DNA of 64,000 bases from an uncultured Acidimicrobiaceae bacterium (GTDB taxonomy: Bacteria; Actinomycetota; Acidimicrobiia; Acidimicrobiales; Palsa-688). Both the position numbers and the translations under genes were made by a program. The stretch lies in the NCBI GenBank assembly GCA_963834725.1, contig CAWICN010000001.1, forward strand, positions 1,038,831 through 1,102,830, read 5' to 3'. The notes under the pieces are model-generated. The model was not told where the DNA came from and ran no database searches. It was given only the letters and a program-made list of their open reading frames with translations. Positions 1 to 64,000 of this stretch are shown piece after piece; positions within the stretch are counted from its first letter, which is position 1, and every line of letters starts with the position of its first letter.

Positions 1-1365
1 CGCCCGCAACCGGATCGGGGCGTCGCGGATAGCCGAGGACCAGGGCTGGCTGTAGTCGCGGGGTCCGGCACACTTGTGGACGAGCCGGCCGAGGTGGCAG
101 TCGCCAGCCTCCCGAAACGTATGACGCGCCGCGGCCGGCCATGCGTGTCTACCGCGGTTCGCCCGGTCCGGCGAGGAGACACCCCGGCCGACCCCGTCCA
201 GCCCTCGTCGCTGAATGTGCCAGAACGGCTCATCTGCACCCGAGTTCCGGGAGACGCCTCTCCCCAACGGGGCCACTCATAACGAGACGGATCCGGCGTC
301 GGGCTCCTTCGGGTCGACGAGGACCGAACGGGCGCCCCTAAACATTCACCTCACCTATCCCCGAATACCCTGACCCGACCGTGGCCTAACGCCGGCCCGG
401 AGACGGTTATCAGGCCGCGGCTCGCTCCGGTCCAACTCGGCCCTGGTATACCTCATGCCTTCTTCAGCGTTTGAAGTAACTTTACATGCTTCTTGTGGAG
501 AAGCATAGTCGCATTAGGTGCGTGTGAGCGTGACCGGCCCGCCTGAACTCGTCCCGTCAGGTTCCAGCATGAGGTGCGCCTCAGGTGGTCGGACTCGACC
601 TCTTGGTCACCGAGCCCGTGGGCGACGCGGAAGATGCGACGAATCGGCCGCATCCCGGTCGGGCCGATGCGGGCGGTCTGGTACCCCTCGACGAAGAATC
701 AGGGGACGTGATGGCTCGACGTGGCGCTGATCATGGGCTTTGCGACTTATGGTGACCTCGTTGCTGGCAGGAATCGACATCACGGTTAGGTCCGTGGTCC
801 GAGGTGGCGCCGCCCCGCACTGTTACATCCTGGCACAGCCGAGCCACATGGAATATGTGCTTCGGTGGTGTGTAGTGAGATATGGGTCCGGTTCCTGCTA
901 GAGCGGAATCGTGGGGTGACGACGCTCAAATGCGAGCTCGTGATTGGTGAAGCTCAACTCGGCCGGCTGGCCGTCGTCCTTGCGAAACCAGCCGGGCCTG
1001 GCGTCGGTGCTCGACACATGCGTGTTGCTACGAGCCTGACCTTTGAAGCTCAGGTCCGGGGTTGCGGTCCAACATCGTGCCACCAGCGTGAACGAAGTCG
1101 CACGCGATGGCTTCTGCTCCGTCCGGGAGCTGGTCATAATCCGTTCGGGCACCCGGTGCCCGATAGTCGGTTCGCCGACCTGGGGGTTCGGAGGGCAATG
1201 TCGCTTATTGCCTGGCGTCAGTCCGTCTGGCTGAAGGGAGCCTGCGCGTGATCACCCAGGATGGTCATTGAACCTCGAGGGCTGCGGCGGGCGATCATTC
1301 GCAATTCCATAGCCGAGAGGTCCTGGGCTTCGTCCACGACGATGTGCCCGTACGTCTGTCTCAAC

Positions 1366-1875
1366 GTACGCCGCCCCACCGTCCACCCCACCGAGCAACG
1401 GGGGACCGACCGGGGCGAGTTGGCCCGTCTCCTGCCGCCCGCGGAGCGCGGCGACCACGCTCACGCCGGCCTGGCCGTGCTATTGGAGGTGAACGGACTA
1501 CGGGTCTCCGAGGCCTGCGACACCAACATCGAGGACATTGGCCTGGAGCGCGGACACCGGGTGCTCCATATCATCGGAAAAGGCTCCAAGCCCGCGATTA
1601 TCCCCCTGGTGTGGCGCACCGCCCGCACCATCGATCTGGCCGCCGTCGAACGCCGGAAAGGACCGATCCTGGTCCGCCACGGGTGCCGTCTGAGCCGGCG
1701 GACCGCCCCCCGCTGGGTCCAGTTGATGGGCAAGCGGGCCGGACTGGGCCGGGTGCACCCCCACATGCTCCGGGCCGGATTCATCATGGCCGCCCTCGAC
1801 GCCGGCGTACCCCGGCGAGAGGTCCAAATCGCGGCCCGACATTCTGACCCCCGCACCACCAAGGGCTCACCCTGA
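1366..1875 (+). pseudogene. Tyrosine recombinase / phage-type integrase fragment (catalytic domain only)
   Basis: ORF 1261-1875 reads ...LAVLLEVNGLRVSEACD...GHRVLHIIGKGSKP...HPHMLRAGFIMAALDAGVPRREVQIAARHSDPRTT, then stops. The Arg, HxxR and His boxes are present. The N-terminal domain and the final catalytic-Tyr segment are missing. Confidence 0.7.
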
Positions 1876-2369
1876 CCGCTGAAAGTGGCTGAATCAACAT
1901 GGGTGACAGCCGCTCGACTTCGGCCCGAGTCGTTGCGCTCGGTTGTCCCGTGGGGAGGCGTGCAAGGCGGTTGTGCGCTGAAGCGCCAGCCAAGGGGGTC
2001 GGCGCTCCAAGGGGGCGCCTGCTAGGTCCACGATCACCTCGACAGTTCTTCTTATGACCACTGGCTCGGAGCGACTCGGAGGTGATTGCGGTAGCTGGCT
2101 TTCTGGCCGGTACGGAGGCGCGGCCCGCATCACGCTCAGGCTACGCGGCCGACCTCCGCGTCTGCGCCGCCTGGCCAGATAGCAACAGTGATGGCCGGAA
2201 TCAGCAGCCCGCGTCGCCCTTTGGAGTCAGAGAGTGGACCGAAGAACAGCAGCGCGGGTATCACGAACAGCGTGTAGGTCGCGAACAGGCCTCTGGGGAA
2301 GAAGGGAACGAAAGTAATCGTTAATCCGGTTTCGGGTTGCTGATCAACTCCCAGTGGTGACGCTTTGTA

Positions 2370-2600
2370 TCAGATTTGCATGGTGGGTTCGTCGGAGCTG
2401 ACGGGGTCTCGCAGGGGGCGGGAGATGGGCGGTGATGTCGATGGTGATCTCGATCTCACCGTGCACGCGGAGATGCTTGACCGAGGCGTCGAGGTAGATG
2501 GTGTTCCAGAGTACGACAGCGTTGAGAGCGAGACCGGAGGGCGCCCAACTGGTCTTCCATGCCTTCCCTGTAGCCCTGCCGCAGTAGCGACGAACGCTGA
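2370..2600 (-). pseudogene. Tn3-family transposase, extreme C-terminal remnant
   Basis: Minus-strand ORFs 2344-2733 and 2370-2795 read ...GLALNAVVLWNTIYLDASVKHLRVHGEIEITIDITAHL, then ...RPLRDP... in a second frame. This pattern is typical of the TnpA C-terminus. The rest of the gene is absent. Confidence 0.5.
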
Positions 2601-2629
2601 TTCGGAGGGAGGAAGTAGCGAAGCGCCGC

Positions 2630-2791
2630 TCACCGCTTGGAGCGGCGACCCAGACGCAAGCCACCGGTGAGCAATCCGACCACGAATAGCACGACGGCGA
2701 TGATGAACAGCCAGAAAAGCCCGTGAACGACAAAACCGATGAGGCCGAGGGCGATCAGGAGAATAAGAAAAACAAGAGCAAATACCAGCAT
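2630..2791 (-). CDS. Small hydrophobic membrane peptide (53 aa), hypothetical
   Basis: ATG 2791 to TGA 2630 gives MLVFALVFLILLIALGLIGFVVHGLFWLFIIAVVLFVVGLLTGGLRLGRRSKR: two hydrophobic helices and a basic tail. It is below the size cutoff of the ORF track and lies co-directionally 77 nt downstream of amaP. No clear SD. Confidence 0.35.
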   Translation of the reverse strand: MLVFALVFLILLIALGLIGFVVHGLFWLFIIAVVLFVVGLLTGGLRLGRRSKR

Positions 2792-2868
2792 GCAAGTTCT
2801 TTCTGTGCAGGCGGACAGGCCCTCGCTTCGCTGGGTGAGGCTGGCTCAGCGGTGGGATGACCGGGTGC

Positions 2869-3456
2869 CTAGTCGAGTTGGCGTTGGCGGTCGGCGGCTT
2901 TGAATCGGATGGTGATCTGGACCGGATCGGGTCGGGTTGCGGTGGTGGTTTGCATGCGGGCCAGGACGGCGTCGACTTGGGCCGGGAGTCGTTCTAAGTC
3001 GATGTTGTCACCGACGGCGAGCACGGCGCGCATCTCGATGGTGGGGTAACGGCCGAACAGGCCGACCCTGGCGTCGTGCACGTCGGGGATGGCTTCGAGG
3101 TCGGCTTCGAGATGGTGACTTAACGCCGGGGAGTGCAGGGTGGTTTCCCCGCGGACGCCTTGGGTGGTGGGGGGAAGAGTGACGGTCGGGGTCCGGTGGC
3201 GGCCGTCGTCTCGGCGGATTTGGCTCAACGCCAGGACGGCGCCGAGGACGACCGCGACGGCGCCGATGGCGGTGACCACCGCGAACGATTTCCAGCCGCC
3301 CTCGTTCCACCAGCGGATCAGCGTGGCGTCGAAGACGGCCCGGTCGGAGCGGGCAGTGCCGAACACGCCGGCGCCCAGGCAGGCTGCCAGGCCGCCGCCG
3401 ACCAGTAGGAGCAATCCGACGACGGTCAGGATGAGTCGGTTTCGCCGGTCGGTCAT
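2869..3456 (-). CDS. amaP: Alkaline shock response membrane anchor protein AmaP
   Basis: C-terminal half of ORF 2869-3981, starting MTDRRNRLILTVVGLLLLVGGGLAACLG. It has an N-terminal TM helix, a second TM helix and an Asp23-like tail. Its ATG overlaps the upstream stop (ATGA at 3453-3456). Confidence 0.8.
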   Translation of the reverse strand: MTDRRNRLILTVVGLLLLVGGGLAACLGAGVFGTARSDRAVFDATLIRWWNEGGWKSFAVVTAIGAVAVVLGAVLALSQIRRDDGRHRTPTVTLPPTTQGVRGETTLHSPALSHHLEADLEAIPDVHDARVGLFGRYPTIEMRAVLAVGDNIDLERLPAQVDAVLARMQTTTATRPDPVQITIRFKAADRQRQLD

Positions 3457-3981
3457 GAAACTTTCTTGGCCCCGGTGGTGGTCACGTCGATCTTCGACGC
3501 CGAGGGGGCGTGGAGGCGGCCGAGTTCGGTTTGGGCGGCGTCTCGCAACGCGGGTTTGGTGGTGGAGGCGGCCCGGGCTTTGACCTTGAGCCGCCAACGC
3601 AGCGCCCGAGGTTTGAGGCGGACCTTGATCGGGCTGACCGGCACCTGGGTCGCCAGGCGGCGTTGCAGGTGCGCTTCGGTTGACCGGCGTAGCAGCAACC
3701 AGTCTCCCTGGTCGGTCGAGAACGGGGCGTGACGTTTCCGTTGCGGGCGTATCTCCGCCACCACCAAGACGAAAGCCGGCGGCGGCCACTGCGATGCTGA
3801 TGCCGATCACGAGCGGGTCCGACCACGGTGTGGTCTTGAACGAGTTCAGCCATTGGCGGCCGGGGATCCACACGAACCCCGAGTTCGTCCACGTCCAGAT
3901 GGCTTCGAGGATCACCAGCACGCCGGCCGCGGCGAGGGCCACACCTAGCGCCAGAACCAGGAGACGGTTGAAGACCCGCAT
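3453..3981 (-). pseudogene. DUF6286-family membrane protein with an apparent 1-nt frameshift near 3770
   Basis: The N-terminus (MRVFNRLLVLALGVALAAAGVLVILE...PLVIGISIAVAAAGF) is in the frame of ORF 2869-3981. The conserved continuation (VVAEIRPQRKRHAPFST...VSPIKVRLKPRALRWRLKVKARA...) is in the frame of ORF 3453-3767. The switch falls in the run GGTGGTGGCGG. Confidence 0.7.
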
Positions 3982-4349
3982 CAGCGGAGCTGGCCGCCCG
4001 GCATCGACGACACGTCCAGGTCGTCGATGGTCACCGCCACCGCCCGGCGGTCACCGAGACCGGCCAATGTCGCGCCTACGGCAGCGTGCACCGCGTCCGC
4101 GACGGTGTCGAGAGGCAAGCGTTCCGCGATGATGTGCACGGCTACCTCGTCAGGACTGAGTCGGACCCCTACCACCCGGCCGCCGGGGTACTGGGTGGCC
4201 ACCTCGACCCCCGGTCCGCCGGTGCGGCGCACCCCCACGACCGTGTCGACCGCGGCGGCGACCGCCAACGCCAGACGGCCCCGCCCGCCCGGGTCGACCG
4301 GTGCTACTGGGGTGGGGGAGGTGGCGGGTGTCGGAGGGGGGTCGGTCAC
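3981..4349 (-). CDS. Asp23-like small protein (122 aa)
   Basis: C-terminal part of ORF 3981-4919 (...VGVRRTGGPGVEVATQYPGGRVVGVRLSPDEVAVHIIAERLPLDTVADAVHAAV...). The GTG start overlaps the upstream stop (GTGA at 4346-4349). Its stop shares 1 nt with the next ATG (TGATG at 3981). Confidence 0.6.
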   Translation of the reverse strand: MTDPPPTPATSPTPVAPVDPGGRGRLALAVAAAVDTVVGVRRTGGPGVEVATQYPGGRVVGVRLSPDEVAVHIIAERLPLDTVADAVHAAVGATLAGLGDRRAVAVTIDDLDVSSMPGGQLR

Positions 4350-4879
4350 TCGACCCGGGAACCGTGCTCGTCGCCGTCGGACTCGATGTAGAGGTCGTCC
4401 ACGCTGATGTTGACCTCGACCACTTCGAGGCTGGTCATGCCCTCGATCCGCTCGATGACGTTCTGGCGGATGGCGTCCGCGGTCTCCACGATCGACTGGC
4501 CGTAATAGCAGACGATGTCGATATCGATCGCCGCTTGGCGTTCGCCGACCTCGACCGACACCCCCTGGGCCGTGGCGGGCGACGCCCCCGGCACCTTGGA
4601 GCGGATGGTCCCGAACGCCCGGGACACGCTCTTGCCCATGGCCTGGACGCCCGGGATCTCCTGAGTCGACATGGCCGCGATCTTGGCTACCACCGACGAC
4701 GAGATCGACGTGGTGCCATGCTCGGTCTTCAGCGCTGCCCCGCCGCCGCCGCCGGGGCGCTCCACACTGCGCGACGACGGCCGGTCGGCACTGCGCGACG
4801 GCGCCTGGTCGGCGGTGGCGTCGGGCCGGCCGGCAGCGGCGGGGGTGGGGGTTTCTGAGGGGGTCGGGTTTTCGGACAT
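4346..4879 (-). CDS. Asp23/Gls24 family envelope stress response protein
   Basis: 177-aa ORF with SISSSVVAKIAAMSTQEIPGVQAMG...VSVEVGERQAAIDIDIVCYYGQSIVETADAIRQNVIERIEGMTSLEVVEVNISVDDL, a canonical Asp23 domain. Confidence 0.85.
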   Translation of the reverse strand: MSENPTPSETPTPAAAGRPDATADQAPSRSADRPSSRSVERPGGGGGAALKTEHGTTSISSSVVAKIAAMSTQEIPGVQAMGKSVSRAFGTIRSKVPGASPATAQGVSVEVGERQAAIDIDIVCYYGQSIVETADAIRQNVIERIEGMTSLEVVEVNISVDDLYIESDGDEHGSRVE

Positions 4880-4960
4880 GTGAAGGTTCCTCCTTGGGAA
4901 GGGAATAGCGGGGGGTCAAACAGCACTAGGAGCACCAGCGAGCGCCCTTGGGAACTGCAG

Positions 4961-5167
4961 TCAGGGACGGCGCGGGGGTCGGGTGGAGGTGGACCGGAAC
5001 CGTTCGCTGATCTCGCCCAGGTCCACGTCGCCTTCGAGGACCCGGACCGCGCCCCACCCGATCAGGCCGGCGGCGATGGCCGGGAAGACCACCCAGCCGG
5101 CCGCCCAGGCCAACCACACCAACAACACCCCGACGAGGAACGCGTACTGCGCACGAGACACTGACAC
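4961..5167 (-). CDS. Small integral membrane protein (DUF2273-like)
   Basis: 68-aa ORF with two hydrophobic helices (FLVGVLLVWLAWAAGWVVFPAIAAGLIGWGAV). It sits in the position usual for this protein in Asp23 operons. Confidence 0.55.
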   Translation of the reverse strand: MSVSRAQYAFLVGVLLVWLAWAAGWVVFPAIAAGLIGWGAVRVLEGDVDLGEISERFRSTSTRPPRRP

Positions 5168-5393
5168 TCCCTTGATCCACCGACCAGCCGCATCGACACC
5201 GACTGGTATCGACTACTCACGGGTCTTACCCACTCTTAGATGCTCCCCCACGCCGATAGTCGCGCGGAAACCCCGAAAACTTTCGGGACCGGCCTGCCTC
5301 CCCCTCTTCCCGCTGCCACCGGGACAAGCCCACGGCCCGGCCTCGTCGGGCGGCCACACCCGTCGTTGGCTGCGACCTCCCCAGGGTGATGGC

Positions 5394-5702
5394 ATGATGG
5401 ACAACGTCATGAACCCTGCCGCCCGCCTCGGGGTGCCCCCGGGCGCCGACACCGCCACCATCCGGGCCGCGTTCGCCCGTCGTCTGCGCGCCGTGCACCC
5501 CGACGTCGCGGCCCCCGGCCGAGCCGACCCCGCCAGCGACGTCGCCGACCTCCTCGCCGCCCGCGACCAGCTCCTGGCGCAACCCCCCACCTCGCCGCCC
5601 CCCCCACCGGGCCCGGTCGTGTTCTACCAGCGCCCCAACCTCATCGCTGCGCTACGAGCCTGGTTACCCCGTCGCCGACAACCCCGCCGCAACCTGTCCT
5701 GA
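5394..5702 (+). CDS. Small J-domain (DnaJ-like) protein
   Basis: Distal part of ORF 4983-5702, from ATG 5394: NPAARLGVPPGADTATIRAAFARRLRAVHPDVA contains the HPD signature of J domains, followed by a Pro-rich tail. Confidence 0.55.
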   Translation: MMDNVMNPAARLGVPPGADTATIRAAFARRLRAVHPDVAAPGRADPASDVADLLAARDQLLAQPPTSPPPPPGPVVFYQRPNLIAALRAWLPRRRQPRRNLS

Positions 5703-5799
5703 CAGGATCCCGCCGCCGACTCGAGAACGATCAGCGGCGCCCATAACCGCCAGGCCCGCCAGCGCCAGCGGCCTTGGTGCATCGACCGGGCTCAACCCG

Positions 5800-6405
5800 C
5801 TACCGGGGTGGCATGTCGAGGTCGTCGATGTCGATGTCGACCGCAGCGACGCGTAACTGGGTGTGGTCGCCGATAGCCGCCATCACGTTGCGGCGGACGG
5901 TGTCGGCCAGATCGGGCAGGCTGGCCACAGGCCCGGCAGAGATAGAAGTCCTCACCGAGATGGCGGCCTCGTCGATCTCGTCGATGTCGACCCCGTCGGC
6001 GCCGTAGCGGACCGCCGCCCGGCGGTGCAGCTCCGACGGCACACCCGTGACCGCCACCACCCCCGGGGTGTCGCGGGTCGCCGTGGCAGTGATAAGCCCC
6101 AGAACCCACGACGTCACCACCGTCGCCCCCCGGCCTGACACCGAGATGGCATGCCGGGGCGACTGGGCGATGCGCCGCACCCGCGACATCACCGCAGCCA
6201 CGAAACGATCCGGAACCGAAACTTCGCGTGTCGACCACTCCCGGACCGGACGCCACAACTCCGCGAACTCCCCGATCGCCGCCCGGCAATACCCGCAGCC
6301 CGCCTGGTGGGAACCGGCCGGTGGCCACGACCCGTCCGCCGCGTACCCCACCAGCCGCTCGGGGTCTGTGCCGCACGGCAACGCCTCCCACCGGGCCGCC
6401 ATCAC
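5800..6405 (-). CDS. Anti-sigma-like zinc-finger (HxxxCxxC) fused to an Asp23 domain
   Basis: 201-aa ORF. The N-terminus has SHQAGCGYCRAAIGEF (zf-HC2 pattern). The C-terminus (GVVAVTGV...VDIDEIDEAAISVRTSISAGPVASLPDLADTVRRNVMAAIGDHTQLRVAAVDIDIDDL) is Asp23-like. Its start overlaps the sigma gene stop (ATGA at 6402-6405). Confidence 0.7.
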   Translation of the reverse strand: MMAARWEALPCGTDPERLVGYAADGSWPPAGSHQAGCGYCRAAIGEFAELWRPVREWSTREVSVPDRFVAAVMSRVRRIAQSPRHAISVSGRGATVVTSWVLGLITATATRDTPGVVAVTGVPSELHRRAAVRYGADGVDIDEIDEAAISVRTSISAGPVASLPDLADTVRRNVMAAIGDHTQLRVAAVDIDIDDLDMPPR

Positions 6406-6950
6406 CCGCAGGCCCCGTTTCGGGCGCCCAAGTCACGAGCAACCGCGACCCGGGCCCGGTAGATACGGCTTTTGACAGCGGCCACACTCACCCCGAGCAC
6501 CTCGGCAATCTGATCATAGGGTAGACCCTCCACCTCCCGCAGCAGCAACGGCACCCGCTGGTCCAACGACAAGCGGCCCACCGCCGCCCCCACCGCAGCC
6601 AGCCCCTCGGCCGCCTCCACCGCAAGATGAGGGATCCCCTCCGTCGCCGCCAGACCCTCAGGCAGCTCCGACGTTGGCGCCCGACGACGTCGCAGCTCCC
6701 CCAAACAACGATTCGTAACAATCCGATACAACCACGTCGAAAACTTGGCGTCCCCCCGAAACCGGCCCACCGACCGCCACGCCACCAAAAAGACGTCCTG
6801 CGCGGCGTCCTCCGCCGCGTGGCGATCCCCCAACATCCTCACGCACAAACGGACCACTCGGAGCTGATGGCGCCGCACCAGCATCTCGAACGCCCCCACA
6901 TCCCCATCCGCAGCCCGCTGCACCAACAACAGATCGCTCGGCGCGCTCAC
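6402..6950 (-). CDS. ECF-type RNA polymerase sigma-70 family factor
   Basis: 182-aa ORF. Region 2 is DAAQDVFLVAWRSVGRFRGDAKFSTWLYRIVTNRC. Region 4 is LSLDQRVPLLLREVEGLPYDQIAEVLGVSVAAVKSRIYRAR. Confidence 0.9.
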   Translation of the reverse strand: MSAPSDLLLVQRAADGDVGAFEMLVRRHQLRVVRLCVRMLGDRHAAEDAAQDVFLVAWRSVGRFRGDAKFSTWLYRIVTNRCLGELRRRRAPTSELPEGLAATEGIPHLAVEAAEGLAAVGAAVGRLSLDQRVPLLLREVEGLPYDQIAEVLGVSVAAVKSRIYRARVAVARDLGARNGACG

Positions 6951-7289
6951 CCGCTCCGATCCCCCACGTCAACCGAGATTACCCACCAAGCAAACAACAC
7001 CAACCAGGCCCCCAGATCTAGGCCCCCCATTGTTGAGGGACGTCTTGGATGAACACGGTGTCGCCGTTGGTGGTGGGGATGGGTGGTGGCCTACGTCCAA
7101 ACGACCGAAGGGATGGGGCGGTTGGTGGTTGTGACCGGCGGACCGAAACTTCTCCTTGACCGGCGAGCCTCCACCCCCCGCACCCCCGCCGTCCTCGCCT
7201 CCAGCCAGACCACCCCGGAGGGGACCCCGGTCCGGCTGGCGCTGAGGCCAGTCTGAGCAGGGGGTCACTCCCCCCTCAAGGACAACTGT

Positions 7290-7405
7290 CGGTTCAGGGT
7301 CGTTGTCGATGCGAGTCACGCCGACCTTCTCGCCGGCCTCGTTCTCGCGTACCACCACCGATCGGTTCAAATGCAGGTCGATGGCGACATACTGTCGTTC
7401 CACGG
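7290..7405 (-). pseudogene. IS110-family transposase N-terminal remnant
   Basis: Within ORF 6969-7574, the stretch VERQYVAIDLHLNRSVVVRENEAGEKVGVTRIDNDP matches the characteristic first ~35 aa of IS110 transposases (VGIDxHK... pattern). No further homology follows. Confidence 0.4.
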
Positions 7406-7841
7406 TTCTTCTCCTTGCTCGGGAACGGGTTGGATTAGTCGCCACCAGTTTCGGACTGGAACCGCCCCGAGCGGGAGAAGAACCAACCACCCTCGCCGCC
7501 GGCACCTTCGCTGACACCGTCCGCCGCGAACCGACCTGCTCTCCTGACACTTTCGCCACCACCGGGGCCTCCAAAACCGTGGGCTGAAGCCGAACCCTGC
7601 GTCCGGCCTACTCAGCGAGAGCGAAGCAAGCGCTCTGTCATCCCATCACTTGAGGGGCACCTAGCGGCCGAGGGCGGGCGGGTTATTGGGCGGCACAAAG
7701 ATGCAACGTGGATGAGAGTCGTAGTCCCTTCCCACTACGACGTAAACCTCACGCACGACGCCCAGGACAGCAACCTGGACGAGTCTGCGACTCGGACCTC
7801 GGTTAGTGCCGGGCGCGTGGCGGCGCCGAACGCGTGTGCGC

Positions 7842-8380
7842 TTATGCCCGGGCGAATCGGGCGGTGATGATGGGTTGCCGCGGGCTTCGCGCGCGGCCAT
7901 TCCCAGGGGGCTCCAGGTCATCCCGAAGGCGGTGCGATCGACGGTGACCTCACCGTGCAGGGTGACAGCATCGGGCTGGGTTTCGGTGATTTCGATGGTG
8001 GGGCTGATGGTTTGGCTCTGCCCGGCGGCCTCGAGGCGGATCTGGCCGGCGAGGCCCCCCGTGGCGTCTGGTGTGAGCTTCTCGACGGAGATGGTGACCG
8101 TGGGATGGTGCTCGGCGTCGAAGAAGTCCGCGGAGCGCAGATGCTTATCGCGCTTGTTCTGATTGGTGTTGAGCGAGGCGGCGTCGAGTCGAATGACGCC
8201 GGTGACGGTGCCATCGGGGGCGACGGTCCCTTCGCCCGTGAGGCGCTCGAAGCGGCCGTGGACGGTGATGGCACCCCAGAAGTGCTTGACGTGGAACTCG
8301 GCGGATGATCCGGCCGGGTCGAGAGTACACGTGCCTTGACTTTCGTGAACGAGCGACTGGATGTCGGCGATGGGGGTCAT
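7842..8380 (-). pseudogene. YceI-family polyisoprenoid-binding protein; C-terminal frameshift likely
   Basis: ORF 7661-8380 has FHVKHFWGAITVHGRFERLTG...NKRDKHLRSADFFDAEHHPTVTI...TVDRTAFGMTW. After GMAAR the frame becomes an Arg/Pro-rich tail. A shifted frame gives a plausible end ...PIIITARFARA, stopping at TAA 7842-7844. Confidence 0.7.
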
Positions 8381-8448
8381 GTTCCTCCTCGGTTGGTTCA
8401 GTTGATGGTGATCGTTAGTTCGCCGGGAGTGCCGGCGGGTTCGCTGGG

Positions 8449-9123
8449 CTAAACGGAGAAGATGAACTCCCCGGCCTGGCGCGTGTTGTGTAGCTCCCAG
8501 TATGCGGCGGCGATGTCGGCCGCTGGAGCGGTGGGGAAGCCGGGAACTACCGACACGTCGATCGACACGTTGATGCCTACGTGCACCGCGTACACCCCGG
8601 AGCCGGCCAGCTCCTTGTTGAGGTTGATCGCCCAGTTCCGCAGCGCCGCCGCAGCCACGTTGACGTTGCCGACCTCGGGCACGGGATCGAGTGAACCTGC
8701 CCCGGTGGTGAACATCAGGCAGCCGGCACCGGCTTCGCGCATCGCCGGGAGCACGACACCGGTTGCGGTGAGCGCGCCGTACAGTTGCGCCTCGATCTCT
8801 GGCTGCACGTCGTCGGGAGTGATGTCGGCGGGGCGGACCAGCGTCGTGGTGCCGTCTTTGGCAACCGGCGAGAACTCGAGCACGTCGATTCCCCCGAAGT
8901 GTGCCGTGGCCTCCTTCAAGGCCTGTGTGAGCGCGGGCCGGTCCCTCACGTCGGCGGGGAACCCGGCAGCAGGGATCCCGTCGGCGCCGAGTTGGCCGAC
9001 CAGGCGATCGAGGTTGTCCCGACTCCGCGAGATCAGGGCGGCCTTGTAGCCGCGCGAGCCGAAGGTTCGAGCGATGGCGAGTCCCAGGCCTGGGCCGGCT
9101 CCGACGATGGCGATGGTGGGCAT
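8449..9123 (-). CDS. SDR family oxidoreductase
   Basis: 224-aa ORF starting MPTIAIVGAGPGLGLAIARTFGSRGYKAALISRS (Rossmann GxGxxG). Confidence 0.85.
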   Translation of the reverse strand: MPTIAIVGAGPGLGLAIARTFGSRGYKAALISRSRDNLDRLVGQLGADGIPAAGFPADVRDRPALTQALKEATAHFGGIDVLEFSPVAKDGTTTLVRPADITPDDVQPEIEAQLYGALTATGVVLPAMREAGAGCLMFTTGAGSLDPVPEVGNVNVAAAALRNWAINLNKELAGSGVYAVHVGINVSIDVSVVPGFPTAPAADIAAAYWELHNTRQAGEFIFSV

Positions 9124-9166
9124 TGGTCTGCTTCCTTTCTCAGGTGGACCAGGTGGTCCGTTTCGT

Positions 9167-10098
9167 TCAGTCGATTGAGATGGCGAGCTTGCCGAGCGTT
9201 CCGGCGGTGAACTGTTCGAGCGCTTTGAGGGTTTGCTCGAGGTCGTAGACCCGCTGGACGGTGAGCCGGGTGTGCCCTTCGGCGTGGCTACGGACGAGCC
9301 ATTCCAGGGTCGCCGTGGTCGGCTGTGCGTAGATGGGTACGACCCGCACGTCCTGCGAGGACACTGGGGCCGGGCCTACTACGATCGTCGATACCAGCAC
9401 ACCGCCGGGCTTGACGACGGGGACGAGGACGGCAGGGTCGCCGGCGAAGTGCAACACCGCCTCCACCCCGTCCGGGTAGAGCGCGAGCACCTGAGCAGCC
9501 AAGTCGCCGGTGTAGTCCACCGTGCCGGCAGCGCCCAAGTCGTAGAGCAGTTCTGCTTGCTCATCGGTGTGTGCGGTGGCGATCACCTTCGCCCCGGCCT
9601 TGGCCGCGAGCTGGAGGGCCTGCTGGCCGACGCCACCGGTCGCGCCGGCGACGAGGACAGCGGAACCCGCGTCGATGCCGCCGCGCCAACCGAATCGTAG
9701 GCGGCGGTTCCGGCCAGCCCGAGAGCGCCGGCGTCGGTGAAGTCAATCGCGTCGGGGACCTTCGCGACGCCGACCGCCGCTGGAACGGTCACGTACTCAG
9801 CGAAGGATCCCTCGCCGAGCGCGTCCTTGACGAGCACCCCGAACACCCGCTCGCCGACGGCATAGCCCGTGACTCCTTCGCCGATCGCATCGACGATTCC
9901 GGCAAAGTCTTTGCCGAGCACCACGGGGAAGCGATGTTCCATTACGCCCTTCAGGCGGCCGTTCGCCACGGACAAGTCGAAACCGTTGACCGACGACGCC
10001 CGCACACGCACGCGCAGCTCACCGGGCGCTGGCTGTGGCACGTCAAGTTCGGTCACCTCAGGGGCCCGGCCGAACCTGCTCAGCACGACTGCCTTCAT
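9167..10098 (-). pseudogene. Zn-dependent/quinone oxidoreductase (MDR family), frameshifted near 9690
   Basis: The N-terminal half is in ORF 9583-10152 (MKAVVLSRFGRAPEVTELDVPQPAPGELRVRV...). The cofactor-binding half (GIDAGSAVLVAGATGGVGQQALQLAAKAGAKVIATAHTDEQ...GKLAISID) is in the frame of ORF 9167-9586. Total span is 932 nt, which is not a multiple of 3. Confidence 0.8.
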
Positions 10099-10110
10099 CA
10101 CATCCTGCCT

Positions 10111-10178
10111 TCCACTCAACGCAAGTGGAGCCCTCGCTCCAGTTACGTCCAACCGCCTAAGTGGAGCAGCTATTCCAC
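10111..10178. promoter_or_regulatory. Candidate TetR operator region (repeated AAGTGGAGC and short inverted repeats)
   Basis: In the 101-nt divergent intergenic region: TCCACT-N7-AGTGGA (10111-10129) and GTGGA-N8-TCCAC (10161-10178). AAGTGGAGC occurs twice (10123-10131 and 10159-10167). Confidence 0.25.
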
Positions 10179-10199
10179 ATCTCGGGTAAGATTTTGGCC

Positions 10200-10859
10200 A
10201 TGAGCGCTACAGGGCGGCCGTTGCGAGTGGATGCCGAACGCAACCGCCAGGCGATCATCTGCGCCGCCGGACGGGTGTTCGCCGACGAAGGAACCGCTAT
10301 CACCCTGGAGCACATCGCGGAAGTCGCCGGCGTGGGCGTAGGCACCATCTACCGGCGCTTCCCTACCATCGAGGACCTCCTCTCGGCAGTGTTGGAGGCC
10401 AAAATGTCCGCCTACGCCGACCGCACCGAGCAGGCCGCCGAACGGGCGGTCACCGAGCCCTGGGAGGCGTTCCACGACTACGTGACATTCATGCTGGAGC
10501 AGCAGGCCACCGATCTCGCCTTCTCAGAGGTGATCGTCGATCCCAACACGGCGACCGAGTTGTTCCGGGCCGAGACGGGCCGCGCCTTGGACGCCTCGGT
10601 CCGACTCATCGACCGCGTCAAGGCCGCCGGCGCGATCCGGAAAGACTTCGACCACAGCGACCTGTACCTGCTGCTCAACGCCAACGCGGGTCTGATCCGG
10701 GCGGCCGGCCGCAGCGCGCCACAGGCATCAATGCGGCTCGGGCGATACCTGCTCCAAGCCTTCCACCAACCCGGCGACGCACCGCTGCCTCCACCCCCCG
10801 CCGCCTGGGCCCGAGCCAGGAGGGCCCGCCGTCAGGCGTCGAAGCAAAGCTGCACATAA
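10200..10859 (+). CDS. TetR/AcrR family transcriptional regulator
   Basis: ORF 10161-10859, with the probable start at ATG 10200. The HTH is RNRQAIICAAGRVFADEGTAITLEHIAEVAGVGVGTIYRRFPTIEDLL. Confidence 0.85.
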   Translation: MSATGRPLRVDAERNRQAIICAAGRVFADEGTAITLEHIAEVAGVGVGTIYRRFPTIEDLLSAVLEAKMSAYADRTEQAAERAVTEPWEAFHDYVTFMLEQQATDLAFSEVIVDPNTATELFRAETGRALDASVRLIDRVKAAGAIRKDFDHSDLYLLLNANAGLIRAAGRSAPQASMRLGRYLLQAFHQPGDAPLPPPPAAWARARRARRQASKQSCT

Positions 10860-11281
10860 CCAAGACCGACGCTCCGATCCATCATGAGGTCAGACGGCGA
10901 TCCCGGCCCGACCCCTCCATTACGGAGGACTATCTCAGACGTAAGCCGGCGGGACGGGTTTCAGACTGGCGTGAGGTGTCCCTTCCGAGCGCTGCGCTTG
11001 CGGGACGGGGCGGTCGGGGGCTCGAGGTCGCCCCGGCGCCGTCGACGAACAAGGTGGCGGAGGCTGCGCTGGCGTTTTCCACGCCGAGCCGGCCACGCTG
11101 GACGATCTCGGGCCGTCACCGACTCGCGCTCGCAGCCAATGCAGGCATGCCCCAGAACGTGAGCGCCCGATCTTCGCCCGCCCTATCCCTATCCGCCGGA
11201 TTGATGCGCCACCAACGGCCCTTCTCCTGGGCGCCGCCTGGCGCCGTTGACGTCGGTTGGTCAACTAGCTCGGCCAGATGT

Positions 11282-11746
11282 TCAGTTCTTCGGGTCCGTT
11301 TGTCGGCTTTCTTTCGCCCAGCGCCGACCACCTGCCGGGCGTTGCTCCTGTGCGGAGACCGCAGCCATCGACGTGTGGAGCTTCGAGAGCAGTTCGGTGA
11401 GCGTTCGCACCTGATCGGGCTCCCAGTCCTTTACGAACAGCGCGAACCGTTTGAGGCCGAACTCTTCGAGGCGGCGCAGCTCGTCGCCTCCAGCTGGCTG
11501 GAGGGTGACCAGGCACGAACGTCTATCAGCTGGATCGGCGGTGACCTTTACGTAGCCGGCGTCCTCTAGCTCGCGAACCTGGCGGGTCACCAGCGATGGG
11601 TGAACCTGTTGGAGATCGGCGATCTCGGAGGGACGGACTGCCTCATGGCCGGCGATCACTTGCAGCAAGCTCAGGGTGCTGGCGCCCTTCCGCTGGCGCC
11701 GGGCCCGATCGATCCCGGCGTTCATGGTGAACAGTGCCGCCACCAT
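11282..11746 (-). CDS. MarR family transcriptional regulator
   Basis: C-terminal 154 aa of ORF 11282-12418: LSLLQVIAGHEAVRPSEIADLQQVHPSLVTRQVRELEDAGYVKVTADPADRRSCLVTLQPAG (winged helix). The start may lie up to about 30 nt upstream. Confidence 0.85.
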   Translation of the reverse strand: MVAALFTMNAGIDRARRQRKGASTLSLLQVIAGHEAVRPSEIADLQQVHPSLVTRQVRELEDAGYVKVTADPADRRSCLVTLQPAGGDELRRLEEFGLKRFALFVKDWEPDQVRTLTELLSKLHTSMAAVSAQEQRPAGGRRWAKESRQTDPKN

Positions 11747-11794
11747 CGACTGGACATCACGCTTGCTGGGCGGCACCAGACTAGTGTATAGTTC

Positions 11795-11809
11795 ATTGAC
11801 ATAGTCAAT
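11795..11809. promoter_or_regulatory. Perfect palindrome ATTGAC-ATA-GTCAAT, candidate MarR operator
   Basis: Lies in an AT-rich patch between marR and the divergent small membrane ORF. Confidence 0.4.
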
Positions 11810-11899
11810 CAAGTAATGGCGGCTCCGAGGGCTTGGCTCACCACGACGGCCGTTGATGGGGCGATCATCCGATCGCCCTACACCTCGAAGGAGGATCCG

Positions 11900-12091
11900 A
11901 TGGATCGGTTGTACAGGCGGTTCCTTGACCGCAACGTGTTGTTGGCCGTGGGCGTGCTCCCTCCCACCCTGTTCCTTTTTGGCGGTCACGTCTGGTTGGG
12001 GCTGGTCTTTTTGGCCTGCGTCGTCGCCGGCCGATTCTCGGTCCCACCCCCGGGGACACCTCGCCGGCGTGCCCTTGCCACCCATCGTTAG
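11900..12091 (+). CDS. Small membrane protein (63 aa), hypothetical
   Basis: A strong SD (GAAGGAGGA, 11888-11896) sits just upstream of ATG 11900. The product is MDRLYRRFLDRNVLLAVGVLPPTLFLFGGHVWLGLVFLACVVAGRF..., with two hydrophobic helices. It is divergent from marR. Confidence 0.5.
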   Translation: MDRLYRRFLDRNVLLAVGVLPPTLFLFGGHVWLGLVFLACVVAGRFSVPPPGTPRRRALATHR

Positions 12092-12555
12092 CCCGTGCGG
12101 GACCAACAGCTGCCCCCAGCTAGCCGCCCGGTCCCCGCACATCGGCCGACCAACCGGTCGGTGGTGGCCCACGTCAGGGGCACTTTCCTGTCTCGGACCA
12201 GCGAAGTGCCTCGAGACGCGCGAAGAATTTCGCCCATTTTGCGCGTCCCCGAATCCCAAACCCCATGCAGGCGCCCGGCTGTCTCTGTTCGACATTGAGG
12301 TCGGGCTGCGTGGCACCGCGTTCATCACCGCCGCTGGAAACCTCACCGAACGCGACGACCGGCCGATCCCTGTCGTCGGGCTGCGACCGCGCCGCCACGC
12401 CCGGGTCGAGGACCGCATCCGTCAGGCCACAGCCGGGGGGCTGCGAAACCTGCCCTGCAAGACTGCTCGCGTGAAAGAGGGAAGCTAATGTTGCTGGTCG
12501 ATTCTGGCGGTGGTGTTCTTTCGTCGCGGGCCCGCGGCCGGCCACGGGAGGACCG

Positions 12556-13473
12556 ATGATCGAATCGAGGAACCTCACCAAACTGTTCGGGTCGGTCCTG
12601 GCGGTGAACGACCTGAGTTTTACCGTCGATGCGGGGAGCGTTACCGGCTTTCTCGGTCCGAACGGCGCCGGCAAGACCACCACCATGAAGCTCATCCTCG
12701 GGCTTGACGCCCCGACGGGTGGCTCGGTCCGGGTGAACGGAAAATCCTACGGGGAGCTGCCCGCCCCCCTGCGCGAGGTGGGCGCCCTGCTGGACGCCAA
12801 AGCGGTGCACGGCGGGCGCAAGGCGTACGACCACCTGGTCTGGCTGGCGCTCAGCAACAAGATTGCGGTCAAGCGGGTCGACGAGGTTCTGGGTCTCGTC
12901 GGTCTGGAGACGGTCGCCGACCGCCGGACCGGCACGTTCTCCCTGGGGATGAGCCAGCGGCTGGGTATCGCCGCCGCTCTACTGGGCGACCCACCGGTGC
13001 TGATGTTCGACGAACCGGTCAACGGCCTGGATCCCGAGGGCATCGTGTGGGTGCGTCAGATGATGCGGGCCCTGGCCGCGGAAGGACGGACCGTGTTCGT
13101 TTCCAGTCACCTGATGAGCGAGATGGCCCTCACGGCCGACCGCCTGGTCGTGATCGGGCGGGGCCACCTGATCGCCGACACCAGTGTCTCCGATTTCATC
13201 GACTCCTCCTCGCAGCAGTCGGTGCGGGTGCGGTCCCCGCAAGGTGACGGGCTGGCCGAGCGTCTCCGCCAGGCCGGGGCCACGGTGCGCCCGGCACCGG
13301 AGGGGGAGTTCGACGTGGTCGGGATGGACAGCGCCGCTATCGGCGAGCTGGCCGCCGCCAATGGCTTTGTCCTGCATCAGTTGGTGACGCAGCGAGCGTC
13401 GTTGGAGGAGGCGTTCATGGAACTGACCCACGACACCGTGGAGTACCACGCCGCCGAAAGGGGGAATCAGTGA
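12556..13473 (+). CDS. ABC transporter ATP-binding protein
   Basis: Walker A GPNGAGKTT, signature LSLGMSQRL, Walker B VLMFDEP. Confidence 0.9.
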   Translation: MIESRNLTKLFGSVLAVNDLSFTVDAGSVTGFLGPNGAGKTTTMKLILGLDAPTGGSVRVNGKSYGELPAPLREVGALLDAKAVHGGRKAYDHLVWLALSNKIAVKRVDEVLGLVGLETVADRRTGTFSLGMSQRLGIAAALLGDPPVLMFDEPVNGLDPEGIVWVRQMMRALAAEGRTVFVSSHLMSEMALTADRLVVIGRGHLIADTSVSDFIDSSSQQSVRVRSPQGDGLAERLRQAGATVRPAPEGEFDVVGMDSAAIGELAAANGFVLHQLVTQRASLEEAFMELTHDTVEYHAAERGNQ

Positions 13474-14291
13474 CCGCCGCAACCTCGACCGCGGTGAACG
13501 GCCGGTCCTTCGAACTGCCTTCGTTCGCCGATGTGGTTCGCTCCGAGTGGCACAAGTTCCACACCGTCCGTTCCACCTACTGGTCCCTCCTGGCCGCGGT
13601 GGTGGTCGGCCTCGGTCTCAGCGCCGTGATCAGCCTGGCCGCCTCCAACCACTACCCGAACGCGTCTGCGTCCGATCGTCTGAAGTGGGATCCGACCACG
13701 ATCAGCACCAGCGGCTTCGGCCTGGCCCAGCTAGCCATCGGCGTGCTGGGGGTATTGATCATTACTTCGGAGTTCTCTACCGGGCAGATTCAGATGAGCC
13801 TGGCGGCCGTGCCCAAACGGCACCGCGTCCTGGCCGCGAAGGGCGTCGTCTACGCCGTCGTGGTGCTCGTCGTGGTCGAGGTCCTGGCGTTCGTAGCGTT
13901 CTTCGTCGGCCAGGCGATCATCCATACCAACGCCCCGTCGGTCACCCTGGGGGACCACGATGTCCTCCGGGCCGTCATCGGCGCCGGCCTTTACGCGGCC
14001 GTACTCGGGCTGCTGGCCTTGGCCATCGGAACAATTGTGCGCAGTGCAGCCGCCGGCATCGGGATCCTGGTGGCGTTGCTCTACGTGCTTCCCGGTATCG
14101 CGGCCGCCCTCCCATCGAACCTGGAGCACTCGGTCGAGAAGTTCTGGCCGACCCAGGCCGGCGGACAGCTTGTTTCGGTGTACCGAGCCGCCCACACGCT
14201 CTCGCCCTGGGCCGGATTCGCCTGGATGGCCATTTTCACCGCCGTGGTCTTCGCCGTCGCGGTGTTGGTGCTGAGAAACCGCGACGTCTAA
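13470..14291 (+). CDS. ABC-2 type transporter permease
   Basis: 273-aa polytopic membrane ORF. Its GTG overlaps the ATPase stop (GTGA at 13470-13473). Confidence 0.85.
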   Translation: MTAATSTAVNGRSFELPSFADVVRSEWHKFHTVRSTYWSLLAAVVVGLGLSAVISLAASNHYPNASASDRLKWDPTTISTSGFGLAQLAIGVLGVLIITSEFSTGQIQMSLAAVPKRHRVLAAKGVVYAVVVLVVVEVLAFVAFFVGQAIIHTNAPSVTLGDHDVLRAVIGAGLYAAVLGLLALAIGTIVRSAAAGIGILVALLYVLPGIAAALPSNLEHSVEKFWPTQAGGQLVSVYRAAHTLSPWAGFAWMAIFTAVVFAVAVLVLRNRDV

Positions 14292-14412
14292 TCCGCCGCC
14301 GGCCGGCGGTGGCCCAAGAAGGCCCAAGGCCGCAGGCCCATAACCCCGGGCGCCAACTAGCCGCTACCGCCGGCGCGGTTGCACTGTGCGGTCAAGGAAT
14401 TCGCAACCGCAC

Positions 14413-14718
14413 TCATGAGCGCTCAGCACGGCGCAACCAAATAGTCCATGGCCGGACGCTTCGAAGGCTGAGCACTCCATCGGCCCACGGATCGGGGGCC
14501 ATCCGCGTTCGCGCTTCCTGCTCGCTGTCAGCGTCGACCACCAGGAGGGCCTGGTCTCCGTCAAGCTCACCCACCGGGCCGCCCAGGACTATGAAGTCGT
14601 CCTCAACGAGCCCATCCATGAACGCGGCGTGCGCATCCCATCCCGCCTGCTCCCGGCGGGGCTTGTCATCGTCCCAGGTGGGGCCGCGGGTGGTTTCCAC
14701 CAAGTAGTAATTGGCCAC
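14413..14718 (-). CDS. YciI family protein
   Basis: ORF 14413-14781, with the likely GTG start at 14718. The product is VANYYLVETTRGPTWDDDKPRREQAGWDAHAAFMDGLVEDDFIVLGGPVG... Confidence 0.7.
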   Translation of the reverse strand: MANYYLVETTRGPTWDDDKPRREQAGWDAHAAFMDGLVEDDFIVLGGPVGELDGDQALLVVDADSEQEARTRMAPDPWADGVLSLRSVRPWTIWLRRAERS

Positions 14719-14961
14719 CCGTCGATCGTATGCAGCTGATGTGACAACTTGGGTTGGGGGCACCCTGAGCAAGGATCCCAACTCCTACCCACGGCCGAAT
14801 CGACACACACCTCGGAATGTCCCCAAACGTCAAACCGTTCCGTCTGTGGAGGGTCGCCCAGATCGCCGGGTCGGGGGGCGCTGTCGACCCGCGAGGGGCA
14901 GGCAGAGGATACCACCGAGAGGCTGTCTGGGCAGGGGTTGGTCGGCGCGACGAACCTCAGA

Positions 14962-15297
14962 TCAAAGGTCGAGCACGAACCGCAAGGCGCGGTCGATGGC
15001 TCCCATCTGCTCGGGGCCGATCATCCCTCGGCGGGACGACAGCCGCTCGGTCGAGATCGCCCGAAGCTGGTCACAACGGGCGTACGACGTGTGGTCTAGC
15101 CCGCTCATCCCGGGATCCAGCTCTACATGGCTTCGGAGTCCATAAGCCGCAGAACTTACGGGCACGACAACAACGAGCCCGCCGGGGCCGTTGTTGAGGA
15201 GCTCAACCGAGACCACGACAGCCGGCCGCGTGAAAGCTGGCTCATGCCCAATGGGCTGACCCAGGTCGACGTCATAGACCTCGCCTCGCCAGATCAC
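14962..15297 (-). CDS. mazF: Type II toxin, MazF/PemK family endoribonuclease
   Basis: IWRGEVYDVDLGQPIGHEPAFTRPAVVVSVELLN...SYARCDQLRAISTERL. The GTG start overlaps the antitoxin stop (GTGA at 15294-15297). Confidence 0.85.
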   Translation of the reverse strand: MIWRGEVYDVDLGQPIGHEPAFTRPAVVVSVELLNNGPGGLVVVVPVSSAAYGLRSHVELDPGMSGLDHTSYARCDQLRAISTERLSSRRGMIGPEQMGAIDRALRFVLDL

Positions 15298-15530
15298 GCC
15301 AAGCCGTCCCACTCCTGACGTTCGGCCACGTACTGCTCCCAGCGCTCAGGGTCGTCGCGGAGGTTCTGGTAATCCTGGTTCAGACCGCGTAGGAACTCCT
15401 GGCGCTCCAAGGCGTCGATGGCCGAGTGCACCACATCGACGACCGAAGTCCGGCGGGCCTTTGCCAGTGATTGGAGACGCTCGGAGTCCGGACGGCGGAC
15501 TCGAACCGTTGTGGTGTCCTCTGAGGCCAT
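15294..15530 (-). CDS. Type II antitoxin (ribbon-helix-helix-like, 78 aa)
   Basis: ATG 15530: MASEDTTTVRVRRPDSERLQSLAKARRTSVVDVVHSAIDALERQEFLRGL... It is translationally coupled to the mazF-like gene. Confidence 0.7.
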   Translation of the reverse strand: MASEDTTTVRVRRPDSERLQSLAKARRTSVVDVVHSAIDALERQEFLRGLNQDYQNLRDDPERWEQYVAERQEWDGLA

Positions 15531-15538
15531 GCACCCAG

Positions 15539-15556
15539 TGTAGACGATATGTAGAC
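15539..15556. promoter_or_regulatory. Direct repeat TGTAGAC-N4-TGTAGAC upstream of the antitoxin (candidate operator)
   Basis: Two exact 7-mers with an 11-bp period, starting 9 nt upstream of the antitoxin ATG. Confidence 0.35.
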
Positions 15557-15825
15557 AGAAGCGGTTTCGGTTCACAAGTCGCTGGTGGGCACCATCCGAG
15601 GCCGCAGCCTTGCTCAGCGGGACTTGGTGGGAGCTCCTTCCGGTGTCCCTCCGCGCTCCACAAGGGCACGTTAAGGGCACGCTGACCTACTCCAGCGGAT
15701 TCATACCTATTCTGAGCTGGGCTTTTTCGGAGCTGAACCTAACAGATGGTTATGTATGGGACGACGGGCTGTGGTGGCCGGTTGTCGGGTTTACAACGGG
15801 AGGTTGACGGGTTTACACTTGTCGT

Positions 15826-16359
15826 ATGGACGGACAAGAAGCGATCTGGGAAGGATTCCGGAGCGAGTTCTACCGGCTTCTAGGGAGCTACGACGACAAG
15901 TCGGCGTACCACTACGTCGAGAGCCTGAGCCCGCAGGAGGCGGAGGCCACCGGCCGCCAGGCGGCCCGAAGCGTATTCGCTCCTTTCATCTGGGGGCGCA
16001 AGGTAGGTGACCGTTGGGACATCCGGCGCAGTTGTGAGTTCTTGGGCGTCAGCCGCCAGGCCCTCTACAAGCGGGTGCGCACTGGCACCGCCCTGGGTGT
16101 CTCTGGCCAGGGCACAACCTACTTCCCCACCTGGCAGTTCGACCTGGATAAGCGCCTGATCCGTCAGGTCGTGGGCCAAGTCATCAGCGCCTTCCGGGAG
16201 GCGGACAACGAGGTCGACCCGCTGGTCATCGCGGCCTGGGCCACCGCCAAAAACCAACTCCTGGACGGGCTGTCCCCAGTAGAGTGGATCCAGCAGGCAC
16301 GCGATGAGGCTCCTGTAGTGGTGGCGGCGCGGCGGGCGTCAGCTGGCCTGGCGGCGTGA
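15826..16359 (+). CDS. Xre-type antitoxin with HTH and DUF2384-like toxin-binding domain
   Basis: 177-aa ORF. The HTH is IRRSCEFLGVSRQALYKRVRTG. The C-terminus is DPLVIAAWATAKNQLLDGLSPVEWIQQ. It directly precedes, and overlaps (GTGA at 16356-16359), a RES-domain ORF. Confidence 0.8.
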   Translation: MDGQEAIWEGFRSEFYRLLGSYDDKSAYHYVESLSPQEAEATGRQAARSVFAPFIWGRKVGDRWDIRRSCEFLGVSRQALYKRVRTGTALGVSGQGTTYFPTWQFDLDKRLIRQVVGQVISAFREADNEVDPLVIAAWATAKNQLLDGLSPVEWIQQARDEAPVVVAARRASAGLAA

Positions 16360-16996
16360 GTCCCGGCCCACTGCCGCTACCACCGTCGGACCGTGCCCTT
16401 CTGGCCGGCTTCCCGATGGCCCCGAAAGAGAAGTTGCCAGACAAGCTTTGGCGCATCCACAAGGTGGACAACGAACCCGAGTATTTCGCCTCCAGCCCCG
16501 ACCGCAACCGGTGGGATCCACCCCCTGGACTCTATTGAGCTCTTTCGGTACCTGCTACACCTCCGGCGACCCTCTCGGGGCCTTCATCGAGATATTCGGA
16601 GAGTTGCCCGTCATCACGCAGGGGGAGATCGACCGGCGAGCCTTCGCTCAAATCGAGCTTCCACCTGAGCCCCGGTGGGCCGACATGACCGATCCCAAGA
16701 TCGTGGGTTGGGGGCTGGATGAGCGTATCGGGGTGGGTGACGACTACGACACCTGCCAGCGGTGGAGTGAGGCGCCCTTCACCGTCGGGTTCACCGGGGT
16801 CATGTTCCGGGCACGCCATTTTGTCGGATCTATGTGCCCGTCAGTAGCGATCTTTGGGAATCCGGGCTACCAGCCCACCCAGCTGCGTGTCCTCGACAGC
16901 ACCCCTATTCCCCATTATCTGGTAGCCGATGCTTGTTCGACGTTCGGTCTCGAGAGGTGGCCCTCGACGCCGCTAGGACCACCGGGCTCGGTTTGA
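16356..16996 (+). pseudogene. RES-domain toxin (NAD+-targeting family), frameshifted at a C5 run
   Basis: The N-terminus is in ORF 16356-16538 (LWRIHKVDNEPEYFASSPDRNRWDPPPG). The remainder is in ORF 16448-16996 (FGTCYTSGDPLGAFIEIFG...VMFRARHFVGSMCPSVAIFG). The frames switch at CCCCC 16521-16525. Confidence 0.8.
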
Positions 16997-17308
16997 GCGA
17001 TAGGTAGCCGGCTGTGAATGCCAGGTACCGACCCTTCCGCTTCCATCGGTGCCGCTCACGGGCGACTCCGCGCTGATCGACCGAGTGGCTTATAGGTCGG
17101 GACGGTTGACTGGAGGCGTGGGACTGGTGGCGAGCCGCTCATGGCTGAAGAGCTACGGAGCCGTCGTCGCTGCCGCCATCGCAGCCATCGCCGTTATCAC
17201 GAGTGGCTTCTGGCAGGCGCAGCGAGAGAGCAAGAGCAAGGAGGGCGAGTTGGCTACGCCAAGTACGGATCCGTCGTTATACAGACTTCCTCGAATCTGC
17301 AGCGACTG

Positions 17309-17554
17309 TCAGCTTGCCTTGAGCTGCGTGATTATTGGGCCACCAAGCTCGTTCGGTCGCTCCTCAGACGGAGCCGTCCAACGGATGCGGACAATGTCCG
17401 CGGTACGGTAGCTGGCGATGCGCTTGGCCCAGGAGTCGAGCACGACGCGGCCGTCTCGGCCCTGGAAGAACGTGGTGAGCACGCCTTCCTGCATATAGCC
17501 GTCAGCGTCAACAGACTCCGTCTCAGTGCCCTTCAACTGGATCTCGTACGCCAT
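17309..17554 (-). CDS. Hypothetical protein (81 aa)
   Basis: A GGAGG SD sits 5 nt before ATG 17554. The product is MAYEIQLKGTETESVDADGYMQEGVLTTFFQGRDGRVVLDSWAKRIASYRTADIVRIRW... No family recognised. Confidence 0.5.
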   Translation of the reverse strand: MAYEIQLKGTETESVDADGYMQEGVLTTFFQGRDGRVVLDSWAKRIASYRTADIVRIRWTAPSEERPNELGGPIITQLKAS

Positions 17555-18417
17555 GGCGCCTCCACTCTCGTCGGTAACAAGGGTACGGGCGGGGTCCTGT
17601 GCGCATCGAGAGGGACAAACCTGTGACTTGCTGTCGTTTTCCACAGCCCTGCCCAGGCCGTGGCGCTTCGCGACGCTGAGAGCTTCTGTGCCCTTGCCGC
17701 CCGGCCGCGTCGGCCGGGCTCCACGGTGACGGCTGAATGTGGTTCAGTGCGTAGGTCGCGGCGGGCGTCGCCGCTAACACGGGGCGCCGGCGCCGGTGGG
17801 TGGTACTGCTGATCGGATGTGACCGCCGATGCTCTCCATCCGGGAGGGCGCGGGGAAGCGTCGGCTTTGGCTTGTGGGCCGTCGGGGCGTGCGGCGAGTT
17901 CGTCGTTGTATTTGGCGGTGTCTTCGGTTGCGGCTTTGACTTCTTGTTCGAGTCGGACGATGTCGGCTTGGTTGCGCTGCAGGGGGTCACGGAGCTTGTC
18001 GGCATGGATGGTCTCTCCGGCTTCGTTGTGGCGTTGGATGCGGTGAGTGAGCCGCCGGACGGCTTCGCGGCCCGAGTCCAGCGCCCGCCCCTTTGTGGCC
18101 AGGTATCGAACAGCCTGGACCGACTGGTATGCCACCCAGCTGGTCGGCTGCTGGGCGAGACTGGTCTGGGCGCTCGCGGGTGGGTTTCGCCGAACCAGCT
18201 CCCGCCGGGCGGCTTGGGCGTGTTGGTCGCCACCGTAGTCGAGTTCCTTGACCGCCAGGTCTGAACCGCCGTTCGCCCAGGAACGGCAATTCCCTTGGTC
18301 AGGGCTGGCGCCAGCCCGATCCTCAAGGTGCAGCGAAGGCACCCACGCAAACGCTGCTTCCTTGGTAGTGACCGCAGCCTCCGGAGCGAGCTGCGAACGT
18401 CGTGAGGGACATAACAC
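17533..18417 (-). CDS. Hypothetical protein (limits uncertain)
   Basis: The central part of the 294-aa ORF looks coding and coiled-coil-like (LAVKELDYGGDQHAQAARRELV...ADKLRDPLQRNQADIVRLEQEVKAATEDTAKYNDELAA). The Arg/Pro-rich C-terminal third looks non-coding, so a frameshift or earlier end is possible. Confidence 0.3.
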   Translation of the reverse strand: MLCPSRRSQLAPEAAVTTKEAAFAWVPSLHLEDRAGASPDQGNCRSWANGGSDLAVKELDYGGDQHAQAARRELVRRNPPASAQTSLAQQPTSWVAYQSVQAVRYLATKGRALDSGREAVRRLTHRIQRHNEAGETIHADKLRDPLQRNQADIVRLEQEVKAATEDTAKYNDELAARPDGPQAKADASPRPPGWRASAVTSDQQYHPPAPAPRVSGDARRDLRTEPHSAVTVEPGRRGRAARAQKLSASRSATAWAGLWKTTASHRFVPLDAHRTPPVPLLPTRVEAPWRTRSS

Positions 18418-18539
18418 ACGAGCAAGAATCCCAGCCCTGCCATCAGCAGAGGGATGCAGAACGGCACGTCGGGCGGACGAGAGATTCCCATGAGAGAACC
18501 TCCCTTGTACGGGCTGGGCCGGCGCGCAAGCATCAGACC

Positions 18540-19136
18540 GTGATCCTCGATTGGCCCGAGACAGCTCCGCTGAGCGACCAGGTACTGTACCTCGCTGATG
18601 TCCTAGACCGGAACCCGGTCGTCCAGGCGGCGCTTTCCGTCGCCCCTGAGATGAACCTTCCCGACTGGTACCTGGCAGCCGGCGGCGTCTCGCAGACCGT
18701 CTGGAACGTGCGCCACGGCTTCGAAGCGGCGGATGGGATCAAGGACTACGACTTGGTGTATTTCGATCCCGCCGCGGACGAGGCCGCCGAGCAGAGCATC
18801 GAGCGGGAGGTCACCGAGAGATTGTCGAGCTTCAACGTCGAAGTGGATATCAAGAACGAGGCCTTCGTTCACCTCTGGTACGGTCAGCGGTTTGGAACCC
18901 CGATCGAGCCGTACCGCTCGACCGGACATGCCATATCGACCTGGCCGACGACGGCTTCTTCGGTTGGTGTGCGGCCCGGCCCCGATGGGCTGGTGGTGTG
19001 CGCTCCCTATGGCCTCGCTGACCTGCTCGGAATAGTCGCTCGACCCAACAAGTCGATCGCCACACAGGACGTCTACGAAGAGAAGACCCGCCGATGGGCG
19101 GCACGCTGGCCCCGGCTGACCGTCGTCCCGTGGTGA
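18540..19136 (+). CDS. Nucleotidyltransferase family protein (NTP_transf_6-like)
   Basis: ORF 18402-19136, with the likely GTG start at 18540. Motifs: LPDWYLAAGGVSQTVWNVRHG...IKDYDLVYFD...VDIKNEAFVHLWY...STWPTTASSVGVR...APYGLADL. Confidence 0.7.
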   Translation: MILDWPETAPLSDQVLYLADVLDRNPVVQAALSVAPEMNLPDWYLAAGGVSQTVWNVRHGFEAADGIKDYDLVYFDPAADEAAEQSIEREVTERLSSFNVEVDIKNEAFVHLWYGQRFGTPIEPYRSTGHAISTWPTTASSVGVRPGPDGLVVCAPYGLADLLGIVARPNKSIATQDVYEEKTRRWAARWPRLTVVPW

Positions 19137-19909
19137 CGGCCCAGACGCGCACCCGAGAATCCCCGCCCTGTCCGGCCGAGTCGGACACATATCAGGCACA
19201 TCTGGCGTCCTCGATTGGTGCGGCCGATGGACGCTTTGCCTGGCCGAGGTCACCGGGCGCCAAGGGGCCGTTACCCAGCGACTCCGAACAACGGCGGATA
19301 CCACTCTGAGCGTTGATCGCGCATACGCTCCCGCGGTTCGCCGCGACGCTCGGCCCGTTGGCGTGGCTCGGCCCAGGTCGACGGCAGCCAAGGTCATGGG
19401 GTGTCCTCGGCTCGCTACCTTGAACAGCGCTGGGTGCCCGTGATCGGCACTTGGGTGATATGCGGGGGCTGCCATCCCCGCGGGATATTGGGACGCGTGG
19501 ACCAGAGTTCTCCGTAGACGTTCAGATCTGATGCGGCCCTCCCGACGCGGTCGGGGTAAGCAGCCTGGTGCTCCCGGGTCGGTGATGGGGGCAGGCTGCT
19601 GCGTCTAGGCGATCAGACCGCTGACCTTCGCGCGGTTGTGGGCGAAGATCTCGTATCCGTACCCCGCGGCGCGTCCGTGGGATCGGCTAGGCACGGCCTT
19701 GCGCCAACCGCTTCGGCTGCGAGCATGGCGCAGGTTGCTGCGTAAGGCCGGCGGCGCCGCTCACAGTGCCGTTTCGACTTCGCTTGGTGCCCATCGGTCG
19801 ACCGTATCGGGATTAGGAAGCAACCGGACATTGCGGAGCGAAATTGAACCCGATAGCGTCGACTCGGTTGGATGGATGGACAACTCGTTCACGTGAAGGG
19901 GAGACAAAT

Positions 19910-20383
19910 ATGAAGACACGATTGGCCGCGCTCGGAGCGCTGGTCGTTGCCGGTATCGTCGCGATGCCGTCGATGGCCTCCGCTGGCCCCGCCAGCGGCA
20001 CGGAGCACTTTCGGCTGACGTTCACATCCCAGACTGGCCCTGGCCCAATCTTCGCTCGCGGGGTATTCGATGCTGCGGGCACGGACTACCAAGGCCATAC
20101 GACAGACTTAGCAGTGTTTCCCGACGGAGCATTTAGCATTCATCATCCAGGTGGGACGTTCAGCTTCAAGCTGAACCCTAAGACCTGCGTCGCGAGGATT
20201 TCCGGGACGGGTGACTACACCATCAATCATGGGTACGGCGTCTACCAAGGGATCAAGGGATCTGGGTCGTACACCTCCAGCGGCAAGGTCGCCCTCAACC
20301 GCAAGGCGAACGGCACCTGTGGTCAGCAAACGGTGGCGGAAGTCGAGAACATTGTCGCCAGCGGTCCGGTGTCGTTCTCATAG
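19910..20383 (+). CDS. Secreted hypothetical protein (157 aa)
   Basis: SD GAAGGGGAG upstream of ATG 19910. Signal peptide MKTRLAALGALVVAGIVAMPSMASA, then a Gly/Thr/Ser-rich beta-type domain. Confidence 0.7.
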   Translation: MKTRLAALGALVVAGIVAMPSMASAGPASGTEHFRLTFTSQTGPGPIFARGVFDAAGTDYQGHTTDLAVFPDGAFSIHHPGGTFSFKLNPKTCVARISGTGDYTINHGYGVYQGIKGSGSYTSSGKVALNRKANGTCGQQTVAEVENIVASGPVSFS

Positions 20384-20871
20384 CCCAAGCGGTCTCGCGC
20401 TCGAGTTCCTGTCCGGGGGCGGCGTCGAGCGGTGCGCCTGGGCGTAGTCGGGGACCGCGTTGAGGTCTGCCCGGCGGCCCAGCAGGTACTCGGCAGCGCG
20501 ACGTTGCCCCCCTGAGGAGGGGCCAGAACGCTTGGGATAACTGCTGCGAGGACAGTTATCACCCAAGAGCTGCCCGAGCCGGTCGAGCAAGCCCAATGAA
20601 GCCGGGATCCACGGTTGGACGACATCGGCGCCGCGGGCCACAAGGAGCCTGGCAACGTCCCAGTAGCCGTACTCCACGGCGTTCGCGAGCGGGATGCCAA
20701 TCGACCCGTCGGGCCTGTTGATGTCCGCTCCGGCATCGATAAGCGCAGCCGGACGTGCCAATCGTCGCTGCTAGCCGCCCAGTGAAGCGGGGTTTCCTGC
20801 CCCGGTTGGCGGGCGTTGGGGTCAGCACCAGCTTCGACCAGCAGCCGCCTGATCTCCGAGCCGTTGAGCAA
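20378..20871 (-). pseudogene. Ankyrin-repeat protein, multiply frameshifted and N-terminally truncated
   Basis: ANK motifs are spread over three frames: LLVEAGADPNARQPGQETPLHWAASSDD (ORF 20323-20871); LIDAGADINRPDGSIGIPLANAVEYGYWDVARLLVARGADV and GGQRRAAEYLLGRRADLNAVPDYA (ORF 20378-20761); LSSQQLSQAFWPLL in the third frame. Confidence 0.6.
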
Positions 20872-21005
20872 GTACCCGGGCCAATCGGTGATCGGATGCA
20901 GCCGGCACCGGCTCGCCTGGGCGCCTCGTCGGGCGGCTCGGCGAGGTCGGCCACCTGGGCGGCGAGGCGCCGGCCCTCGCCACGATCCGCCAGGAATGCA
21001 TCCCG

Positions 21006-21479
21006 TTGACGAAACCGAGTGGGAAGGGGCGGGAGGGTCGCCTGGTGACCCGGAGGAAGAGTCACAAGCCGAGGGTGATCGAGCTCGACACGCAGACTGT
21101 CGCGGTACTCGAGGCCTGGAAGACGAAGCACGACGCGGAGCGCGAGCTGGTAGGCGCCGGCTATGAGGACCATGGGCTGATCTTCTGCCGGCCCGATGGG
21201 AGGCCGTACCATCCCGAGGCGTTCTCGAAGACCTTCGACCGGCGGCTCCGCCAGCCGAAGTTCGCCGCGCTGCCGATAATTCGTCTACATGATTTGAGGC
21301 ATACCTGGGCCACGCTCGCCCTGGAGGCCGGGGTCGATATCCGGATGGTGTCGGAAAGGCTGGGTCACTCCAGCATCCTGGTCACATCCCAGACCTACCA
21401 GCACGGGCGCAAGGGGATGCAGGCCGTCGCCGCCCAGAAGGTCGCCGATCTGATATTCGGCAGCACGCCCGACCTCTGA
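21006..21479 (+). pseudogene. Site-specific tyrosine integrase, C-terminal fragment
   Basis: 157-aa ORF with PRVIELDTQTVAVLEAWK...LIFCRPDGRPYHPEAFSKTF...RLHDLRHTWATLALEAGVDIRMVSERLGHSSILVTSQTYQH (HxxR, H and Y boxes). The N-terminal half, including the first catalytic Arg, is absent. Confidence 0.75.
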
Positions 21480-21748
21480 ACAAGCATGGCCGAACCAACC
21501 CGCGAGGAGCTGCGCCCACGGCTGCGGACGGAACCGTCCCCTGCCGACACCGTCGTCGTGGTGCGAGGAGGACCGGCCAAGGCCCGGCAGCTCACCACTC
21601 ATGCCGAGAGGACGCACAAGGCCTTCCAACTCGACGGCGTCCCCCTCTGGGGAGTGTCCGTGTTCGCGGCCCTAGACGACATCGGTCCGGCTTCGCTGGA
21701 CGGGCTGCTCCAGCGTCTGTGGTCCTACCGGGTGGTCCATCTCCCGAC

Positions 21749-23197
21749 GGTGGCGTCCCAGGTCCGGTGTAAATCGGTGACTGGCGCAGGCTCCTGGTGA
21801 AATGTTAGGCGGCGACTGTGACGGTCTCGTTGACGGTGGTGGTGTCCTCCTTCTTGGTCTCATGATGGTGTAGTTGACGGCGGAGTTCTTGTAGCTGGCG
21901 GACGGTGGCGGGGGTCCTGGTGACTCCTCTCCATCCGCGGCTGGCTCGGTCGAGCACAGCCCAGACCAGCGACAGGCAGGAGCGTTCGCCGGGGAGCCGG
22001 CCGATGACCTTGACCCGCCGGCGGGTCTCGCCGAAGGTCCGCTCGATGAAGTTGGAATGGCGGATCCGCTTGTGGTGCTCTGTTGGGAAGCGCAGGTAGG
22101 CGAACAGGCTGGCCAGATCGTCGTTCAAGCACGCTACGGCGGAGGGGAACTGCCGGCCGAATGTGGCGGAGAAGTCCGCTGCACGCTGACGGGCGACGGC
22201 GATCGACTTGTCGCCGGGCGGCTCGCTGGTGGGGTCGAAGATTGCCCAGTAGGCGGCCTTCACCTCGGCCTGATGCTCGACGGGCACCTTGGCCAGGATG
22301 TTCCTCGCCCGGTGGATGGCACACCTTTGCCGCAGGCTGTGGGGGAAGACCAGCTCCACCGCGCCGATCAGGCCGGGGGCGCCGTCGGAGACGATCAGTA
22401 GCGGGGGCCGCAGTCCTCGGGCGACCATGCCGTCCAAGAATCCTTTCCAGGCGTCGGTGGACTCGCTCGCTCCGGCCTCGAGTGCGACCAGAACTGGCCG
22501 GCCTTCGCTGGTGATGCCCCAGGCGGCGAGCACCGGCTCGGCCCGGGCGCCTTCGTGCATGCGGAAGTGCGAGCCGTCCAAGAACAGGTATTCCAGCGCC
22601 ACCTCCGACAGGTCACGGGTCTTCCAGCGGTCGAACTCGTCCTTGATCGCCTCGCAGACCCGGGAGACGGTGGACTTCGACAGTGCCGCCTCGGCGCCGA
22701 GCGCGTCGGCGAGGCAGGCCTCGACGTCGCGCACCGACAGGCCCCGCACGAACCCGGCGATGACCAGCGACTCGAGCGCGTTGGTGCGGCACACCCCCAC
22801 GCCCAAAAGCCGGGAAGCGAACACCTCGTCGGTGCCTCTCAGCTTCGGGCGGTGGATCGTCACCTCGCCGGTGGTGGTCTTGATCGTGGTCGGGCAATGC
22901 CCGTTGCGACTGCCGGCCCGGGCGCGTTCGCCGTGGCTGTAGCGCTCCCGGCCCAGAAACTCGGTGACCTCGGCCTCAATGGCGGTCTGCATTAGCAGGC
23001 GAAGCCCCAGGCGGGCCACCTCCTCCAGGACCTCGCCCAGCTCCCGCTCGGAGCCGAACAGGTCGTCTATCTCTGCGCGGATGCGCTCGATCGGTGATAC
23101 TCGTGTGGACACGGGTGTGGGTCTCCTTCCTCTGCTTTGGTCGGTGGAAGAAGGAACCTACGCCCGCCGTCTATTTACACCGCGGATGGGACGGCAC
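21749..23197 (-). mobile_element. IS256-family insertion sequence (1449 bp) with 8-bp target duplication
   Basis: Imperfect terminal IRs: GGTGGCGTCCCAGGTCCGGTGTAAAT... versus the reverse complement GTGCCGTCCCATCCGCGGTGTAAAT... The element is flanked by exact CTCCCGAC at 21741-21748 and 23198-23205. Confidence 0.85.
21805..23112 (-). CDS. IS256-family (mutator-type) transposase
   Basis: Intact 435-aa ORF: ...EVTEFLGRERYSHGERARAGSRNGHCPTTIKTTTGEVTIHRPKLRG...LEYLFLDGSHFRMHEG...LIVSDGAPGLIGAVELVFPHSLRQRCAIHRARNILAKVP... Confidence 0.95.
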   Translation of the reverse strand: MSTRVSPIERIRAEIDDLFGSERELGEVLEEVARLGLRLLMQTAIEAEVTEFLGRERYSHGERARAGSRNGHCPTTIKTTTGEVTIHRPKLRGTDEVFASRLLGVGVCRTNALESLVIAGFVRGLSVRDVEACLADALGAEAALSKSTVSRVCEAIKDEFDRWKTRDLSEVALEYLFLDGSHFRMHEGARAEPVLAAWGITSEGRPVLVALEAGASESTDAWKGFLDGMVARGLRPPLLIVSDGAPGLIGAVELVFPHSLRQRCAIHRARNILAKVPVEHQAEVKAAYWAIFDPTSEPPGDKSIAVARQRAADFSATFGRQFPSAVACLNDDLASLFAYLRFPTEHHKRIRHSNFIERTFGETRRRVKVIGRLPGERSCLSLVWAVLDRASRGWRGVTRTPATVRQLQELRRQLHHHETKKEDTTTVNETVTVAA

Positions 23198-23349
23198 CTC
23201 CCGACCGTCGGGCAACTCAACGACGCAGGCTTCCCGCTGCTCCCGACCTTCGCCCGGCCCCACTTCACCCTCCGACTAACCACCGCCGATGAGACCGAGA
23301 TCGACCGTCTCGTCGTAGCCCTCGGCCCAGAAAACCCCAACCGATACCG

Positions 23350-23637
23350 TTGGATCAAGCGCCGATGGAGGCAACCGTGGTGACCCCGGACATTACTTGT
23401 GACCTAATGGACGTCGATGAGACCGACTTGGTGTGGACCTTCCTGAGCGAAGCGCGTGCACCCGACCTGATCGAGCCCGGCGCTCTCGTCCTGGCCGGAG
23501 ACACCGATGCTTCCGCCGTCGCCGAAGTCGTCGATATCGTCGACAAGCCCGCCGGGAAGGTCGTCCACTTAAGGCGCCCTCCTGGTCACATCGAGGCCTA
23601 TGCAGCTCTGGTCCACCGGGTCTTGACCGACCGGTGA
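23350..23637 (+). CDS. Hypothetical protein (95 aa)
   Basis: An acidic small ORF that overlaps the end of the IS-disrupted gene. No family recognised. Confidence 0.4.
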   Translation: MDQAPMEATVVTPDITCDLMDVDETDLVWTFLSEARAPDLIEPGALVLAGDTDASAVAEVVDIVDKPAGKVVHLRRPPGHIEAYAALVHRVLTDR

Positions 23638-23643
23638 CGTGAG

Positions 23644-23961
23644 CTACTCGTCCGGTTTGTAGGCCCGGACGAACGGACGGGGGCCGAAGATCATCGTGGC
23701 CACGCGGTTGGCCGCATCGGCCTGCTCACCGGGCTCCACGGGCCTCTCCAGGACTGCCCAGACCATCGTCCCGTCCGTGGATACAGCTGTCCGGACCGGG
23801 TACCCCAGCTGACGACCGGCCCGACGGGCGGCCTTGCGCCACCGCTCCACGCTGTCGACCTCGACGACGTGTGCCTTAACGATGCCGGTCTCAGCAAGGA
23901 CCGGCGCCAGCCGACGAGCGATCGAATCGAGGACCCATTCCTCCAGCTTGATTACAGCCAT
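23644..23961 (-). CDS. Hypothetical protein (105 aa)
   Basis: Clean ORF MAVIKLEEWVLDSIARRLAPVLAETGIVKAHVVEVDSVERWRKAARRAGRQLGYPVRTAV... No family recognised. Confidence 0.5.
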   Translation of the reverse strand: MAVIKLEEWVLDSIARRLAPVLAETGIVKAHVVEVDSVERWRKAARRAGRQLGYPVRTAVSTDGTMVWAVLERPVEPGEQADAANRVATMIFGPRPFVRAYKPDE

Positions 23962-24928
23962 AGGCGGTCAACTCCCGAGTTGTGATCAATCCGTGATCGC
24001 GAACTTCACATCAGTGCATCTCACACCGGCGTTGAAGGCTGTGACCAGGCAGAACGCCGGCGTTTGAAGCTCGGGGGGGAGGACTCGAACTCAACAACCC
24101 GCCCATTTGGCTCAGGCCGCCGTGTCCAGGAAGTGCCCCCTGACCAGGTATTTCCCCTTCGATGCGAACTGTCGTGTGCCGCCGAGTCCTGGGTCGTTAT
24201 TGGGAGTGTGGCACCAGTTGGGCACCACCCCGCCAGCAGCCAGGTCAGTCAGGCCGACTGGTCGCGGAGCAGGGGGCAAGCACCCGGGTGATGGCCTCGG
24301 CCGCCGGAGGGTGGAACGACGTTGGCGAATCTCGCCGGTTATAGCTTCCTGGCTCACGTCTCTCGCAGCTCGAAGTCGCCCTGTTGAGCGACGCCCTCAG
24401 AGCAAACCGTCTCACGTCATGCGCTCAGGTAACAGGACCCCGGGAGTCCAGGTAACAGCTCCCGTGGTGGGCGCAAGGTCGTAGTTGAGCCACGGCGAGC
24501 CGGGGATCTCTGGGGAGGATGGCCCTCCCGAGACGAGCGTCCTCAACAGTAGTGACCCTCTTCGTCGCTACCCCCTTCCCCTCACGTTCCTACCACTGAA
24601 AGTGGCCACAGGCGAAAGAAGTTCGGGTCGTCGCGAAGTAATTATCGACATACCTCTGCACTCTTGCACACAACTGCAACGGTAGATTTGGCCCGAGCGC
24701 CACCGGGCCCTGCGCGGCACTTTGGGGTTGTCTCGGTGCGGCCCGCTGATCGCACGTTCTGGGACGCTCGGGAGGTCGGGCCCGAGCCGAGCGGCGGTTC
24801 GGTGCACTGCCTGGCCGTCCTCCGCTGTCCGGCCCACGCATCCTCAACTCAGGTGCTCACCACTTGAGCGGCGGTTTCGGGGGCCTAAGTGACGTGCAAA
24901 GTCACACGCTCTCGGTACGGTCCTAATA

Positions 24929-25933
24929 GTGGCAGGTGTTCGCGACGAGGTCGCTGCCGGCGTCGTCGGGCAAGCGTTCGTGGACTTCGCCCGTGCCGCC
25001 GCCCGACGCGTCACGGGGTCCCGGCCAACCGAGACCGGCCCCTACCTCTGGACCGACGACGACGTCGACGACCTGCTATTCGACACCGTCGCCAGGGTCG
25101 GCCCCGACCAGATCGTCCTCGGGGCAGCCCAAGCCGCCAATGACCGGCAGTTCCGGGCCTGACTGGTCACGGCGATGCGCACCACCGTCGACCTGCGAGC
25201 CCGCGACACCCCGGCCGGGCGGGTCATCAAGGCGGTTGACACCGCCCTATCCGAGGAGCGAGACCGTTTCGGCTACAACAAGACAACCGGGTGTTGGCAC
25301 CGGACCGATGACAGACGCCAGCCGGATTGGTCAGACGGTGCCCGCCCCTTCATCGCGGCCGCCTGGGCCGTGCGAACCTCCACCGTCACCGTTGCGGAAA
25401 CCACTACCAAGACCGGTCGGCTGGCCCGACGGCGAGACATCCGGGCCGTCGCCGAGGCAGTGCTGAACCTATCCGGGCCGATCCCCAAGCCACTGCTCAG
25501 CGAGGTCATGGCGCACCGCTTCAACGCCTACTTCATCGACCGGTTCGACTACCTCGAAACGCTCGGCGATGACGTCGATGTCGCCGCCCCCCAAAACGTG
25601 ACCGAAGGGGACTTCGACATCGAGGTCGATGACGCGGCGCGGTGGATGCTCGAGCAGCTGACCGGCGACGAGCGGGAACTGCTGGCCGCCCGGATGGCCG
25701 GCGGTTCATACCGGTCGATCGCTGAGGAGCGGGGCTGGAAGAAACATCGTCTGGAGACGCTGACCGCTCGGTTGGACCAAAAGATCCTTCGGCTTCGCGC
25801 TGAAATCGGCGGCGAAATCGATGAAGCCGCGGCCGCCATGCTACGGATTCTCGGGCGGCCATGCTGGAGGGGGTGCGGATCCATCTGGACACTGATTTCG
25901 CCGGCGACACCGACGATGCCGCCGCCCTGGTGA
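24929..25933 (+). pseudogene. Sigma-70 region-4/LuxR-type HTH protein with an in-frame TGA at 25160-25162
   Basis: ORFs 24929-25162 and 25175-25933 are in the same frame and are separated only by TGA plus 4 sense codons (...NDRQFRA*LVTAMRTTVDL...). The C-terminal HTH is LTGDERELLAARMAGGSYRSIAEERGWKKHRLETLTARLDQKI. Confidence 0.5.
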
Positions 25934-26522
25934 TGCTGCTCGGCCTGCCAGAAGTCGAGATCGTCGGGATCACCACGGTGGCAGACCCTGATGGCCGCCG
26001 AGGCGAATACGTTCGTCGGACGCTGGATGTGGCCGGGCGGGTCAACATCCCAGTGGCCGCCGGGGCCGGAGTCTCGTCGACCACCGGCGAGCGTATGGGG
26101 GATCTGCCCGATCACCGCCGCTACTGGGGCGGGGAGCCCGTGACACCTTCGCCTTCACCCATCGGGGCGGCTTTGGGCCTTCTGGCCGCCGCCGTTGAGA
26201 TGGGGGCTGTGCTGGTCGGGATAGGCCCGTACACCAACTTGGCGGCTCTTGAGGCGGCCCGGCCCGGTGCTTTGAGCAGCACCCTGGTGACGGTCATGGG
26301 CGGCTGGGTGCGACCACCTGCGAGAGGTCTGCCCCAATGGGGTCCGGAGATGGACTGGAACGTCCAGTGCGACACCCGGGCCGCGCTCACAGTGTTCGAG
26401 GCGTCTGCCGAGTCGCTGACGCTCGTGGCCCTGCCTGCCACACTCCAAGCCCACCTACGGGAAGCCCACCTGCCCCGCCTGGAAGCCTCCGGGCCGCTCG
26501 GCCTTCTCCTGGCCCGCCAAGC

Positions 26523-28429
26523 CTTAGCGAGCGACCTCAGACCTGCTGAAGCGCCGCGGTCAACTCGAGCGGGGATGGCTGGGGTCTGAGGTCTCTCGCG
26601 TTTTGGCCGGCCGGGATGGCTGCCTGTCGGTGCCGGGCCGGCAAAGCCGGCCCTATGCCGGTCGGTCGATTCGCCAGGCAGAAACGGATTGGTCCCCAAT
26701 AGCGTCCTGTGATCAACAAACCCACAGACCCGGCCGCGTCAACGGTCGGAGAGGAGGACACCATGGGGACCGTGGCCAGCCTACTGGCCGAGCATGTGAG
26801 CTTCCGTTGCACCTCGGTAGACCGTATCGGCATCCGCGGGTACATCCCGGGGTTGATGTATGAGGGAGGGGTGGTGAAGTTCCTGCTCAAGCGAGGCAAC
26901 TACATCCCCTCACCGGCCGCGTTGAACCGCAACCGGCAACGGCTGGTGAGCGAGCTCGACGCGCTCGGTGGCCGCCTCGGGGGTGCCGGTACTGCGTTTC
27001 AAGGCGGGCCAGTCCAAAGAGAACATGGCCCGCCCTTATCAAGACGGAGCGGCCGCGGCCGGCCGGTTCGGGCTGGTGCTGGTGGGCAAGGCCCAGGAGC
27101 GGACCAGTTCGTGGCGGGGCTTCGTCGATGACACCCACGCCCGGCATCGGCCCAACCATCCCCATATCACCTGGCGGCGCCAGTCGTCGGTGCCCGACCA
27201 CTGGTACCTGTATTTCGCTGACCCCGAGTGGGGCCCGACATCGCTACGGCTGGGCAGCTACGCGCCATACCCGTTGTGGGTCAACGCCAACGGACATGAG
27301 TGGGCCAAGGTTCAGCTGGCCAAGGCCGGCGTCGGCTTCGACGCGCTCGATAACGGTCTACGCCGGGTGGACGACCCCGCCCTGGCTCATCGCGTCTGCG
27401 CCCGCCTCGGTTCCGGTCATGTCCGCGATCTGCTGGCCCGGATGATGGCGGTCATGCCCAACCCGCTCACCGTCGATGATCGCCGGGCCGGCTTCGACTG
27501 GGCGTTCTCCATCGCCCAGATGGAGGTCTCTGACACCTCGGTATTCGACCAGCCCCGCCGGGCCCGGGCCTGGTTCGAGGCGGCCATCGACTGTCATCTG
27601 GACCTGGGCCGCCCCGAACAGGTGTCACTGGTCGTCGACCGCCAAGTCAGAAACCGCGGCAAACACAAGACCCCGGGACGGTTCGCCACCGAGGTCATCA
27701 CCCGCGACGTCGCCCCCCGCATCCAGATCCACTACAAGTCCTCCAAGGCCAAGGCCTACCTCAAAGAAGGCCGGGCTCTCAGAGTGGAGATGACGTTCAA
27801 CGACGCCGACGACTTCAACCTTCACAAGACCCTCAACAGCCACAACTGGCGGGCTCTGCGCCGACTCGGCGCGGATATCGACGCCCGGTTCCTGGCCGCT
27901 TTGGGCGAAGGACAGCCCGGACTGCCCGACCCCGCCACCCTCGAAGCAGTCGTGCTGCCCAGCCTCCACGACGGCCAGCGGGCCCCCGGGTTACGTTTCG
28001 GCGATCCCCGCACCATGGCCCTGCTCGCCTCCGTCGGCTCCTTCGCGCACGTCATCGGCGGGCTCACCAACAAAGCCCTGCGCACCCAGATGGCCGTCCT
28101 GTACAACCCCGACTACAGCCCCGCACAGGCGACCTACGATCTCCGCCGCCTACGGCTCAAAGGCTTCATCGAACGAATCCCCCACACCAACACCTACCGG
28201 GTCACCGCCCACGGCCTGCGCATCGCCGCCTTCTTCACCCAACTCGCCGCACGCGTCGTGATTCCCGCCCTCACCGACCTCGCCGCCCTCAGCCGACCAC
28301 GCCCACCCGCACCCCAACCCCTCACCGCCGCCTGGAAAGCCTACGAACGCGAACTCACCAACCTCCTACGAGCCAGCCCCCTCGCAGCATGACCCAAAAA
28401 CTTGCCTCAACTCTTCAGAACCTGGGACT
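26523..28429 (+). mobile_element. Unclassified insertion element (~1.9 kb, single large ORF); candidate 5-bp TSD CAAGC
   Basis: It interrupts the nucleoside hydrolase. CAAGC occurs at 26518-26522 and 28430-28434, and removing the element plus one copy restores the frame. The terminal similarity is weak (GACCTCAGACCTGCTGAAG at 26533-26551 versus the reverse complement of CTTCAGAACCTGGGACTC at 28413-28430). Confidence 0.55.
26763..28392 (+). pseudogene. Large (~543 aa) element-encoded protein of unknown family, C-terminal winged-helix-like; frameshift near 26965
   Basis: SD GGAGAGGAGGA precedes ATG 26763. The N-terminus (MGTVASLLAEHVSFRCTSVDRIGIRGYIPGLMYEGGVVKFLLKRGNYIPSPAAL) is in ORF 26709-27131. 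The rest is in ORF 26968-28392 (...VPVLRFKAGQSKENMARPYQ...HEWAKVQLAKAGVGFDALDNGL...ATYDLRRLRLKGFIERIPHTNTYRVTAHGLRIAAFFT). Confidence 0.65.
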
Positions 28430-28729
28430 CAAGCAGCGCTAGCCCATGCCGAGGATCATCACATGGCAGAGCTGGCCGCCACATGCTCTGGTCTCCCGGG
28501 GGACCTGCTCAACTTCCAGTACGATCCTGTGGCCTGCGCCGCCGCGGCCGACCCTTCCGGGCCGATAACAACGATCGAGTCGGTGCGCCTGATGCCGCGT
28601 CTCGAAGGCTCCGTGCTGCGATTTGAGGAGGTGCCTGCCGGCAAGGCCGTCTCAGTTGTCACTGATGTCGATGGTGAAGCCTTCGGTCGCTTGTGGCTGA
28701 CCGCGATCGAACGAGCTGACGAGTCGATC

Positions 28730-29531
28730 CTATTGCGTCCAGAGCCCACAGGGCTCCAGTGGTTCTGAAGCTGCGTCGCCCGCCGTTTCGGCCTTCACCG
28801 CTTCGATGGCGGCCGCGACTGTATCGATGGCGCGCGTCAGGGTCCGTCGGGTCGTCCCGAGAGCACCGAACCGTTCGTAGAGATCCGTCAGTTCGGCCCA
28901 GTCCGCCATTCGTTCTTGTTGAGTGCCCAAACACCATGGTGGGCGAGGCGAGCGTGAGCTGCTTGCATTGTTACTCGGGCGAGACTGCCGGCGCAGTTGA
29001 CTGGGTTTTCGGTCTTCACCCAATGCTGGGCATAGCTGAGCTCGCTGTCCGCCCCATCCAGCCAGGCGCGCGGGGCCTCCCGCCGTAGCGCAGGTGGGTA
29101 GGTCGTTGTGGGGAGATCGCCTACGAGCGTTTGGCTGATGGCGAGTTCGCCGGTGAGCATGTAGGTGGGGATGCCGGCCAGGTGGAAGCCGAGGAGGTGG
29201 ACCTCGAAGCGCCCCTGCTCTGCCTCCTGGGTCCAGTGCTCGACGACGTCGAGGTTTCGGTAGTGGATGTCGAAGTGGCGGCCATCGAGGTCGAACACGG
29301 CGCCTCCGTACATGACCTGGCCCATTCGAAGGGTCGGTACACCCGGCCGGGCCAGCCCAATTCTTCGAAGTAAGCGATGTCGATATTGCCGCGGAAGTAG
29401 ACCGCGAAGTCCCAATCGCTATCGGGGCGGTGGTCTCCCCGAGCGTGGGAACCCGCCGAGGGTAACGGCGACCATGTTCGGGAGCCGCCGGCACGCGGCC
29501 ACGACGTTCGCAACGAACTCGTCATCGGTCA
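28730..29531 (-). pseudogene. Nucleotidyltransferase-domain protein with helical (HEPN-like) C-terminus; three frameshifts
   Basis: Four segments in three frames: MTDDEFVANVVAACRRLPNMVAVTLGG / SHARGDHRPDSDWDFAVYFRGNIDIAYFEELGWPGRVYRPFEW / GQVMYGGAVFDLDGRHFDIHYRNLD...AAHARLAHHGVWALNKNE / RMADWAELTDLYERFGALG... The shifts are near 29450, 29320 and 28908. Confidence 0.7.
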
Positions 29532-29581
29532 TGAGTTGCTCCTGAACCTTGGGATGAACGCTTCGTGGCCGCCTGGGGTGG

Positions 29582-30283
29582 CTATGCCAGCTCTTCGGCG
29601 GCGGCGAGAGCTGTGGTTGCCCATATCTGTGGCGAGGGCTGCTCCGCGGCTACAGGGGCGATCCTTTTTCGGACAGACGGGCGTGCGTTATGTATGAGAG
29701 TGCTGGCCTGGTCGGCGTGCACCACGGCCGCCACGAGCAGGTCCTCGAGCGGGAGTGCCCCCAACACTTTGACTGGGTGAATCCCGTCAAAGCGGGCCGA
29801 GTCGAGCCCGACGAGTTCGGCCCAGCGGAAGTAGAAACGGACCGCCGGTGGATAACCGGGCCGAAGGTCGGCGGGCAGCAGGTCGCGGCCCAGTGTGCGG
29901 CTGAGCGCGACGGCCTCAGGTGCTGTGCAGCGCCCGATGGCGAACATGACATGGTCGAAATAGTCGGCCGGCTCGCCCCATGAACTTGCTGCGGCCAACT
30001 CTGAAGCGTCCCGGCCCGTGGCAGATGTCGCAGGAAGCAGCAGTCCCGATTCAACGATGCGGAACGCCGTTGGGAGCGGGGATCCATGGCACACGAGCGC
30101 GGATGCGCATCCATCGGGATAGGCATTCGAACAGCATTGGGTCGGCGCGCTGTCCGGTGCTAAGCGCTGCTCGGGGGGGCTCCAGGCGGCCCAATCTTGG
30201 AGGTCAGGATCCGCGTCGACCCGCACCGTCCGCCCGTGGCTTTGTTCGTACGCGAGGAAGTCGGAGACGGACTGGTAGTCCAA
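29582..30283 (-). CDS. Hypothetical protein (233 aa), possible ADP-ribosyltransferase-like fold
   Basis: Intact ORF. It contains ALVCHGSPLPTAFRIVESGLLLPAT (an H-G-S ... GL pattern as in PARP/Tpt1/DarT-type enzymes), then DYFDHVMFA / RFYF, then PLEDLLVAAVV. The assignment is pattern-based only. Confidence 0.55.
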   Translation of the reverse strand: MDYQSVSDFLAYEQSHGRTVRVDADPDLQDWAAWSPPEQRLAPDSAPTQCCSNAYPDGCASALVCHGSPLPTAFRIVESGLLLPATSATGRDASELAAASSWGEPADYFDHVMFAIGRCTAPEAVALSRTLGRDLLPADLRPGYPPAVRFYFRWAELVGLDSARFDGIHPVKVLGALPLEDLLVAAVVHADQASTLIHNARPSVRKRIAPVAAEQPSPQIWATTALAAAEELA

Positions 30284-30535
30284 CAGTGTCGGGCCGTCGG
30301 GTCGTATCGCGTGTCGGTATCGCCATTCGCCGTCCGGGCCGTGGGTTTGTCAAGTTGATTTGGCCCCACCGCGATGGTTTGATTTGGCCCCATCTGTGGG
30401 CGCGTGTGATCGATGTCGGTCGCTGTCAGCCACGCTGAGTGACGGTCGTTTTTCGAGCGTGTTCTCCGTTGTGGAGGCGGCCCGGGGATTGTCGTTGAGG
30501 GGTGAGGTTCCCCCACTCAGACTGGCTCGGCGCTA

Positions 30536-31944
30536 GTGCCCTGACCGCATACCTGCGCTTGGTTGGGGTCCACCATCTGTGCGGTGGGGTTGGTCATGGT
30601 GGGGGCATGTCTGCACGGGTGAGGGTGCGTCGGTTGACTGATGAGGAGGGCCGCCAGTTGCAACGGATTGTGCGGCGCGGCGGCGGGAAGAGCCAGGTGA
30701 GCGTGGTGCGCTACCGGCGGGCGTTGGTGGTGCTGGGTTCGGCGAGCGGCAACACGGTGGAGGTTCTGGCCCGGCTGGTGCAGACCTCGCCGGATCGGGT
30801 GCGGGAGATGATCCACCGGTTCAACGAGTCGGGGATGGCGTCGTTGGACCCTCAGTGGGCGGGTGGCCGTCCCCGCCGGATAACGACTGAGGACGAGAGG
30901 TTCATTGTGGAGACGGCCAAGACCCGCCCGGAAAAGCTGGGCCGGCCCTTCACGCATTGGAGTATCAAGAAGCTGCGGGTCTATCTGGCCGCCAACCGGC
31001 AGCGGAAGGTGGTGATCGGCAAGGAGCGGCTGCGCCAGATCCTGGCCGCCCATGAGGTGACCTTCCAGCGGACCAAGACCTGGAAGGAGTCCAACGACCC
31101 GGACAAGGAAGCCAAGCTGGATCGCATCGAGGAGCTACTGGAACGGTTCCCGGATCGGGTGTTCGCCTTCGACGAGTTCGGGCCGTTGGCCATCCACCCC
31201 ATCGGGGGCTGCTGCTGGGCCAAGAGGAAGAGACCTAACCGGCTGCGAGCCAACTATCACAAGGCGTGCGGGGTCCGGCAGTTCCACGCCTGCTACTCGG
31301 TGGGCGAGGACCGCCTGTGGGGCGTGATCCGCAAACGGAAGGGGACCGACTACTCGCTGGAAGCGATCAAGTCCTGCCGGCGGGCCCGGCCCGACGGCGA
31401 GCGGATCTACGTGATCCTCGACAACCTCAAGGCTCACAAGGCCAAGGCGATCCAACAGTGGTGCGCCAAGAACAACGTCGAACTGTGCTTCACGCCGACC
31501 TACTCGTCGTGGGCCAATCCCATCGAGTGCCACTTCGGCCCGCTGCGCGACTTCGTGTTGAACAACTCCGATCACGCCACCCACAACGTGTTGGGCCGCC
31601 GCCTGCACGCCTACCTCCGCTACCGCAACGAGCATGAGGCAGATCCGGCCATGCGCCAACGTCTGCGCAAGGAGCGGGCTCGGCTCCGCTCGGAACGACA
31701 ACGCCGTTGGGGCCGCCCAGCATCGCCTCCGGCGGCTCAGGCCGCCTGAAGCTCTCCCGCAGGTGAGTCGTTGCCCCGGTGTCAGTTCAACGCGCCATGC
31801 ATCGTCGTATCGCCCTTCCCGCCCATCGGCGAGACCCCCAGCCGGGCTCTCAAACCCGCTCGCGGCCCGACCGACCGGGACCCTAAATCACAAGCGTGAT
31901 ATTTAATGTCATTTGAAACGCGCGAAGGTTTGTGGCCGAGGCAC
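30536..31944 (+). mobile_element. IS630-family insertion sequence (1409 bp) flanked by TA duplication
   Basis: IRs are GTGCCCTGACCGCATACCT (left) and the reverse complement of AGGTTTGTGGCCGAGGCAC (right). TA is at 30534-30535 and 31945-31946. Confidence 0.8.
30607..31749 (+). CDS. IS630-family transposase
   Basis: Within ORF 30502-31749, ATG 30607 is inside the IS. N-terminal HTHs are followed by a DDE domain (...VFAFDEFGPL...IYVILDNLKAHKAKAIQQWCAKNNVELCFTPTYSSWANPIECHFGPL...). Confidence 0.9.
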   Translation: MSARVRVRRLTDEEGRQLQRIVRRGGGKSQVSVVRYRRALVVLGSASGNTVEVLARLVQTSPDRVREMIHRFNESGMASLDPQWAGGRPRRITTEDERFIVETAKTRPEKLGRPFTHWSIKKLRVYLAANRQRKVVIGKERLRQILAAHEVTFQRTKTWKESNDPDKEAKLDRIEELLERFPDRVFAFDEFGPLAIHPIGGCCWAKRKRPNRLRANYHKACGVRQFHACYSVGEDRLWGVIRKRKGTDYSLEAIKSCRRARPDGERIYVILDNLKAHKAKAIQQWCAKNNVELCFTPTYSSWANPIECHFGPLRDFVLNNSDHATHNVLGRRLHAYLRYRNEHEADPAMRQRLRKERARLRSERQRRWGRPASPPAAQAA

Positions 31945-32195
31945 TAGCCGGACCGGGGTGCCCTCCGGGGTGGTCTGGCTGGCGGCGGGGCAGCGGGGGT
32001 GTGGGGGTAGAGGCTCGCCGGTCAATGAGAATTTTTGGGCCGCCGGTGGCATGGCCGCGACAGGCGTGTCCGGTCTGGGGATTTTTCGATGTGGAAGTGG
32101 CGACCTCCTGGTGTAGTGGGGGTTGTTAATGAGGGGGGTGATTAGACGGGGCGACGGGGGGCTGCTATTCGGTTTGTTGAGGGAGGGACAGCGTT

Positions 32196-32924
32196 TTAGT
32201 CCAGGGGCGCCTCCGGGCTGGCCGGGTGCACTCGGTAGCGCCGCCGGGCGGCGGCGGGGGTGATGCCCAGACTGGTGGCGATGTCGGCCCAGGGGTGGCC
32301 CCCTTGTCGGGCCTGGGCCACCGCGGCCGGGATATCAGCTCGGGCTTGGGCGATGAGGCTGCCCAGGGCGTGCAGGTCGGCCGTGGGGTCGTAGAGCGAA
32401 CCCGGGAAGCGCAACAAGATGAGGGTGTTGAGGGCCTCGGCGAGGATGTGGGCGCTGTGGTGGTCGATGGCCGGGGCGGCGGGCGGGACGGGCAGCTCGT
32501 CGATGCTGATGGCGTCGACGTCGGGGTCGTCCGCAGCGTCGGGGTCGGGCTGGGCTGGGGGTATGGCGGATAGGTAGCGCCGGCCGATGGTGGGCTGGCT
32601 GGCACCCAGGCGCATGGCGATGTCGGACCGGCTGTAGCCGTGCCCGAGAGCGCAGCTGACCTGTTGGGGTATACGGGCTTGGACCTCGAGGGCCAGGCTG
32701 ACCATGCAGGAGAGGCGCACGCCGGGATCGGCCGGCCCGGCCGGGGAGCGCACCGTGCCCAAGGTGTCGAGGGCGTCGTCGACCAGCACGGCTGTGAGAT
32801 AGTCGGGGTAAGGCCGTTGGGCCTGTTCTTCGATATGGGGGTTGAAGACGGGGCTGGGGGCGTCGGGATGGGGCTCGGGGTCGGGGCGGCCCGGCCCCCG
32901 GTAGGGGCAGTAACGGTGGGTCAT
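32196..32924 (-). CDS. Tandem-HTH protein (242 aa) translationally coupled to istB; unknown function
   Basis: Its ATG overlaps the istB stop (ATGA at 32921-32924). There is an internal duplication: ...ARIPQQVSCALGHGYSRSDIAMRLGASQPTIGRRY and ...ARADIPAAVAQARQGGHPWADIATSLGITPAAARRRY. Confidence 0.6.
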   Translation of the reverse strand: MTHRYCPYRGPGRPDPEPHPDAPSPVFNPHIEEQAQRPYPDYLTAVLVDDALDTLGTVRSPAGPADPGVRLSCMVSLALEVQARIPQQVSCALGHGYSRSDIAMRLGASQPTIGRRYLSAIPPAQPDPDAADDPDVDAISIDELPVPPAAPAIDHHSAHILAEALNTLILLRFPGSLYDPTADLHALGSLIAQARADIPAAVAQARQGGHPWADIATSLGITPAAARRRYRVHPASPEAPLD

Positions 32925-33739
32925 CCCGGCTGCTCCTCACCGGTGGCGGGGGGGCTGTTGGACGGGGGGCTGGTGCGCCGTTTGGCCCCCCGGCTGGTTC
33001 GCAAACGATACGAGTCGTGGCCGGTCTCGACGATGAGGGCCTTAAAGGTGAGGCGGTCCACCACCGCCGCGGCCAGCCGGGGATCGCTGAAGGTGGCCCC
33101 CCATTCGCTGAAGCTGGCGTTGGAGGCGCAGGCGATGGACGCCTTTTCTTCTCGTTCGGTGATGACCTGGAACAAAAGCTCGGCACCCCGGGGGTCGAGG
33201 CGCACGTAGCCCAGCTCATCGAGACACAACAGCTCCAGGCGCCCATAGCGGCCCACCACCCGGGACAGCACCCGGTCATCGGCGGCCTCGGCCAACTCGT
33301 TGACCAGCGCCGCGCAGGTCACATAACGCACCCGGCGGCCCGCCTCGCAGGCCGCGATGCCGGTGCCGATCAATAGATGGCTTTTTCCGGTGCCGCTGTC
33401 GCCGATCAAACACAGCGGGCTGCCAGCGTTGATGAACCCGCCCGACGCGAGGGTGGCGATGAGGGCCGGATTGACATTGGGGTTGGCCGAGCAGTCGAAA
33501 TCGCCCAGCCGTTTGGCTCGCGGAAAGCGGGCCTCATGGACGCGCCGGGCCCGGCGGCGGGCGTCGCGCTCGTCGACCTCGGCGGTGAGGATCTCGGCCA
33601 GATAGCCCAGATGGGTGAGCTGTTCCTTGGCGGCCTGGGCGGCCAAGGCGGCGGCCTCGGCTCGCACCGTGGGCAGGTGCAGATCCCGGCAGGCCGCGCC
33701 GATGGCGGCCTGGGCGGCCTCGTCGGTGCGGGCGCTCAT
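32921..33739 (-). CDS. istB: IS21-family helper ATPase IstB
   Basis: Walker A LCLIGDSGTGKSHL, Walker B LELLCLDELGY. Its ATG overlaps the istA stop (ATGA at 33736-33739). Confidence 0.9.
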   Translation of the reverse strand: MSARTDEAAQAAIGAACRDLHLPTVRAEAAALAAQAAKEQLTHLGYLAEILTAEVDERDARRRARRVHEARFPRAKRLGDFDCSANPNVNPALIATLASGGFINAGSPLCLIGDSGTGKSHLLIGTGIAACEAGRRVRYVTCAALVNELAEAADDRVLSRVVGRYGRLELLCLDELGYVRLDPRGAELLFQVITEREEKASIACASNASFSEWGATFSDPRLAAAVVDRLTFKALIVETGHDSYRLRTSRGAKRRTSPPSNSPPATGEEQPG

Positions 33740-35271
33740 CGGGCCACCCCGGCCAGCAGGGCGTCGTAGGCGCCCAAGCTGGGCGCCGGGCGCATGGCCA
33801 GACGGGCGCCGATGGGCACCACCACCCCGGCCGGCTCGGGCCGGGCCCGGTCCTGGCAGCGGCGGGCTTCCACGGCCACCACGTCGGGATCGACCGAGCC
33901 CACGGCCAGAGCCGCCCGCATGCCAGCAGTGACCGCCGCGGCGGGCAGGCTGCGATGCAGCAGCAGCACCATGCACAGCGCCCGGGTGCCGGCCCCGTCA
34001 CCCAGGCGGCGGCGGGCCGCCTCCCAGAACGCCTCGTGAGCGGCCTCGAAGGCGCCCCCGGCGCGGGCCTGGGCCAAGGCGGTGGATCCGGGCAACGCCC
34101 CCGGTTTGCGGATCAAGACTTCCAGGTAGTGATCCAACACCAGCTCTTCGCTGCCCTTGTGCAAGCTACGGCAGTGGCGGGCCACCACCTTGCCGTCCGC
34201 GATCACCTCAAACGAGCGGGCCCCGAGGCGCACCTCCACCCGGCGGCGGGCCAGCCCGGCCGGCACCGAGTACAGACTCTGGCGGACACAGATACGGGCC
34301 TTGGTGTCCACGATGGGGTGCAGCACCGTAGTGGTGTCGAAGACCTCCACCGGCACCGGCCGCAAGAAAGCCCGCTCGCCAGCTGCGGCTTCGCCCACCG
34401 TCTGGTCACGCCATACGATCACCCTGTACTCGTCGGCGACGTCGGCCGCCGCCAGCCGCTCGTTCAGCTCGGCTAGCGACCCCACTCGAGGCACCGGCAC
34501 CAGATGGTTGCGGCGGAATCGGCCTACCTCGCCTTCCACTCCACCCTTTTCATGGCTACCCGCAATGCCCGGCAGACAGTAGAAGCTGTCGAAACCGAAA
34601 TGGCTGCGCAGCGCCACGAACCGGGGGTTCTCTAACCGGGCCCGGCCCAACAGCACCTTAAGCACGGCGTCCTTAAGGTTGTCGTAGCGGATCCGACCCG
34701 GGACCCCGCCAAAATGCTCGAAGGCATCCACATGGCCCTCCAGGAACGCCTCCTGGGCCTGGTTGGCGAAGGCCACATGAAACCCTCGCCCCGAGAAGCT
34801 CAGCCGCATGCAGAACATCCACAACTCGCAATAGACGCTGTCCACCCAGGCCACGAACCCGCCGAAGTCCACCTCGGCCTCCTCGCCCCGGCCATGCTGC
34901 TGGGGCACCATCACGGCCAAATCGTGGTTCTCCAACTCGAAGCGGACCTGGGCCACAAACGCCCGCACCGTGGACTCGGCCACTCCAGCCCCGCACTCAT
35001 CCCGCAGCCGCACCCACACCCGACGGGCGGTATGACGCTGCTTGCGCGGCGCCGCCAAATCGTCGGTCAGCCACTCCCGGATAGTGCCCTGCCAGGGGCC
35101 CAACGCCGGCGACACCCGCTCGGGCACCTTGCGCTCCGGCGGGATCGCCGACGCCAACGCCTGGCGCACCGTACGCCGATGCACCCCGAACCGCTCAGCC
35201 AAGGCACGGATCCCCATGCCCTCCTCACGGTTCGCCTTCCGAATACGTTCATAAAGCTCCACCCTTGACAT
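33736..35271 (-). CDS. istA: IS21-family transposase IstA
   Basis: ORF 33736-35307, with the probable start at ATG 35271 after GGAGAAGGAG. HTH GIRALAERFGVHRRTVRQAL, then a DDE core (...AEVDFGGFVAWVD...RYDNLKDAV...). Confidence 0.9.
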   Translation of the reverse strand: MSRVELYERIRKANREEGMGIRALAERFGVHRRTVRQALASAIPPERKVPERVSPALGPWQGTIREWLTDDLAAPRKQRHTARRVWVRLRDECGAGVAESTVRAFVAQVRFELENHDLAVMVPQQHGRGEEAEVDFGGFVAWVDSVYCELWMFCMRLSFSGRGFHVAFANQAQEAFLEGHVDAFEHFGGVPGRIRYDNLKDAVLKVLLGRARLENPRFVALRSHFGFDSFYCLPGIAGSHEKGGVEGEVGRFRRNHLVPVPRVGSLAELNERLAAADVADEYRVIVWRDQTVGEAAAGERAFLRPVPVEVFDTTTVLHPIVDTKARICVRQSLYSVPAGLARRRVEVRLGARSFEVIADGKVVARHCRSLHKGSEELVLDHYLEVLIRKPGALPGSTALAQARAGGAFEAAHEAFWEAARRRLGDGAGTRALCMVLLLHRSLPAAAVTAGMRAALAVGSVDPDVVAVEARRCQDRARPEPAGVVVPIGARLAMRPAPSLGAYDALLAGVAR

Positions 35272-35475
35272 CTCCTTCTCCCTCGTTCCAACAGGTGTGG
35301 CAACCACGGAACGTAGGGGCTGGTGGTTGAGGGTGGGGCCACTTCAAACCATCAAAAGTGGCCTCAGTGGGGCCAGATCAGGATGTCATTCCCACGTGGG
35401 TTGCCGTGCGGAAACAGCAAACCGCCGCGCCGCAACTCCATCACCGACCAAGAGGTGCTTACCGCGCCGGGTCGC

Positions 35476-35976
35476 TCAGTCATCGCCGTTGTTGACTTCG
35501 GTGTGCGGTTCGTCGGCGCCTACAGGTTCGAACTTGGCCCGCAACTCGTCGTACGCAGCGTCGGAGATCACGAAGCTGTCGACGTGGTGGCGGCTTCGGG
35601 CCCTGAGACGACGCCGGGCAATACTGTCAGGGCAGACAAGTGAGTACAGGACGACGTCGGCCCCAGCCGCGGCGGCTAGCGATCGAGCGTTTTCTCGTTC
35701 GCTGCGCGACCAGAAGCCGAAGTCCAAGACCACGTCGATGCCTCGGGCCAGCAGCTGCGGCCACAGCTCGTCGAGCTGTCGCTTGAGCCGCCGCCACAGG
35801 ACATCGTCGAGGTGTTCGGTTGGGTGTCCGTCGGTGTACAGGCGCAGGTACCACTCGTCGGACGACAGGCGGATGGCCCCGGTCTGCTCGCTGAGCTGTC
35901 GGGCGAAGCTGGTCTTGCCGACGCCCAGGTAGCCGTGGATCAGGTGCGCTGTCGGTTTCGGTCGAGGACCGGTCAT
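35476..35976 (-). CDS. P-loop ATPase / small-molecule kinase-like (AAA_33/zeta-like)
   Basis: ATG 35976: MTGPRPKPTAHLIHGYLGVGKTSFARQL (Walker A)...VVLDFGFW... Its start overlaps the reconstructed stop of the upstream SDR (ATGA at 35973-35976). Confidence 0.75.
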   Translation of the reverse strand: MTGPRPKPTAHLIHGYLGVGKTSFARQLSEQTGAIRLSSDEWYLRLYTDGHPTEHLDDVLWRRLKRQLDELWPQLLARGIDVVLDFGFWSRSERENARSLAAAAGADVVLYSLVCPDSIARRRLRARSRHHVDSFVISDAAYDELRAKFEPVGADEPHTEVNNGDD

Positions 35977-36801
35977 CGCAGGTGAACCACGTTGGCGGTG
36001 ATGAGGGAGCTCAGATCGGAGGCCCGGTAGGCGATGACTGCTGACCTCGTCGGGGTGGGCGACATGCACATGTTCGCTGCTGGAGTGGACCGCTGCTCGG
36101 ACCTGGTCGGTAACCCAGCCTGTCTCGGTGACGGGCGGATAGACCATGTTGGCGGTCACGCCCAGGTCGGCCAACTCCCGCGCGGCGGCCACGGTCAAGT
36201 TTTCCTAGGCGGCCTTGGCCGCCCCGTAGGACACCTCGCCGGGGAAGCCGCCCGGGCCCCCCGAGGTCAGTCCGATGATCCGACCCCACGTCCCGCCCCG
36301 CTGGGCGTGGCGACGAGAGAACTCGCTGATCAACAGTGCGGCGGCCCGGGCATCGACGTGGAATATGCGGTCGAAGCTGGCGGGGCAGACCAGCTGGGCA
36401 CGTCTTCCTATCTGGTCGACCTGCGAGACCGTGAAGATGTCCGAGCACCATCCACTGGCATTGTTGACGAGGATCTCGACCGGACCGAAACGTTCCTCGG
36501 CGATGTCGAAAAGCAGCGGTGCCGAAACGGGATCGGCGAGATCGCACTCGACCGCCTCCGCCGTGCCACCGTCGCCTCGAATAGCACCCACCACCTCCTC
36601 CGCTGACTGGGCCCGGTGGTGGGCATAGGCGTCGGGAACAGCCGGGTCAGGGTCGTCGTCGAGGCGCAGGTAGGTGAGCAGGACCTTTGCTCCCTGGGCT
36701 GCCAGCAGCTCCGCTGTGGACGCGCCGATGCCGTGATTGCCACCCGTGACAAGGGCAACCCGACCCGCTAGGCCGGGCAGGGCAGGAACATCGAAGGACA
36801 T
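35973..36801 (-). pseudogene. SDR oxidoreductase with in-frame TAG (36205-36207) and a C-terminal frameshift (~36040)
   Basis: LVTGGNHGIGASTAELLAAQGAKV...NNASG...SYGAAKAA*ENLTVAAARELADLGVTANMVYPP. The stop replaces the residue after the catalytic YxxxK. The true tail (AVIAYRASDLSSLITANVVHLR) is in another frame. Confidence 0.8.
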
Positions 36802-36916
36802 GCGCCGAGAACCTCCTCTCAGAGATAGGGATCTGGATCAGGGTTCTCAGGCGCGCACGACGCCGACGATAGCCGACAGGGGCTGGGTCACCAGCGAATA
36901 TGTCGACCGGGATCGG

Positions 36917-37717
36917 TCAGGGACCGAGATCCCACAGGAGCCGGTAATAGGCGGTCCGCTCCGGATCTGCCTCCGCGCCGTAAGCGGCCAACAGAGTCGG
37001 CTCCCAGCCAAGTCCGAAGTTCCAGGCGGTGCTCCATGTAGCCACCGCCAGATCCGCCCACCGGTCCGCCACGCCGAGATGGCCGAGGTCAACGTGGCCC
37101 ACCCAGCGACCGTCCGAGCCCACCAGGGTGTTCGGTGCGCAGGCATCTCCATGGCAAACGACCGCACGGTCAACTTCAGGCACATCGAAAAGCAACTCGA
37201 CTGCCTGCTCAACGTTGAGATGCCGGTGTTCTGGGTGCCAGTCGGACCGGTCCAGCAGCCCCGCCTCGGCCCGACGCCGCGCATCATCGAGACGCTCGCC
37301 CGCAGACCACGAGAATGGGCAATCGCCCACAGGCAGAGCGTCGTGGAAGGCTCGAAGCCCCTCGCCGATGGCCGCAACCGCCACCGCGGTGTTCGCCTTC
37401 CATCGGTCTGCGACAGTTGTCTCTCCGGCGACGGCCTCGGTGACGAGCCAACTGCCCTCAGGTCCCGCGCCTCTATCGAGCGGACGAGGCACCGGCGTGT
37501 ACCTGGAAGCCCATTCCATGCGGACCGCCTCGGCTTCGAGGTCGAGGCCGCTGCCGGCCGGGGCCCACTTCACGAACACATGCGCAGGACCCGTACCCAG
37601 CTCGAAGGTCAAGCCGCCCAGAGCGTTCTGCCACACCACGCGGATGTCTCTGCCGGCGGCGAGGCGTCGTACGACATGCGGAACGGCGACATCGTTGGTA
37701 GGTCGGCCCGCGAGCAT
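36917..37717 (-). CDS. Aminoglycoside 3'-phosphotransferase-like kinase (APH(3') type)
   Basis: 266-aa ORF: VVCHGDACAPNTLVGSDGRWVGHVDLGHLGVADRWADLAVATWS...YYRLLWDL. Confidence 0.85.
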   Translation of the reverse strand: MLAGRPTNDVAVPHVVRRLAAGRDIRVVWQNALGGLTFELGTGPAHVFVKWAPAGSGLDLEAEAVRMEWASRYTPVPRPLDRGAGPEGSWLVTEAVAGETTVADRWKANTAVAVAAIGEGLRAFHDALPVGDCPFSWSAGERLDDARRRAEAGLLDRSDWHPEHRHLNVEQAVELLFDVPEVDRAVVCHGDACAPNTLVGSDGRWVGHVDLGHLGVADRWADLAVATWSTAWNFGLGWEPTLLAAYGAEADPERTAYYRLLWDLGP

Positions 37718-37757
37718 GGGCGCAATCTTGACGCGACGCTACGCCGGCCGGGAAGTC

Positions 37758-38582
37758 TCAGCCTTCTGAGAGCACGCCCGTCGTTAGGGTCACGACGAGG
37801 GGCCTGGTGATGCGGCCACCAAACTCCATCCGGATGAATAACTCCATGTCGTCGAGCAGTCCGATCCGGTCCGCCTCGTTCATCATCTGAGTGCCTGAGT
37901 AAGACAGCATCAGCTTCCGATACTCCGCCGCGCTGTAAGTCTGATCCCAGTCGTACCGGCGGACAGCAACGCGCTCGAAGCGCCCGTCGGCTTTCAGCGC
38001 GGCGCGAATGGCCGGTTCGACCTGATCACGGAGGGGCGCTGGCGGGCCTTTGTGGCCTTCCCCGTAGCGGTCGTAGATCGGCTGAGCCGCGGCAAAGAAC
38101 CCTCCATCCGATGGCGAGGCGACTTGGATGAGATCGACGATTGCGACTACGCCGCCTGGGCGCAGAACAGTTGCGGGCCGATCGGTCTGCGCTGCCGGTG
38201 AGATCCAGTGGTACGCGGTCGCTGAGAACACAGCATCCGCGCTCGCCGTCGGCAGCTGCAGCTTCTCGAAGTCACCGACGCTCACACGAAGACGATCGGT
38301 TGAAAGGTTCGCTCGCAACTTGGCCGCCATCGCCGGGCCGATCTCGATGGCGTGAACGGTCGCTCTGCGGGCCAGAAGGTCTTTCGTGGCCTGACCGGTG
38401 CCGGGACCGACTTCGACGATCTCCGGCTGCGGCGGCAGCGCCTCAAAGAGAGCGTCGAAGAGTTCTGCGGGATAGGAGGGCCGCACCTCGTCGTAGATCT
38501 CAGCGGCCTCGTTAAACGAGAGTCTGATGTCATCCGGGCTGCCCACGATCAGACCAGAGCGTCCCGCTCGGCACGAACCCAT
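37758..38582 (-). CDS. Class I SAM-dependent methyltransferase
   Basis: YDEVRPSYPAELFDAL...IVEVGPGTGQATKDLLARRATVHAIEIGPAM. An alternative GTG start at 38546 would remove the overlap with the upstream gene. Confidence 0.8.
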   Translation of the reverse strand: MGSCRAGRSGLIVGSPDDIRLSFNEAAEIYDEVRPSYPAELFDALFEALPPQPEIVEVGPGTGQATKDLLARRATVHAIEIGPAMAAKLRANLSTDRLRVSVGDFEKLQLPTASADAVFSATAYHWISPAAQTDRPATVLRPGGVVAIVDLIQVASPSDGGFFAAAQPIYDRYGEGHKGPPAPLRDQVEPAIRAALKADGRFERVAVRRYDWDQTYSAAEYRKLMLSYSGTQMMNEADRIGLLDDMELFIRMEFGGRITRPLVVTLTTGVLSEG

Positions 38583-39342
38583 CCCAGTGCCCGCGCCAGC
38601 CGATCACCGAGCCCCGCTTCCCAGTAGGCGATAAACCGCTCTTGGCCAGCTTCCACTCGTGTTCGCACGCCTTCACGCCCACGCTCCAGGTACGCGTCGA
38701 CCAGATCGAGCAGCCGACCAAGGTTCTCCCGGGCCAACGCGTAGCTGTCGGCCATGCCAAGAAGCCGTTCCGACGGCGACCACGATGTCGAGGCGCCGAT
38801 CAGGTCTTCGGGGTCCGCCAGCGGCACCCAATGTTGCGCGGCGATAGCGAGGTCTCGGAGCGGATCGTAAGGGCCGGCGAAGTCGAAATTGATCAGTGCG
38901 ATGGCCCTCTCGCCCGAGAAGACGACGTTGCCGACGACCGGGTCGTTGTGGCAGACCACAGAGGGCACGCAACCAGGCGTGAACCCGCCCTGCCATCGAG
39001 CGTCGGGGGGCGCCACGAAGCCGGACGCGGCTCGGTGGAAGCGCCGCAGCAGGTCCCCGATGCTCGCCACCCGCCCATCGGAGGCGACTGGGAAGCCGCC
39101 GTTGGGCGGTTCCGGCGGCTGGGCACCTCGCCCTCCACAAAAGTGAGAACCTCCCCCGAAGGCGACGCTTCGACGACCCTGGGCGCCCCCTCGAAGCCCT
39201 CCGCCTCGAGGTGGCGAAGGAACGCCTGGACTGCCGGCGAGTGCGGACCGGTTGGCCGCACGACCGTGTTACCCACTCGTCGCAGTCGCCCGAAGTTCCG
39301 ACCTGCTCCTCCGAGCGCGGCCGCTTCTTCAGGCATGGTCAC
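38549..39342 (-). pseudogene. Phosphotransferase (APH/CHK fold), frameshift near 39120
   Basis: The N-lobe is in ORF 38893-39342 (RVGNTVVRPTGPHSPAVQAFLRHLEAEGFEGAPRVV...LTFVEGEVP). The catalytic part is in ORF 38549-39070 (VVCHNDPVVGNVVFSGERAIALINFDFAGP). Confidence 0.7.
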
Positions 39343-39636
39343 ATTCTGCAGGCTGCGTCAAGGCTCTGGCCTACGCGATCCGAAACCCTCTACGGCCGGC
39401 CCTCTCCAGGACCACGAATGGAGGCCGCTCCGGCGGCGCCTTCATGCGCCGCACCCATGGGGACTGGCGACGGCGGAGCCGCTCCGGGCCTTTGGCGGAG
39501 TGCGTCATGGGGTTGCTGCGAGACTCGGCGGCGTGGGGCGATCGAGTTCCGACTGCCTGCTGGTCTCCGACGCTGAAGGTGATCTCATCGACTACGTCTG
39601 GGCCCGCCCTGATCTCGGTCGGCGATAAGGGTCGGT

Positions 39637-40509
39637 TTAACCGTCACTGACACCAAGCGCTGCTCGCAGCTGACGGAGCCACTCGATGCTCATGGCGCGG
39701 CCATTGGGGAGGTCGTCATCGGGCTCGCAGCGCCATGCCGTGACCATCGCGAGCATGAGGATCCAGCACTGTCGGACCAGCGACGGATCGGCGCCGACGT
39801 AATTGGCAGCGACCTCGACGGGCGGCCCGCCGGCGTTGATGGTGGCATGGGCGATGTCGAACTCGACTGGTCCACAGCAACACGTTTCAAGGTCGACGAA
39901 CAGCAGCCCGCTCCGCGTCCTGACCACATTGCCCGGGTGCGGTTCGCCGTGGAGCAACTGCTCGGGCGCCCCTCTGTCGATGATCGCCCGCCTCATTGCC
40001 CTCAACGTTGTCCCCAGCAACAGGCGATCGGCGCCGCCGATGGCAGGGTTGTTGGTGGGGTCATCGATCAGCCGCAGCGCCTGGTCGACTCTGTCGGTGA
40101 AGTGCGGCAGCCAGTCGCCGACCACGTCCGCGTGTCGCAGACCGGCGTGCAACCGCTGAAGCGCTCCCGCGTACTCCTCAGGGCCGATGTCGTTTGGCGG
40201 CTGGGGTTGGTAGTACCTCCACAGGGTGACGGCGAACTCGCCGTGTTCGTAGACGCGCGGCTCGACCCGGGGATCGAGCGTCGCCAGCGGGGCGCCGCTG
40301 TCGGCAAGCCGCCGCGCCAGCTTGACCTCGAACTCGGCGCCGCCCTGCCGCGGCCGGGGCGCCACGCGAGCGAGAACGTCACACGGCCCAAGGAGGACCG
40401 CGAGCCGGCTCGAGTTGCTCAGCACGACGGCGTCATCGACAGGCAGGCCGCACGCTGCGGCCACTACCCGGCACGCGGCCACCGCCAGCGGAAGCTGCGA
40501 CGCGTCCAT
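39637..40509 (-). CDS. Phosphotransferase family protein (APH fold)
   Basis: ATG 40509 lies 5 nt after the upstream stop. Motif: LLHGEPHPGNVVRTRSGLLFVDLETCCCGPVEFDIAH. Confidence 0.8.
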   Translation of the reverse strand: MDASQLPLAVAACRVVAAACGLPVDDAVVLSNSSRLAVLLGPCDVLARVAPRPRQGGAEFEVKLARRLADSGAPLATLDPRVEPRVYEHGEFAVTLWRYYQPQPPNDIGPEEYAGALQRLHAGLRHADVVGDWLPHFTDRVDQALRLIDDPTNNPAIGGADRLLLGTTLRAMRRAIIDRGAPEQLLHGEPHPGNVVRTRSGLLFVDLETCCCGPVEFDIAHATINAGGPPVEVAANYVGADPSLVRQCWILMLAMVTAWRCEPDDDLPNGRAMSIEWLRQLRAALGVSDG

Positions 40510-40514
40510 CCCTC

Positions 40515-41402
40515 TCAGCGGTACGGGGTCAGATCGGCCCCTGGATATCGCATGTGCGTGTCGGCCAAGGTCTGTTCGTCCCAGTACGGGTCGCCGGGGG
40601 CCGGAAAACCGAACAGAGACCGCTCCCGGGGCGACGCACGCTCGATGAGGTCGAACCACTCGGCACGGGTCGCGTACTGCGCCCAGGCGACTCTGCCGGT
40701 CCAGCGCGGTGCCCACACGTCGTAGTTGGCGAGGAGCGCGAAGCGAGCTGATCGCTCGCCGGTCATGCTCGACCCGCGGTGAACGACGTCGCTGCGGAAG
40801 GCGAAAAGCGTCCCTGCCGGGCCGGTCATCGAGACCTCCTCGCCGGCGAACATCCCCAACGGGAGGTACTCGCTCGTGATGTCGTGATCCCCACCGACGG
40901 GCCAGTACGCGACGCTATCGCCGAGCGGCAACGGGACGACCTTGGTCGGGCCATCCTCCTCGGTGACGTCTGACAGGAGGATCCAGCTCAACATCTGCGT
41001 CGCCGGGTCCGACCGCTTCGGGACGACGAGGCTGTGGTTGACGAAGTCGCGGTGGTGGCATTGGTCGTAGTCGACGGCGCCCGCGTACTTCGCCCACAGC
41101 TCCGCCTCATAGAGCCGCAGATCGGCCGACCCAAGGAACCGCTCCGCCAGATCGAGCAGGTCCGGGTGGAAAGCCAGTCGGGTCAGGTCCCACGATCGCC
41201 ACGGCCCGCGGATCAGGCCGGCCCACTGCTCGGCTGCCAGCCACGCCTGAGCGGCCGGGTCGGCGAAATACTCGCCTGGCCGCGGGTAGTGCAGCCACAG
41301 CGCTTCTTGGGCTGCCGTTAGCTCGTCGGACTCAAGGAAGCCTTCGAAGACGAAGTAGCCCTGCTCGCGCAGATCCTCCAAACAACGGTCGGGGACTCTC
41401 AT
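40515..41402 (-). CDS. Phytanoyl-CoA dioxygenase (PhyH) family Fe(II)/2-oxoglutarate oxygenase
   Basis: 295-aa ORF: EDLREQGYFVFEGFLESDEL...HRDFVNHSL...GPAGTLFAFRSDVVHRGSSM. Confidence 0.8.
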   Translation of the reverse strand: MRVPDRCLEDLREQGYFVFEGFLESDELTAAQEALWLHYPRPGEYFADPAAQAWLAAEQWAGLIRGPWRSWDLTRLAFHPDLLDLAERFLGSADLRLYEAELWAKYAGAVDYDQCHHRDFVNHSLVVPKRSDPATQMLSWILLSDVTEEDGPTKVVPLPLGDSVAYWPVGGDHDITSEYLPLGMFAGEEVSMTGPAGTLFAFRSDVVHRGSSMTGERSARFALLANYDVWAPRWTGRVAWAQYATRAEWFDLIERASPRERSLFGFPAPGDPYWDEQTLADTHMRYPGADLTPYR

Positions 41403-41649
41403 CGAGACCGCCAGCCCGACGCCGCGACGACTTCAAGCCGTCGGTCTTGCTGTCCAGTCCCGCGGAAGTCTTGCGGCGATGACGCTCGGACGAGGACGCG
41501 GGGACGGCAAACCTCGGCACGGAAAACGAAGATGAATGATGACACGGCGAAAGAAACTCCTCATGGTCGACGGAGGAGCGTGCCGCGCATCGTTCGAGCG
41601 GCACGCGATGACAGGTCAAAGACCTACGCGTCAGCGCGTGCCCTAGCAG

Positions 41650-42075
41650 CCGGGTTGCACGAGCCGGACTCTAACAGCTCAGGTGGCGAGCCCGATTCGA
41701 GAATGGTTCCACACGACGAACCCTCGGCAACTGGCGCGCGGTCGATCATGCTGAACGAGTGTTGGTACGGCAGCGGCTCCGAGTCGGACACCGAAACGCT
41801 GGTCCGTCTGGCCGCTAAGGCGGGATCGGCGAGATCGGCGAGATCGGATTCAACCGGCTCCCCCCATGCCGCCGCCGCGAATGGCCCGCACGGCCTCCTT
41901 CGCCTGCCGGGCCCCGTTGGGCGGCATAAGCCTCGGGGAGCAGCCGGGTCAGGATCGTCGTTCAGCTGTAGATACGCGACGAGGACACTCGCGCGGTGGG
42001 CCGCGAGCGGCCTGGCGGTGCAGGCGCCGATGCCGCGGTTGTCACCCGGTGAACGCGGTAAGCCGGCGAGCCGGG
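41650..42075 (-). pseudogene. Degraded paralogue of the 35973-36801 SDR
   Basis: Minus-strand translation gives PGDNRGIGACTARPLAAHRASVLVAYLQLNDDPDPAAP..., compared with TGGNHGIGASTAELLAAQGAKVLLTYLRLDDDPDPAVP in the paralogue. Then EAYAAQR / RQAKEAVRAIRGGG / VESDLADLADP / DQRFG appear in shifting frames. It includes a 9-bp tandem duplication. Confidence 0.45.
41823..41848. repeat. Tandem 9-bp repeat GATCGGCGA x ~2.8
   Basis: GGATCGGCGAGATCGGCGAGATCGGAT. On the minus strand it encodes DLADLADP, where the intact paralogue has DLADP. Confidence 0.7.
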
Positions 42076-42191
42076 CCGGGCATGCGCCGGGAACCTCCTA
42101 GTCCGGTGATTGATGCGAGTGCGACCGGCCTTCGTGCAGGGGTCTGTGCGGCATGCCAGAACCGGGCGGGCGACCAGCAGGGAACCCGCAG

Positions 42192-43154
42192 TTAGCCCAG
42201 GCGTCGTAGCGCTGTCTCGATAACGACTTCAACCCGGGCGGTCATGCCGGCCAGATCCACGGGACGGCGGCCAGCGACCTGACCACGGATCCACTTCGGC
42301 TGGCTATCGTCATAGTGCAGCAGGGCATACAGGTCCCACCACGGATCGAGAACCACCCCGGCGATCGACTCATAGAGCGACCGAAGCTGCTCCGACCACT
42401 CGGGCGAGTAGAGCGCCGCCAAGTATCGCCGACAGTGCCCGATGTCAATCGCACGCGCCCCTCGATGGATGCCGTTCCAGTCGGTCAATCCGGTGATCCT
42501 CCCGCGCGACCACAGGATGTTGACAGGCAGGAGATCGCAGTGCAGAAAGACAGCAGTGTCCTTTGGCGGCGGCTCGGCCATGACACCGAACGCTGCCTTC
42601 CACACAGCCGGGTTCGGTGCGTCGACCGGTACCTGAAACTCGTCTAGAGGCGCGATCCAAGAATCCGTCCAGGGTCTGAAGGTCTTCGCGGGGAGGTCGA
42701 GGGAATGCAGCAAGACAGCAAGCTCCGCGATCCTCGCCATCCACGATCGAGGTTCCGAAGGATTGAGGTGAACATGCCCGGGCAACCGTGTCATCAGCAA
42801 CGATGGCGCGCCCCCCGTCGAAGCACCAGCAACGTCAGTAGCCAGGATGCTCGGGACCGGGAGCCCGCTGCCCGCCACTACACCAAGGTTGGCGATCTCC
42901 TTCTCCAAGCTCGCCTCCAGGCCAAGCCCGCCCGGGTACTGCCGCAGTACGACGAACCTTCGCACCCCACGTCGCTCGACAGTCAGGCGATTCACGGCGG
43001 AGCAGACGCCACCGGTCAATCGGCGATAGCCAACGATGCGACTGCCCCGACCCATCGACGCCGCAACCCAGGCGAGAGTCTCCGGGGAGGGCCGACGCTG
43101 CCGGAACCCGTTATCCCTCCAGTCGCCGTCGGTCATGAGCGCGAGCCTATTCAT
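42192..43154 (-). CDS. Aminoglycoside phosphotransferase family protein
   Basis: 320-aa ORF: VFLHCDLLPVNILWSRGRITGLTDWNGIHRGARAIDIGH. Confidence 0.8.
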   Translation of the reverse strand: MNRLALMTDGDWRDNGFRQRRPSPETLAWVAASMGRGSRIVGYRRLTGGVCSAVNRLTVERRGVRRFVVLRQYPGGLGLEASLEKEIANLGVVAGSGLPVPSILATDVAGASTGGAPSLLMTRLPGHVHLNPSEPRSWMARIAELAVLLHSLDLPAKTFRPWTDSWIAPLDEFQVPVDAPNPAVWKAAFGVMAEPPPKDTAVFLHCDLLPVNILWSRGRITGLTDWNGIHRGARAIDIGHCRRYLAALYSPEWSEQLRSLYESIAGVVLDPWWDLYALLHYDDSQPKWIRGQVAGRRPVDLAGMTARVEVVIETALRRLG

Positions 43155-43302
43155 CGGGGCCTGCGGCGATAGGGGGGTTTGCTAACCCGCCAGAGGCAGT
43201 GCCCCGGCTGCTGAATGGCCGTCACCGTCTGGAACGGATCGCGGAAGCGGTATCCGTGTCCTGCGAGGGCGAGTCCAGGCTGATGGTGCAAAGCTCAGGT
43301 AT

Positions 43303-44033
43303 ATGGACGTGAGCCACGCTAACGCCGGCACGGTCGACGCCTACAGCAGGCTGACTAGCGAGTTCTATGACGCCATCAGCTCGGAGGGCGACTTCGGCCG
43401 CCGGGTCTTGCTCAACCCGACGATTTCCGCCTCCTCGGGGTCGTTAGCGGTCAGCAGATCCTCGACGCCGGCTGCGGGCACGGCTACCTCAGCCGCCTGC
43501 TTGCGGAAAGAGGGGCCTCGGTCGTGGGAGTCGAGTCTGCCTCGGTGCCGTTGTCTTACGCGGAGCGACGCGAAGCCGAACACCCGCAGGGGATCAGGTA
43601 CTACCAGCGGGATCTGTCCATGATGGGTGAGGTCGGCGGTCCGTTCGACGCCGTGATCGCAAACATGGTCTTCCTCGACATCCCGGACTGGAAACCGGCG
43701 ATGGCGAACTACATCACGTCGCTGAAGTCCGGAGGCATGCTCGTCTACTCGTTCCATCATCCCGTCTGGATCCCGGGCCAGTTAGGCGAATGGGCGCAGC
43801 GCAGTGGTGTCGAGATCAAGGATTATCTAAACGAGCACGAGCAACCCGGCGGGCACGCATCCAACTTCCACCGGCCGCTCTCTGCGTACATCAGTGAGAC
43901 GATCCGATCCGGTTGCACCATCGTCGAGCTCGTCGAACCGCAGCTACGAGCGGACCAGGTAGAAGCGCCAGAGCAAGAGATCCTCACGCGCATCCCCAAC
44001 TACATCGTCGTCGCTGCACGTCGAATCGGGTGA
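43303..44033 (+). pseudogene. Class I SAM-dependent methyltransferase, frameshift near 43425
   Basis: The N-terminus is in ORF 43303-43623 (...FGRRVLLNPTI). Motif I (QQILDAGCGHGYLSRLLAERGASVVGVE) and the rest are in the frame of ORF 43524-44033. Confidence 0.75.
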
Positions 44034-44102
44034 TCGCCGCACCCCGGCCGCGAAGGGGCGCGTTGCTCCCGGAACACCCGTCAGCGTGAGAACCTGGTTG
44101 GA

Positions 44103-45053
44103 GTGACAGCAGGGGCTCCGATGCGCGGGCGACGGGTGGCGGTCGAGATGGCCGATGTGGACCGCTGGTGCCAGCGCCACCTGGGATCAGCCGTTGCCGA
44201 GATCGTCTTCCGGGACGGCTACCTCTCCACCGTGCTAGGGGTCCGGCTGGACTCCGGACGTGCGGTGGTGGTCAAGATCCGCCAGCCCGCTCACCGGCTA
44301 GCCGCGTGCGTGAGGGTCCACAGGACGCTGTTCGAGAGCAACTTCGCCTGCCCCGAGCCCCTGGTGGACCTCGAGCCGCTCGGTCCGTGGGTGGCCAGCG
44401 CCGAGGCGATGGTCACCGGGGGTGACCCTTTTCCATCCTCGGGGCGCTCCCCGGTGCCCTTCGGTCGGGCCTTGGCGCGCCTCGTCGCTCTGATGCCCGA
44501 CCCTGCCGGCCTCCCGAGCCTGGATCCCCCTTTGCCCTGGACCGGGCCAGACCGAAACCAGGAGCACCCATGGCCGTGGCCCGACGATCGTGACATCGAC
44601 CTCAATGCCGTCTCGGGTCCCGCCTGGATCGACGAGGCCGGGCGAGCGGCCAGGCTTCGCCTTGAGGCCGCCCGGGACCGGCCAGTCCTCGGGCACGGCG
44701 ATTGGTACACGGCGAACCTCCGGTGGTCAGGTGACGAGCTGTTGGCCGTATGGGACTGGGACAGCGTCATCGCCGCTCCCGAGCCCGTGGTCGCCGGATT
44801 GGCAGCGGCTCTCTATCCGGCCATACGGAGTGGAACCGAAGCGACCATCGAGGAGAGCGAGGCCTTCCTCGACGCTTACGGCACCGAGCGGGGCCGGTCC
44901 TTCAGCTCCGACGAAGTTGAGCTGGCCTGGGCGGCGGGCATGTGGAACCGGAGCTTCGACGCCAAGAAGCAGTTCGTGACCGAGGGGCTGCCCCGTTCGC
45001 TGACCGAAGAGGAGGCAGCCGAGCGACGACAACGGGCGGGCGCGGGCAGGTGA
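44103..45053 (+). CDS. Phosphotransferase family protein (APH fold)
   Basis: 316-aa ORF: VLGHGDWYTANLRWSGDELLAVWDWDSVI. Confidence 0.75.
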   Translation: MTAGAPMRGRRVAVEMADVDRWCQRHLGSAVAEIVFRDGYLSTVLGVRLDSGRAVVVKIRQPAHRLAACVRVHRTLFESNFACPEPLVDLEPLGPWVASAEAMVTGGDPFPSSGRSPVPFGRALARLVALMPDPAGLPSLDPPLPWTGPDRNQEHPWPWPDDRDIDLNAVSGPAWIDEAGRAARLRLEAARDRPVLGHGDWYTANLRWSGDELLAVWDWDSVIAAPEPVVAGLAAALYPAIRSGTEATIEESEAFLDAYGTERGRSFSSDEVELAWAAGMWNRSFDAKKQFVTEGLPRSLTEEEAAERRQRAGAGR

Positions 45054-45628
45054 GTCCGCCCACCAGTGTGTTGAATCGCACCTTCCCTGCGCGATCACTC
45101 CGCACGCGTAACCGAACGCCGGCCCAGCCCGGCGGGGTCAATTGATCAGCCAAGTGGTTGGCGTTCGCCGGCGGCATCGCCGTTGCGGCGTCGCTTCGAC
45201 GCCCTTGGATCCCAATCCGGTACGACGAACGAGCCCGTGACCAGCAGCTTCGCGCCTGTCCCGAGTTGGCCTTGTATGGAGGCTCCTGCCTCGACACTCG
45301 ACGAGGTTTGGGGGCGTGGCCCGCACGGTCGTTGACCTGGCCTTTTATCTTTCCGAGTCGCACCCGCCAACCTCGTTTTGAATGCTTCGTCGACCTACTC
45401 GGCATCCCCAACGACGACACGCCACCGTTCGGCTTCGCGCAGCGGGCGACGAGTAGCGACTCGCCCACTGGTGCGGGGCCATGCGCACAGCCATGTTGCG
45501 CTAACGAGTCCGACCGACAGCCCGTCACGATCGTCCCATGTCTGGCGCATGCCCGAAGCGGCCTGCAGCAACTGCCACGCCGTTGTGCGCCAGCACCTCC
45601 TAGCCTAGCCGTGTGCCAACAACGACGT

Positions 45629-45895
45629 ATGACTGCCTCCGGTCGCATCGAGCTTCGCGAACCCGCCGCCCAGTTCGTCGGCCCGGCCAGCCAACTAGAA
45701 CGCCACGCCCAAGCCTTGGACAGCCGCTGGCATCAATATCTTCACCGCCTCTGCGAAGTCACAGGCCGCCCTTTCGAGCATCTCGAAGCCGACCACCGAG
45801 CCGGACGATTCTTGGACCCCGACCAGGCGATGGCCTACGGCCTCATCGACGACATCATCCAGCCTTCACCCCGACCAGGCCCACACGAGCCTTAG
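45629..45895 (+). pseudogene. ClpP protease C-terminal remnant
   Basis: Tail of ORF 45158-45895: GRIELREPAAQFVGPASQLERHAQALDSRWHQYLHRLCEVTGRPFEHLEADHRAGRFLDPDQAMAYGLIDDII matches the last ~85 aa of ClpP. No N-terminal part is present. Confidence 0.55.
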
Positions 45896-45911
45896 TGGTC
45901 CACCGCGGAAC

Positions 45912-47228
45912 TATATTGATGTGATTTGATGGCTGTCGCGGCGAGGGGGTGGGGGCGGCGTTGCGTTCACTTCGTGTGGAGGGACGCTGTGGCTCGTGGC
46001 AGTGTGAGTCCGTTCGAGATCGTCTTAACCGCTGCCGAGCGTCACGAGTTGGAGAAACGAGCGGGGGCCTATACGGATCCGTATTGGCGAGTGGTTAGAG
46101 CCAAGATCGTTCTGTTGGCCGCCGAGGGCTGGGCGAACGTGGAGATCGCAGCACGGCTGGATACCAGCCCGCAGGTGGTTCACCGCTGGCGCAAGCGGTT
46201 CCTCGAAGAGCGGTTGAAAGGACTCCAGGACCGTCATCGTTGCGGCCGGCCCCGGGTGTTTTCCCCCCTCGGTGAACGCCGAGATCAAGATGTTGGCCTG
46301 CGAGCTGCCGGCCACTACCGGGGTGCCGCTGTCGCGCTGGAGCTGCGCCGAGCTGGCCCAGGAACTGATCATCCGAGGTGTGGTGGCGTTCATCTCGGCC
46401 GCCACGGTATGGAGGACGCTGCGATCTGACGCCATCCGCCCGTGGCAGTACCGGTCGTGGATCTTCCCCCGAGCGGCGGACTTCGCGGCCAAGGCGGCGG
46501 TGGTGTTGGACCTGTACTCCCGGATCTTCGAGGGAAAAGCGTTGACCAAGCGGGAGTATGTGATCAGCTCGGACGAGAAGACCAGCATCCAAGCCCGCTG
46601 CCGCTGCCATCCCAGCTTGCCGCCCGGGCGGGCCAGACTGATGCGGGTCGAGCACGAGTACGACCGGGGCGGGGCGCTGGCCTACCTGGCCGCCTACGAC
46701 GTGCACCAAGCCCGCCTCTTCGGACGGACAGCGCCGAGCACCGGGATCGAACCGTTCGACCGGCTGGTCGAAGATGTCATGACCGTCGAGCCGTACGCGT
46801 CGGCCAAGCGGGTGTTCTGGATCGTCGACAACGGCAGCAGCCACCGCGGGCAGGCATCGGTCGACCGGCTCGAGGGCGCCTGGCCCAACCTGCGACTGAT
46901 CCACCTGCCGATACACGCCTCGTGGCTCAACCAAAATCGAGATCGTCTTTTCCATCATCCAGCGCAAAGTCGTCACTCCCAACGACTTCTCCGACGTGAA
47001 CCAGATCGCCGCCCGCCTGGCCAACTTCGAGGACCGCTACAACCAGAGCGCCCAAGCTTTCGATTGGACCTTCACCCGAGACGACCTCAACGAGTTCCTC
47101 GAGCGCATCGCCGCCCACGACCCGGTTGCCCCGGCGCCGCGGGCCGCCGCCTGAGTTGTTACAGCCGGGCGATCCAAGCCGAGGGATCACCCAGATACAG
47201 CCCACAAGCGCAATCCAAAGCTTCCTCC
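45912..47228 (+). mobile_element. Second IS630-family element (approximate limits)
   Basis: The transposase ORFs are bracketed by imperfect IR-like ends (TTGATGTGATTTGATGGCTGTCGCGG versus the reverse complement of CCAGATACAGCCCACAAGCGCAATCCAA). The exact termini and TA duplication were not resolved. Confidence 0.45.
45926..47154 (+). pseudogene. IS630-family transposase with two homopolymer frameshifts
   Basis: The HTH part is in ORF 45926-46429. The DDE part is in ORF 46272-47261 (ISSDEKTSIQA...VFWIVDNGSSHRG...HASWLNQ). The tail (IEIVFSIIQRKVVTPNDF...) is in a third frame, ending at TGA 47152-47154. The shifts fall at C6 46263-46268 and A4 46933-46936. Confidence 0.8.
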
Positions 47229-47273
47229 GGGCTGCCCCATCACCCCGGTCGGCAGGAATGACGCCTCGTAATC

Positions 47274-47954
47274 GTGCTGTTCAATGAACTCGACCCGGTA
47301 TCCGGCTACGCCGCGTGGTCCAACAGCTACGACGGGATGCGGAACTTCGTCATCGACGTCGAGGAGCCGGTAATGCGGCAACTGCTGGCAGGCGTCGCCG
47401 GCGCCAGTGTCGTGGATGCAGCGTGCGGAACCGGGCGTCACCTCGCCCATCTGATTGCGGAGGGCAACGTCGGCGTCGGCGTAGACCAGTCCATTCCCAT
47501 GCTCGAAGCCGCCCGCCAGAAGATCCCCAACGCCGATCTGCGCGTGGGTCAGCTCAACGCGTTGCCAGTCGAGGACGCTTGGGCCGATTTGGTGATCTGC
47601 TCGCTGGCCCTCACGCATGTTGTTGCTCTGGAAGTAGCAGCATGTGAGTTGGCTCGGGTCGTCCGACCCGGCGGGCGCATCGTGATCTCCGACGTGCACC
47701 CGTTCTTCACGGCGCTGGGCTTTCACGCCTTCTTCGGAGAGGGCCGCTTCGTGCGTAACTACCACCACCCCCACGGTGATTACCTCGACGCCTTCGCAGC
47801 CGCCGGGTTATCGGTCCTTCGTTGTATCGAGCCGAGATGGACTCCCGAGGCTGTGGCTGACCAGCGATTCGTCGCGGCGGTCCCCGAGGCTGGACGACAA
47901 GCCCTCGTCGGACTTCCTCTCATACTCATCTGGGCCCTCGAACGTCCACTCTGA
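47274..47954 (+). CDS. Class I SAM-dependent methyltransferase
   Basis: 226-aa ORF: VVDAACGTGRHLAHLIAEGNVGVGVDQSIPMLEAAR...RPGGRIVISDVHP. Confidence 0.8.
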   Translation: MLFNELDPVSGYAAWSNSYDGMRNFVIDVEEPVMRQLLAGVAGASVVDAACGTGRHLAHLIAEGNVGVGVDQSIPMLEAARQKIPNADLRVGQLNALPVEDAWADLVICSLALTHVVALEVAACELARVVRPGGRIVISDVHPFFTALGFHAFFGEGRFVRNYHHPHGDYLDAFAAAGLSVLRCIEPRWTPEAVADQRFVAAVPEAGRQALVGLPLILIWALERPL

Positions 47955-48062
47955 ACAGGCCAGCAACGGGATCCATGTTGTGGGATGAACTCACACGGAA
48001 CCGGAATCGATCCGGAATTGCGGAACGAACGGCGCATCGAGTTCTGTGATCCCACTGAGCCT

Positions 48063-48797
48063 TCATCGGCGGTAAACGCTGACGGTCATCGGGCTGGTAG
48101 TGGTATAGGGCTGACGTTGCCAACCGTCCCAGCGCTGTTCGAGGCGCAGCCCGGCGAGGCGGCCCATCAGGTCGAGTTCGGGCGGATAGGCGTAGCGCAG
48201 CGACACCGGGTACAGCTGGATGCCCGCTTGGGTTATGTGGATGTGGGCAGAGTCAACTCGTTGGCTGATGGGATCGTGGTGGGTGGCGTCCAGGCGAACC
48301 ATCTCTACGTCGACGCCTATCGCAGAGACCGCGCTGTTGTTCCGGAACCTGGTGAGATCTGGGACGAAGGCTTCGACCACGAACGAGCCACCCGGCGCGA
48401 GATGCGCAGCCACGTTGGCGAAACACTCGATCTGGCGCTCCTGGGTGACCAGGGCGAAGAACGTGTTGAAGACCACGTATATCAGCGAATAGGTACCGTC
48501 GACTCCGACATCGGCGAAGTCACCGATGGCTACAGGGATGTTCTCGCCACCCGGTTTGGCGCGCAGCTGCCCCACCATCGCCTCGGAGATGTCGATCCCC
48601 TCAACCCGAACGCCGCGGGCGGCCAGAGGCAACGCCACCCGACCCGTGCCGATCGCCAGTTCAAGAGCAGGACCGCCCGAAGCAAGATCGGCCAGGAACG
48701 AAGCGGCCTCCTCCGCTCCTGACGCCGGGCAGAACTGATCGTAGACCGCCGCGATGCGATCACCGTAGGTTTCGGGTTGGTATCCCTCCATCGCCAT
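48063..48797 (-). CDS. Class I SAM-dependent methyltransferase
   Basis: 244-aa ORF: ALELAIGTGRVALPLAARGVRVEGIDISEAMV...LAPGGSFVVEAF. Confidence 0.85.
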   Translation of the reverse strand: MAMEGYQPETYGDRIAAVYDQFCPASGAEEAASFLADLASGGPALELAIGTGRVALPLAARGVRVEGIDISEAMVGQLRAKPGGENIPVAIGDFADVGVDGTYSLIYVVFNTFFALVTQERQIECFANVAAHLAPGGSFVVEAFVPDLTRFRNNSAVSAIGVDVEMVRLDATHHDPISQRVDSAHIHITQAGIQLYPVSLRYAYPPELDLMGRLAGLRLEQRWDGWQRQPYTTTSPMTVSVYRR

Positions 48798-48886
48798 ATA
48801 AAACTCGTCGGGTCAGGAGGCATCAACCGATTTAGGATCTGAGCCGGGCACACGTCGAGTTGATTAAGCCTCTGCTGCGCCTGGCG

Positions 48887-49803
48887 TTACCCCTGGGTTT
48901 GGTGATCTCGGATGATTTCGTCGATCACTTGCTCGGGTTCGTATCGCCAGCCGAATCGTTTCGTGGCTTGGGTGGCGTATCTGGGGGTGTTGATGTCGAT
49001 GGCGAGGGTGATGAGAGCTTTCCAAAGGGCCCAGCCGCGACCACGACACCAGGTGGCAGAGTCGAGAGACAGTCCGGAAACGAACTCGGCACGGCTGCGG
49101 TCGTTGAAGAGGGTCCAGGCGATGGTGGTGTCGCATGCGGGGTCGCCTACCGCCGAGCAGCCGAAGTCGATCACCGCGGCGAGCCGGCCGTCCACGACGA
49201 GAAGGTTGGAGCTAGTGATATCTCCGTGGACCCAGACCCGATCGTCGTGACCGGCAGCGGCGAGCGCGCTGTCCCAGACCTCGGCCGCGGCGTCGGTGTC
49301 GATGACCCCAGTCAGGGTGCTCACGGCTTGGCGGGTTTGATCATCCCACAGTTGGAGGGGCCCGCCCCGGTTGAACGAGTGAGCCCCGGCCGCGGGCCAC
49401 CTTCGGTATCGCAGCGATATAGGGCGCCGAGGAATTCGGCCAGCTGGGTAGCGAACCCGGTGAGGTCAGCGATCCGATCGACGGTGGCTGGTTGACCTTC
49501 GAGCCAGCGGTAGATCGACCACGGTCTCGGGAACTCGCTGCTCGGCTGTCCCTTCGCCAACGGTTCGGGTATCGGCAAAGGCAGACGGGCGGCCAGCCGC
49601 GGAAGCCACTCGTGTTCCTTGTCGACCTGGGCCACATACCGGTCGTGGCTGGGGAGACGAATCGACATCGTCGAGCCCAGCCGGAAGGTGGTGTTGTCCC
49701 AGCCGTCCAAATCAACAGGAGTGATGGTCAGGTCAGCCCAGTGCGGGAACTGGGATGCGACCAGCCGAGACACGACCGTGACGGTGATGTCGCCCTTGAG
49801 CAT
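48887..49803 (-). pseudogene. Aminoglycoside phosphotransferase family kinase, frameshift at 49384-49387
   Basis: The N-lobe is in ORF 49321-49803 (...GWDNTTFRLGSTMSIRLPSHDRYVAQVDKEHEWLPRLA...). The catalytic half is in ORF 48887-49324 (VWVHGDITSSNLLVVDGRLAAVIDFGCSAVGDPACD). The linking peptide GAHSFNRGGPLQLWDDQTRQA is readable only after a 1-nt shift in a G/C run. Confidence 0.8.
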
Positions 49804-50441
49804 GAACGGGAACCTCCAGAAACATCGATTCGGGCGATGGCGGGGCGTGGGGGTCGGCAGCGTTTCGGCCGTGCCGTTCGATCCTCAAAACGGCGGTGGC
49901 CATAGGTGCGGGCGGCCGAAACGCGCTGGCCGGAAGACGGGCCGCGACCTGAGCGTGGAATCGGGACGACCATCTCCTGGCATCTGGGCCGCGGCCTGAA
50001 GCCCGAGCGCGCCGCGGAATATGCCGGTACGACCAGATCGGCGGACTTCATGTTGCTGTTGGGACTGAGCAGTCTTCGAAGCAGCCCGGTCGTGATCGCG
50101 AAGGGCGGGTTGGCTACCACCTTGAACTCACGTCGAGGAAGGCGCAGGTCAGCAGCGTCCACTTCAACCACCACGATCGACGAACCGAACCGTTCACGCA
50201 GACGGGCCGCCCGTGCGGGGTGAAGCTCGACCGCAACCACCCGGGCCCCAGCCGCGATCAGGTGAGCGGTGATGGACCCATGACCCGCGCCTACATCTAC
50301 GACCAGGTCACCGGGGTGAACCCCAGCCCTCTCGACCAGTCGATCGGCCCAGGGATCAGTTAGCTCGTGATATCCCCACCGGACCCGCCGATCGGCGGAC
50401 ACGGCGCACCATGACCATTGCCATCGCCACAGTCTGCTCAT
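49733..50441 (-). pseudogene. Erm(37)-like 23S rRNA adenine N6-methyltransferase, frameshift near 50000
   Basis: RWGYHELTDPWADRLVERAGVHPGDLVVDVGAGHGSITAHLIAAGARVVAVELHPARAARLRERF...FKVVANPPFAITTGLLRRLL. The C-terminal segment (GRGPDARRWSSRFHAQVAARLPASAFRPPAPMATAVLRIER) is in a second frame. Confidence 0.7.
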
Positions 50442-50505
50442 CGTCCCCGAGGTCGCACCAGCGAATTACTTCGCAGTACCCCCCAAGGCGTCCGGACATA
50501 TCGAT

Positions 50506-51363
50506 TTGACACCGGATGCCGGGCAGTACGAGCCTGCTTGTGAAGCTTGGCACAAGGAGGTTGGATTGGGAGGTTTCGATTCTGTTGACCCCCGCTACAG
50601 AGACCTCTACGAGCGGGCCGCCCGGGTGCTCGGCGCTGACGTTCGGGTCAGCGCGGTCGAGGTGTCTGGGTCTATCGCACACGAAACCGCGGACGGTTGG
50701 AGCGATCTGGATCTGGCAGTGGCCGCCCGGGCAGGCGACTACGACCAGTTTGTGGCCGACTGGGAGAGCTGGTTGGCCGAGATCACCCCCACCGTGTTCG
50801 CTCGACGGCCGATTGCTCCGTTCATAATAAACAGCGTCACCTGCGACGGTCTCACCCTCGATGTGGCTGTGTACCGGGATACGATCCCGGCAGCGCCGAT
50901 ATCCGCAGCGGGGTATCGGGTCGGAATGCTCGCCACCAGCGCGTTCACGGATCTAGGCGAGGCGTTGAACTACGCCGTCGACGAACAGCTACGAGGGCTG
51001 AGCGGGCCGTTCATCAAGTTGCTGCAAAGAGAAGAGCATCTGTTCCACCTGACCGGAGTCCCTCACATACTCGGCCAACTCACCACCGTGTTCCTGGCCG
51101 AAACCGGCTCCGCCCCTCCGCTCAGACCTTCCAACGACGCCTTCACCCCCGAGCAGTTGGATGCCGTGGCCCAGCTACCGCCAGTGGCCGCCACCCGGCA
51201 AGCCCTGACCGATTTCGGCCTCGGGGTGGCGCGGATGATCGTCACCCGCGGTAGAGCGCTCTTCCCGCGATACGGATTGCGATGGCCGGAAGAGTTCGCC
51301 GCGGTCGCCAACGCTCGCATGCGCGAGCAACTTGGGATCGACTGCTCGGGGTGGCTTTACTGA
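50506..51363 (+). CDS. Nucleotidyltransferase-domain protein (ANT/Lnu-like)
   Basis: 285-aa ORF. The Pol-beta NTase motif is VSGSIAHETADGWSDLDLAVAA. Confidence 0.7.
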   Translation: MTPDAGQYEPACEAWHKEVGLGGFDSVDPRYRDLYERAARVLGADVRVSAVEVSGSIAHETADGWSDLDLAVAARAGDYDQFVADWESWLAEITPTVFARRPIAPFIINSVTCDGLTLDVAVYRDTIPAAPISAAGYRVGMLATSAFTDLGEALNYAVDEQLRGLSGPFIKLLQREEHLFHLTGVPHILGQLTTVFLAETGSAPPLRPSNDAFTPEQLDAVAQLPPVAATRQALTDFGLGVARMIVTRGRALFPRYGLRWPEEFAAVANARMREQLGIDCSGWLY

Positions 51364-51435
51364 AAGCCGGCTTGACGCCCAGACCGTGGCGCTGCTTTCC
51401 GGCCCAGTCCGAGTTGCGCCGCTATCGGGTTGTGT

Positions 51436-52171
51436 TCAGCTGGGTGAAGTGAGGAACCGTTCGACTATCCGATCGGTGTCAGCATCGGCCTGCCTGCGAA
51501 GCCGCGGTGAGACCTTCAGCGGCGATGGAGGGTCGATGTCCAGGAACCCCAACACCCGCCGCACTGTTCCGTCGAGGTCATCGACCATGTCCTCGTAGGT
51601 CACCTCCAGGGGTGTGATCCCCTGAGTGTCGAACCACTCCCCCCCAACCGGCGTCGCTCTGCTCGGCGAGCGCCACCAGCTTGGCTATGGCGTCACGGTC
51701 GTATGGAGGCGGAGCGGCGGGCTGTTCGTGGTCGCCGAGCGCGTACTGATTGGTGGCCGCGGCCCGCCACCAAGACACCCCTTGGCGCACGAAGTCCCGC
51801 CGTCGCAGCCAGACATAGCAGAGACCCGGAAGCAATGCCGCGAGAACTTCGGCGTCCGAACCGGAACCGTTCGTCGAGAGGTTCCGAAGGCGGGAGGTGG
51901 TGTCATCGAGGTAGTTCCACATCATCTTAGAGCCGAACACCCCATTTGGAGTTCGCTGGTTTCGAAGCATGGCGGCAAAGAACTCGGCGTCGCCCGAAAC
52001 CTGCCAGCGATCGGCCCAGAACGGCTCATCCCCCCGATGGAAGTACTCCGCCGGTATCCCGGCCACACCGGTGTCCTGAAGCCCGCGGCACAACACCCAG
52101 CTACCAGTTCGCTGGACGGTGCAGATCAGATAGCAGCGAAGCAGGCTCACGCTCGTCGACCACTGTGACAC
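51436..52171 (-). pseudogene. Stf0-family sulfotransferase, frameshift at a 7-nt G/C run (51639-51645)
   Basis: YLICTVQRTGSWVLCRGLQDTGVAGIPAEYF...CYVWLRRRDFVRQGVSWWRAAATNQY... The conserved tail (EWFDTQGITPLEVTYEDMVDDLDGTVRRVLGFLDI...) is in the shifted frame, ending at TGA 51436-51438. Confidence 0.75.
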
Positions 52172-52181
52172 CGGGCCCGAA

Positions 52182-52796
52182 CTATTTCGCGCTCGCTGGG
52201 CGACCGGCGGCGGTCCGGGCGTGACGCCGTTGGCGGCGCTGGTAGCGCTTCCGGGGCGCCACGAACCGGCCGGCTAGCCCGTCCGCGGCGGCTTGGCGGA
52301 TCAGCGCATCAGGGTCGCCTTGCGCGGCCCGCTCGACCGCTTCCCTGGCCCGGGCGTCCTGTCCGGACAGCCTTAGCAGAAGAGGTATGGCTTTGGTGCG
52401 CATCTCGACGCTGCGATCGTGTTCGAGGACATCGATGAGCCCGGGGACGACGTCGGCGGCGCACAGTGCGGCGGTCTTGCAGGTCTCACAAGCCAGTGAG
52501 TGCAGAGCGGCGTTTCTTACGAAGTCGATAGGGTCGTGCAATGCTTTGGCGAACACGACCATGGACTGATGGTTGGCGTAGTGGTCCAAGAAGAACAGGC
52601 ATCCTCGGCGCATGAACGGGTCGCGATGGCCGAGCGCAGCGGCTTGGATGGCCGCTACCGGCGCTTTGGGAACGAGCCGGGAGCGTTGCTTGGCCGTCCC
52701 GGAGAAGAAACGGTGCAGGAACGCGGCGGCTTCGCCGAGGGCGTCGGCGGAGGAGGGGACCTCCGACGTGCTTGGCGGCGCCGTTTCGATTTCCAT
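52182..52796 (-). CDS. HEAT-repeat domain protein
   Basis: 204-aa ORF with repeated DPxxxVRxxAxxxL units (HDPIDFVRNAALHSLA, HDRSVEMRTKAIPLL, GDPDALIRQAAADGLA). Confidence 0.65.
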   Translation of the reverse strand: MEIETAPPSTSEVPSSADALGEAAAFLHRFFSGTAKQRSRLVPKAPVAAIQAAALGHRDPFMRRGCLFFLDHYANHQSMVVFAKALHDPIDFVRNAALHSLACETCKTAALCAADVVPGLIDVLEHDRSVEMRTKAIPLLLRLSGQDARAREAVERAAQGDPDALIRQAAADGLAGRFVAPRKRYQRRQRRHARTAAGRPASAK

Positions 52797-53201
52797 CTCG
52801 ACGATCTAAGCACCGCCAGCCGATGAGCTCCCAACCCTTTTCAAGGCTCCGTCCGCCCGGTTGGTTCGAAAGATCTGACCGTGGTACCCAGCTCGGGTTG
52901 TAGTCGCGGGCGGCCGCCTGGTGACTACGGGCCTCGGCCAGAGCGTGGTCAAAATGGCTCGCACGGTTTGGATGCCTGAGCGTAGGGTGGCTTTATCCCA
53001 CTGGGCACGAGGTAGGAGGTCTTTGATGATCACCATGGTGGACTCGTCGAGGGTGGCGGTCTCCTCACTTTCACGCCTGTAGCGAGCCGACAAGCGCCTC
53101 GCTAGGGCGGCGACGGCACACCAACGCGGCTGCCGGCCGCTTGTTTGAGCGCGCCTGCGCTCCAGTCCGTTTTCCGCTGTTTTAGCGAGGAGAAATTTCT
53201 C

Positions 53202-53804
53202 ATGTCGTCTTTACGTGCAGGTATCACCGCGGTCGATCCGCGGGCCGGTCTTGACCCGTCTTTCGTCCCGCCCCCCGGAGCAGAGTGCCTGTCGGAGGGC
53301 AAGGCGTACCTACTTGACGGTGTGGTTTACAGCCCGACCGCCCCATGGACACCGTCGGTGCACGCGCCGCTGCGACACCTGGAGGCGGTCGGCTATCGCG
53401 GGTCACCCCGCCTGGTGGGCGACGGGGTCGATACCGAGGGCCGCCAAGTCGTGGGCTACATCGAAGGCGGCCTGGTTCATCCCCACGCTTGGAGCGATGA
53501 CGGGGTCATCGAAGTGGCCTGTTTGCTACGCGAACTGCACGACGCCACCCGCAGCTTGAACGTGGCCTGGGACGGAGCCGATCACGCCTTCCTGCTCGAC
53601 ACCAAGACCCGGCCCGACCATCAGCGCCGAGGCGTAGGCACCGCTGTGGTCAAGGCTGCCGTCGAGCAGGCGAAAGCGGCGGGATGTGAATGGCTGCACG
53701 TCGACTTCACCGGTGATCTTCGCCCCTTCTACCTCGACGCCTGCGGCTTCATCCCTCCCGAAGCGGCCGGCCTGATCAACCTCTACCAGCTGGCGGGCCG
53801 ATGA
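53202..53804 (+). CDS. Chimeric ORF: APH-type kinase N-lobe fused in frame to a GNAT acetyltransferase C-terminal half
   Basis: AGGAG lies 10 nt before ATG 53202. Residues ...YSPTAPWTPSVHAPLRHLEAVGYRGSPRLVG...GYIEGGLV...LLRELHDAT parallel the N-lobe of the 38549-39342 kinase. They are followed by HQRRGVGTAVVKAAVEQAKAAGCEWLHVDFTGDLRPFYLDACGF (GNAT motif A/B). The stop overlaps the next ATG (ATGA at 53801-53804). Confidence 0.6.
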   Translation: MSSLRAGITAVDPRAGLDPSFVPPPGAECLSEGKAYLLDGVVYSPTAPWTPSVHAPLRHLEAVGYRGSPRLVGDGVDTEGRQVVGYIEGGLVHPHAWSDDGVIEVACLLRELHDATRSLNVAWDGADHAFLLDTKTRPDHQRRGVGTAVVKAAVEQAKAAGCEWLHVDFTGDLRPFYLDACGFIPPEAAGLINLYQLAGR

Positions 53805-54751
53805 TGTCCGACCCGCCAAATCACACCACCACGGCCGACGGAGCAGACCGGCTTGAACTCTCCGAAGCCGAAGAATGGATCCGCCAACAGGTAACACCGG
53901 CCAGGCCGATCACGCTGGCGCACCGGCGGCCATGGGCTACCGTCCTTCGGGTTCCCCTCACAGACGGGGTGGCGTGGTTCAAGGCGTGCGGACCGGTACA
54001 GGCTTTCGAGCCCCGCCTGACCGCTGAGCTGTTCTCCCGCTGGCCCGATCTGCTGGCCGAAGTGCTCGCCTACGACGAGGGTCGGGCGTGGCTCCTCTCA
54101 GTCGACTCAGGTACACAGATCTCCGAGCTGGGAAACCCGCCCGAGTTGTGGGAGGAAGTGTTGCCGCTCTACAGCGAGCTGCAACGCAACGAAACCGCTC
54201 ACCGCGACCGTTTCTTAGCCGACGGGGTGCCGGACTTGGGTATGGCGTCATTGACAAACCGCTACCAGCAGCTCCTCGATACTCCCCTGCCGCTACATCG
54301 CGACGAGATCGACCAGCTATGCCGCTTCCAGGACCGCGTCGCCCAGTTATGTGAGGAGCTCCAAGCTCACGGCGTGGCCGATTCCGTGCAGCACGACGAT
54401 CTGCACATGAACAACCTCTACCTCCAAGATGGAAGGCTACGGGTCCTCGACTGGGGGGACTCATCGATATCCCATCCCTTCGCCTCTTTGGTGGTCACCT
54501 TCCGCTTCTTGGAACAGGTTAATCGTCTGCCTCCCACCGATCCCTGGTTCGAACGCCTTCGCGACGCCTACCTCGAACCGTGGGGTCCAGACCTGAAAGA
54601 CACGCTCGACCTGGCCATGCGCGTCGGCGCGTTCGCACACGCAATCGCCTGTGCCCGGCAACGAGAGTTTCTATCTGAGCAGGACCGTAGTGAGTTCGAT
54701 CAGGATTACGGCGTGGTCCTCCGCAGAGCGCTCACCCTTATCAACCTTTGA
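53801..54751 (+). CDS. Phosphotransferase family protein (APH fold)
   Basis: 316-aa ORF: VQHDDLHMNNLYLQDGRLRVLDWGDSSISHPFASL. Confidence 0.8.
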   Translation: MMSDPPNHTTTADGADRLELSEAEEWIRQQVTPARPITLAHRRPWATVLRVPLTDGVAWFKACGPVQAFEPRLTAELFSRWPDLLAEVLAYDEGRAWLLSVDSGTQISELGNPPELWEEVLPLYSELQRNETAHRDRFLADGVPDLGMASLTNRYQQLLDTPLPLHRDEIDQLCRFQDRVAQLCEELQAHGVADSVQHDDLHMNNLYLQDGRLRVLDWGDSSISHPFASLVVTFRFLEQVNRLPPTDPWFERLRDAYLEPWGPDLKDTLDLAMRVGAFAHAIACARQREFLSEQDRSEFDQDYGVVLRRALTLINL

Positions 54752-54824
54752 GGCCGGTGACCATTAGGTTGGAACAGACGCTGTTGGAGATTCAGGCGAG
54801 CAAGGTCCGAAGTCGCTCTCGTGT

Positions 54825-55751
54825 TCACTGCTCGGTGTGAAGATCCGCGTTCAGCTCTCCCCAACTCCCTGCCCTCGGTAGGACCTCGATCGCTCCGGTC
54901 TGGCTGTTGCGGCGGAACAGTAGGCGCGATCGACCGCTGAGCTCCCTCGCCTTGGCTTTGGTGCTGTCGGGCAACGATACGACCGCGCCGGCGGTGAGGT
55001 ACAGCCCGGCTTCGACTATGCAGTCGTCGCCCACTGCGATACCCAGACCGGAGTTCGCGCCCAGCAGACAGCGTTCTCCGATCGACACTCTTTCTGTGCC
55101 TCCACCGGAGAGGGTTCCATCGTCGAAGCTCCTCCACCGATGTCGCTCCCCGCGCCTACCACTACGCCTTGGCTGATCCGCCCTTCGACCATCGCCGAGC
55201 CCAGGGTCCCGGCGTTGAAATTGACGAAGCCCTCGTGCATGACTGTGGTGCCTTCCGCCAGATAGGCGCCCAGGCGGACCCGACGCCCGTCGGCTATGCG
55301 GACTCCGGATGGGACGACGTAGTCGACCATCTTCGGGAATTTGTCCACCGAGTGGACTTCAAAATGGGCGCCTTTGGCGCGAGCCCTCGACCGGACCTCT
55401 GCCAGGTCATCGGGATGGACCGGGCCGATAGAGGTCTAGCAGACATTCGGCAAGGTTGAAGATTCCGTCCAGGTTGAGACAGTTCGGTTTGATCAACCGA
55501 TGCGAAAGTAGCTGCAAACGGAGGTAGGCGTCCCCGACACTGGCTGAGGCATCATCAAGATCGTTTATCGAGATCCGGACCGCCTTGATCTCAACTCCAC
55601 GTAGAGGGTCGGTCCGTTCCAACCCGACGAGCTCAGGATCCATAACCTCGCCGGCGGGTGCGACACCGAGCCGGGGACGAGGGAAGAACACCTCCAGAGG
55701 ATTGCCGCCACGGAGAGTGGCCAGGCAGTCCGCCCAAGCCGGTCGAGTCAC
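54825..55751 (-). pseudogene. dapD: Tetrahydrodipicolinate N-succinyltransferase (DapD), two frameshifts plus an in-frame TAG
   Basis: The pieces are in ORFs 55407-55874 (DAYLRLQLLSHRLIKPNCLNLDGIF), 55016-55348 ([49 protein letters not shown]...GSDIGGGAS) and 54825-55088 ([29 protein letters not shown]...RELSGRSRLLFRRNS). The linker reads [15 protein letters not shown], with TAG 55436-55438 where Trp is conserved. Confidence 0.8.
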
Positions 55752-56010
55752 GACTCGGAGGGTAGCGGTAACTGTGATGCCCGACCGGACTAACGGCCGT
55801 GTCGCCTGCCGGGAGCGGGGATTCGCGCGAGGCGCATGACGATCGGACCCGACCCTGGAGTGTGTGCCGATCACAGTTCGCGCTCGGATGGTCGGCCAAC
55901 CTGGGCTTCTCCAGCTTCAGTCGTCGTTCGGGGGACTGGAGCCTGTGACGGATTCGGGGAGGTGCCGGCCATATAGGGTCAGTGGGATCCGTCCAAACCT
56001 TGAGGAATGG

Positions 56011-56597
56011 GTGAGTCGTGGGGCCCGGGATGATGGCCGGGCTGTGGCCTCGAAGCTCTCAACGCGGCTCACGCTGCCTCGGTGCTGGGGTACGTCCGTC
56101 GTCGGGTAGACCTCGGCGATGTTGAGGACGTTCTCGCCCAGGTATTCGTGGTGGCATGGCGGCGCTTCGATCAGATCCCGTCAGCTCCGCAGGATCGGCT
56201 TTGGCTGTTTGGGGTGGCTCGGCGGATCGTCGCCGATCATCGGCGCTCGACAATCCGCCGCCAGCGACTCCACCATCACCTAGCGAGTCAGGTCCGTGCT
56301 CTCGATGGTCCGTCATCGAGTTTCAGCGAGTTGCACGTCCGTGTCGACTCGGTGTTGGGGGCGCTCAGCCGCGGCGACCAGGAGGTGCTTCGTCTTGTTC
56401 TTTGGGGGGGGTTGAACCACCCGGAGGCCGCTGCGCAGTTGGGCTGCTCGGTCAACGCGGTCGAGTTGCGTTACAGAAGGGCGCGGGCCAGATTCCGAGC
56501 CCTCTTACAAGCATCGCCGACCACAGCTCGGCCGCTCTCCACGACCCCCCGTCGCACCATCCCAGCCGTAGCCGAAAAGAGTCCTCAAGGAGGGTCC
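56011..56597 (+). pseudogene. ECF sigma factor remnant, N-terminally frameshifted and lacking its own stop (reads into gmd)
   Basis: Region 2 is VFVVAWRRFDQIPSAPQDRLWLFGVARRIVADHRRS. Region 4 is LSRGDQEVLRLVLWGGLNHPEAAAQLGCSVNAVELRYRRARARF. A possible N-terminus (GTG 56011) is in another frame. There is no stop before gmd. Confidence 0.5.
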
Positions 56598-57584
56598 ATG
56601 CCCCGCGCTTTGATCACCGGTATAACCGGCCAGGACGGTCGTTACGTAGCCGAGCTGTTGATCGGCAAGGGATACCAGGTGCATGGGGTGATCCGCGGTC
56701 AGAACAACCCCAAGGCGGTGATCGTCCAAGACGAGATCCCCGAAGTCGAGCTGATCAGCGGTGACCTGACCGATCTGTCGTCGTTGATCGCCGCGGTCGA
56801 GCAGGTGCAGCCTGACGAGGTCTACAACCTGGGGGCGGTCAGCTTCGTCAAGCTGTCGTTCAGCCAGCCCGAGCTGACCGCGGACGTGACCGGAACCGGC
56901 GTGCTTCGGATGCTCGAGGCGATCCGCATCGTGGGGGGAGCTAACAACCGGATCCGGTTCTACCAAGCGGCCACTTCGGAGATGTTCGGCCAGGTACGCG
57001 AGAGCCCTCAGCGGGAGACCACCCCGTTCCATCCCCGCTCCCCGTACGGCACCGCCAAGGTGTTCGGCTTCTACACGACCGTAAACTACCGGGAGTCCTA
57101 CGGCATCCACGCCTCCAATGGGATCCTGTTCAACCACACCAGCCCGCGGCGGGGCATCGAGTTCGTCGAGCGCAAGATCACCAACGCGGTAGCCCGCATT
57201 TCGCTCGGCCTTCAGGACATGCTGACCCTGGGCAACATCGACACCTCCAGGGACTTCGGCTACGCCGGCGACTACGTCGAAGCCATGTGGAGGATGCTTC
57301 AGCAAGACCAGCCCGGAGACTACGTCGTTGCTACGGGCCGGACGTGGACCATCCGCCAAGTTCTCGACATGGCCTTCGCGGCGGTAGGCATCGACGACTG
57401 GTCGCCGTATGTCGCCACCGACGACCGCTTTCTTCGTCCGGCCGAGGTCGACCAACTGGTCGGGGACTCCACCCACGCCCGGGAGGCCCTGGGCTGGGAA
57501 CCCAAGACCGAGTTCCCCGAAGTGCTCGAAGAGATGGTCCGCCACGACATCGAAGTTGAACGAGCCCGAGCCAACCTCGCCTAA
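56598..57584 (+). CDS. gmd: GDP-mannose 4,6-dehydratase
   Basis: SD AAGGAGGG precedes ATG 56598. Motifs: MPRALITGITGQDGRYVAELLIGKGYQVHG...YQAATSEMFG...SPYGTAKVFGFYTTVNYRESYG...GILFNHTSPRRG. Confidence 0.9.
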   Translation: MPRALITGITGQDGRYVAELLIGKGYQVHGVIRGQNNPKAVIVQDEIPEVELISGDLTDLSSLIAAVEQVQPDEVYNLGAVSFVKLSFSQPELTADVTGTGVLRMLEAIRIVGGANNRIRFYQAATSEMFGQVRESPQRETTPFHPRSPYGTAKVFGFYTTVNYRESYGIHASNGILFNHTSPRRGIEFVERKITNAVARISLGLQDMLTLGNIDTSRDFGYAGDYVEAMWRMLQQDQPGDYVVATGRTWTIRQVLDMAFAAVGIDDWSPYVATDDRFLRPAEVDQLVGDSTHAREALGWEPKTEFPEVLEEMVRHDIEVERARANLA

Positions 57585-57604
57585 ACCTGCGGGTCGAATA
57601 ACCA

Positions 57605-58423
57605 ATGTGGCCATCCGGTGCGGTCTGCAAGGCTGAACTGGTGCAGATCTCATCCAGCGTGGAGCCGAACCCGCTGGCCGAGGACCTGGCCCTGGCGTTC
57701 CGCCTGGCCGAGACGGCCGGCGAGGTCGCCCTCAGGTACTTCGAGGAGGGTGTCGGCTCGACTCCCAAGGCCGACGGGACTCCGGTGACCGAAGCGGACT
57801 TCGCGGTAGAGGCCGCGCTTATGAATATCTTGGCCCAAGAACGACCTCACGACGGGATCGTTAGCGAGGAAGGCGGACACCGCCACGGCGCCAACCGCCG
57901 ATGGATCCGCGATCCCATCGACGGGACGGTCAACTTCGCGGCCGGCGATCCACAATGGGGAACCCATGTGGCCTTAGAGATCGACGGAGACATCGCGATC
58001 GGCATCATCACCCGGCCCGTGGCCGACGAAACGTGGTGGGGATTCCGAGGGGGCGGGGCGTTCCGATCATCTGGCTCCTTGAGCCCGGTCCGCTTCCAGG
58101 TTTCGACAGTCGACGCGCTCGCTGACGCCCGAGTCTCGATGTGGCCCGCCGACTCGGACCCGAGACTCGACGCCCTCAAAGCTGCCGCGACGTGGGTTGA
58201 ACCCGACTGGGCGTTGATAAAGAGTCTTGTGCAGGGCGACCTGGATGCTGTCGTGGCAGCGGCCGGGGGCATATGGGATCACGCCCCCGCCGTACTTCTC
58301 GTGCGCGAGGCTGGCAGCCAGTTCTGCGACCACGACGGCGGCCACCGCCTCGACACCGGAGGCGGCATCTACAGCAACGGCCGCCTGCACGACCAGCTCA
58401 AGAGCCTGCTGATTCACGCCTAA
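57605..58423 (+). CDS. Inositol monophosphatase family protein (HisN/SuhB-like)
   Basis: PVTEADFAVEAALMNIL...IVSEEGG...WIRDPIDGTVNF...WDHAPAVLLVREAG. The start is uncertain (internal GTGs near 57641 and 57659). Confidence 0.8.
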   Translation: MWPSGAVCKAELVQISSSVEPNPLAEDLALAFRLAETAGEVALRYFEEGVGSTPKADGTPVTEADFAVEAALMNILAQERPHDGIVSEEGGHRHGANRRWIRDPIDGTVNFAAGDPQWGTHVALEIDGDIAIGIITRPVADETWWGFRGGGAFRSSGSLSPVRFQVSTVDALADARVSMWPADSDPRLDALKAAATWVEPDWALIKSLVQGDLDAVVAAAGGIWDHAPAVLLVREAGSQFCDHDGGHRLDTGGGIYSNGRLHDQLKSLLIHA

Positions 58424-58462
58424 AGGCGCGCTGTCGACCTGAGCAGAGTCGACCCGGCAGTA

Positions 58463-58972
58463 ATGATTACCGGTATGGAATCCATCGTTTTGGAGCCGAA
58501 TGCCAGCGGCCGGTTGTGGGGCGAGGACCCTGAAGTGTGGAACTGGTTGTGCAGTCCCGAGGGCTGCCCGCACTGCAACGACTCCGAACGCGCCGGAACG
58601 GTGGCAGAGACCGATCAGATTTGGGTGAACGTCTGGCCTGAAGCCGTCCTACCCGGTTACGTGTGCGTCTTTTCCAAGCGGCATGTGATCGAGCCGTTCG
58701 ATCTGTCCGAAGCTGAGCAAGCTCGGTTCTTCCTCGACTGCATGGCGGTCGCCCGAGGTGTTTCTTCAGCAACGAATCCGGCGAAGATGAACTACGAGAT
58801 CCACGGCAACACGGTGCCGCACCTGCACATGCATCTCTTCCCGCGCACCGCCGACGATGTGTACGTCGGCTTTCCCAATCATTGTCGAACCACCTTCCAC
58901 CGAAGCGAGAGAGACATAGCTCTGATAGCGACGGCCGTTCGGGAAAGCCTCGGTCCACGACTATTGGCCTGA
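58463..58972 (+). CDS. HIT family protein
   Basis: GYVCVFSKRHVIEPFDLSEAEQ...NTVPHLHMHLFPR (histidine triad). Confidence 0.8.
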   Translation: MITGMESIVLEPNASGRLWGEDPEVWNWLCSPEGCPHCNDSERAGTVAETDQIWVNVWPEAVLPGYVCVFSKRHVIEPFDLSEAEQARFFLDCMAVARGVSSATNPAKMNYEIHGNTVPHLHMHLFPRTADDVYVGFPNHCRTTFHRSERDIALIATAVRESLGPRLLA

Positions 58973-59082
58973 CGGCCCCAAGCCCTGCAGTGTCTCCGAC
59001 TGAACGCTCCGAGGCTGAACGCGGCTGGGCGGCCGGGGAGAGGCATTGACTTTGCCCTGCGGGGAGGGTTCATGCTCTAGGG

Positions 59083-60380
59083 GTGCACGATCTTTTGAGC
59101 ATCGGAGACTTCGCCGCTCGCTGCGGTCTGTCGGCCAAGATGCTGCGGTCGTACGCGGCAGCCGGCCTGTTGATGCCTGCCGCGGTGGACGGCTCGTCGG
59201 GTTACCGCTACTACTCGATCGTTCAGTTTCGCCGGGCCGAGGTCATCGGTCTGCTTCGCCGAGCCGGTATACCGATCCGCGACATCGCCGGCTTCCTGCG
59301 TGACCCCGAATCGACCCAGCTGGACCGCTGGGACAACCAGCTTATCGCGCAGGTTGCGGCCCGACGACAAGCGTTGGCGGACGCCCGCGCCGTTTTGGAT
59401 CTGGACAGCACCTCCCCTCCGTCAGCCCGATCTACCCCAGCGAAAGGATCCCCGATGACCCTAACCGTTGCGGCCGGCTCCGCCACCCAGAAAGGCGGAC
59501 GCGATGCCAACCAGGACGCCGTGCTCATAGGCGACGATCTCTACGCCGTGGCCGACGGCCTTGGAGGTCTCCAAGACGGAGAGATCGCCAGCCACCTCGC
59601 CCTAGAAACCCTCCAGATCACCTTCGCTGTCGATCACAGCAGTTCCGGGCTGCTCCACGCCTGCCAGGAGGCCAACCGAGTGGTGTGGAAACGAGCAACC
59701 CTACAAGGCGACGACCCGACCATGGGAACCACAGTTGCCGCCGTGGGGATCACATCTGACTCCGCGGTGGTCGTCGCCCACGTTGGCGACTCGCGCCTCT
59801 ACCATTTCAACAACGGCCGACTAAGTACTTCGAATCTCAACTACGTTGATGATCTCAAAGCTTCGCCGATAGGCCGCTCTGCCCTGTTCGTCCGCGTGTC
59901 TTCAAGCCCAGATCATCAACGTAGTTGAGATCTGAAGCACTAAGCCAGATCACCGGCGATCACAGCATCGTGGCCGATCTGCTCCGCTCCGGTCAGCTGA
60001 GCGAACAAGACGCCAAGACCCACCCCGATCGCCATGTCCTGACCCGGGCGTTGGGGGTGGCTCCTGACGTGCAGGTCGACATCGCGGCAGTCCCGTGCGA
60101 GACCGGCGACAGGCTGCTGTTGTGCACCGACGGACTGTTCAAGGCCCTCACCGTCGACGAACTTGCGGTCGCGCTCGCGTCGGACAGCGAACCTCAACGA
60201 CTGGCCGACGACCTGGTCTCAAGCGCGGTGCGCGCCGATGCCGAAGACAACGTCACCGTCTTGGTCATGGATCTTCAACAAGAGGCTGACCGCTGTGTTA
60301 CCTCTAGTCGAAGGAGAGTGGTCACACACGTCGTGCCATCCACAGCCGGGTCTGGTAGGCGACCTGCATCTCGCCGTTGA
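59083..60380 (+). pseudogene. MerR-type HTH fused to a PP2C Ser/Thr phosphatase domain, interrupted by a MITE
   Basis: The N-terminus is LSIGDFAARCGLSAKMLRSYAAAGLLMPAAVDGSSGYRYYS (MerR). PP2C motifs follow: RDANQDAVL...YAVADGLGG...GTTVAAV...AHVGDSRLY, then (after the insertion) ITGDHS...HVLTRALG...LLLCTDGL...DNVTVLVMDL. Joining 59083-59825 to 59945-60380 gives 1179 nt, in frame. Confidence 0.8.
59826..59939. mobile_element. Miniature inverted-repeat element (114 bp) with 5-bp direct duplication CTAAG
   Basis: CTAAG is at 59821-59825 and 59940-59944. The terminal inverted repeats (59821-59855 versus 59910-59944) match at 31 of 35 positions, and the inner 22 bp (ATCTCAACTACGTTGATGATCT) are perfect. 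There is no coding capacity. Confidence 0.75.
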
Positions 60381-61065
60381 CGAACTGCTTGCGCAGGATC
60401 GCCTCGACATCACGAAGCAGATCGCCCCGCCGGTCTTCGCCGAGGCCGATCACATAGGAGTGGCTTCTCAGGTCGATCAACCAATCCTCGACGCTCACCT
60501 CGCGCTGCCAGGAGAATATGTGACGCCGTGCCACATCGAAGGCGTCGGAGGCGGCGATAGTCTCCGCGCACCAATCGATGTTCCTTTGGTTGCGCGACAT
60601 ACCGGGGCAGGTGCTCTCAAGAAGTGAGTAGTAGTCGTCGAACCAGGATTGCTGATCGGCCCACGGGTGATTCCACCACGCCGCCCACCAGCCACCAGGC
60701 TTGAGGATCCTGGCTATCTCCGCCGTGCCGCCTGGTTGGTCCACCCAGTGCCAACTCTGTCCCCAGCACACCAGGTCGAAGACCCCGGATCGAAACGGGC
60801 TCGCGGCGCCGTCAGCGATCGCCGCTTCGAGACCCACGGTTCGGGCCGTTGCCTTTCGGAGCATCCTTTCGCCGGGGTCGAAGGCGACGACCTTGGCATG
60901 ACGCTCTATCAGCTGTCGGGTGACCACGCCGGTACCGGCACCGCCATCAGCCACGCTCTTGCCGGCCAAACCGCCACATGACACGTCCAGAAGGTCGTAA
61001 ACCTCCTTCGGATAAGAAGGTCGAGCCGCGCCGTACTCCGCCGCGGCCTCCTCGAACAGCCTCAC
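60322..61065 (-). CDS. Class I SAM-dependent methyltransferase
   Basis: 247-aa ORF: YGAARPSYPKEVYDLL...VADGGAGTGVVTRQLIERHAKVVAFDPGERML...LKPGGWWAAWWN. Confidence 0.85.
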   Translation of the reverse strand: MRLFEEAAAEYGAARPSYPKEVYDLLDVSCGGLAGKSVADGGAGTGVVTRQLIERHAKVVAFDPGERMLRKATARTVGLEAAIADGAASPFRSGVFDLVCWGQSWHWVDQPGGTAEIARILKPGGWWAAWWNHPWADQQSWFDDYYSLLESTCPGMSRNQRNIDWCAETIAASDAFDVARRHIFSWQREVSVEDWLIDLRSHSYVIGLGEDRRGDLLRDVEAILRKQFVNGEMQVAYQTRLWMARRV

Positions 61066-61204
61066 CTGACAAGTGTCGCACTCCGAGGACCAGGCACGTG
61101 ATGGTGTGGCTGTCGCTCAACAGTCCCGGCGGTCACCGGCAAGACCCGACGGTGATGATCTGAAGGTCGCCAGGATCGGAACCGCCTTGACGGCGCCGGT
61201 CGGG

Positions 61205-61261
61205 ATGGCTTTCAATATGGTCACGATGTTCGCCCTGACCGGATCGCTTCTCCTTATGTGA
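61205..61261 (+). promoter_or_regulatory. Candidate Leu-rich leader peptide (18 aa) of a leuS attenuator
   Basis: ATG 61205 ... TGA 61259-61261 gives MAFNMVTMFALTGSLLLM. There are three consecutive Leu codons CTT CTC CTT (61247-61255) and in-frame alternative ATGs at 61217 and 61226. Confidence 0.45.
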
Positions 61262-61291
61262 CGGCGAGCGGTACTTCTCGCTCGCCACCAG

Positions 61292-61320
61292 CCTCCTGCC
61301 CCGGCAGGAGGTTTTTTGTT
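61292..61320 (+). terminator. Intrinsic terminator in the leuS 5' leader
   Basis: CCTCCTGC-CCCG-GCAGGAGG followed by TTTTTTGTT. It is preceded by a second perfect hairpin, GGCGAGCG-N8-CGCTCGCC (61263-61286). No upstream + strand gene ends here. Confidence 0.65.
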
Positions 61321-61364
61321 GCCCTCGAAAGGACCACTGAGATGCAAGAGAACGGACCACTCCG

Positions 61365-63509
61365 GTGGGTGTCGCCTATGACTTCGCCGAGATCGAAACC
61401 CGATGGCGCCAAGACTGGGAAGCCGACGGTCTGTACCGCCTCGACTTAGACGCCATACACCCCGAGCGGGTCTTTTACAACCTGGTCGAGTTCCCCTACC
61501 CCTCCGCCGGGGGCCTGCACGTGGGGCATGTGTTCAAGTACTCCGGCGCCGACGCTTACGGCCGCTATCAGCGCATGCGGGGCCGGGCGGTGTTCCAGCC
61601 GATCGGTTTCGACGCGTTCGGCATCCACACCGAGAACTTCGCCATCAAAGCCGGCCAGCACCCCATGCGCCTGACGGGGCGGACCACCGAGGCGTTCCGG
61701 GCTCAGCTGTCACGGGGAGGGATGGCCTGGGACTGGTCTCGGTGCGTGGATACCAGCCGTCCCGGCTACTACCGCTGGACCCAGTGGATCCTGACCCGAC
61801 TATTCGACGCCGGTTTGATGTACCAGGCCGAAGCGCCGGTGCTGTGGTGCCCGTCCTGTCTGACCGTGCTGGCCCGGGAGCAGACGGAGACCGAAAACGG
61901 GGAGCAGGTGTGCGAGCGGTGCTCGACCCCGGTGGTCGAGCGTCAGATGCGGCAGTGGTTCCTGCGCACCACCGCCTACGCAGATCGTCTGCTGGCCGGT
62001 TTGGGCGGGTTGGACTGGCCGCAGCGGGCCAAACGTCTGCAACGCCAGTGGATCGGGCGGTCGGAGGGACGAGAGATCGACTTCGGAGATCTGACCGTGT
62101 TCACCACCCGCCCCGACACCCTGCCCGCGGTCACCTTCTTGGCCGTCCCGCCCGGCCATCCCGCCGTCGGCGGACACCGCCCCCACCCGCTCACCGGCAT
62201 GCCAGTACCGGTGGTCGCCGCCGACTATGTGATCGAGTCATACGGGACCGGAGCGGTGATGGGAGTGCCGGCGCGTGACGACCGAGACGCCCGCTACGCC
62301 GCCCAACACGGCCTCCCCGTCTCTGACGCGCCCCTCCTGAACGCGGACGACGCCGCCGGGGTCGGTCGGGCCGCGGTGCGCTACCGGATGCGGGACTGGC
62401 TGATCTCCCGCCAGCGCTACTGGGGGCCGCCCATCCCCATCATCCACTGCGACGCCTGCGGACCCGTGTCGGCGCCCGAGCAGGATCTACCAGTGCTGCT
62501 GCCCGAGGTGGAGGAGTTCCGCCCCACCGGCACCGGCAAGTCCCCTCTGGCCACCGTCGAAGCTTTCGTCCGGGCCCGCTGCCCGCGCTGCGGCGGTCCG
62601 GGCCGGCGCGAGACCGACGTGTCCGACACCTTCGTCGACTCGGCCTGGTACTTCCTGCGCTACCCGTCCACCGACTTTGACGACCGGGCCTGGGACTCAG
62701 AACGCACCGCCCGCATCCTGCCCGTCGACTTCTACGCCGGCGGCCCCGAGCACGTACAGCGCCATCACCTCTACGCCCGGTTCATGACCATGGCCCTCCA
62801 CGACCTGGGATTGGTGGACTTAGAAGAACCGTTCCCCCGGATCCGCCTGGGCGGCCTGATCATCAAAGAGGGAGCGAAGATGTCCAAGAGCCGCGGCAAC
62901 GTGGTCGGACCCGACGGCTACGTCACGGATCATGGCTCGGACGTGTTGCGCTGCGCCCTGTTGTTCACCTGCCCGTGGGAGGCCGGCGGCGACTTCCACG
63001 ACGACACCATCGCCGGCATCGAGCGGTTCTTCACCCGAGTGTGGAACACCGTCACCACCCAACCGTCAGAGATGGACCGAGCCGACCCTGTGGTGGAGCG
63101 CACCATCGTGGCGGTCAGCGACGCCATCGAGAAGCTCAGCTTCAACGTCGCCCTGGCCCGCCTGATGGAGATGACCGCTTCCGCGACCACCGCCAGAGCC
63201 AAACGGGTCCTGGTCCAACTGCTGGCGCCCTTCGCCCCGCATCTGGCCGAGGAGCTGTGGGCCCGCCTCGGCGAGCCCTATAGCGTGCATACCAGCGCAT
63301 GGCCCGCACCCGATGCGACGGTCCTGGGATCGCAACCGGTCCAGGTCGTCGTCCAAGTCGACGGCAAAGTTCGAGCACGGATCGCCGTACCTGCCGACGC
63401 CGACGAGACACAGATCATCGACGCAGCCGTTCGGGCCGTCAACGGAATGACAGCGGCCAGAACCGTCTACGTGCCCGGCCGCCTGGTCAACTTCGTCACC
63501 CGAAACTGA
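61365..63509 (+). CDS. leuS: Leucine--tRNA ligase (compact 714-aa form)
   Basis: HIGH motif (GLHVGHVF), KMSKS, CP1/editing motifs TTRPDT and YGTGAVMGVPARDDRD, zinc-type CxxC pairs, and the C-terminal tRNA-binding tail VVQVDGKVRARIAVPADA...VYVPGRLVNFV. Confidence 0.95.
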   Translation: MGVAYDFAEIETRWRQDWEADGLYRLDLDAIHPERVFYNLVEFPYPSAGGLHVGHVFKYSGADAYGRYQRMRGRAVFQPIGFDAFGIHTENFAIKAGQHPMRLTGRTTEAFRAQLSRGGMAWDWSRCVDTSRPGYYRWTQWILTRLFDAGLMYQAEAPVLWCPSCLTVLAREQTETENGEQVCERCSTPVVERQMRQWFLRTTAYADRLLAGLGGLDWPQRAKRLQRQWIGRSEGREIDFGDLTVFTTRPDTLPAVTFLAVPPGHPAVGGHRPHPLTGMPVPVVAADYVIESYGTGAVMGVPARDDRDARYAAQHGLPVSDAPLLNADDAAGVGRAAVRYRMRDWLISRQRYWGPPIPIIHCDACGPVSAPEQDLPVLLPEVEEFRPTGTGKSPLATVEAFVRARCPRCGGPGRRETDVSDTFVDSAWYFLRYPSTDFDDRAWDSERTARILPVDFYAGGPEHVQRHHLYARFMTMALHDLGLVDLEEPFPRIRLGGLIIKEGAKMSKSRGNVVGPDGYVTDHGSDVLRCALLFTCPWEAGGDFHDDTIAGIERFFTRVWNTVTTQPSEMDRADPVVERTIVAVSDAIEKLSFNVALARLMEMTASATTARAKRVLVQLLAPFAPHLAEELWARLGEPYSVHTSAWPAPDATVLGSQPVQVVVQVDGKVRARIAVPADADETQIIDAAVRAVNGMTAARTVYVPGRLVNFVTRN

Positions 63510-64000
63510 CCCGGGCGCAGGCCCTAGGAGAAGTAATCGCCGCCGTAGCCGCCGCGTGTTGTGGCAGAGGCTCAGCGTTATCCGGTCACCTCTGATGGGT
63601 GATTCGGCTCCGTGTAGAGGGCATCGTGCATCCTCGGCGGGCCATCCGCCACCACGTAGCAGCACCAAATCACCGTCACCGGTTTCCCCACCGAAACGGC
63701 TCGGGAGGACGGTCGTCGGGCGAGTTCGAGGCGTCGTCCCAGACGCGGAATACGCCGCCGCCTTCCAGAGATGACGATGGCCATGATTCCCCCCGCAGCG
63801 GGCGGGTCCAGATGGGCGGTGATGAAACCGACGCCCCTGTTGGACCTCCCCCACTGGGCCTGGTTGAACCGCGGCAGTGTCAGCGTCGGAGGTGCGCAAC
63901 GCGTTGATGGCGTCGCCGATCGATTCGGCAAGGCACACCGGCGGCGGGGTTCGCCGGGCGAGATTCGCCGTGGCAGGACAATCCGCCTTGGCGGACACAG

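Follow-up and report, generated by a model that had tools for sequence, protein, structure and literature searches.

A probable MITE inserted at CTAAG splits a MerR-PP2C gene of an uncultured Acidimicrobiaceae bacterium

Two overlapping open reading frames (ORFs) near the end of the 64-kb stretch of DNA analysed here (the window) raise the question whether they are two genes or the halves of one, and, if the latter, what kind of sequence has split it. The first-pass annotation proposed a MITE-type insertion into a gene that joins a MerR-type HTH to a PP2C phosphatase. This proposal was strengthened by the detection of four further copies of the element, with different flanks, in other genomes, and the locus very probably carries a 114-bp non-autonomous DNA transposon (MITE) inserted at CTAAG in the middle of the PP2C domain of a MerR-HTH::PP2C gene.

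Read on the forward (+) strand, the locus now consists of a 281-aa ORF (59083-59928) and a 151-aa ORF (59925-60380). The stop codon of the former, TGA at 59926-59928, overlaps the TTG at 59925 that opens the latter, and both codons belong to the right terminal repeat of the element. When 119 bp were taken out and positions 59083-59825 (the 5' part of the gene, codons 1-247 plus 2 nt) were joined to 59945-60380 (the 3' part, with the second half of PP2C), a 1179-nt ORF was obtained, and the 392-aa protein that had been predicted to result from excision was thus recovered. In this restored protein Pfam detected MerR/MerR_1 (aa 6-73; MerR HTH at ~59098-59301) and PP2C_2/PP2C/SpoIIE (aa 141-358), the first half of the PP2C domain beginning at ~59503. 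Alignment with ten homologues was gapless across the junction (...GDSRLYHFNNGRL / SQITGDHS..., joined at GRL/SQ), as was alignment with the PP2C structure MspP (PDB 2jfr), which was matched over the full length of the PP2C domain with an E value of 3e-45. The catalytic-domain motifs of the restored protein align with those of the homologues and of MspP. These gapless alignments show that the 119 bp are an insertion and not native sequence; homologous PP2C genes do not contain the segment.

The insertion site CTAAG corresponds to the codons CTA-AGC (Leu247-Ser248), and the break is at about residue 120 of the 234 residues of MspP, in the middle of the catalytic domain. The truncated product consists of 247 native residues followed by 34 residues encoded by the element, and the last 145 native residues are in the separate ORF. 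Judged from the sequence, the N-terminal product would retain the MerR DNA-binding part, and the gene has probably been inactivated as a phosphatase. The ORFs 59083-59928 and 59925-60380 are halves of one MerR-PP2C gene, and the annotation should read disrupted gene.

The insertion looks recent, since neither gene half has lost its reading frame and the two copies of the duplication are identical. The predicted sequence of the empty site is GGCCGACTAAGCCAGATCACC. The first-pass annotation had suggested that an empty site might be seen in related strains; no such allele was found, the closest homologue among the matches listed being 63% identical, and the exact restored 392-aa protein was absent from a collection of 15 billion proteins searched by look-up. 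Three matches of partial coverage (P0087, P0089 and P0101) were considered as other MITE-disrupted orthologues and rejected, as they proved to be frameshifted reads and not insertions. The ORF also has, at 60276-60380, a 34-residue tail beyond the end of all homologues and of MspP, whose coding sequence shares 59 bp with the convergent methyltransferase gene (60322-61065). This C-terminal tail could reflect loss of the original stop codon, either natural or after inactivation.

The 114-bp element occupies positions 59826-59939 and is abutted on each side by CTAAG, the left (59821-59825) and right (59940-59944) target-site duplications; in the 3-bp reading derived from the family comparison (see below) the left duplication is TAA at 59822-59824. 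The order at the junctions is ...GGC CGA CTA AG / TACTTCGAATCTCAACTACGTTGATGATCT - 54 bp - AGATCATCAACGTAGTTGAGATCTGAAGCA / CTAAG CCAG..., and the element with its second CTAAG thus has the sequence originally described. A repeat finder returned inverted arms of 35 nt at 59821-59855 and 59910-59944, which are 89% complementary (31/35) when CTAAG is counted in, in agreement with the arms and the perfect inner 22 bp reported before. Counted without CTAAG, the element's own terminal inverted repeats, left at 59826-59855 and right at 59910-59939, are 30 nt long with 27/30 matching. The inner 22-mer ATCTCAACTACGTTGATGATCT is a perfect match between both arms; it has only two sites in the 64-kb window, and none of 100 shuffled sequences (0/100) matched it with three or fewer mismatches.

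The core between the repeats (59856-59909) is 54 bp long and free of ORFs, as had been noted, and the element as a whole has no ORF of its own. Its GC content is 50%, against 66% for the window. The element is predicted to form, when transcribed, a hairpin of -53 kcal/mol (z = -8). Sites resembling a promoter or a terminator were not found in it, and a comparison with Rfam at E values up to 1 gave no match. A coding remnant in the core was also considered, as in the copy at locus L003 (see below) one frame reads ...RHAFTRWEVLKSEIINVVEI followed by a stop, but a 1-nt indel at this place in the L001 copy shows that the frame is not conserved. Read outward, the right terminal repeat (59910-59939) has a stop codon in all three frames (TAG, TGA, TGA), so that a host ORF entered in that orientation ends inside the element.

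Independent short-read contigs from run ERR11594400 span both junctions (L010 corresponds to window positions 55211-59850, L009 to 59918-61614), which rules out an assembly artefact as the source of the insertion. Both contigs stop about 30 nt into the repeats, where the k-mer loses its unique flank. These assembly breaks inside the repeats suggest that the repeat ends occur more than once in the ERR11594400 sample. Contig L010 also bears on a gene upstream of the insertion: the ORF at 56082-57584 encodes 500 aa combining an ECF-sigma-like part (Sigma70_r4_2/Sigma70_ECF, aa 44-141) with a complete GDP-mannose 4,6-dehydratase (aa 176-485), and L010 likewise has it called as one gene. Either the fusion is real or a stop codon has been lost.

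The search for copies and for an autonomous partner that the first-pass annotation had recommended was fruitful in its first half. A scan with the exact 22-mer, in which each species was represented by one genome, yielded four further copies from three MAGs (uncultured Acidimicrobiaceae MFD00731.bin.2.167 and MFD04967.bin.2.22, and Actinomycetota MFD09368.bin.2.27), which makes five copies in at least four genomes and at most two per genome (loci L002 and L004 belong to one MAG). Each of the further copies has both ends, is 112-115 bp long and lies between unrelated flanks. Among the five aligned copies, mean pairwise identity was 95% in the terminal repeats and 53% in the cores, whereas the flanks were at the random level (24-30%). 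The left end TTCGAATC and the right end TTCAGATC differ slightly from each other, and these small differences are identical in every copy, which indicates descent from one ancestral element and allows the orientation to be defined.

The other four copies (L001-L004) are all intergenic, in agreement with the finding that about 90% of bacterial MITEs are located between genes (PMC11602168). The L002 copy (4192-4315) is situated exactly on the TAA stop codon, within CTAAG, of a methyltransferase gene; the duplication regenerates the TAA stop, and the methyltransferase gene is thus intact. The L003 copy precedes a start codon by about 25 bp, the L001 copy comes after a terminator-like hairpin, and the L004 copy is in a divergent promoter region. 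By comparison of these sequences the element belongs to a true mobile family, which is rare, known from five copies and of low copy number. Small size (about 50-800 bp), lack of coding capacity, inverted ends, a target duplication and copies at unrelated sites are features that define a MITE, and the element shows each of them; a cognate autonomous IS with matching ends, a further such feature, was not found in the collections covered (see below). A well-defined MITE family is thereby added from a poorly studied soil lineage, which offers, in its ends and its CTWAG target, a means of finding the transposase.

CTWAG is the sequence of all ten flanks of the five copies (10/10), with a central W that never differs between the two sides of a copy (5/5): in the orientation of the element, CTAAG is present on both sides in three copies and CTTAG on both sides in two. 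Since the flanks are direct and not inverted repeats, they represent a target duplication that includes W. CTWAG has 19 sites in the 64-kb window, two of which are the element's duplication, a number below the shuffle mean of 32. A preference for CTWAG, which is rare in DNA of 66% GC, brings the copies to stop codons and to AT-richer intergenic spots. The positions flanking CTWAG vary among the copies and do not form an extended palindrome; a literature search for CTWAG or CWCTTAGWG as a target gave nothing usable.

As far as the sequences of the copies go, the duplication is either TWA (3 bp) or CTWAG (5 bp), and both fit all five copies equally. In the 3-bp reading the element is 116 bp long and its termini, G...C, are invariant in all ten ends, whereas a duplication of 5 bp leaves the element with two outermost bases that differ from copy to copy (TA, TG, AG, CG). 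Bases at a cleavage site are normally the most conserved, and for this reason a duplication of TWA is preferred to one of CTWAG.

A duplication of the whole CTWAG would require another kind of partner. Duplications of 5 bp are made by the IS1380, IS2-group, ISAba11, IS1634 and Tn3 families in ISfinder terms, and the element could accordingly be a Tn3-family derivative (TIME) or be moved by a transposase of the IS1380, IS2-group, ISAba11 or IS1634 type. Besides the equally good fit of the 5-bp duplication to the five copies, the length of the ends is in favour of this explanation, as 30-35 bp differs less from the Tn3-family length of ~38 bp than from that of typical IS5 ends. Tn3-family and TIME ends, however, begin with GGGG, and those of the element begin with TAC/TGC (or GTAC/GTGC), on which ground derivation from Tn3 was rejected. 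Two variable outermost bases would be unusual at a cleavage site, all the more as the outermost base in the 3-bp reading is invariant, and no transposase of any such type with related ends is present in the window. Taking these points together, a partner that duplicates 5 bp is considered unlikely, although it is the most serious of the competing explanations.

With the preferred TWA duplication, the following mechanism can be envisaged. A DDE transposase would act in trans on the element by binding the conserved 30-bp ends, and would cut the near-palindromic target CTWAG with a stagger, most likely of 3 nt (C^TWA_G), to leave a duplication of TWA, which is characteristic of transposases of the IS5 family (IS427/IS1031-like) and of PIF/Harbinger. 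Insertion of PIF/Harbinger elements duplicates TTA or TAA (TWA), and the transposase they use is similar to that of bacterial IS5 (PMC4482050, PMC2213677); the actinobacterial IS5-family element IS1237 duplicates TTA/TAA (PMC2516522). By analogy with these two precedents an IS5-type DDE transposase acting in trans is our leading candidate for the partner, an assignment made tentatively. Ends of 30 bases are long for IS5-type elements, and those of PIF/Harbinger measure 14-25 bp (PMC4482050, PMC2213677); both observations argue against a partner of the IS5/PIF type.

The second half of the recommended search, for the autonomous partner, gave nothing. The transposases encoded in the window are of the IS630 type (30502-31749, DDE_3 + HTH) and the IS256 type (21805-23112, Transposase_mut), together with an IS21 pair (istA 33736-35307, istB 32921-33976); none of these IS630, IS21 and IS256 elements has ends related to the MITE, and no IS5-type gene was detected among the ten large window ORFs that were scanned. 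An nhmmer profile built from the ten ends retrieved the known copies only, from the window and from all loci. JGI metagenomes scanned with the 19-mer CTCAACTACGTTGATGATC gave four single matches in low-GC unrelated contexts, and IMG/VR scanned with an 18-mer gave one match; all were dismissed as chance. When the element was compared by blastn with 72,556 plasmids, weak matches to the core (E 0.1-4) and none to the terminal repeats were obtained. A protein database was searched by proxy with the peptides that the ends would encode in five frames; seven candidates shared words and none scored. Thus, no autonomous element with matching ends was found in the window, the loci, the JGI metagenomes, IMG/VR, the plasmids or the protein proxy search.

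That no accessible collection yielded a partner or a relative of the ends is the basis for a further explanation, namely an undescribed CTWAG-specific transposon group in Acidimicrobiia and related Actinomycetota whose partner is not a catalogued IS. A prokaryotic lineage near PIF/Harbinger with unusually long 30-bp ends would be an example. We regard such a group as improbable.

The genes for the transposases mentioned above, IS256-like, IS630-like and IS21 istA/istB, lie within 14 kb (21805-35307), and this part of the window looks like an IS-rich patch. A repeat of ~115 bp in inverted orientation (7134-7250 versus 31933-32047, 82-89% identical), which is unrelated to the CTWAG element, has one of its copies (31933-32047) about 185 bp downstream of the IS630-type ORF 30502-31749. 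The copy at 31933-32047 may be an IS630 end, and that at 7134-7250 may be a solo or remnant copy.

A different kind of explanation concerns the host gene rather than the origin of the element. The split gene might still give a working or a new product, in the form of a MerR protein with half of PP2C and a C-terminal fragment whose translation starts anew at the overlapping TTGA, or the insertion might be a reversible on/off switch that operates by precise excision. It is true that both halves remain ORFs, that the TGA at 59926-59928 overlaps a TTG at 59925 in frame with the remaining PP2C, and that the source record annotates the 151-aa ORF as a protein. Open halves, however, are equally expected after a recent insertion, the catalytic fold is broken in its middle, no Shine-Dalgarno-like sequence precedes the TTG, and the transcript would carry the hairpin of -53 kcal/mol. 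The intergenic position of the other four copies, moreover, gives no sign that the family has been selected for insertion in genes. These considerations make a functional split product or a switch very improbable.

Hardly credible, finally, is a MITE of the IS630/Tc1 type that duplicates TA, a reading that the first-pass annotation had allowed, and that is mobilised by the IS630 of the window. The presence of an IS630-type transposase gene at 30502-31749 and of TA in the element's flanks could be quoted for it. The variable W of CTWAG, however, is part of what is duplicated and co-varies on both sides in 5/5 copies, so that with a TA duplication the element would have to start with AG in some copies and with G in others. 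The candidate ends of the IS630 element (30476-30506 and 32014-32044) are unrelated to those of the MITE, and the terminal-repeat profile picked up nothing else in the window.

The host gene was initially thought to be unusual in joining its two domains, a view that did not hold. Nearly all of the best 120 listed homologues (~357 aa) carry both MerR and PP2C, which are thus fused and not separate genes in the relatives; the listed proteins came from Nocardia, Mycobacterium, Saccharopolyspora, Acidimicrobiales and many metagenomes. MerR is already included among the partner domains of PP2C in a survey published in 2025 (PMC12088040). Fusions of MerR to PP2C are widespread among Actinobacteria and have been catalogued before; no functional characterisation of such a fusion was found in the literature. 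Overall, this is an ordinary transposon insertion by a new member of the MITE class, and the case leaves the understanding of MITEs or of PP2C signalling unchanged.

The restored host protein shares its two-domain layout with the actinobacterial MerR-PP2C proteins. The window copy differs from them and from MspP, which are uninterrupted and lack the 34-aa C-terminal extension, in having both the interruption and the extension. Among mobile elements, the Correia elements of Neisseria and the RUP elements of Streptococcus pneumoniae are MITEs of ~100-150 bp whose long inverted ends fold into a strong hairpin in the transcript; they duplicate TA, a reading that is excluded for the element described here. 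Maize PIF is said to have been shown by Zhang and co-workers in 2001 to prefer the palindrome CWCTTAGWG, the centre of which is CTTAG as in the element's target. The Tourist/mPIF MITEs are short non-autonomous derivatives on which a DDE transposase related to that of IS5 acts in trans, and they share with the element, if the 3-bp reading is correct, the TTA/TAA duplication of PIF/Harbinger (PMC4482050, PMC2213677). Tourist/PIF elements, in contrast, are eukaryotic and have ends of 14-25 bp with a different sequence, and their extended palindrome is not seen here. IS1237/ISLxx6 of Leifsonia xyli (IS5 family, IS427/IS1031 groups) resembles the element in its actinobacterial host and, if the duplication of the latter is one of 3 bp, in duplicating TTA/TAA (PMC2516522), and it is the only bacterial precedent documented here for such a duplication in the phylum. 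IS1237 is, however, an autonomous element of 899 bp, and its 19-nt ends (GAGGTGGTTTCAGTAGTCG) have no obvious similarity to those of the element (PMC2516522). By analogy, the closest documented counterpart is MITEAba12 of Acinetobacter baumannii, a 113-bp element with inverted ends and a target duplication that disrupted hns (PMC6382973). The 16-bp ends of MITEAba12 are the same as those of the co-resident ISAba12, and its 9-bp duplication has no fixed sequence, whereas the element described here has 30-bp ends, a CTWAG target and a duplication of 3 or 5 bp, and no matching IS was found for it. In other respects the two are alike: their sizes are nearly equal, both have inverted repeats around a non-coding core, both are found in few copies in related genomes, and each has disrupted the gene of a regulator.

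Follow-up and report, generated by a model that had tools for sequence, protein, structure and literature searches.

The stretch of DNA analysed here (64,000 nucleotides, referred to below as the window) carries a leuS gene whose predicted product begins with M-x-(V/I/L)-(P/A)-Y-D, a LeuRS N-terminus common to the window gene and its relatives (Table 1). The nearest upstream gene on the forward strand ends at 60380, and a methyltransferase gene on the reverse strand (60322-61065) lies in between. The original prediction placed a short ORF, a hairpin and a terminator upstream of leuS and stated that the terminator has no upstream forward-strand gene to serve. All three elements were found, within 61206-61321, and the gene end at 60380 agrees with the latter statement.

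Table 1. Predicted features of the leuS upstream region (positions in the window)
Feature	Position	Strand	Basis
-35 hexamer TTGACG of the leader promoter	61187..61192	+	TTGAC conserved upstream of the leader ATG
-10-like hexamer TTCAAT	61211..61216	+	18-nt spacer from -35; 9 nt before the leader ATG
Leader ORF, 11 codons and TGA, MFALTGSLLLM	61226..61261	+	Conserved ORF in relatives
Putative regulatory Leu run CTT CTC CTT, then one codon (ATG) and stop	61247..61255	+	Leu conserved across elements
Hairpin H1, 9 bp, -17.3 kcal/mol	61263..61286	+	Folding and covariation
Terminator hairpin T, core CCUCCUGC-CCCG-GCAGGAGG	61290..61313	+	Folding, alignment
U tract TTTTTTGTTG	61312..61321	+	U-rich tract conserved in 68/68 elements
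SD-like GAAAGGA and ATG, first copy of the 23-nt duplication of the leuS ribosome-binding region	61327..61344	+	Direct sequence reading
leuS, 714 aa, putatively regulated gene	61365..63509	+	TIGR00396 leuS_bact, 688 bits (cut-off 548)

Related leuS loci were retrieved by protein similarity, independently of the motif (13 loci, 11 of them distinct, with LeuRS proteins 66-81% identical). The same layout was found in all 13, with a short ORF, a Leu run, one codon, a stop codon, a GC hairpin (H1), a CCUCCU...AGGAGG hairpin (T) and a U tract. A metagenome search with a DNA pattern made of the H1 right arm and T only gave 77 loci, about 60 of which have the leader ORF and hence the full module. The window, the protein-retrieved loci and the metagenome loci together give 64 distinct elements, which precede leuA in 50 cases and leuS in 11, and the element was found before these two genes only. 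The leuA products were verified as 2-isopropylmalate synthases (NCBIfam scores of 851, 868 and 721 bits), and the closest LeuA relatives of the leuA-type loci are from named Acidimicrobiales. One locus (L156) has a leuS-type leader, MFLLTASLLLT, placed before leuA.

The RNAalifold consensus of the aligned elements consists of exactly H1 and T, with 98.4% of cells paired and double changes at 8 pairs vs 1.4 in shuffles; since the metagenome pattern fixes the H1 right arm and T, only the leuS loci retrieved by protein similarity give an unbiased view of how far these parts are conserved. The alignment of upstream regions, which had been suggested for leuS as a check, revealed conserved Leu codons and hairpins, with covariation in the leuS- and leuA-type elements taken together. 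A covariance model of the element (R1) identified a single copy in the window and no copy upstream of leuS in Chloroflexota and other phyla (L004-L080). Rfam searches (cmscan, E ≤ 10 for 60500-62000 and E ≤ 1 for the leuA-type loci) returned nothing relevant, only sub-threshold unrelated matches, and the Leu_leader, leu/phe leader and other leader families gave no covariance-model match in the region.

The TTGAC of the -35 hexamer is located 35-39 nt 5' of the leader ATG in 64/64 unique elements and was seen in every leuS relative, and a -10-like hexamer (CACGAT, GATGAT, GAGAAT, TTCAAT, TTTACT and others) lies 7-9 nt 5' of the ATG in 60/64. Placed from promoter geometry alone, the transcription start is predicted at about 61223-61226, which would make the transcript leaderless or give it a 5' UTR of 1-3 nt; by this geometry, a leaderless transcript is compatible with 64/64 elements. 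The window sequence has no Shine-Dalgarno motif before the ATG at 61226, and the whole leader is only ~95 nt long. Translation of 61206-61261 gives MAFNMVTMFALTGSLLLM, nested in a 62-aa ORF starting at 61073. The ATG at 61206 has the conserved -35 hexamer on its 5' side and the conserved -10 hexamer on its 3' side, and the part of this 18-codon ORF upstream of 61226 runs into the promoter and shows no conservation at the protein level. Thus, the predicted 18-codon leader ORF is present, but its conserved and probably translated part comprises the last 11 codons, since the conserved promoter would put the transcription start at ~61223-61226. The annotation can be corrected to an 11-codon, predicted leaderless ORF with its predicted promoter.

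In the leucine run, Leu occupies the three positions in 63/64, 64/64 and 63/64 elements, with the codons CTC, CTG, CTT and CTA all in use (3-4 synonymous codons for the Leu positions) and CTT as the final Leu codon in 54/64. Of the Leu codons in the window's high-GC3 ORFs, 7.6% are CTT, and in leuS the count is 0/54, confirming the expectation that CTT is a minor Leu codon. The leader peptides of relatives include MFVFTGSLLLT, MFTLTGTLLLT, MPRATHRLLLM, MRATTTVLLT and MNCVLLLM, each followed by a stop codon. The closest clade keeps the peptide MF-x-L-T-G-(S/T)-LLL-T/M with synonymous changes at the Gly and Thr codons, and between clades only the Leu run, the single next codon and the stop are common to all (as in MTRTFASDLLLLM, MLSLLATSGLLLT, MRSHEHLLLLL and MNCVLLLM). 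The synonymous changes kept at the Leu positions, and the preference for the rare CTT in the last of them, support coding-level selection on these residues.

H1, GGCGAGCG(G)/(U)CGCUCGCC, begins 1 nt past the stop codon. It had been described as a perfect 8-bp hairpin; the hairpin is there, with nine pairs when one G.U pair is counted. Its z-score is -3.9 with 0/200 shuffles folding as well, and double changes occur in 5/6 aligned pairs, for example GCGAGCCGA/UCGGCUCGC and GCGCAGAC/GUCUGCGC. The first pair of H1 falls within -1 to +1 nt of the stop-codon end in 56/64 elements, and the linker between H1 and T is 0-6 nt long, with no bases common to both hairpins. The H1 loop is not conserved. 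A pseudoknot between the loop and the T right arm was rejected, the loops being pyrimidine-rich in many members but UUC/AAU in L088 and L089. Also rejected was a longer H1 reaching into the spacer or T; it occurs in some leuA clades, is absent in the window, and would be covered by a stalled ribosome. In the window, H1 is followed by ACCA, which recalls the 3' end of a tRNA; spacers in other elements are GUAAA, UCCGA, CUCCA and others.

T has 10 pairs and a 4-nt loop followed by T6-G-TTG (-17.3 kcal/mol, z = -4.0). Its left arm resembles an anti-Shine-Dalgarno sequence and its right arm a Shine-Dalgarno sequence. The left arm CCUCCU is invariant in 68/68 aligned elements (subject to the bias of the search pattern given above), and the right arm shows A/G variation, which produces a U.G pair. 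Terminator-like matches in the 64-kb window are about as frequent as in shuffles (13 vs 9.2, 14 vs 9.6, 10 vs 10.3 and 1 vs 1.8). T is the sole window match with 10 pairs and a T6 tract and the only canonical terminator in 64 kb, and the pattern CCTCC-N4-14-GGAGGTT occurs once in the window vs 0.19 expected; T exceeds chance expectation. Three other roles of T were tried and rejected. Two of them were translation of its left arm (which contains CUC-CUG) as a second Leu sensor and the passage of frameshifted or read-through ribosomes across T; the frame of the left arm relative to the leader is 0, 1 or 2 depending on the element, with an in-frame start codon in almost none. The third was the right arm as a Shine-Dalgarno sequence of a UUG-initiated ORF, itself conserved and coupled to the gene; the lengths and end points of such ORFs are inconsistent when compared by eye.

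A leader attenuator comprises a short ORF with a run of cognate codons, here the putatively translated Leu-Leu-Leu-Met-stop before leuS, and an intrinsic terminator between this ORF and the structural gene, here at 61290-61321. Its classical form also has an antiterminator overlapping the terminator, and RNAalifold gives only the non-overlapping H1 and T. No mutually exclusive antiterminator was found by hand search, RNAalifold or constrained folding in three ribosome states (naked, Leu-stalled and at the stop codon). T had a probability of ~1.0 in each of these states, H1 and T coexisted in all of them, and the best T-free folds obtained by blocking the T left arm were worse by a median of 9-12 kcal/mol. 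The suggested folding test for mutually exclusive structures was thus negative, and because T is formed in all modelled states, the equilibrium RNA model predicts termination in every state. A helix between the Leu run and the T right arm is the next-best partner when the left arm is blocked, yet it is no better than in synonymous recodings and was rejected. This complementarity (6/64 elements in the lowest 5%, the window at the 93rd percentile) is a by-product of CUN codons.

Comparative sequence analysis suggests that leuS is likely to be controlled by a leucine-responsive, ribosome-mediated attenuator, part of a lineage-specific Acidimicrobiales module that precedes leuS and leuA. The central claim of the original prediction, that a Leu-codon leader peptide and a terminator control leuS, gains strong comparative support from its occurrence at 13/13 leuS loci, its recurrence at leuA and the synonymous Leu codons. 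Because the same switch precedes leuA in relatives, the module very probably tunes leuS and leuA to the supply of charged leucine tRNA. Against this reading stands the S. coelicolor ilvB leader, where substitution of the presumed regulatory codons had no effect (as cited in PMC1262725); actinobacterial leader peptides do not always act as predicted.

In the proposed mechanism, transcription from a sigma-70-type promoter (-35 at 61187, -10 at 61211) would start at the AUG at 61226 or within ~3 nt of it, so that the ribosome would load on an essentially leaderless 11-codon ORF. The sensor codons would be those at the ORF end, Leu-Leu-Leu-Met-stop with the rare CUU as the last Leu, and the stop codon would be followed by 1 nt, the stable H1, a few nucleotides and the canonical intrinsic terminator T. 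Transcripts would mostly terminate at T, and leuS expression would therefore hinge on read-through. Sensing would depend on where the ribosome stands with respect to H1. By this geometry, a ribosome that has one of the three Leu codons in its A site reaches only the foot of H1 with its leading edge (~11-13 nt 3' of the P site), and H1 stays folded; a ribosome at the stop codon has unwound the entire H1 left arm. The analysis shows the anatomy, its conservation, the association with two leucine genes and this stall geometry; from these we infer both the direction of control and the signal from H1 to T: stalling with H1 folded would lead to read-through and more LeuRS, and completed translation with H1 melted to termination. 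H1 would stand in the place of a classical antiterminator, because the terminating ribosome would cover its 5' arm.

The link from H1 to T that we prefer, speculatively, is steric. A folded H1 would remove 24 nt from the tether, so T would have to form 0-6 nt from a hairpin docked on the stalled ribosome, within the RNA polymerase exit channel; melting of H1 would give back ~20 nt of slack. We know of no precedent for such a link, and it leaves the invariance of the T left arm (CCUCCU) unexplained. The wider reading, in which H1 is a non-overlapping antiterminator that blocks T sterically or mechanically and forms a leucine 'ribulon' coupling leuA and leuS across Acidimicrobiales, is conceivable but doubtful; in it, the invariant anti-Shine-Dalgarno-like T left arm possibly serves as a hairpin-stabilised pause site. 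If true, attenuation would work here by a route other than that of the alternative-pairing paradigm.

The pyrimidine-rich Leu run could instead exert mainly translational control by pairing with the purine-rich downstream ribosome-binding site, which a stalled ribosome would free; T, constitutive and leaky, would then do no more than set the basal level. The LEU element is predicted to act in this way (PMC1262725), and Cys sORFs are a documented case (Canestrari 2020, as cited in PMC13236596). The naked full-length fold of the window pairs the Leu run (~61242-61256) with 61338-61356, beside the leuS start, and the cost of masking the Leu run there is 7 kcal/mol; the same pairing is present in the leuA-type loci L104, L106, L109, L121, L156, L159 and L162. 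However, the pairing is inconsistent among elements, with a median of ~1 base pair between the Leu run and the ribosome-binding site, and Shine-Dalgarno accessibility is the same after masking of the Leu run (0.47 vs 0.48, 61 elements) and drops in the window (0.57 to 0.42). The distance between T and the start codon is variable (24-88 nt among elements, 45 nt in the window), and the exact spacing of stop codon and H1 would be left unexplained, as would a strictly conserved U-tract terminator in a genome otherwise without them, which makes mainly translational control unlikely.

Stall-induced mRNA stability, known from erm leaders, offers another route, in which a ribosome near the 5' end would shield the read-through transcript from RNase J or RNase E and termination would be unchanged. 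The predicted ORF start at the very 5' end would let a stalled ribosome cover ~nt 5-40, and switching on by stalling would require no antiterminator, in agreement with the constrained folding. This route is nevertheless very unlikely, as it gives no role to H1 and its fixed position and leaves the selection for a strong terminator unaccounted for.

That leucine is not sensed at all, and that the ORF encodes a functional micropeptide or the leader forms a separately terminated small RNA, leuS read-through being incidental, is highly improbable: peptide conservation with synonymous Gly and Thr codons in the closest clade would fit, but the common ground between clades shrinks to the Leu run, next codon and stop, the element is seen solely before leuS and leuA, and T and the start codon are too close in the window (45 nt) to leave space for a separate leuS promoter. 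In E. coli, the aminoacyl-tRNA synthetase gene thrS is under operator control. A ligand- or protein-responsive RNA switch at leuS (a tRNA-Leu T-box, a leucine riboswitch, or LeuRS autoregulation through a tRNA mimic in H1) would be in line with the frequent T-box control of synthetase genes (Firmicutes; ileS in Actinobacteria, PMC1262725) and with the tRNA-3'-end-like ACCA of the window, but is scarcely credible given the absence of a T-box or other Rfam match at E < 10 (60500-62000), the short leader, and the conservation of reading frame and Leu codons instead of the H1 loop and ACCA; H1 with ACCA as a tRNA acceptor mimic was rejected because ACCA is not conserved.

Leader-peptide attenuation of leuS, which the original prediction took to be undescribed, is already known in Streptomyces (PMC1262725, PMC8079986). 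In S. lividans TK24, leuL2 encodes the leaderless 12-aa LeuL2 (MRAVRLLLSEPR, then stop) before leuS, with a hairpin and a U stretch downstream of it (PMC8079986). For S. coelicolor and S. avermitilis, leuS attenuators have been predicted, and comparative analysis classed them as classical (PMC1262725). The leucine-responsive attenuator proposed here shares with the Streptomyces leader its position upstream of leuS, a (predicted) leaderless ORF, three consecutive Leu codons, a hairpin and a U stretch. It belongs to a different actinobacterial class, however, and has exactly one codon after the Leu run instead of four; compared by published description, overlapping antiterminator and terminator hairpins are reported for Streptomyces, whereas none were found here.

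In E. coli, such leaders come with a 5' UTR and a Shine-Dalgarno sequence, and their four segments pair in mutually exclusive ways (1:2, 2:3 and 3:4). The Acidimicrobiales element resembles the leu, pheM-pheST and trp leaders in its cognate codon run, its terminator before the gene and its rare sensor codons, and pheM likewise controls a synthetase gene. In contrast to these leaders, it has a predicted leaderless, 11-codon ORF and a post-stop hairpin without bases common to the terminator. Because H1 and T form side by side in all modelled states, the suggested likeness to the E. coli leu leader and pheM applies to the logic but not to the anatomy. The pheST case is cited in PMC1262725.

Another actinobacterial leader peptide is that of C. 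glutamicum ilvBNC, for which a three-hairpin model has adjacent antiterminator and terminator with only a 3-nt overlap, a start codon 1 nt from the transcription start, CUU as control codon, and a first hairpin proposed to pause polymerase for ribosome loading (PMC11857589). The element described here differs in having 0-6 unpaired nucleotides between H1 and T and no overlap, and in its amino acid and genes. As in the LEU element of actinobacterial leuA (Seliverstov et al. 2005), the leader has a Leu run rich in pyrimidines and able to pair with a Shine-Dalgarno-like purine tract (PMC1262725). The LEU element is described as a pseudoknot whose base stem joins the Leu run and the leuA Shine-Dalgarno sequence, with no terminator described (PMC1262725); judged by that description, the present element differs in its canonical terminator, and pairing of its Leu run with the ribosome-binding site is seen in a minority of elements, the window among them. 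Mycobacterial poly-Cys leaderless sORFs, termed a 'ribulon', give several genes a common ribosome-mediated response by unmasking the downstream ribosome-binding site (Canestrari 2020, as cited in PMC13236596). The two systems have in common (predicted) leaderless ORFs, codon runs for one amino acid and several target genes of its metabolism, but the Cys sORFs are not linked to a U-tract terminator, and the present element is built on Leu codons and placed before leuA and a synthetase gene.

The element appears to represent a conserved cis-regulatory RNA family absent from Rfam, with 68 aligned members in two gene contexts in a little-studied, largely uncultured actinobacterial order, and its covariance model can be used to find further members. 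It would extend leader-peptide control of leuS beyond Streptomyces, with one leucine-codon sensor probably reused for leucine synthesis (leuA) and leucine charging (leuS). The fixed register of the post-stop hairpin, the non-overlapping T and the invariant anti-Shine-Dalgarno-like T arm make it a natural test case for attenuation without an alternative-pairing antiterminator, and the same question bears on other actinobacterial elements with a leader peptide and a terminator, such as ilvB.

Between T and leuS, the window has a duplicated ribosome-binding region, with GGACCACTGAGATG (61331-61344) matching GGACCACTCCGGTG (61354-61367) by direct reading. The ATG of the first copy starts a 35-codon ORF out of frame with leuS. 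The relatives L083, L085 and L086 have one copy only, which serves leuS directly.

The short ORF, the GC-rich hairpin and the canonical intrinsic terminator that the original prediction had described before leuS are all present in the sequence. Here, the hairpin just 3' of the leader stop codon is designated H1 and the terminator hairpin 3' of it T. T is more than a background feature: simple terminator scans gave counts at shuffle level across the other 60 kb of the window and returned T as its sole site with 10 pairs and a T6 tract. Since the upstream neighbour of the element is a divergent methyltransferase gene and the nearest upstream + strand ORF ends about 900 nt away, T cannot serve an upstream gene, as already noted in that prediction; the gene downstream of T is leuS. 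CTT was correctly expected to be a minor Leu codon, accounting for 7.6% of Leu codons in the high-GC3 ORFs of the window and for none of the 54 in leuS.

Leader elements upstream of leuS in the window
Feature	Position	Strand	Description or basis
-35 hexamer TTGACG	61187-61192	+	promoter geometry
Short ORF as first read	61206-61261	+	ends CTT CTC CTT ATG TGA
-10-like hexamer TTCAAT	61211-61216	+	promoter geometry
Predicted leader ORF, MFALTGSLLLM*	61226-61261	+	11 codons; conserved ATG, promoter position
H1	61263-61286	+	9 pairs including one G.U; -17.3 kcal/mol; z = -3.9
T	61290-61313	+	10 pairs, 4-nt loop, then T6-G-TTG; -17.3 kcal/mol; z = -4.0
leuS	61365-63509	+	714 aa; TIGR00396, 688 bits

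The LeuRS of the window belongs to a clade of proteins of about 710-720 aa (706-760 aa over all of the Acidimicrobiia clade), whose named matches are all from Acidimicrobiales or Acidimicrobiia. Thirteen leuS loci of this clade (66-81% LeuRS identity to the window protein) were gathered by protein similarity, independently of the motif, and 11 of them are distinct (L082 nearly repeats L003, and L084 equals L083). The mini-ORF and both hairpins, whose conservation in relatives had been proposed as a check, were found upstream of leuS in all 13 loci with the same layout: a short ORF closing with a Leu run, one codon and the stop; a GC hairpin beginning 0-2 nt past the stop; a 4-7 nt spacer; a hairpin with left arm CCUCCU and right arm (A/G)GGAGG or GGGGG; and a U tract at the 3' end. 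In the more distant loci, H1 pairing is kept despite changed sequence (GCGAGCCGA/UCGGCUCGC, GCGCAGAC/GUCUGCGC).

Most family members were found in a metagenome collection with a pattern that fixes only the right arm of H1 and T (CGCTCG-N5-10-CCTCCTG-N3-9-CAGGRGGTT). Of the 77 loci retrieved, about 15 are chance matches in coding DNA with no leader; all the others carry a short ORF with a Leu run in register. With duplicates removed and the window and protein-retrieved loci included, 64 distinct elements were obtained, 50 before leuA, 11 before leuS and three on truncated contigs. The leuA assignments (851, 868 and 721 bits against cut-offs of 455 and 532) include long and short enzyme forms, and the closest LeuA relatives are likewise named Acidimicrobiales. 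Leader peptides differ by clade (MFALTGSLLLM*, MTRTFASDLLLLM, MLSLLATSGLLLT, MRSHEHLLLLL*, MNCVLLLM*), sharing only three to four Leu codons, a single next codon (ATG in 44 elements and ACN in 15 of the 64) and the stop. Leu occupies the three positions in 63, 64 and 63 of the 64 elements, encoded by CTC, CTG, CTT or CTA, and the last Leu codon is the rare CTT in 54. Judged from these sequences, the module is conserved at the level of codon identity; it precedes the first leucine-specific biosynthetic gene and the gene of the leucine-charging enzyme, as a leucine-sensing leader peptide predicts. In leuA-type loci of the MTRTFASDLLLLM clade (e.g. L092, L103 and L114), CCCCGAC is found immediately 5' of the left arm of T and again right behind the U tract, and the leader segment UCCGACCUCCUCCUG resembles the spacer and left arm of T, CCCGACGACCUCCUG, which hints that a duplicated Leu-run segment gave rise to the T arm.

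The start of the leader had to be revised. TTGAC lies 35-39 nt 5' of a conserved ATG in 64/64 elements, and a -10-like hexamer lies 7-9 nt 5' of it in 60/64. The positions of the two hexamers in the window predict a transcription start at about 61223-61226, which would place the ATG of the 18-codon ORF proposed originally (61206) and its 'FNM' residues inside the promoter. The predicted translated ORF is the conserved one of 11 codons, which has no Shine-Dalgarno (SD) sequence before its ATG and would be leaderless or have a 1-3 nt 5' UTR. This agrees with known actinobacterial leader peptides, including S. lividans leuL2, which is transcribed leaderless (PMC8079986), and C. glutamicum ilvB, whose start codon is 1 nt from the transcription start (PMC11857589).

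The 68-element alignment gives H1 and T as its only two helices, with 98.4% of cells paired. Eight pairs in all are changed on both sides, versus 1.4 in shuffles, and this covariation, proposed originally as a check, falls mostly in H1. In contrast, the left arm of T, CCUCCU, is invariant in 68/68 elements, including those whose right arm carries a G facing U. Preservation of the T stem (61292-61311 in the window) by sequence rather than covariation suggests an extra constraint, for example a pause site or SD sequestration. The left arm, (A)CCUCCU(G), equals the core of the 16S anti-SD sequence, and its partner on the right is AGGAGG, a perfect SD, or else GGGGG, which pairs by means of U.G. 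In 56/64 elements the start of H1 falls between -1 and +1 nt from where the stop codon ends, so the register is under selection. The covariance model built from the alignment detected a single copy in the window (77.6 bits) and none ahead of the leuS genes in Chloroflexota and other phyla; neither the window element nor the leuA-type elements match any Rfam family. A weak match of the covariance model just 5' of leuS in a MAG of Anaerolineae (L045, 2810-2941, +; 15.3 bits, E = 0.65) is probably due to chance.

From these comparisons, the module is probably a Leu-tRNA-responsive, ribosome-mediated attenuator, in which a stall on the Leu run would raise leuS expression. In the usual ribosome footprint, unwinding of the mRNA extends about 11-13 nt beyond the first base of the P site. 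A ribosome whose A site holds one of the three Leu codons would reach at most the first pair of H1, whereas with the stop codon there it would have unwound the entire left arm; footprint and register together would read a stall as 'H1 folded' and finished translation as 'H1 melted'. H1 occupies the place held in trp-type attenuators by the 5' arm of the antiterminator.

Folding did not reveal the mutually exclusive structures that had been sought. H1 and T share no bases (unpaired linker of 0-6 nt in 64 elements), and in constrained folding the probability of T was ~1.0 in naked RNA, with a ribosome stalled at the last Leu codon and with a ribosome on the stop codon. Folds that leave the left arm of T unpaired were at best 9-12 kcal/mol worse, and neither constrained folding nor the consensus fold gave an overlapping antiterminator, a defining feature of classical attenuators. 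The Leu run paired with the right arm of T no better than synonymous recodings did, the reading frame needed to translate CUC-CUG of its left arm is not conserved, and neither are loop pseudoknots or H1 extensions. A much less certain part of the attenuator model is that folded H1 would oppose T with no competition for bases. We infer that H1 folding would withdraw 24 nt of tether, forcing the T stem to close inside the exit channel of the polymerase with only a few nt between it and a hairpin docked against the entry side of a stalled ribosome; on reaching the stop codon, a ribosome would melt H1 and return ~20 nt of slack. By analogy with C. glutamicum ilvB, where a pause hairpin is proposed to let the ribosome load (PMC11857589), H1 may also be the pause hairpin that allows ribosome loading on the leaderless transcript.

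A rival to termination control is that the 5'-proximal stalled ribosome stabilises the mRNA. The stall could also unmask the downstream ribosome-binding site, as in the LEU element or the Cys sORFs; such masking by the Leu run is seen in the window fold, but across the family unmasking is not consistent and SD accessibility shows no net change. A functional micropeptide and a ligand- or protein-binding switch both fit the comparative data poorly.

Contrary to the original prediction, leader-peptide attenuation of leuS is of an already known kind, a Leu leader of 12 aa, leaderless and accompanied by a hairpin and a stretch of U, having been mapped before leuS in S. lividans (PMC8079986). Compared with Streptomyces (by description) and the E. 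coli leu, pheM and trp leaders, the present family differs in the fixed register of Leu run, one codon, stop and hairpin, in having no overlapping antiterminator, in the invariant anti-SD-like arm of T, and in serving both leuA and leuS within one order.

The 714-aa LeuRS of the window lacks two stretches of the CP1 editing domain (about residues 268-306 and 360-407) and one of the leucine-specific domain (about 579-627; numbering of T. thermophilus LeuRS, 1h3n) and retains the TTRPDT and GTGAVMGVPARDDRD motifs. In one relative (L087, 845-1288; = L147), a 147-aa gene with a PF04073 tRNA_edit domain (YbaK-like trans-editing) directly precedes the leader and leuS, a suggestive location beside a LeuRS with trimmed editing domains. 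The ribosome-binding and start region of leuS is duplicated in tandem (23 nt; 61331-61367, GGACCACTGAGATG then GGACCACTCCGGTG); this duplication is common to L001, L081, L130 and L150, diverged in L003 and absent in L083, L085 and L086. The first copy has a better SD (GAAAGGA) and an ATG at 61342, from which a 35-codon ORF extends to 61449. This ORF is in a different frame from leuS, overlaps the GTG start of that gene and could be a decoy or a coupling uORF. The GTG itself sits in a hairpin, CCAC-UCCG-GUGG. Elsewhere in the window (59083-60380, +), two ORFs overlapping by 4 nt, one of 281 aa (MerR HTH and the N-terminal part of PP2C) and one of 151 aa (SpoIIE/PP2C C-terminal part), look like parts of a single MerR-PP2C phosphatase gene that a frameshift has divided, which could reflect a pseudogene, a sequencing error or programmed frameshifting.
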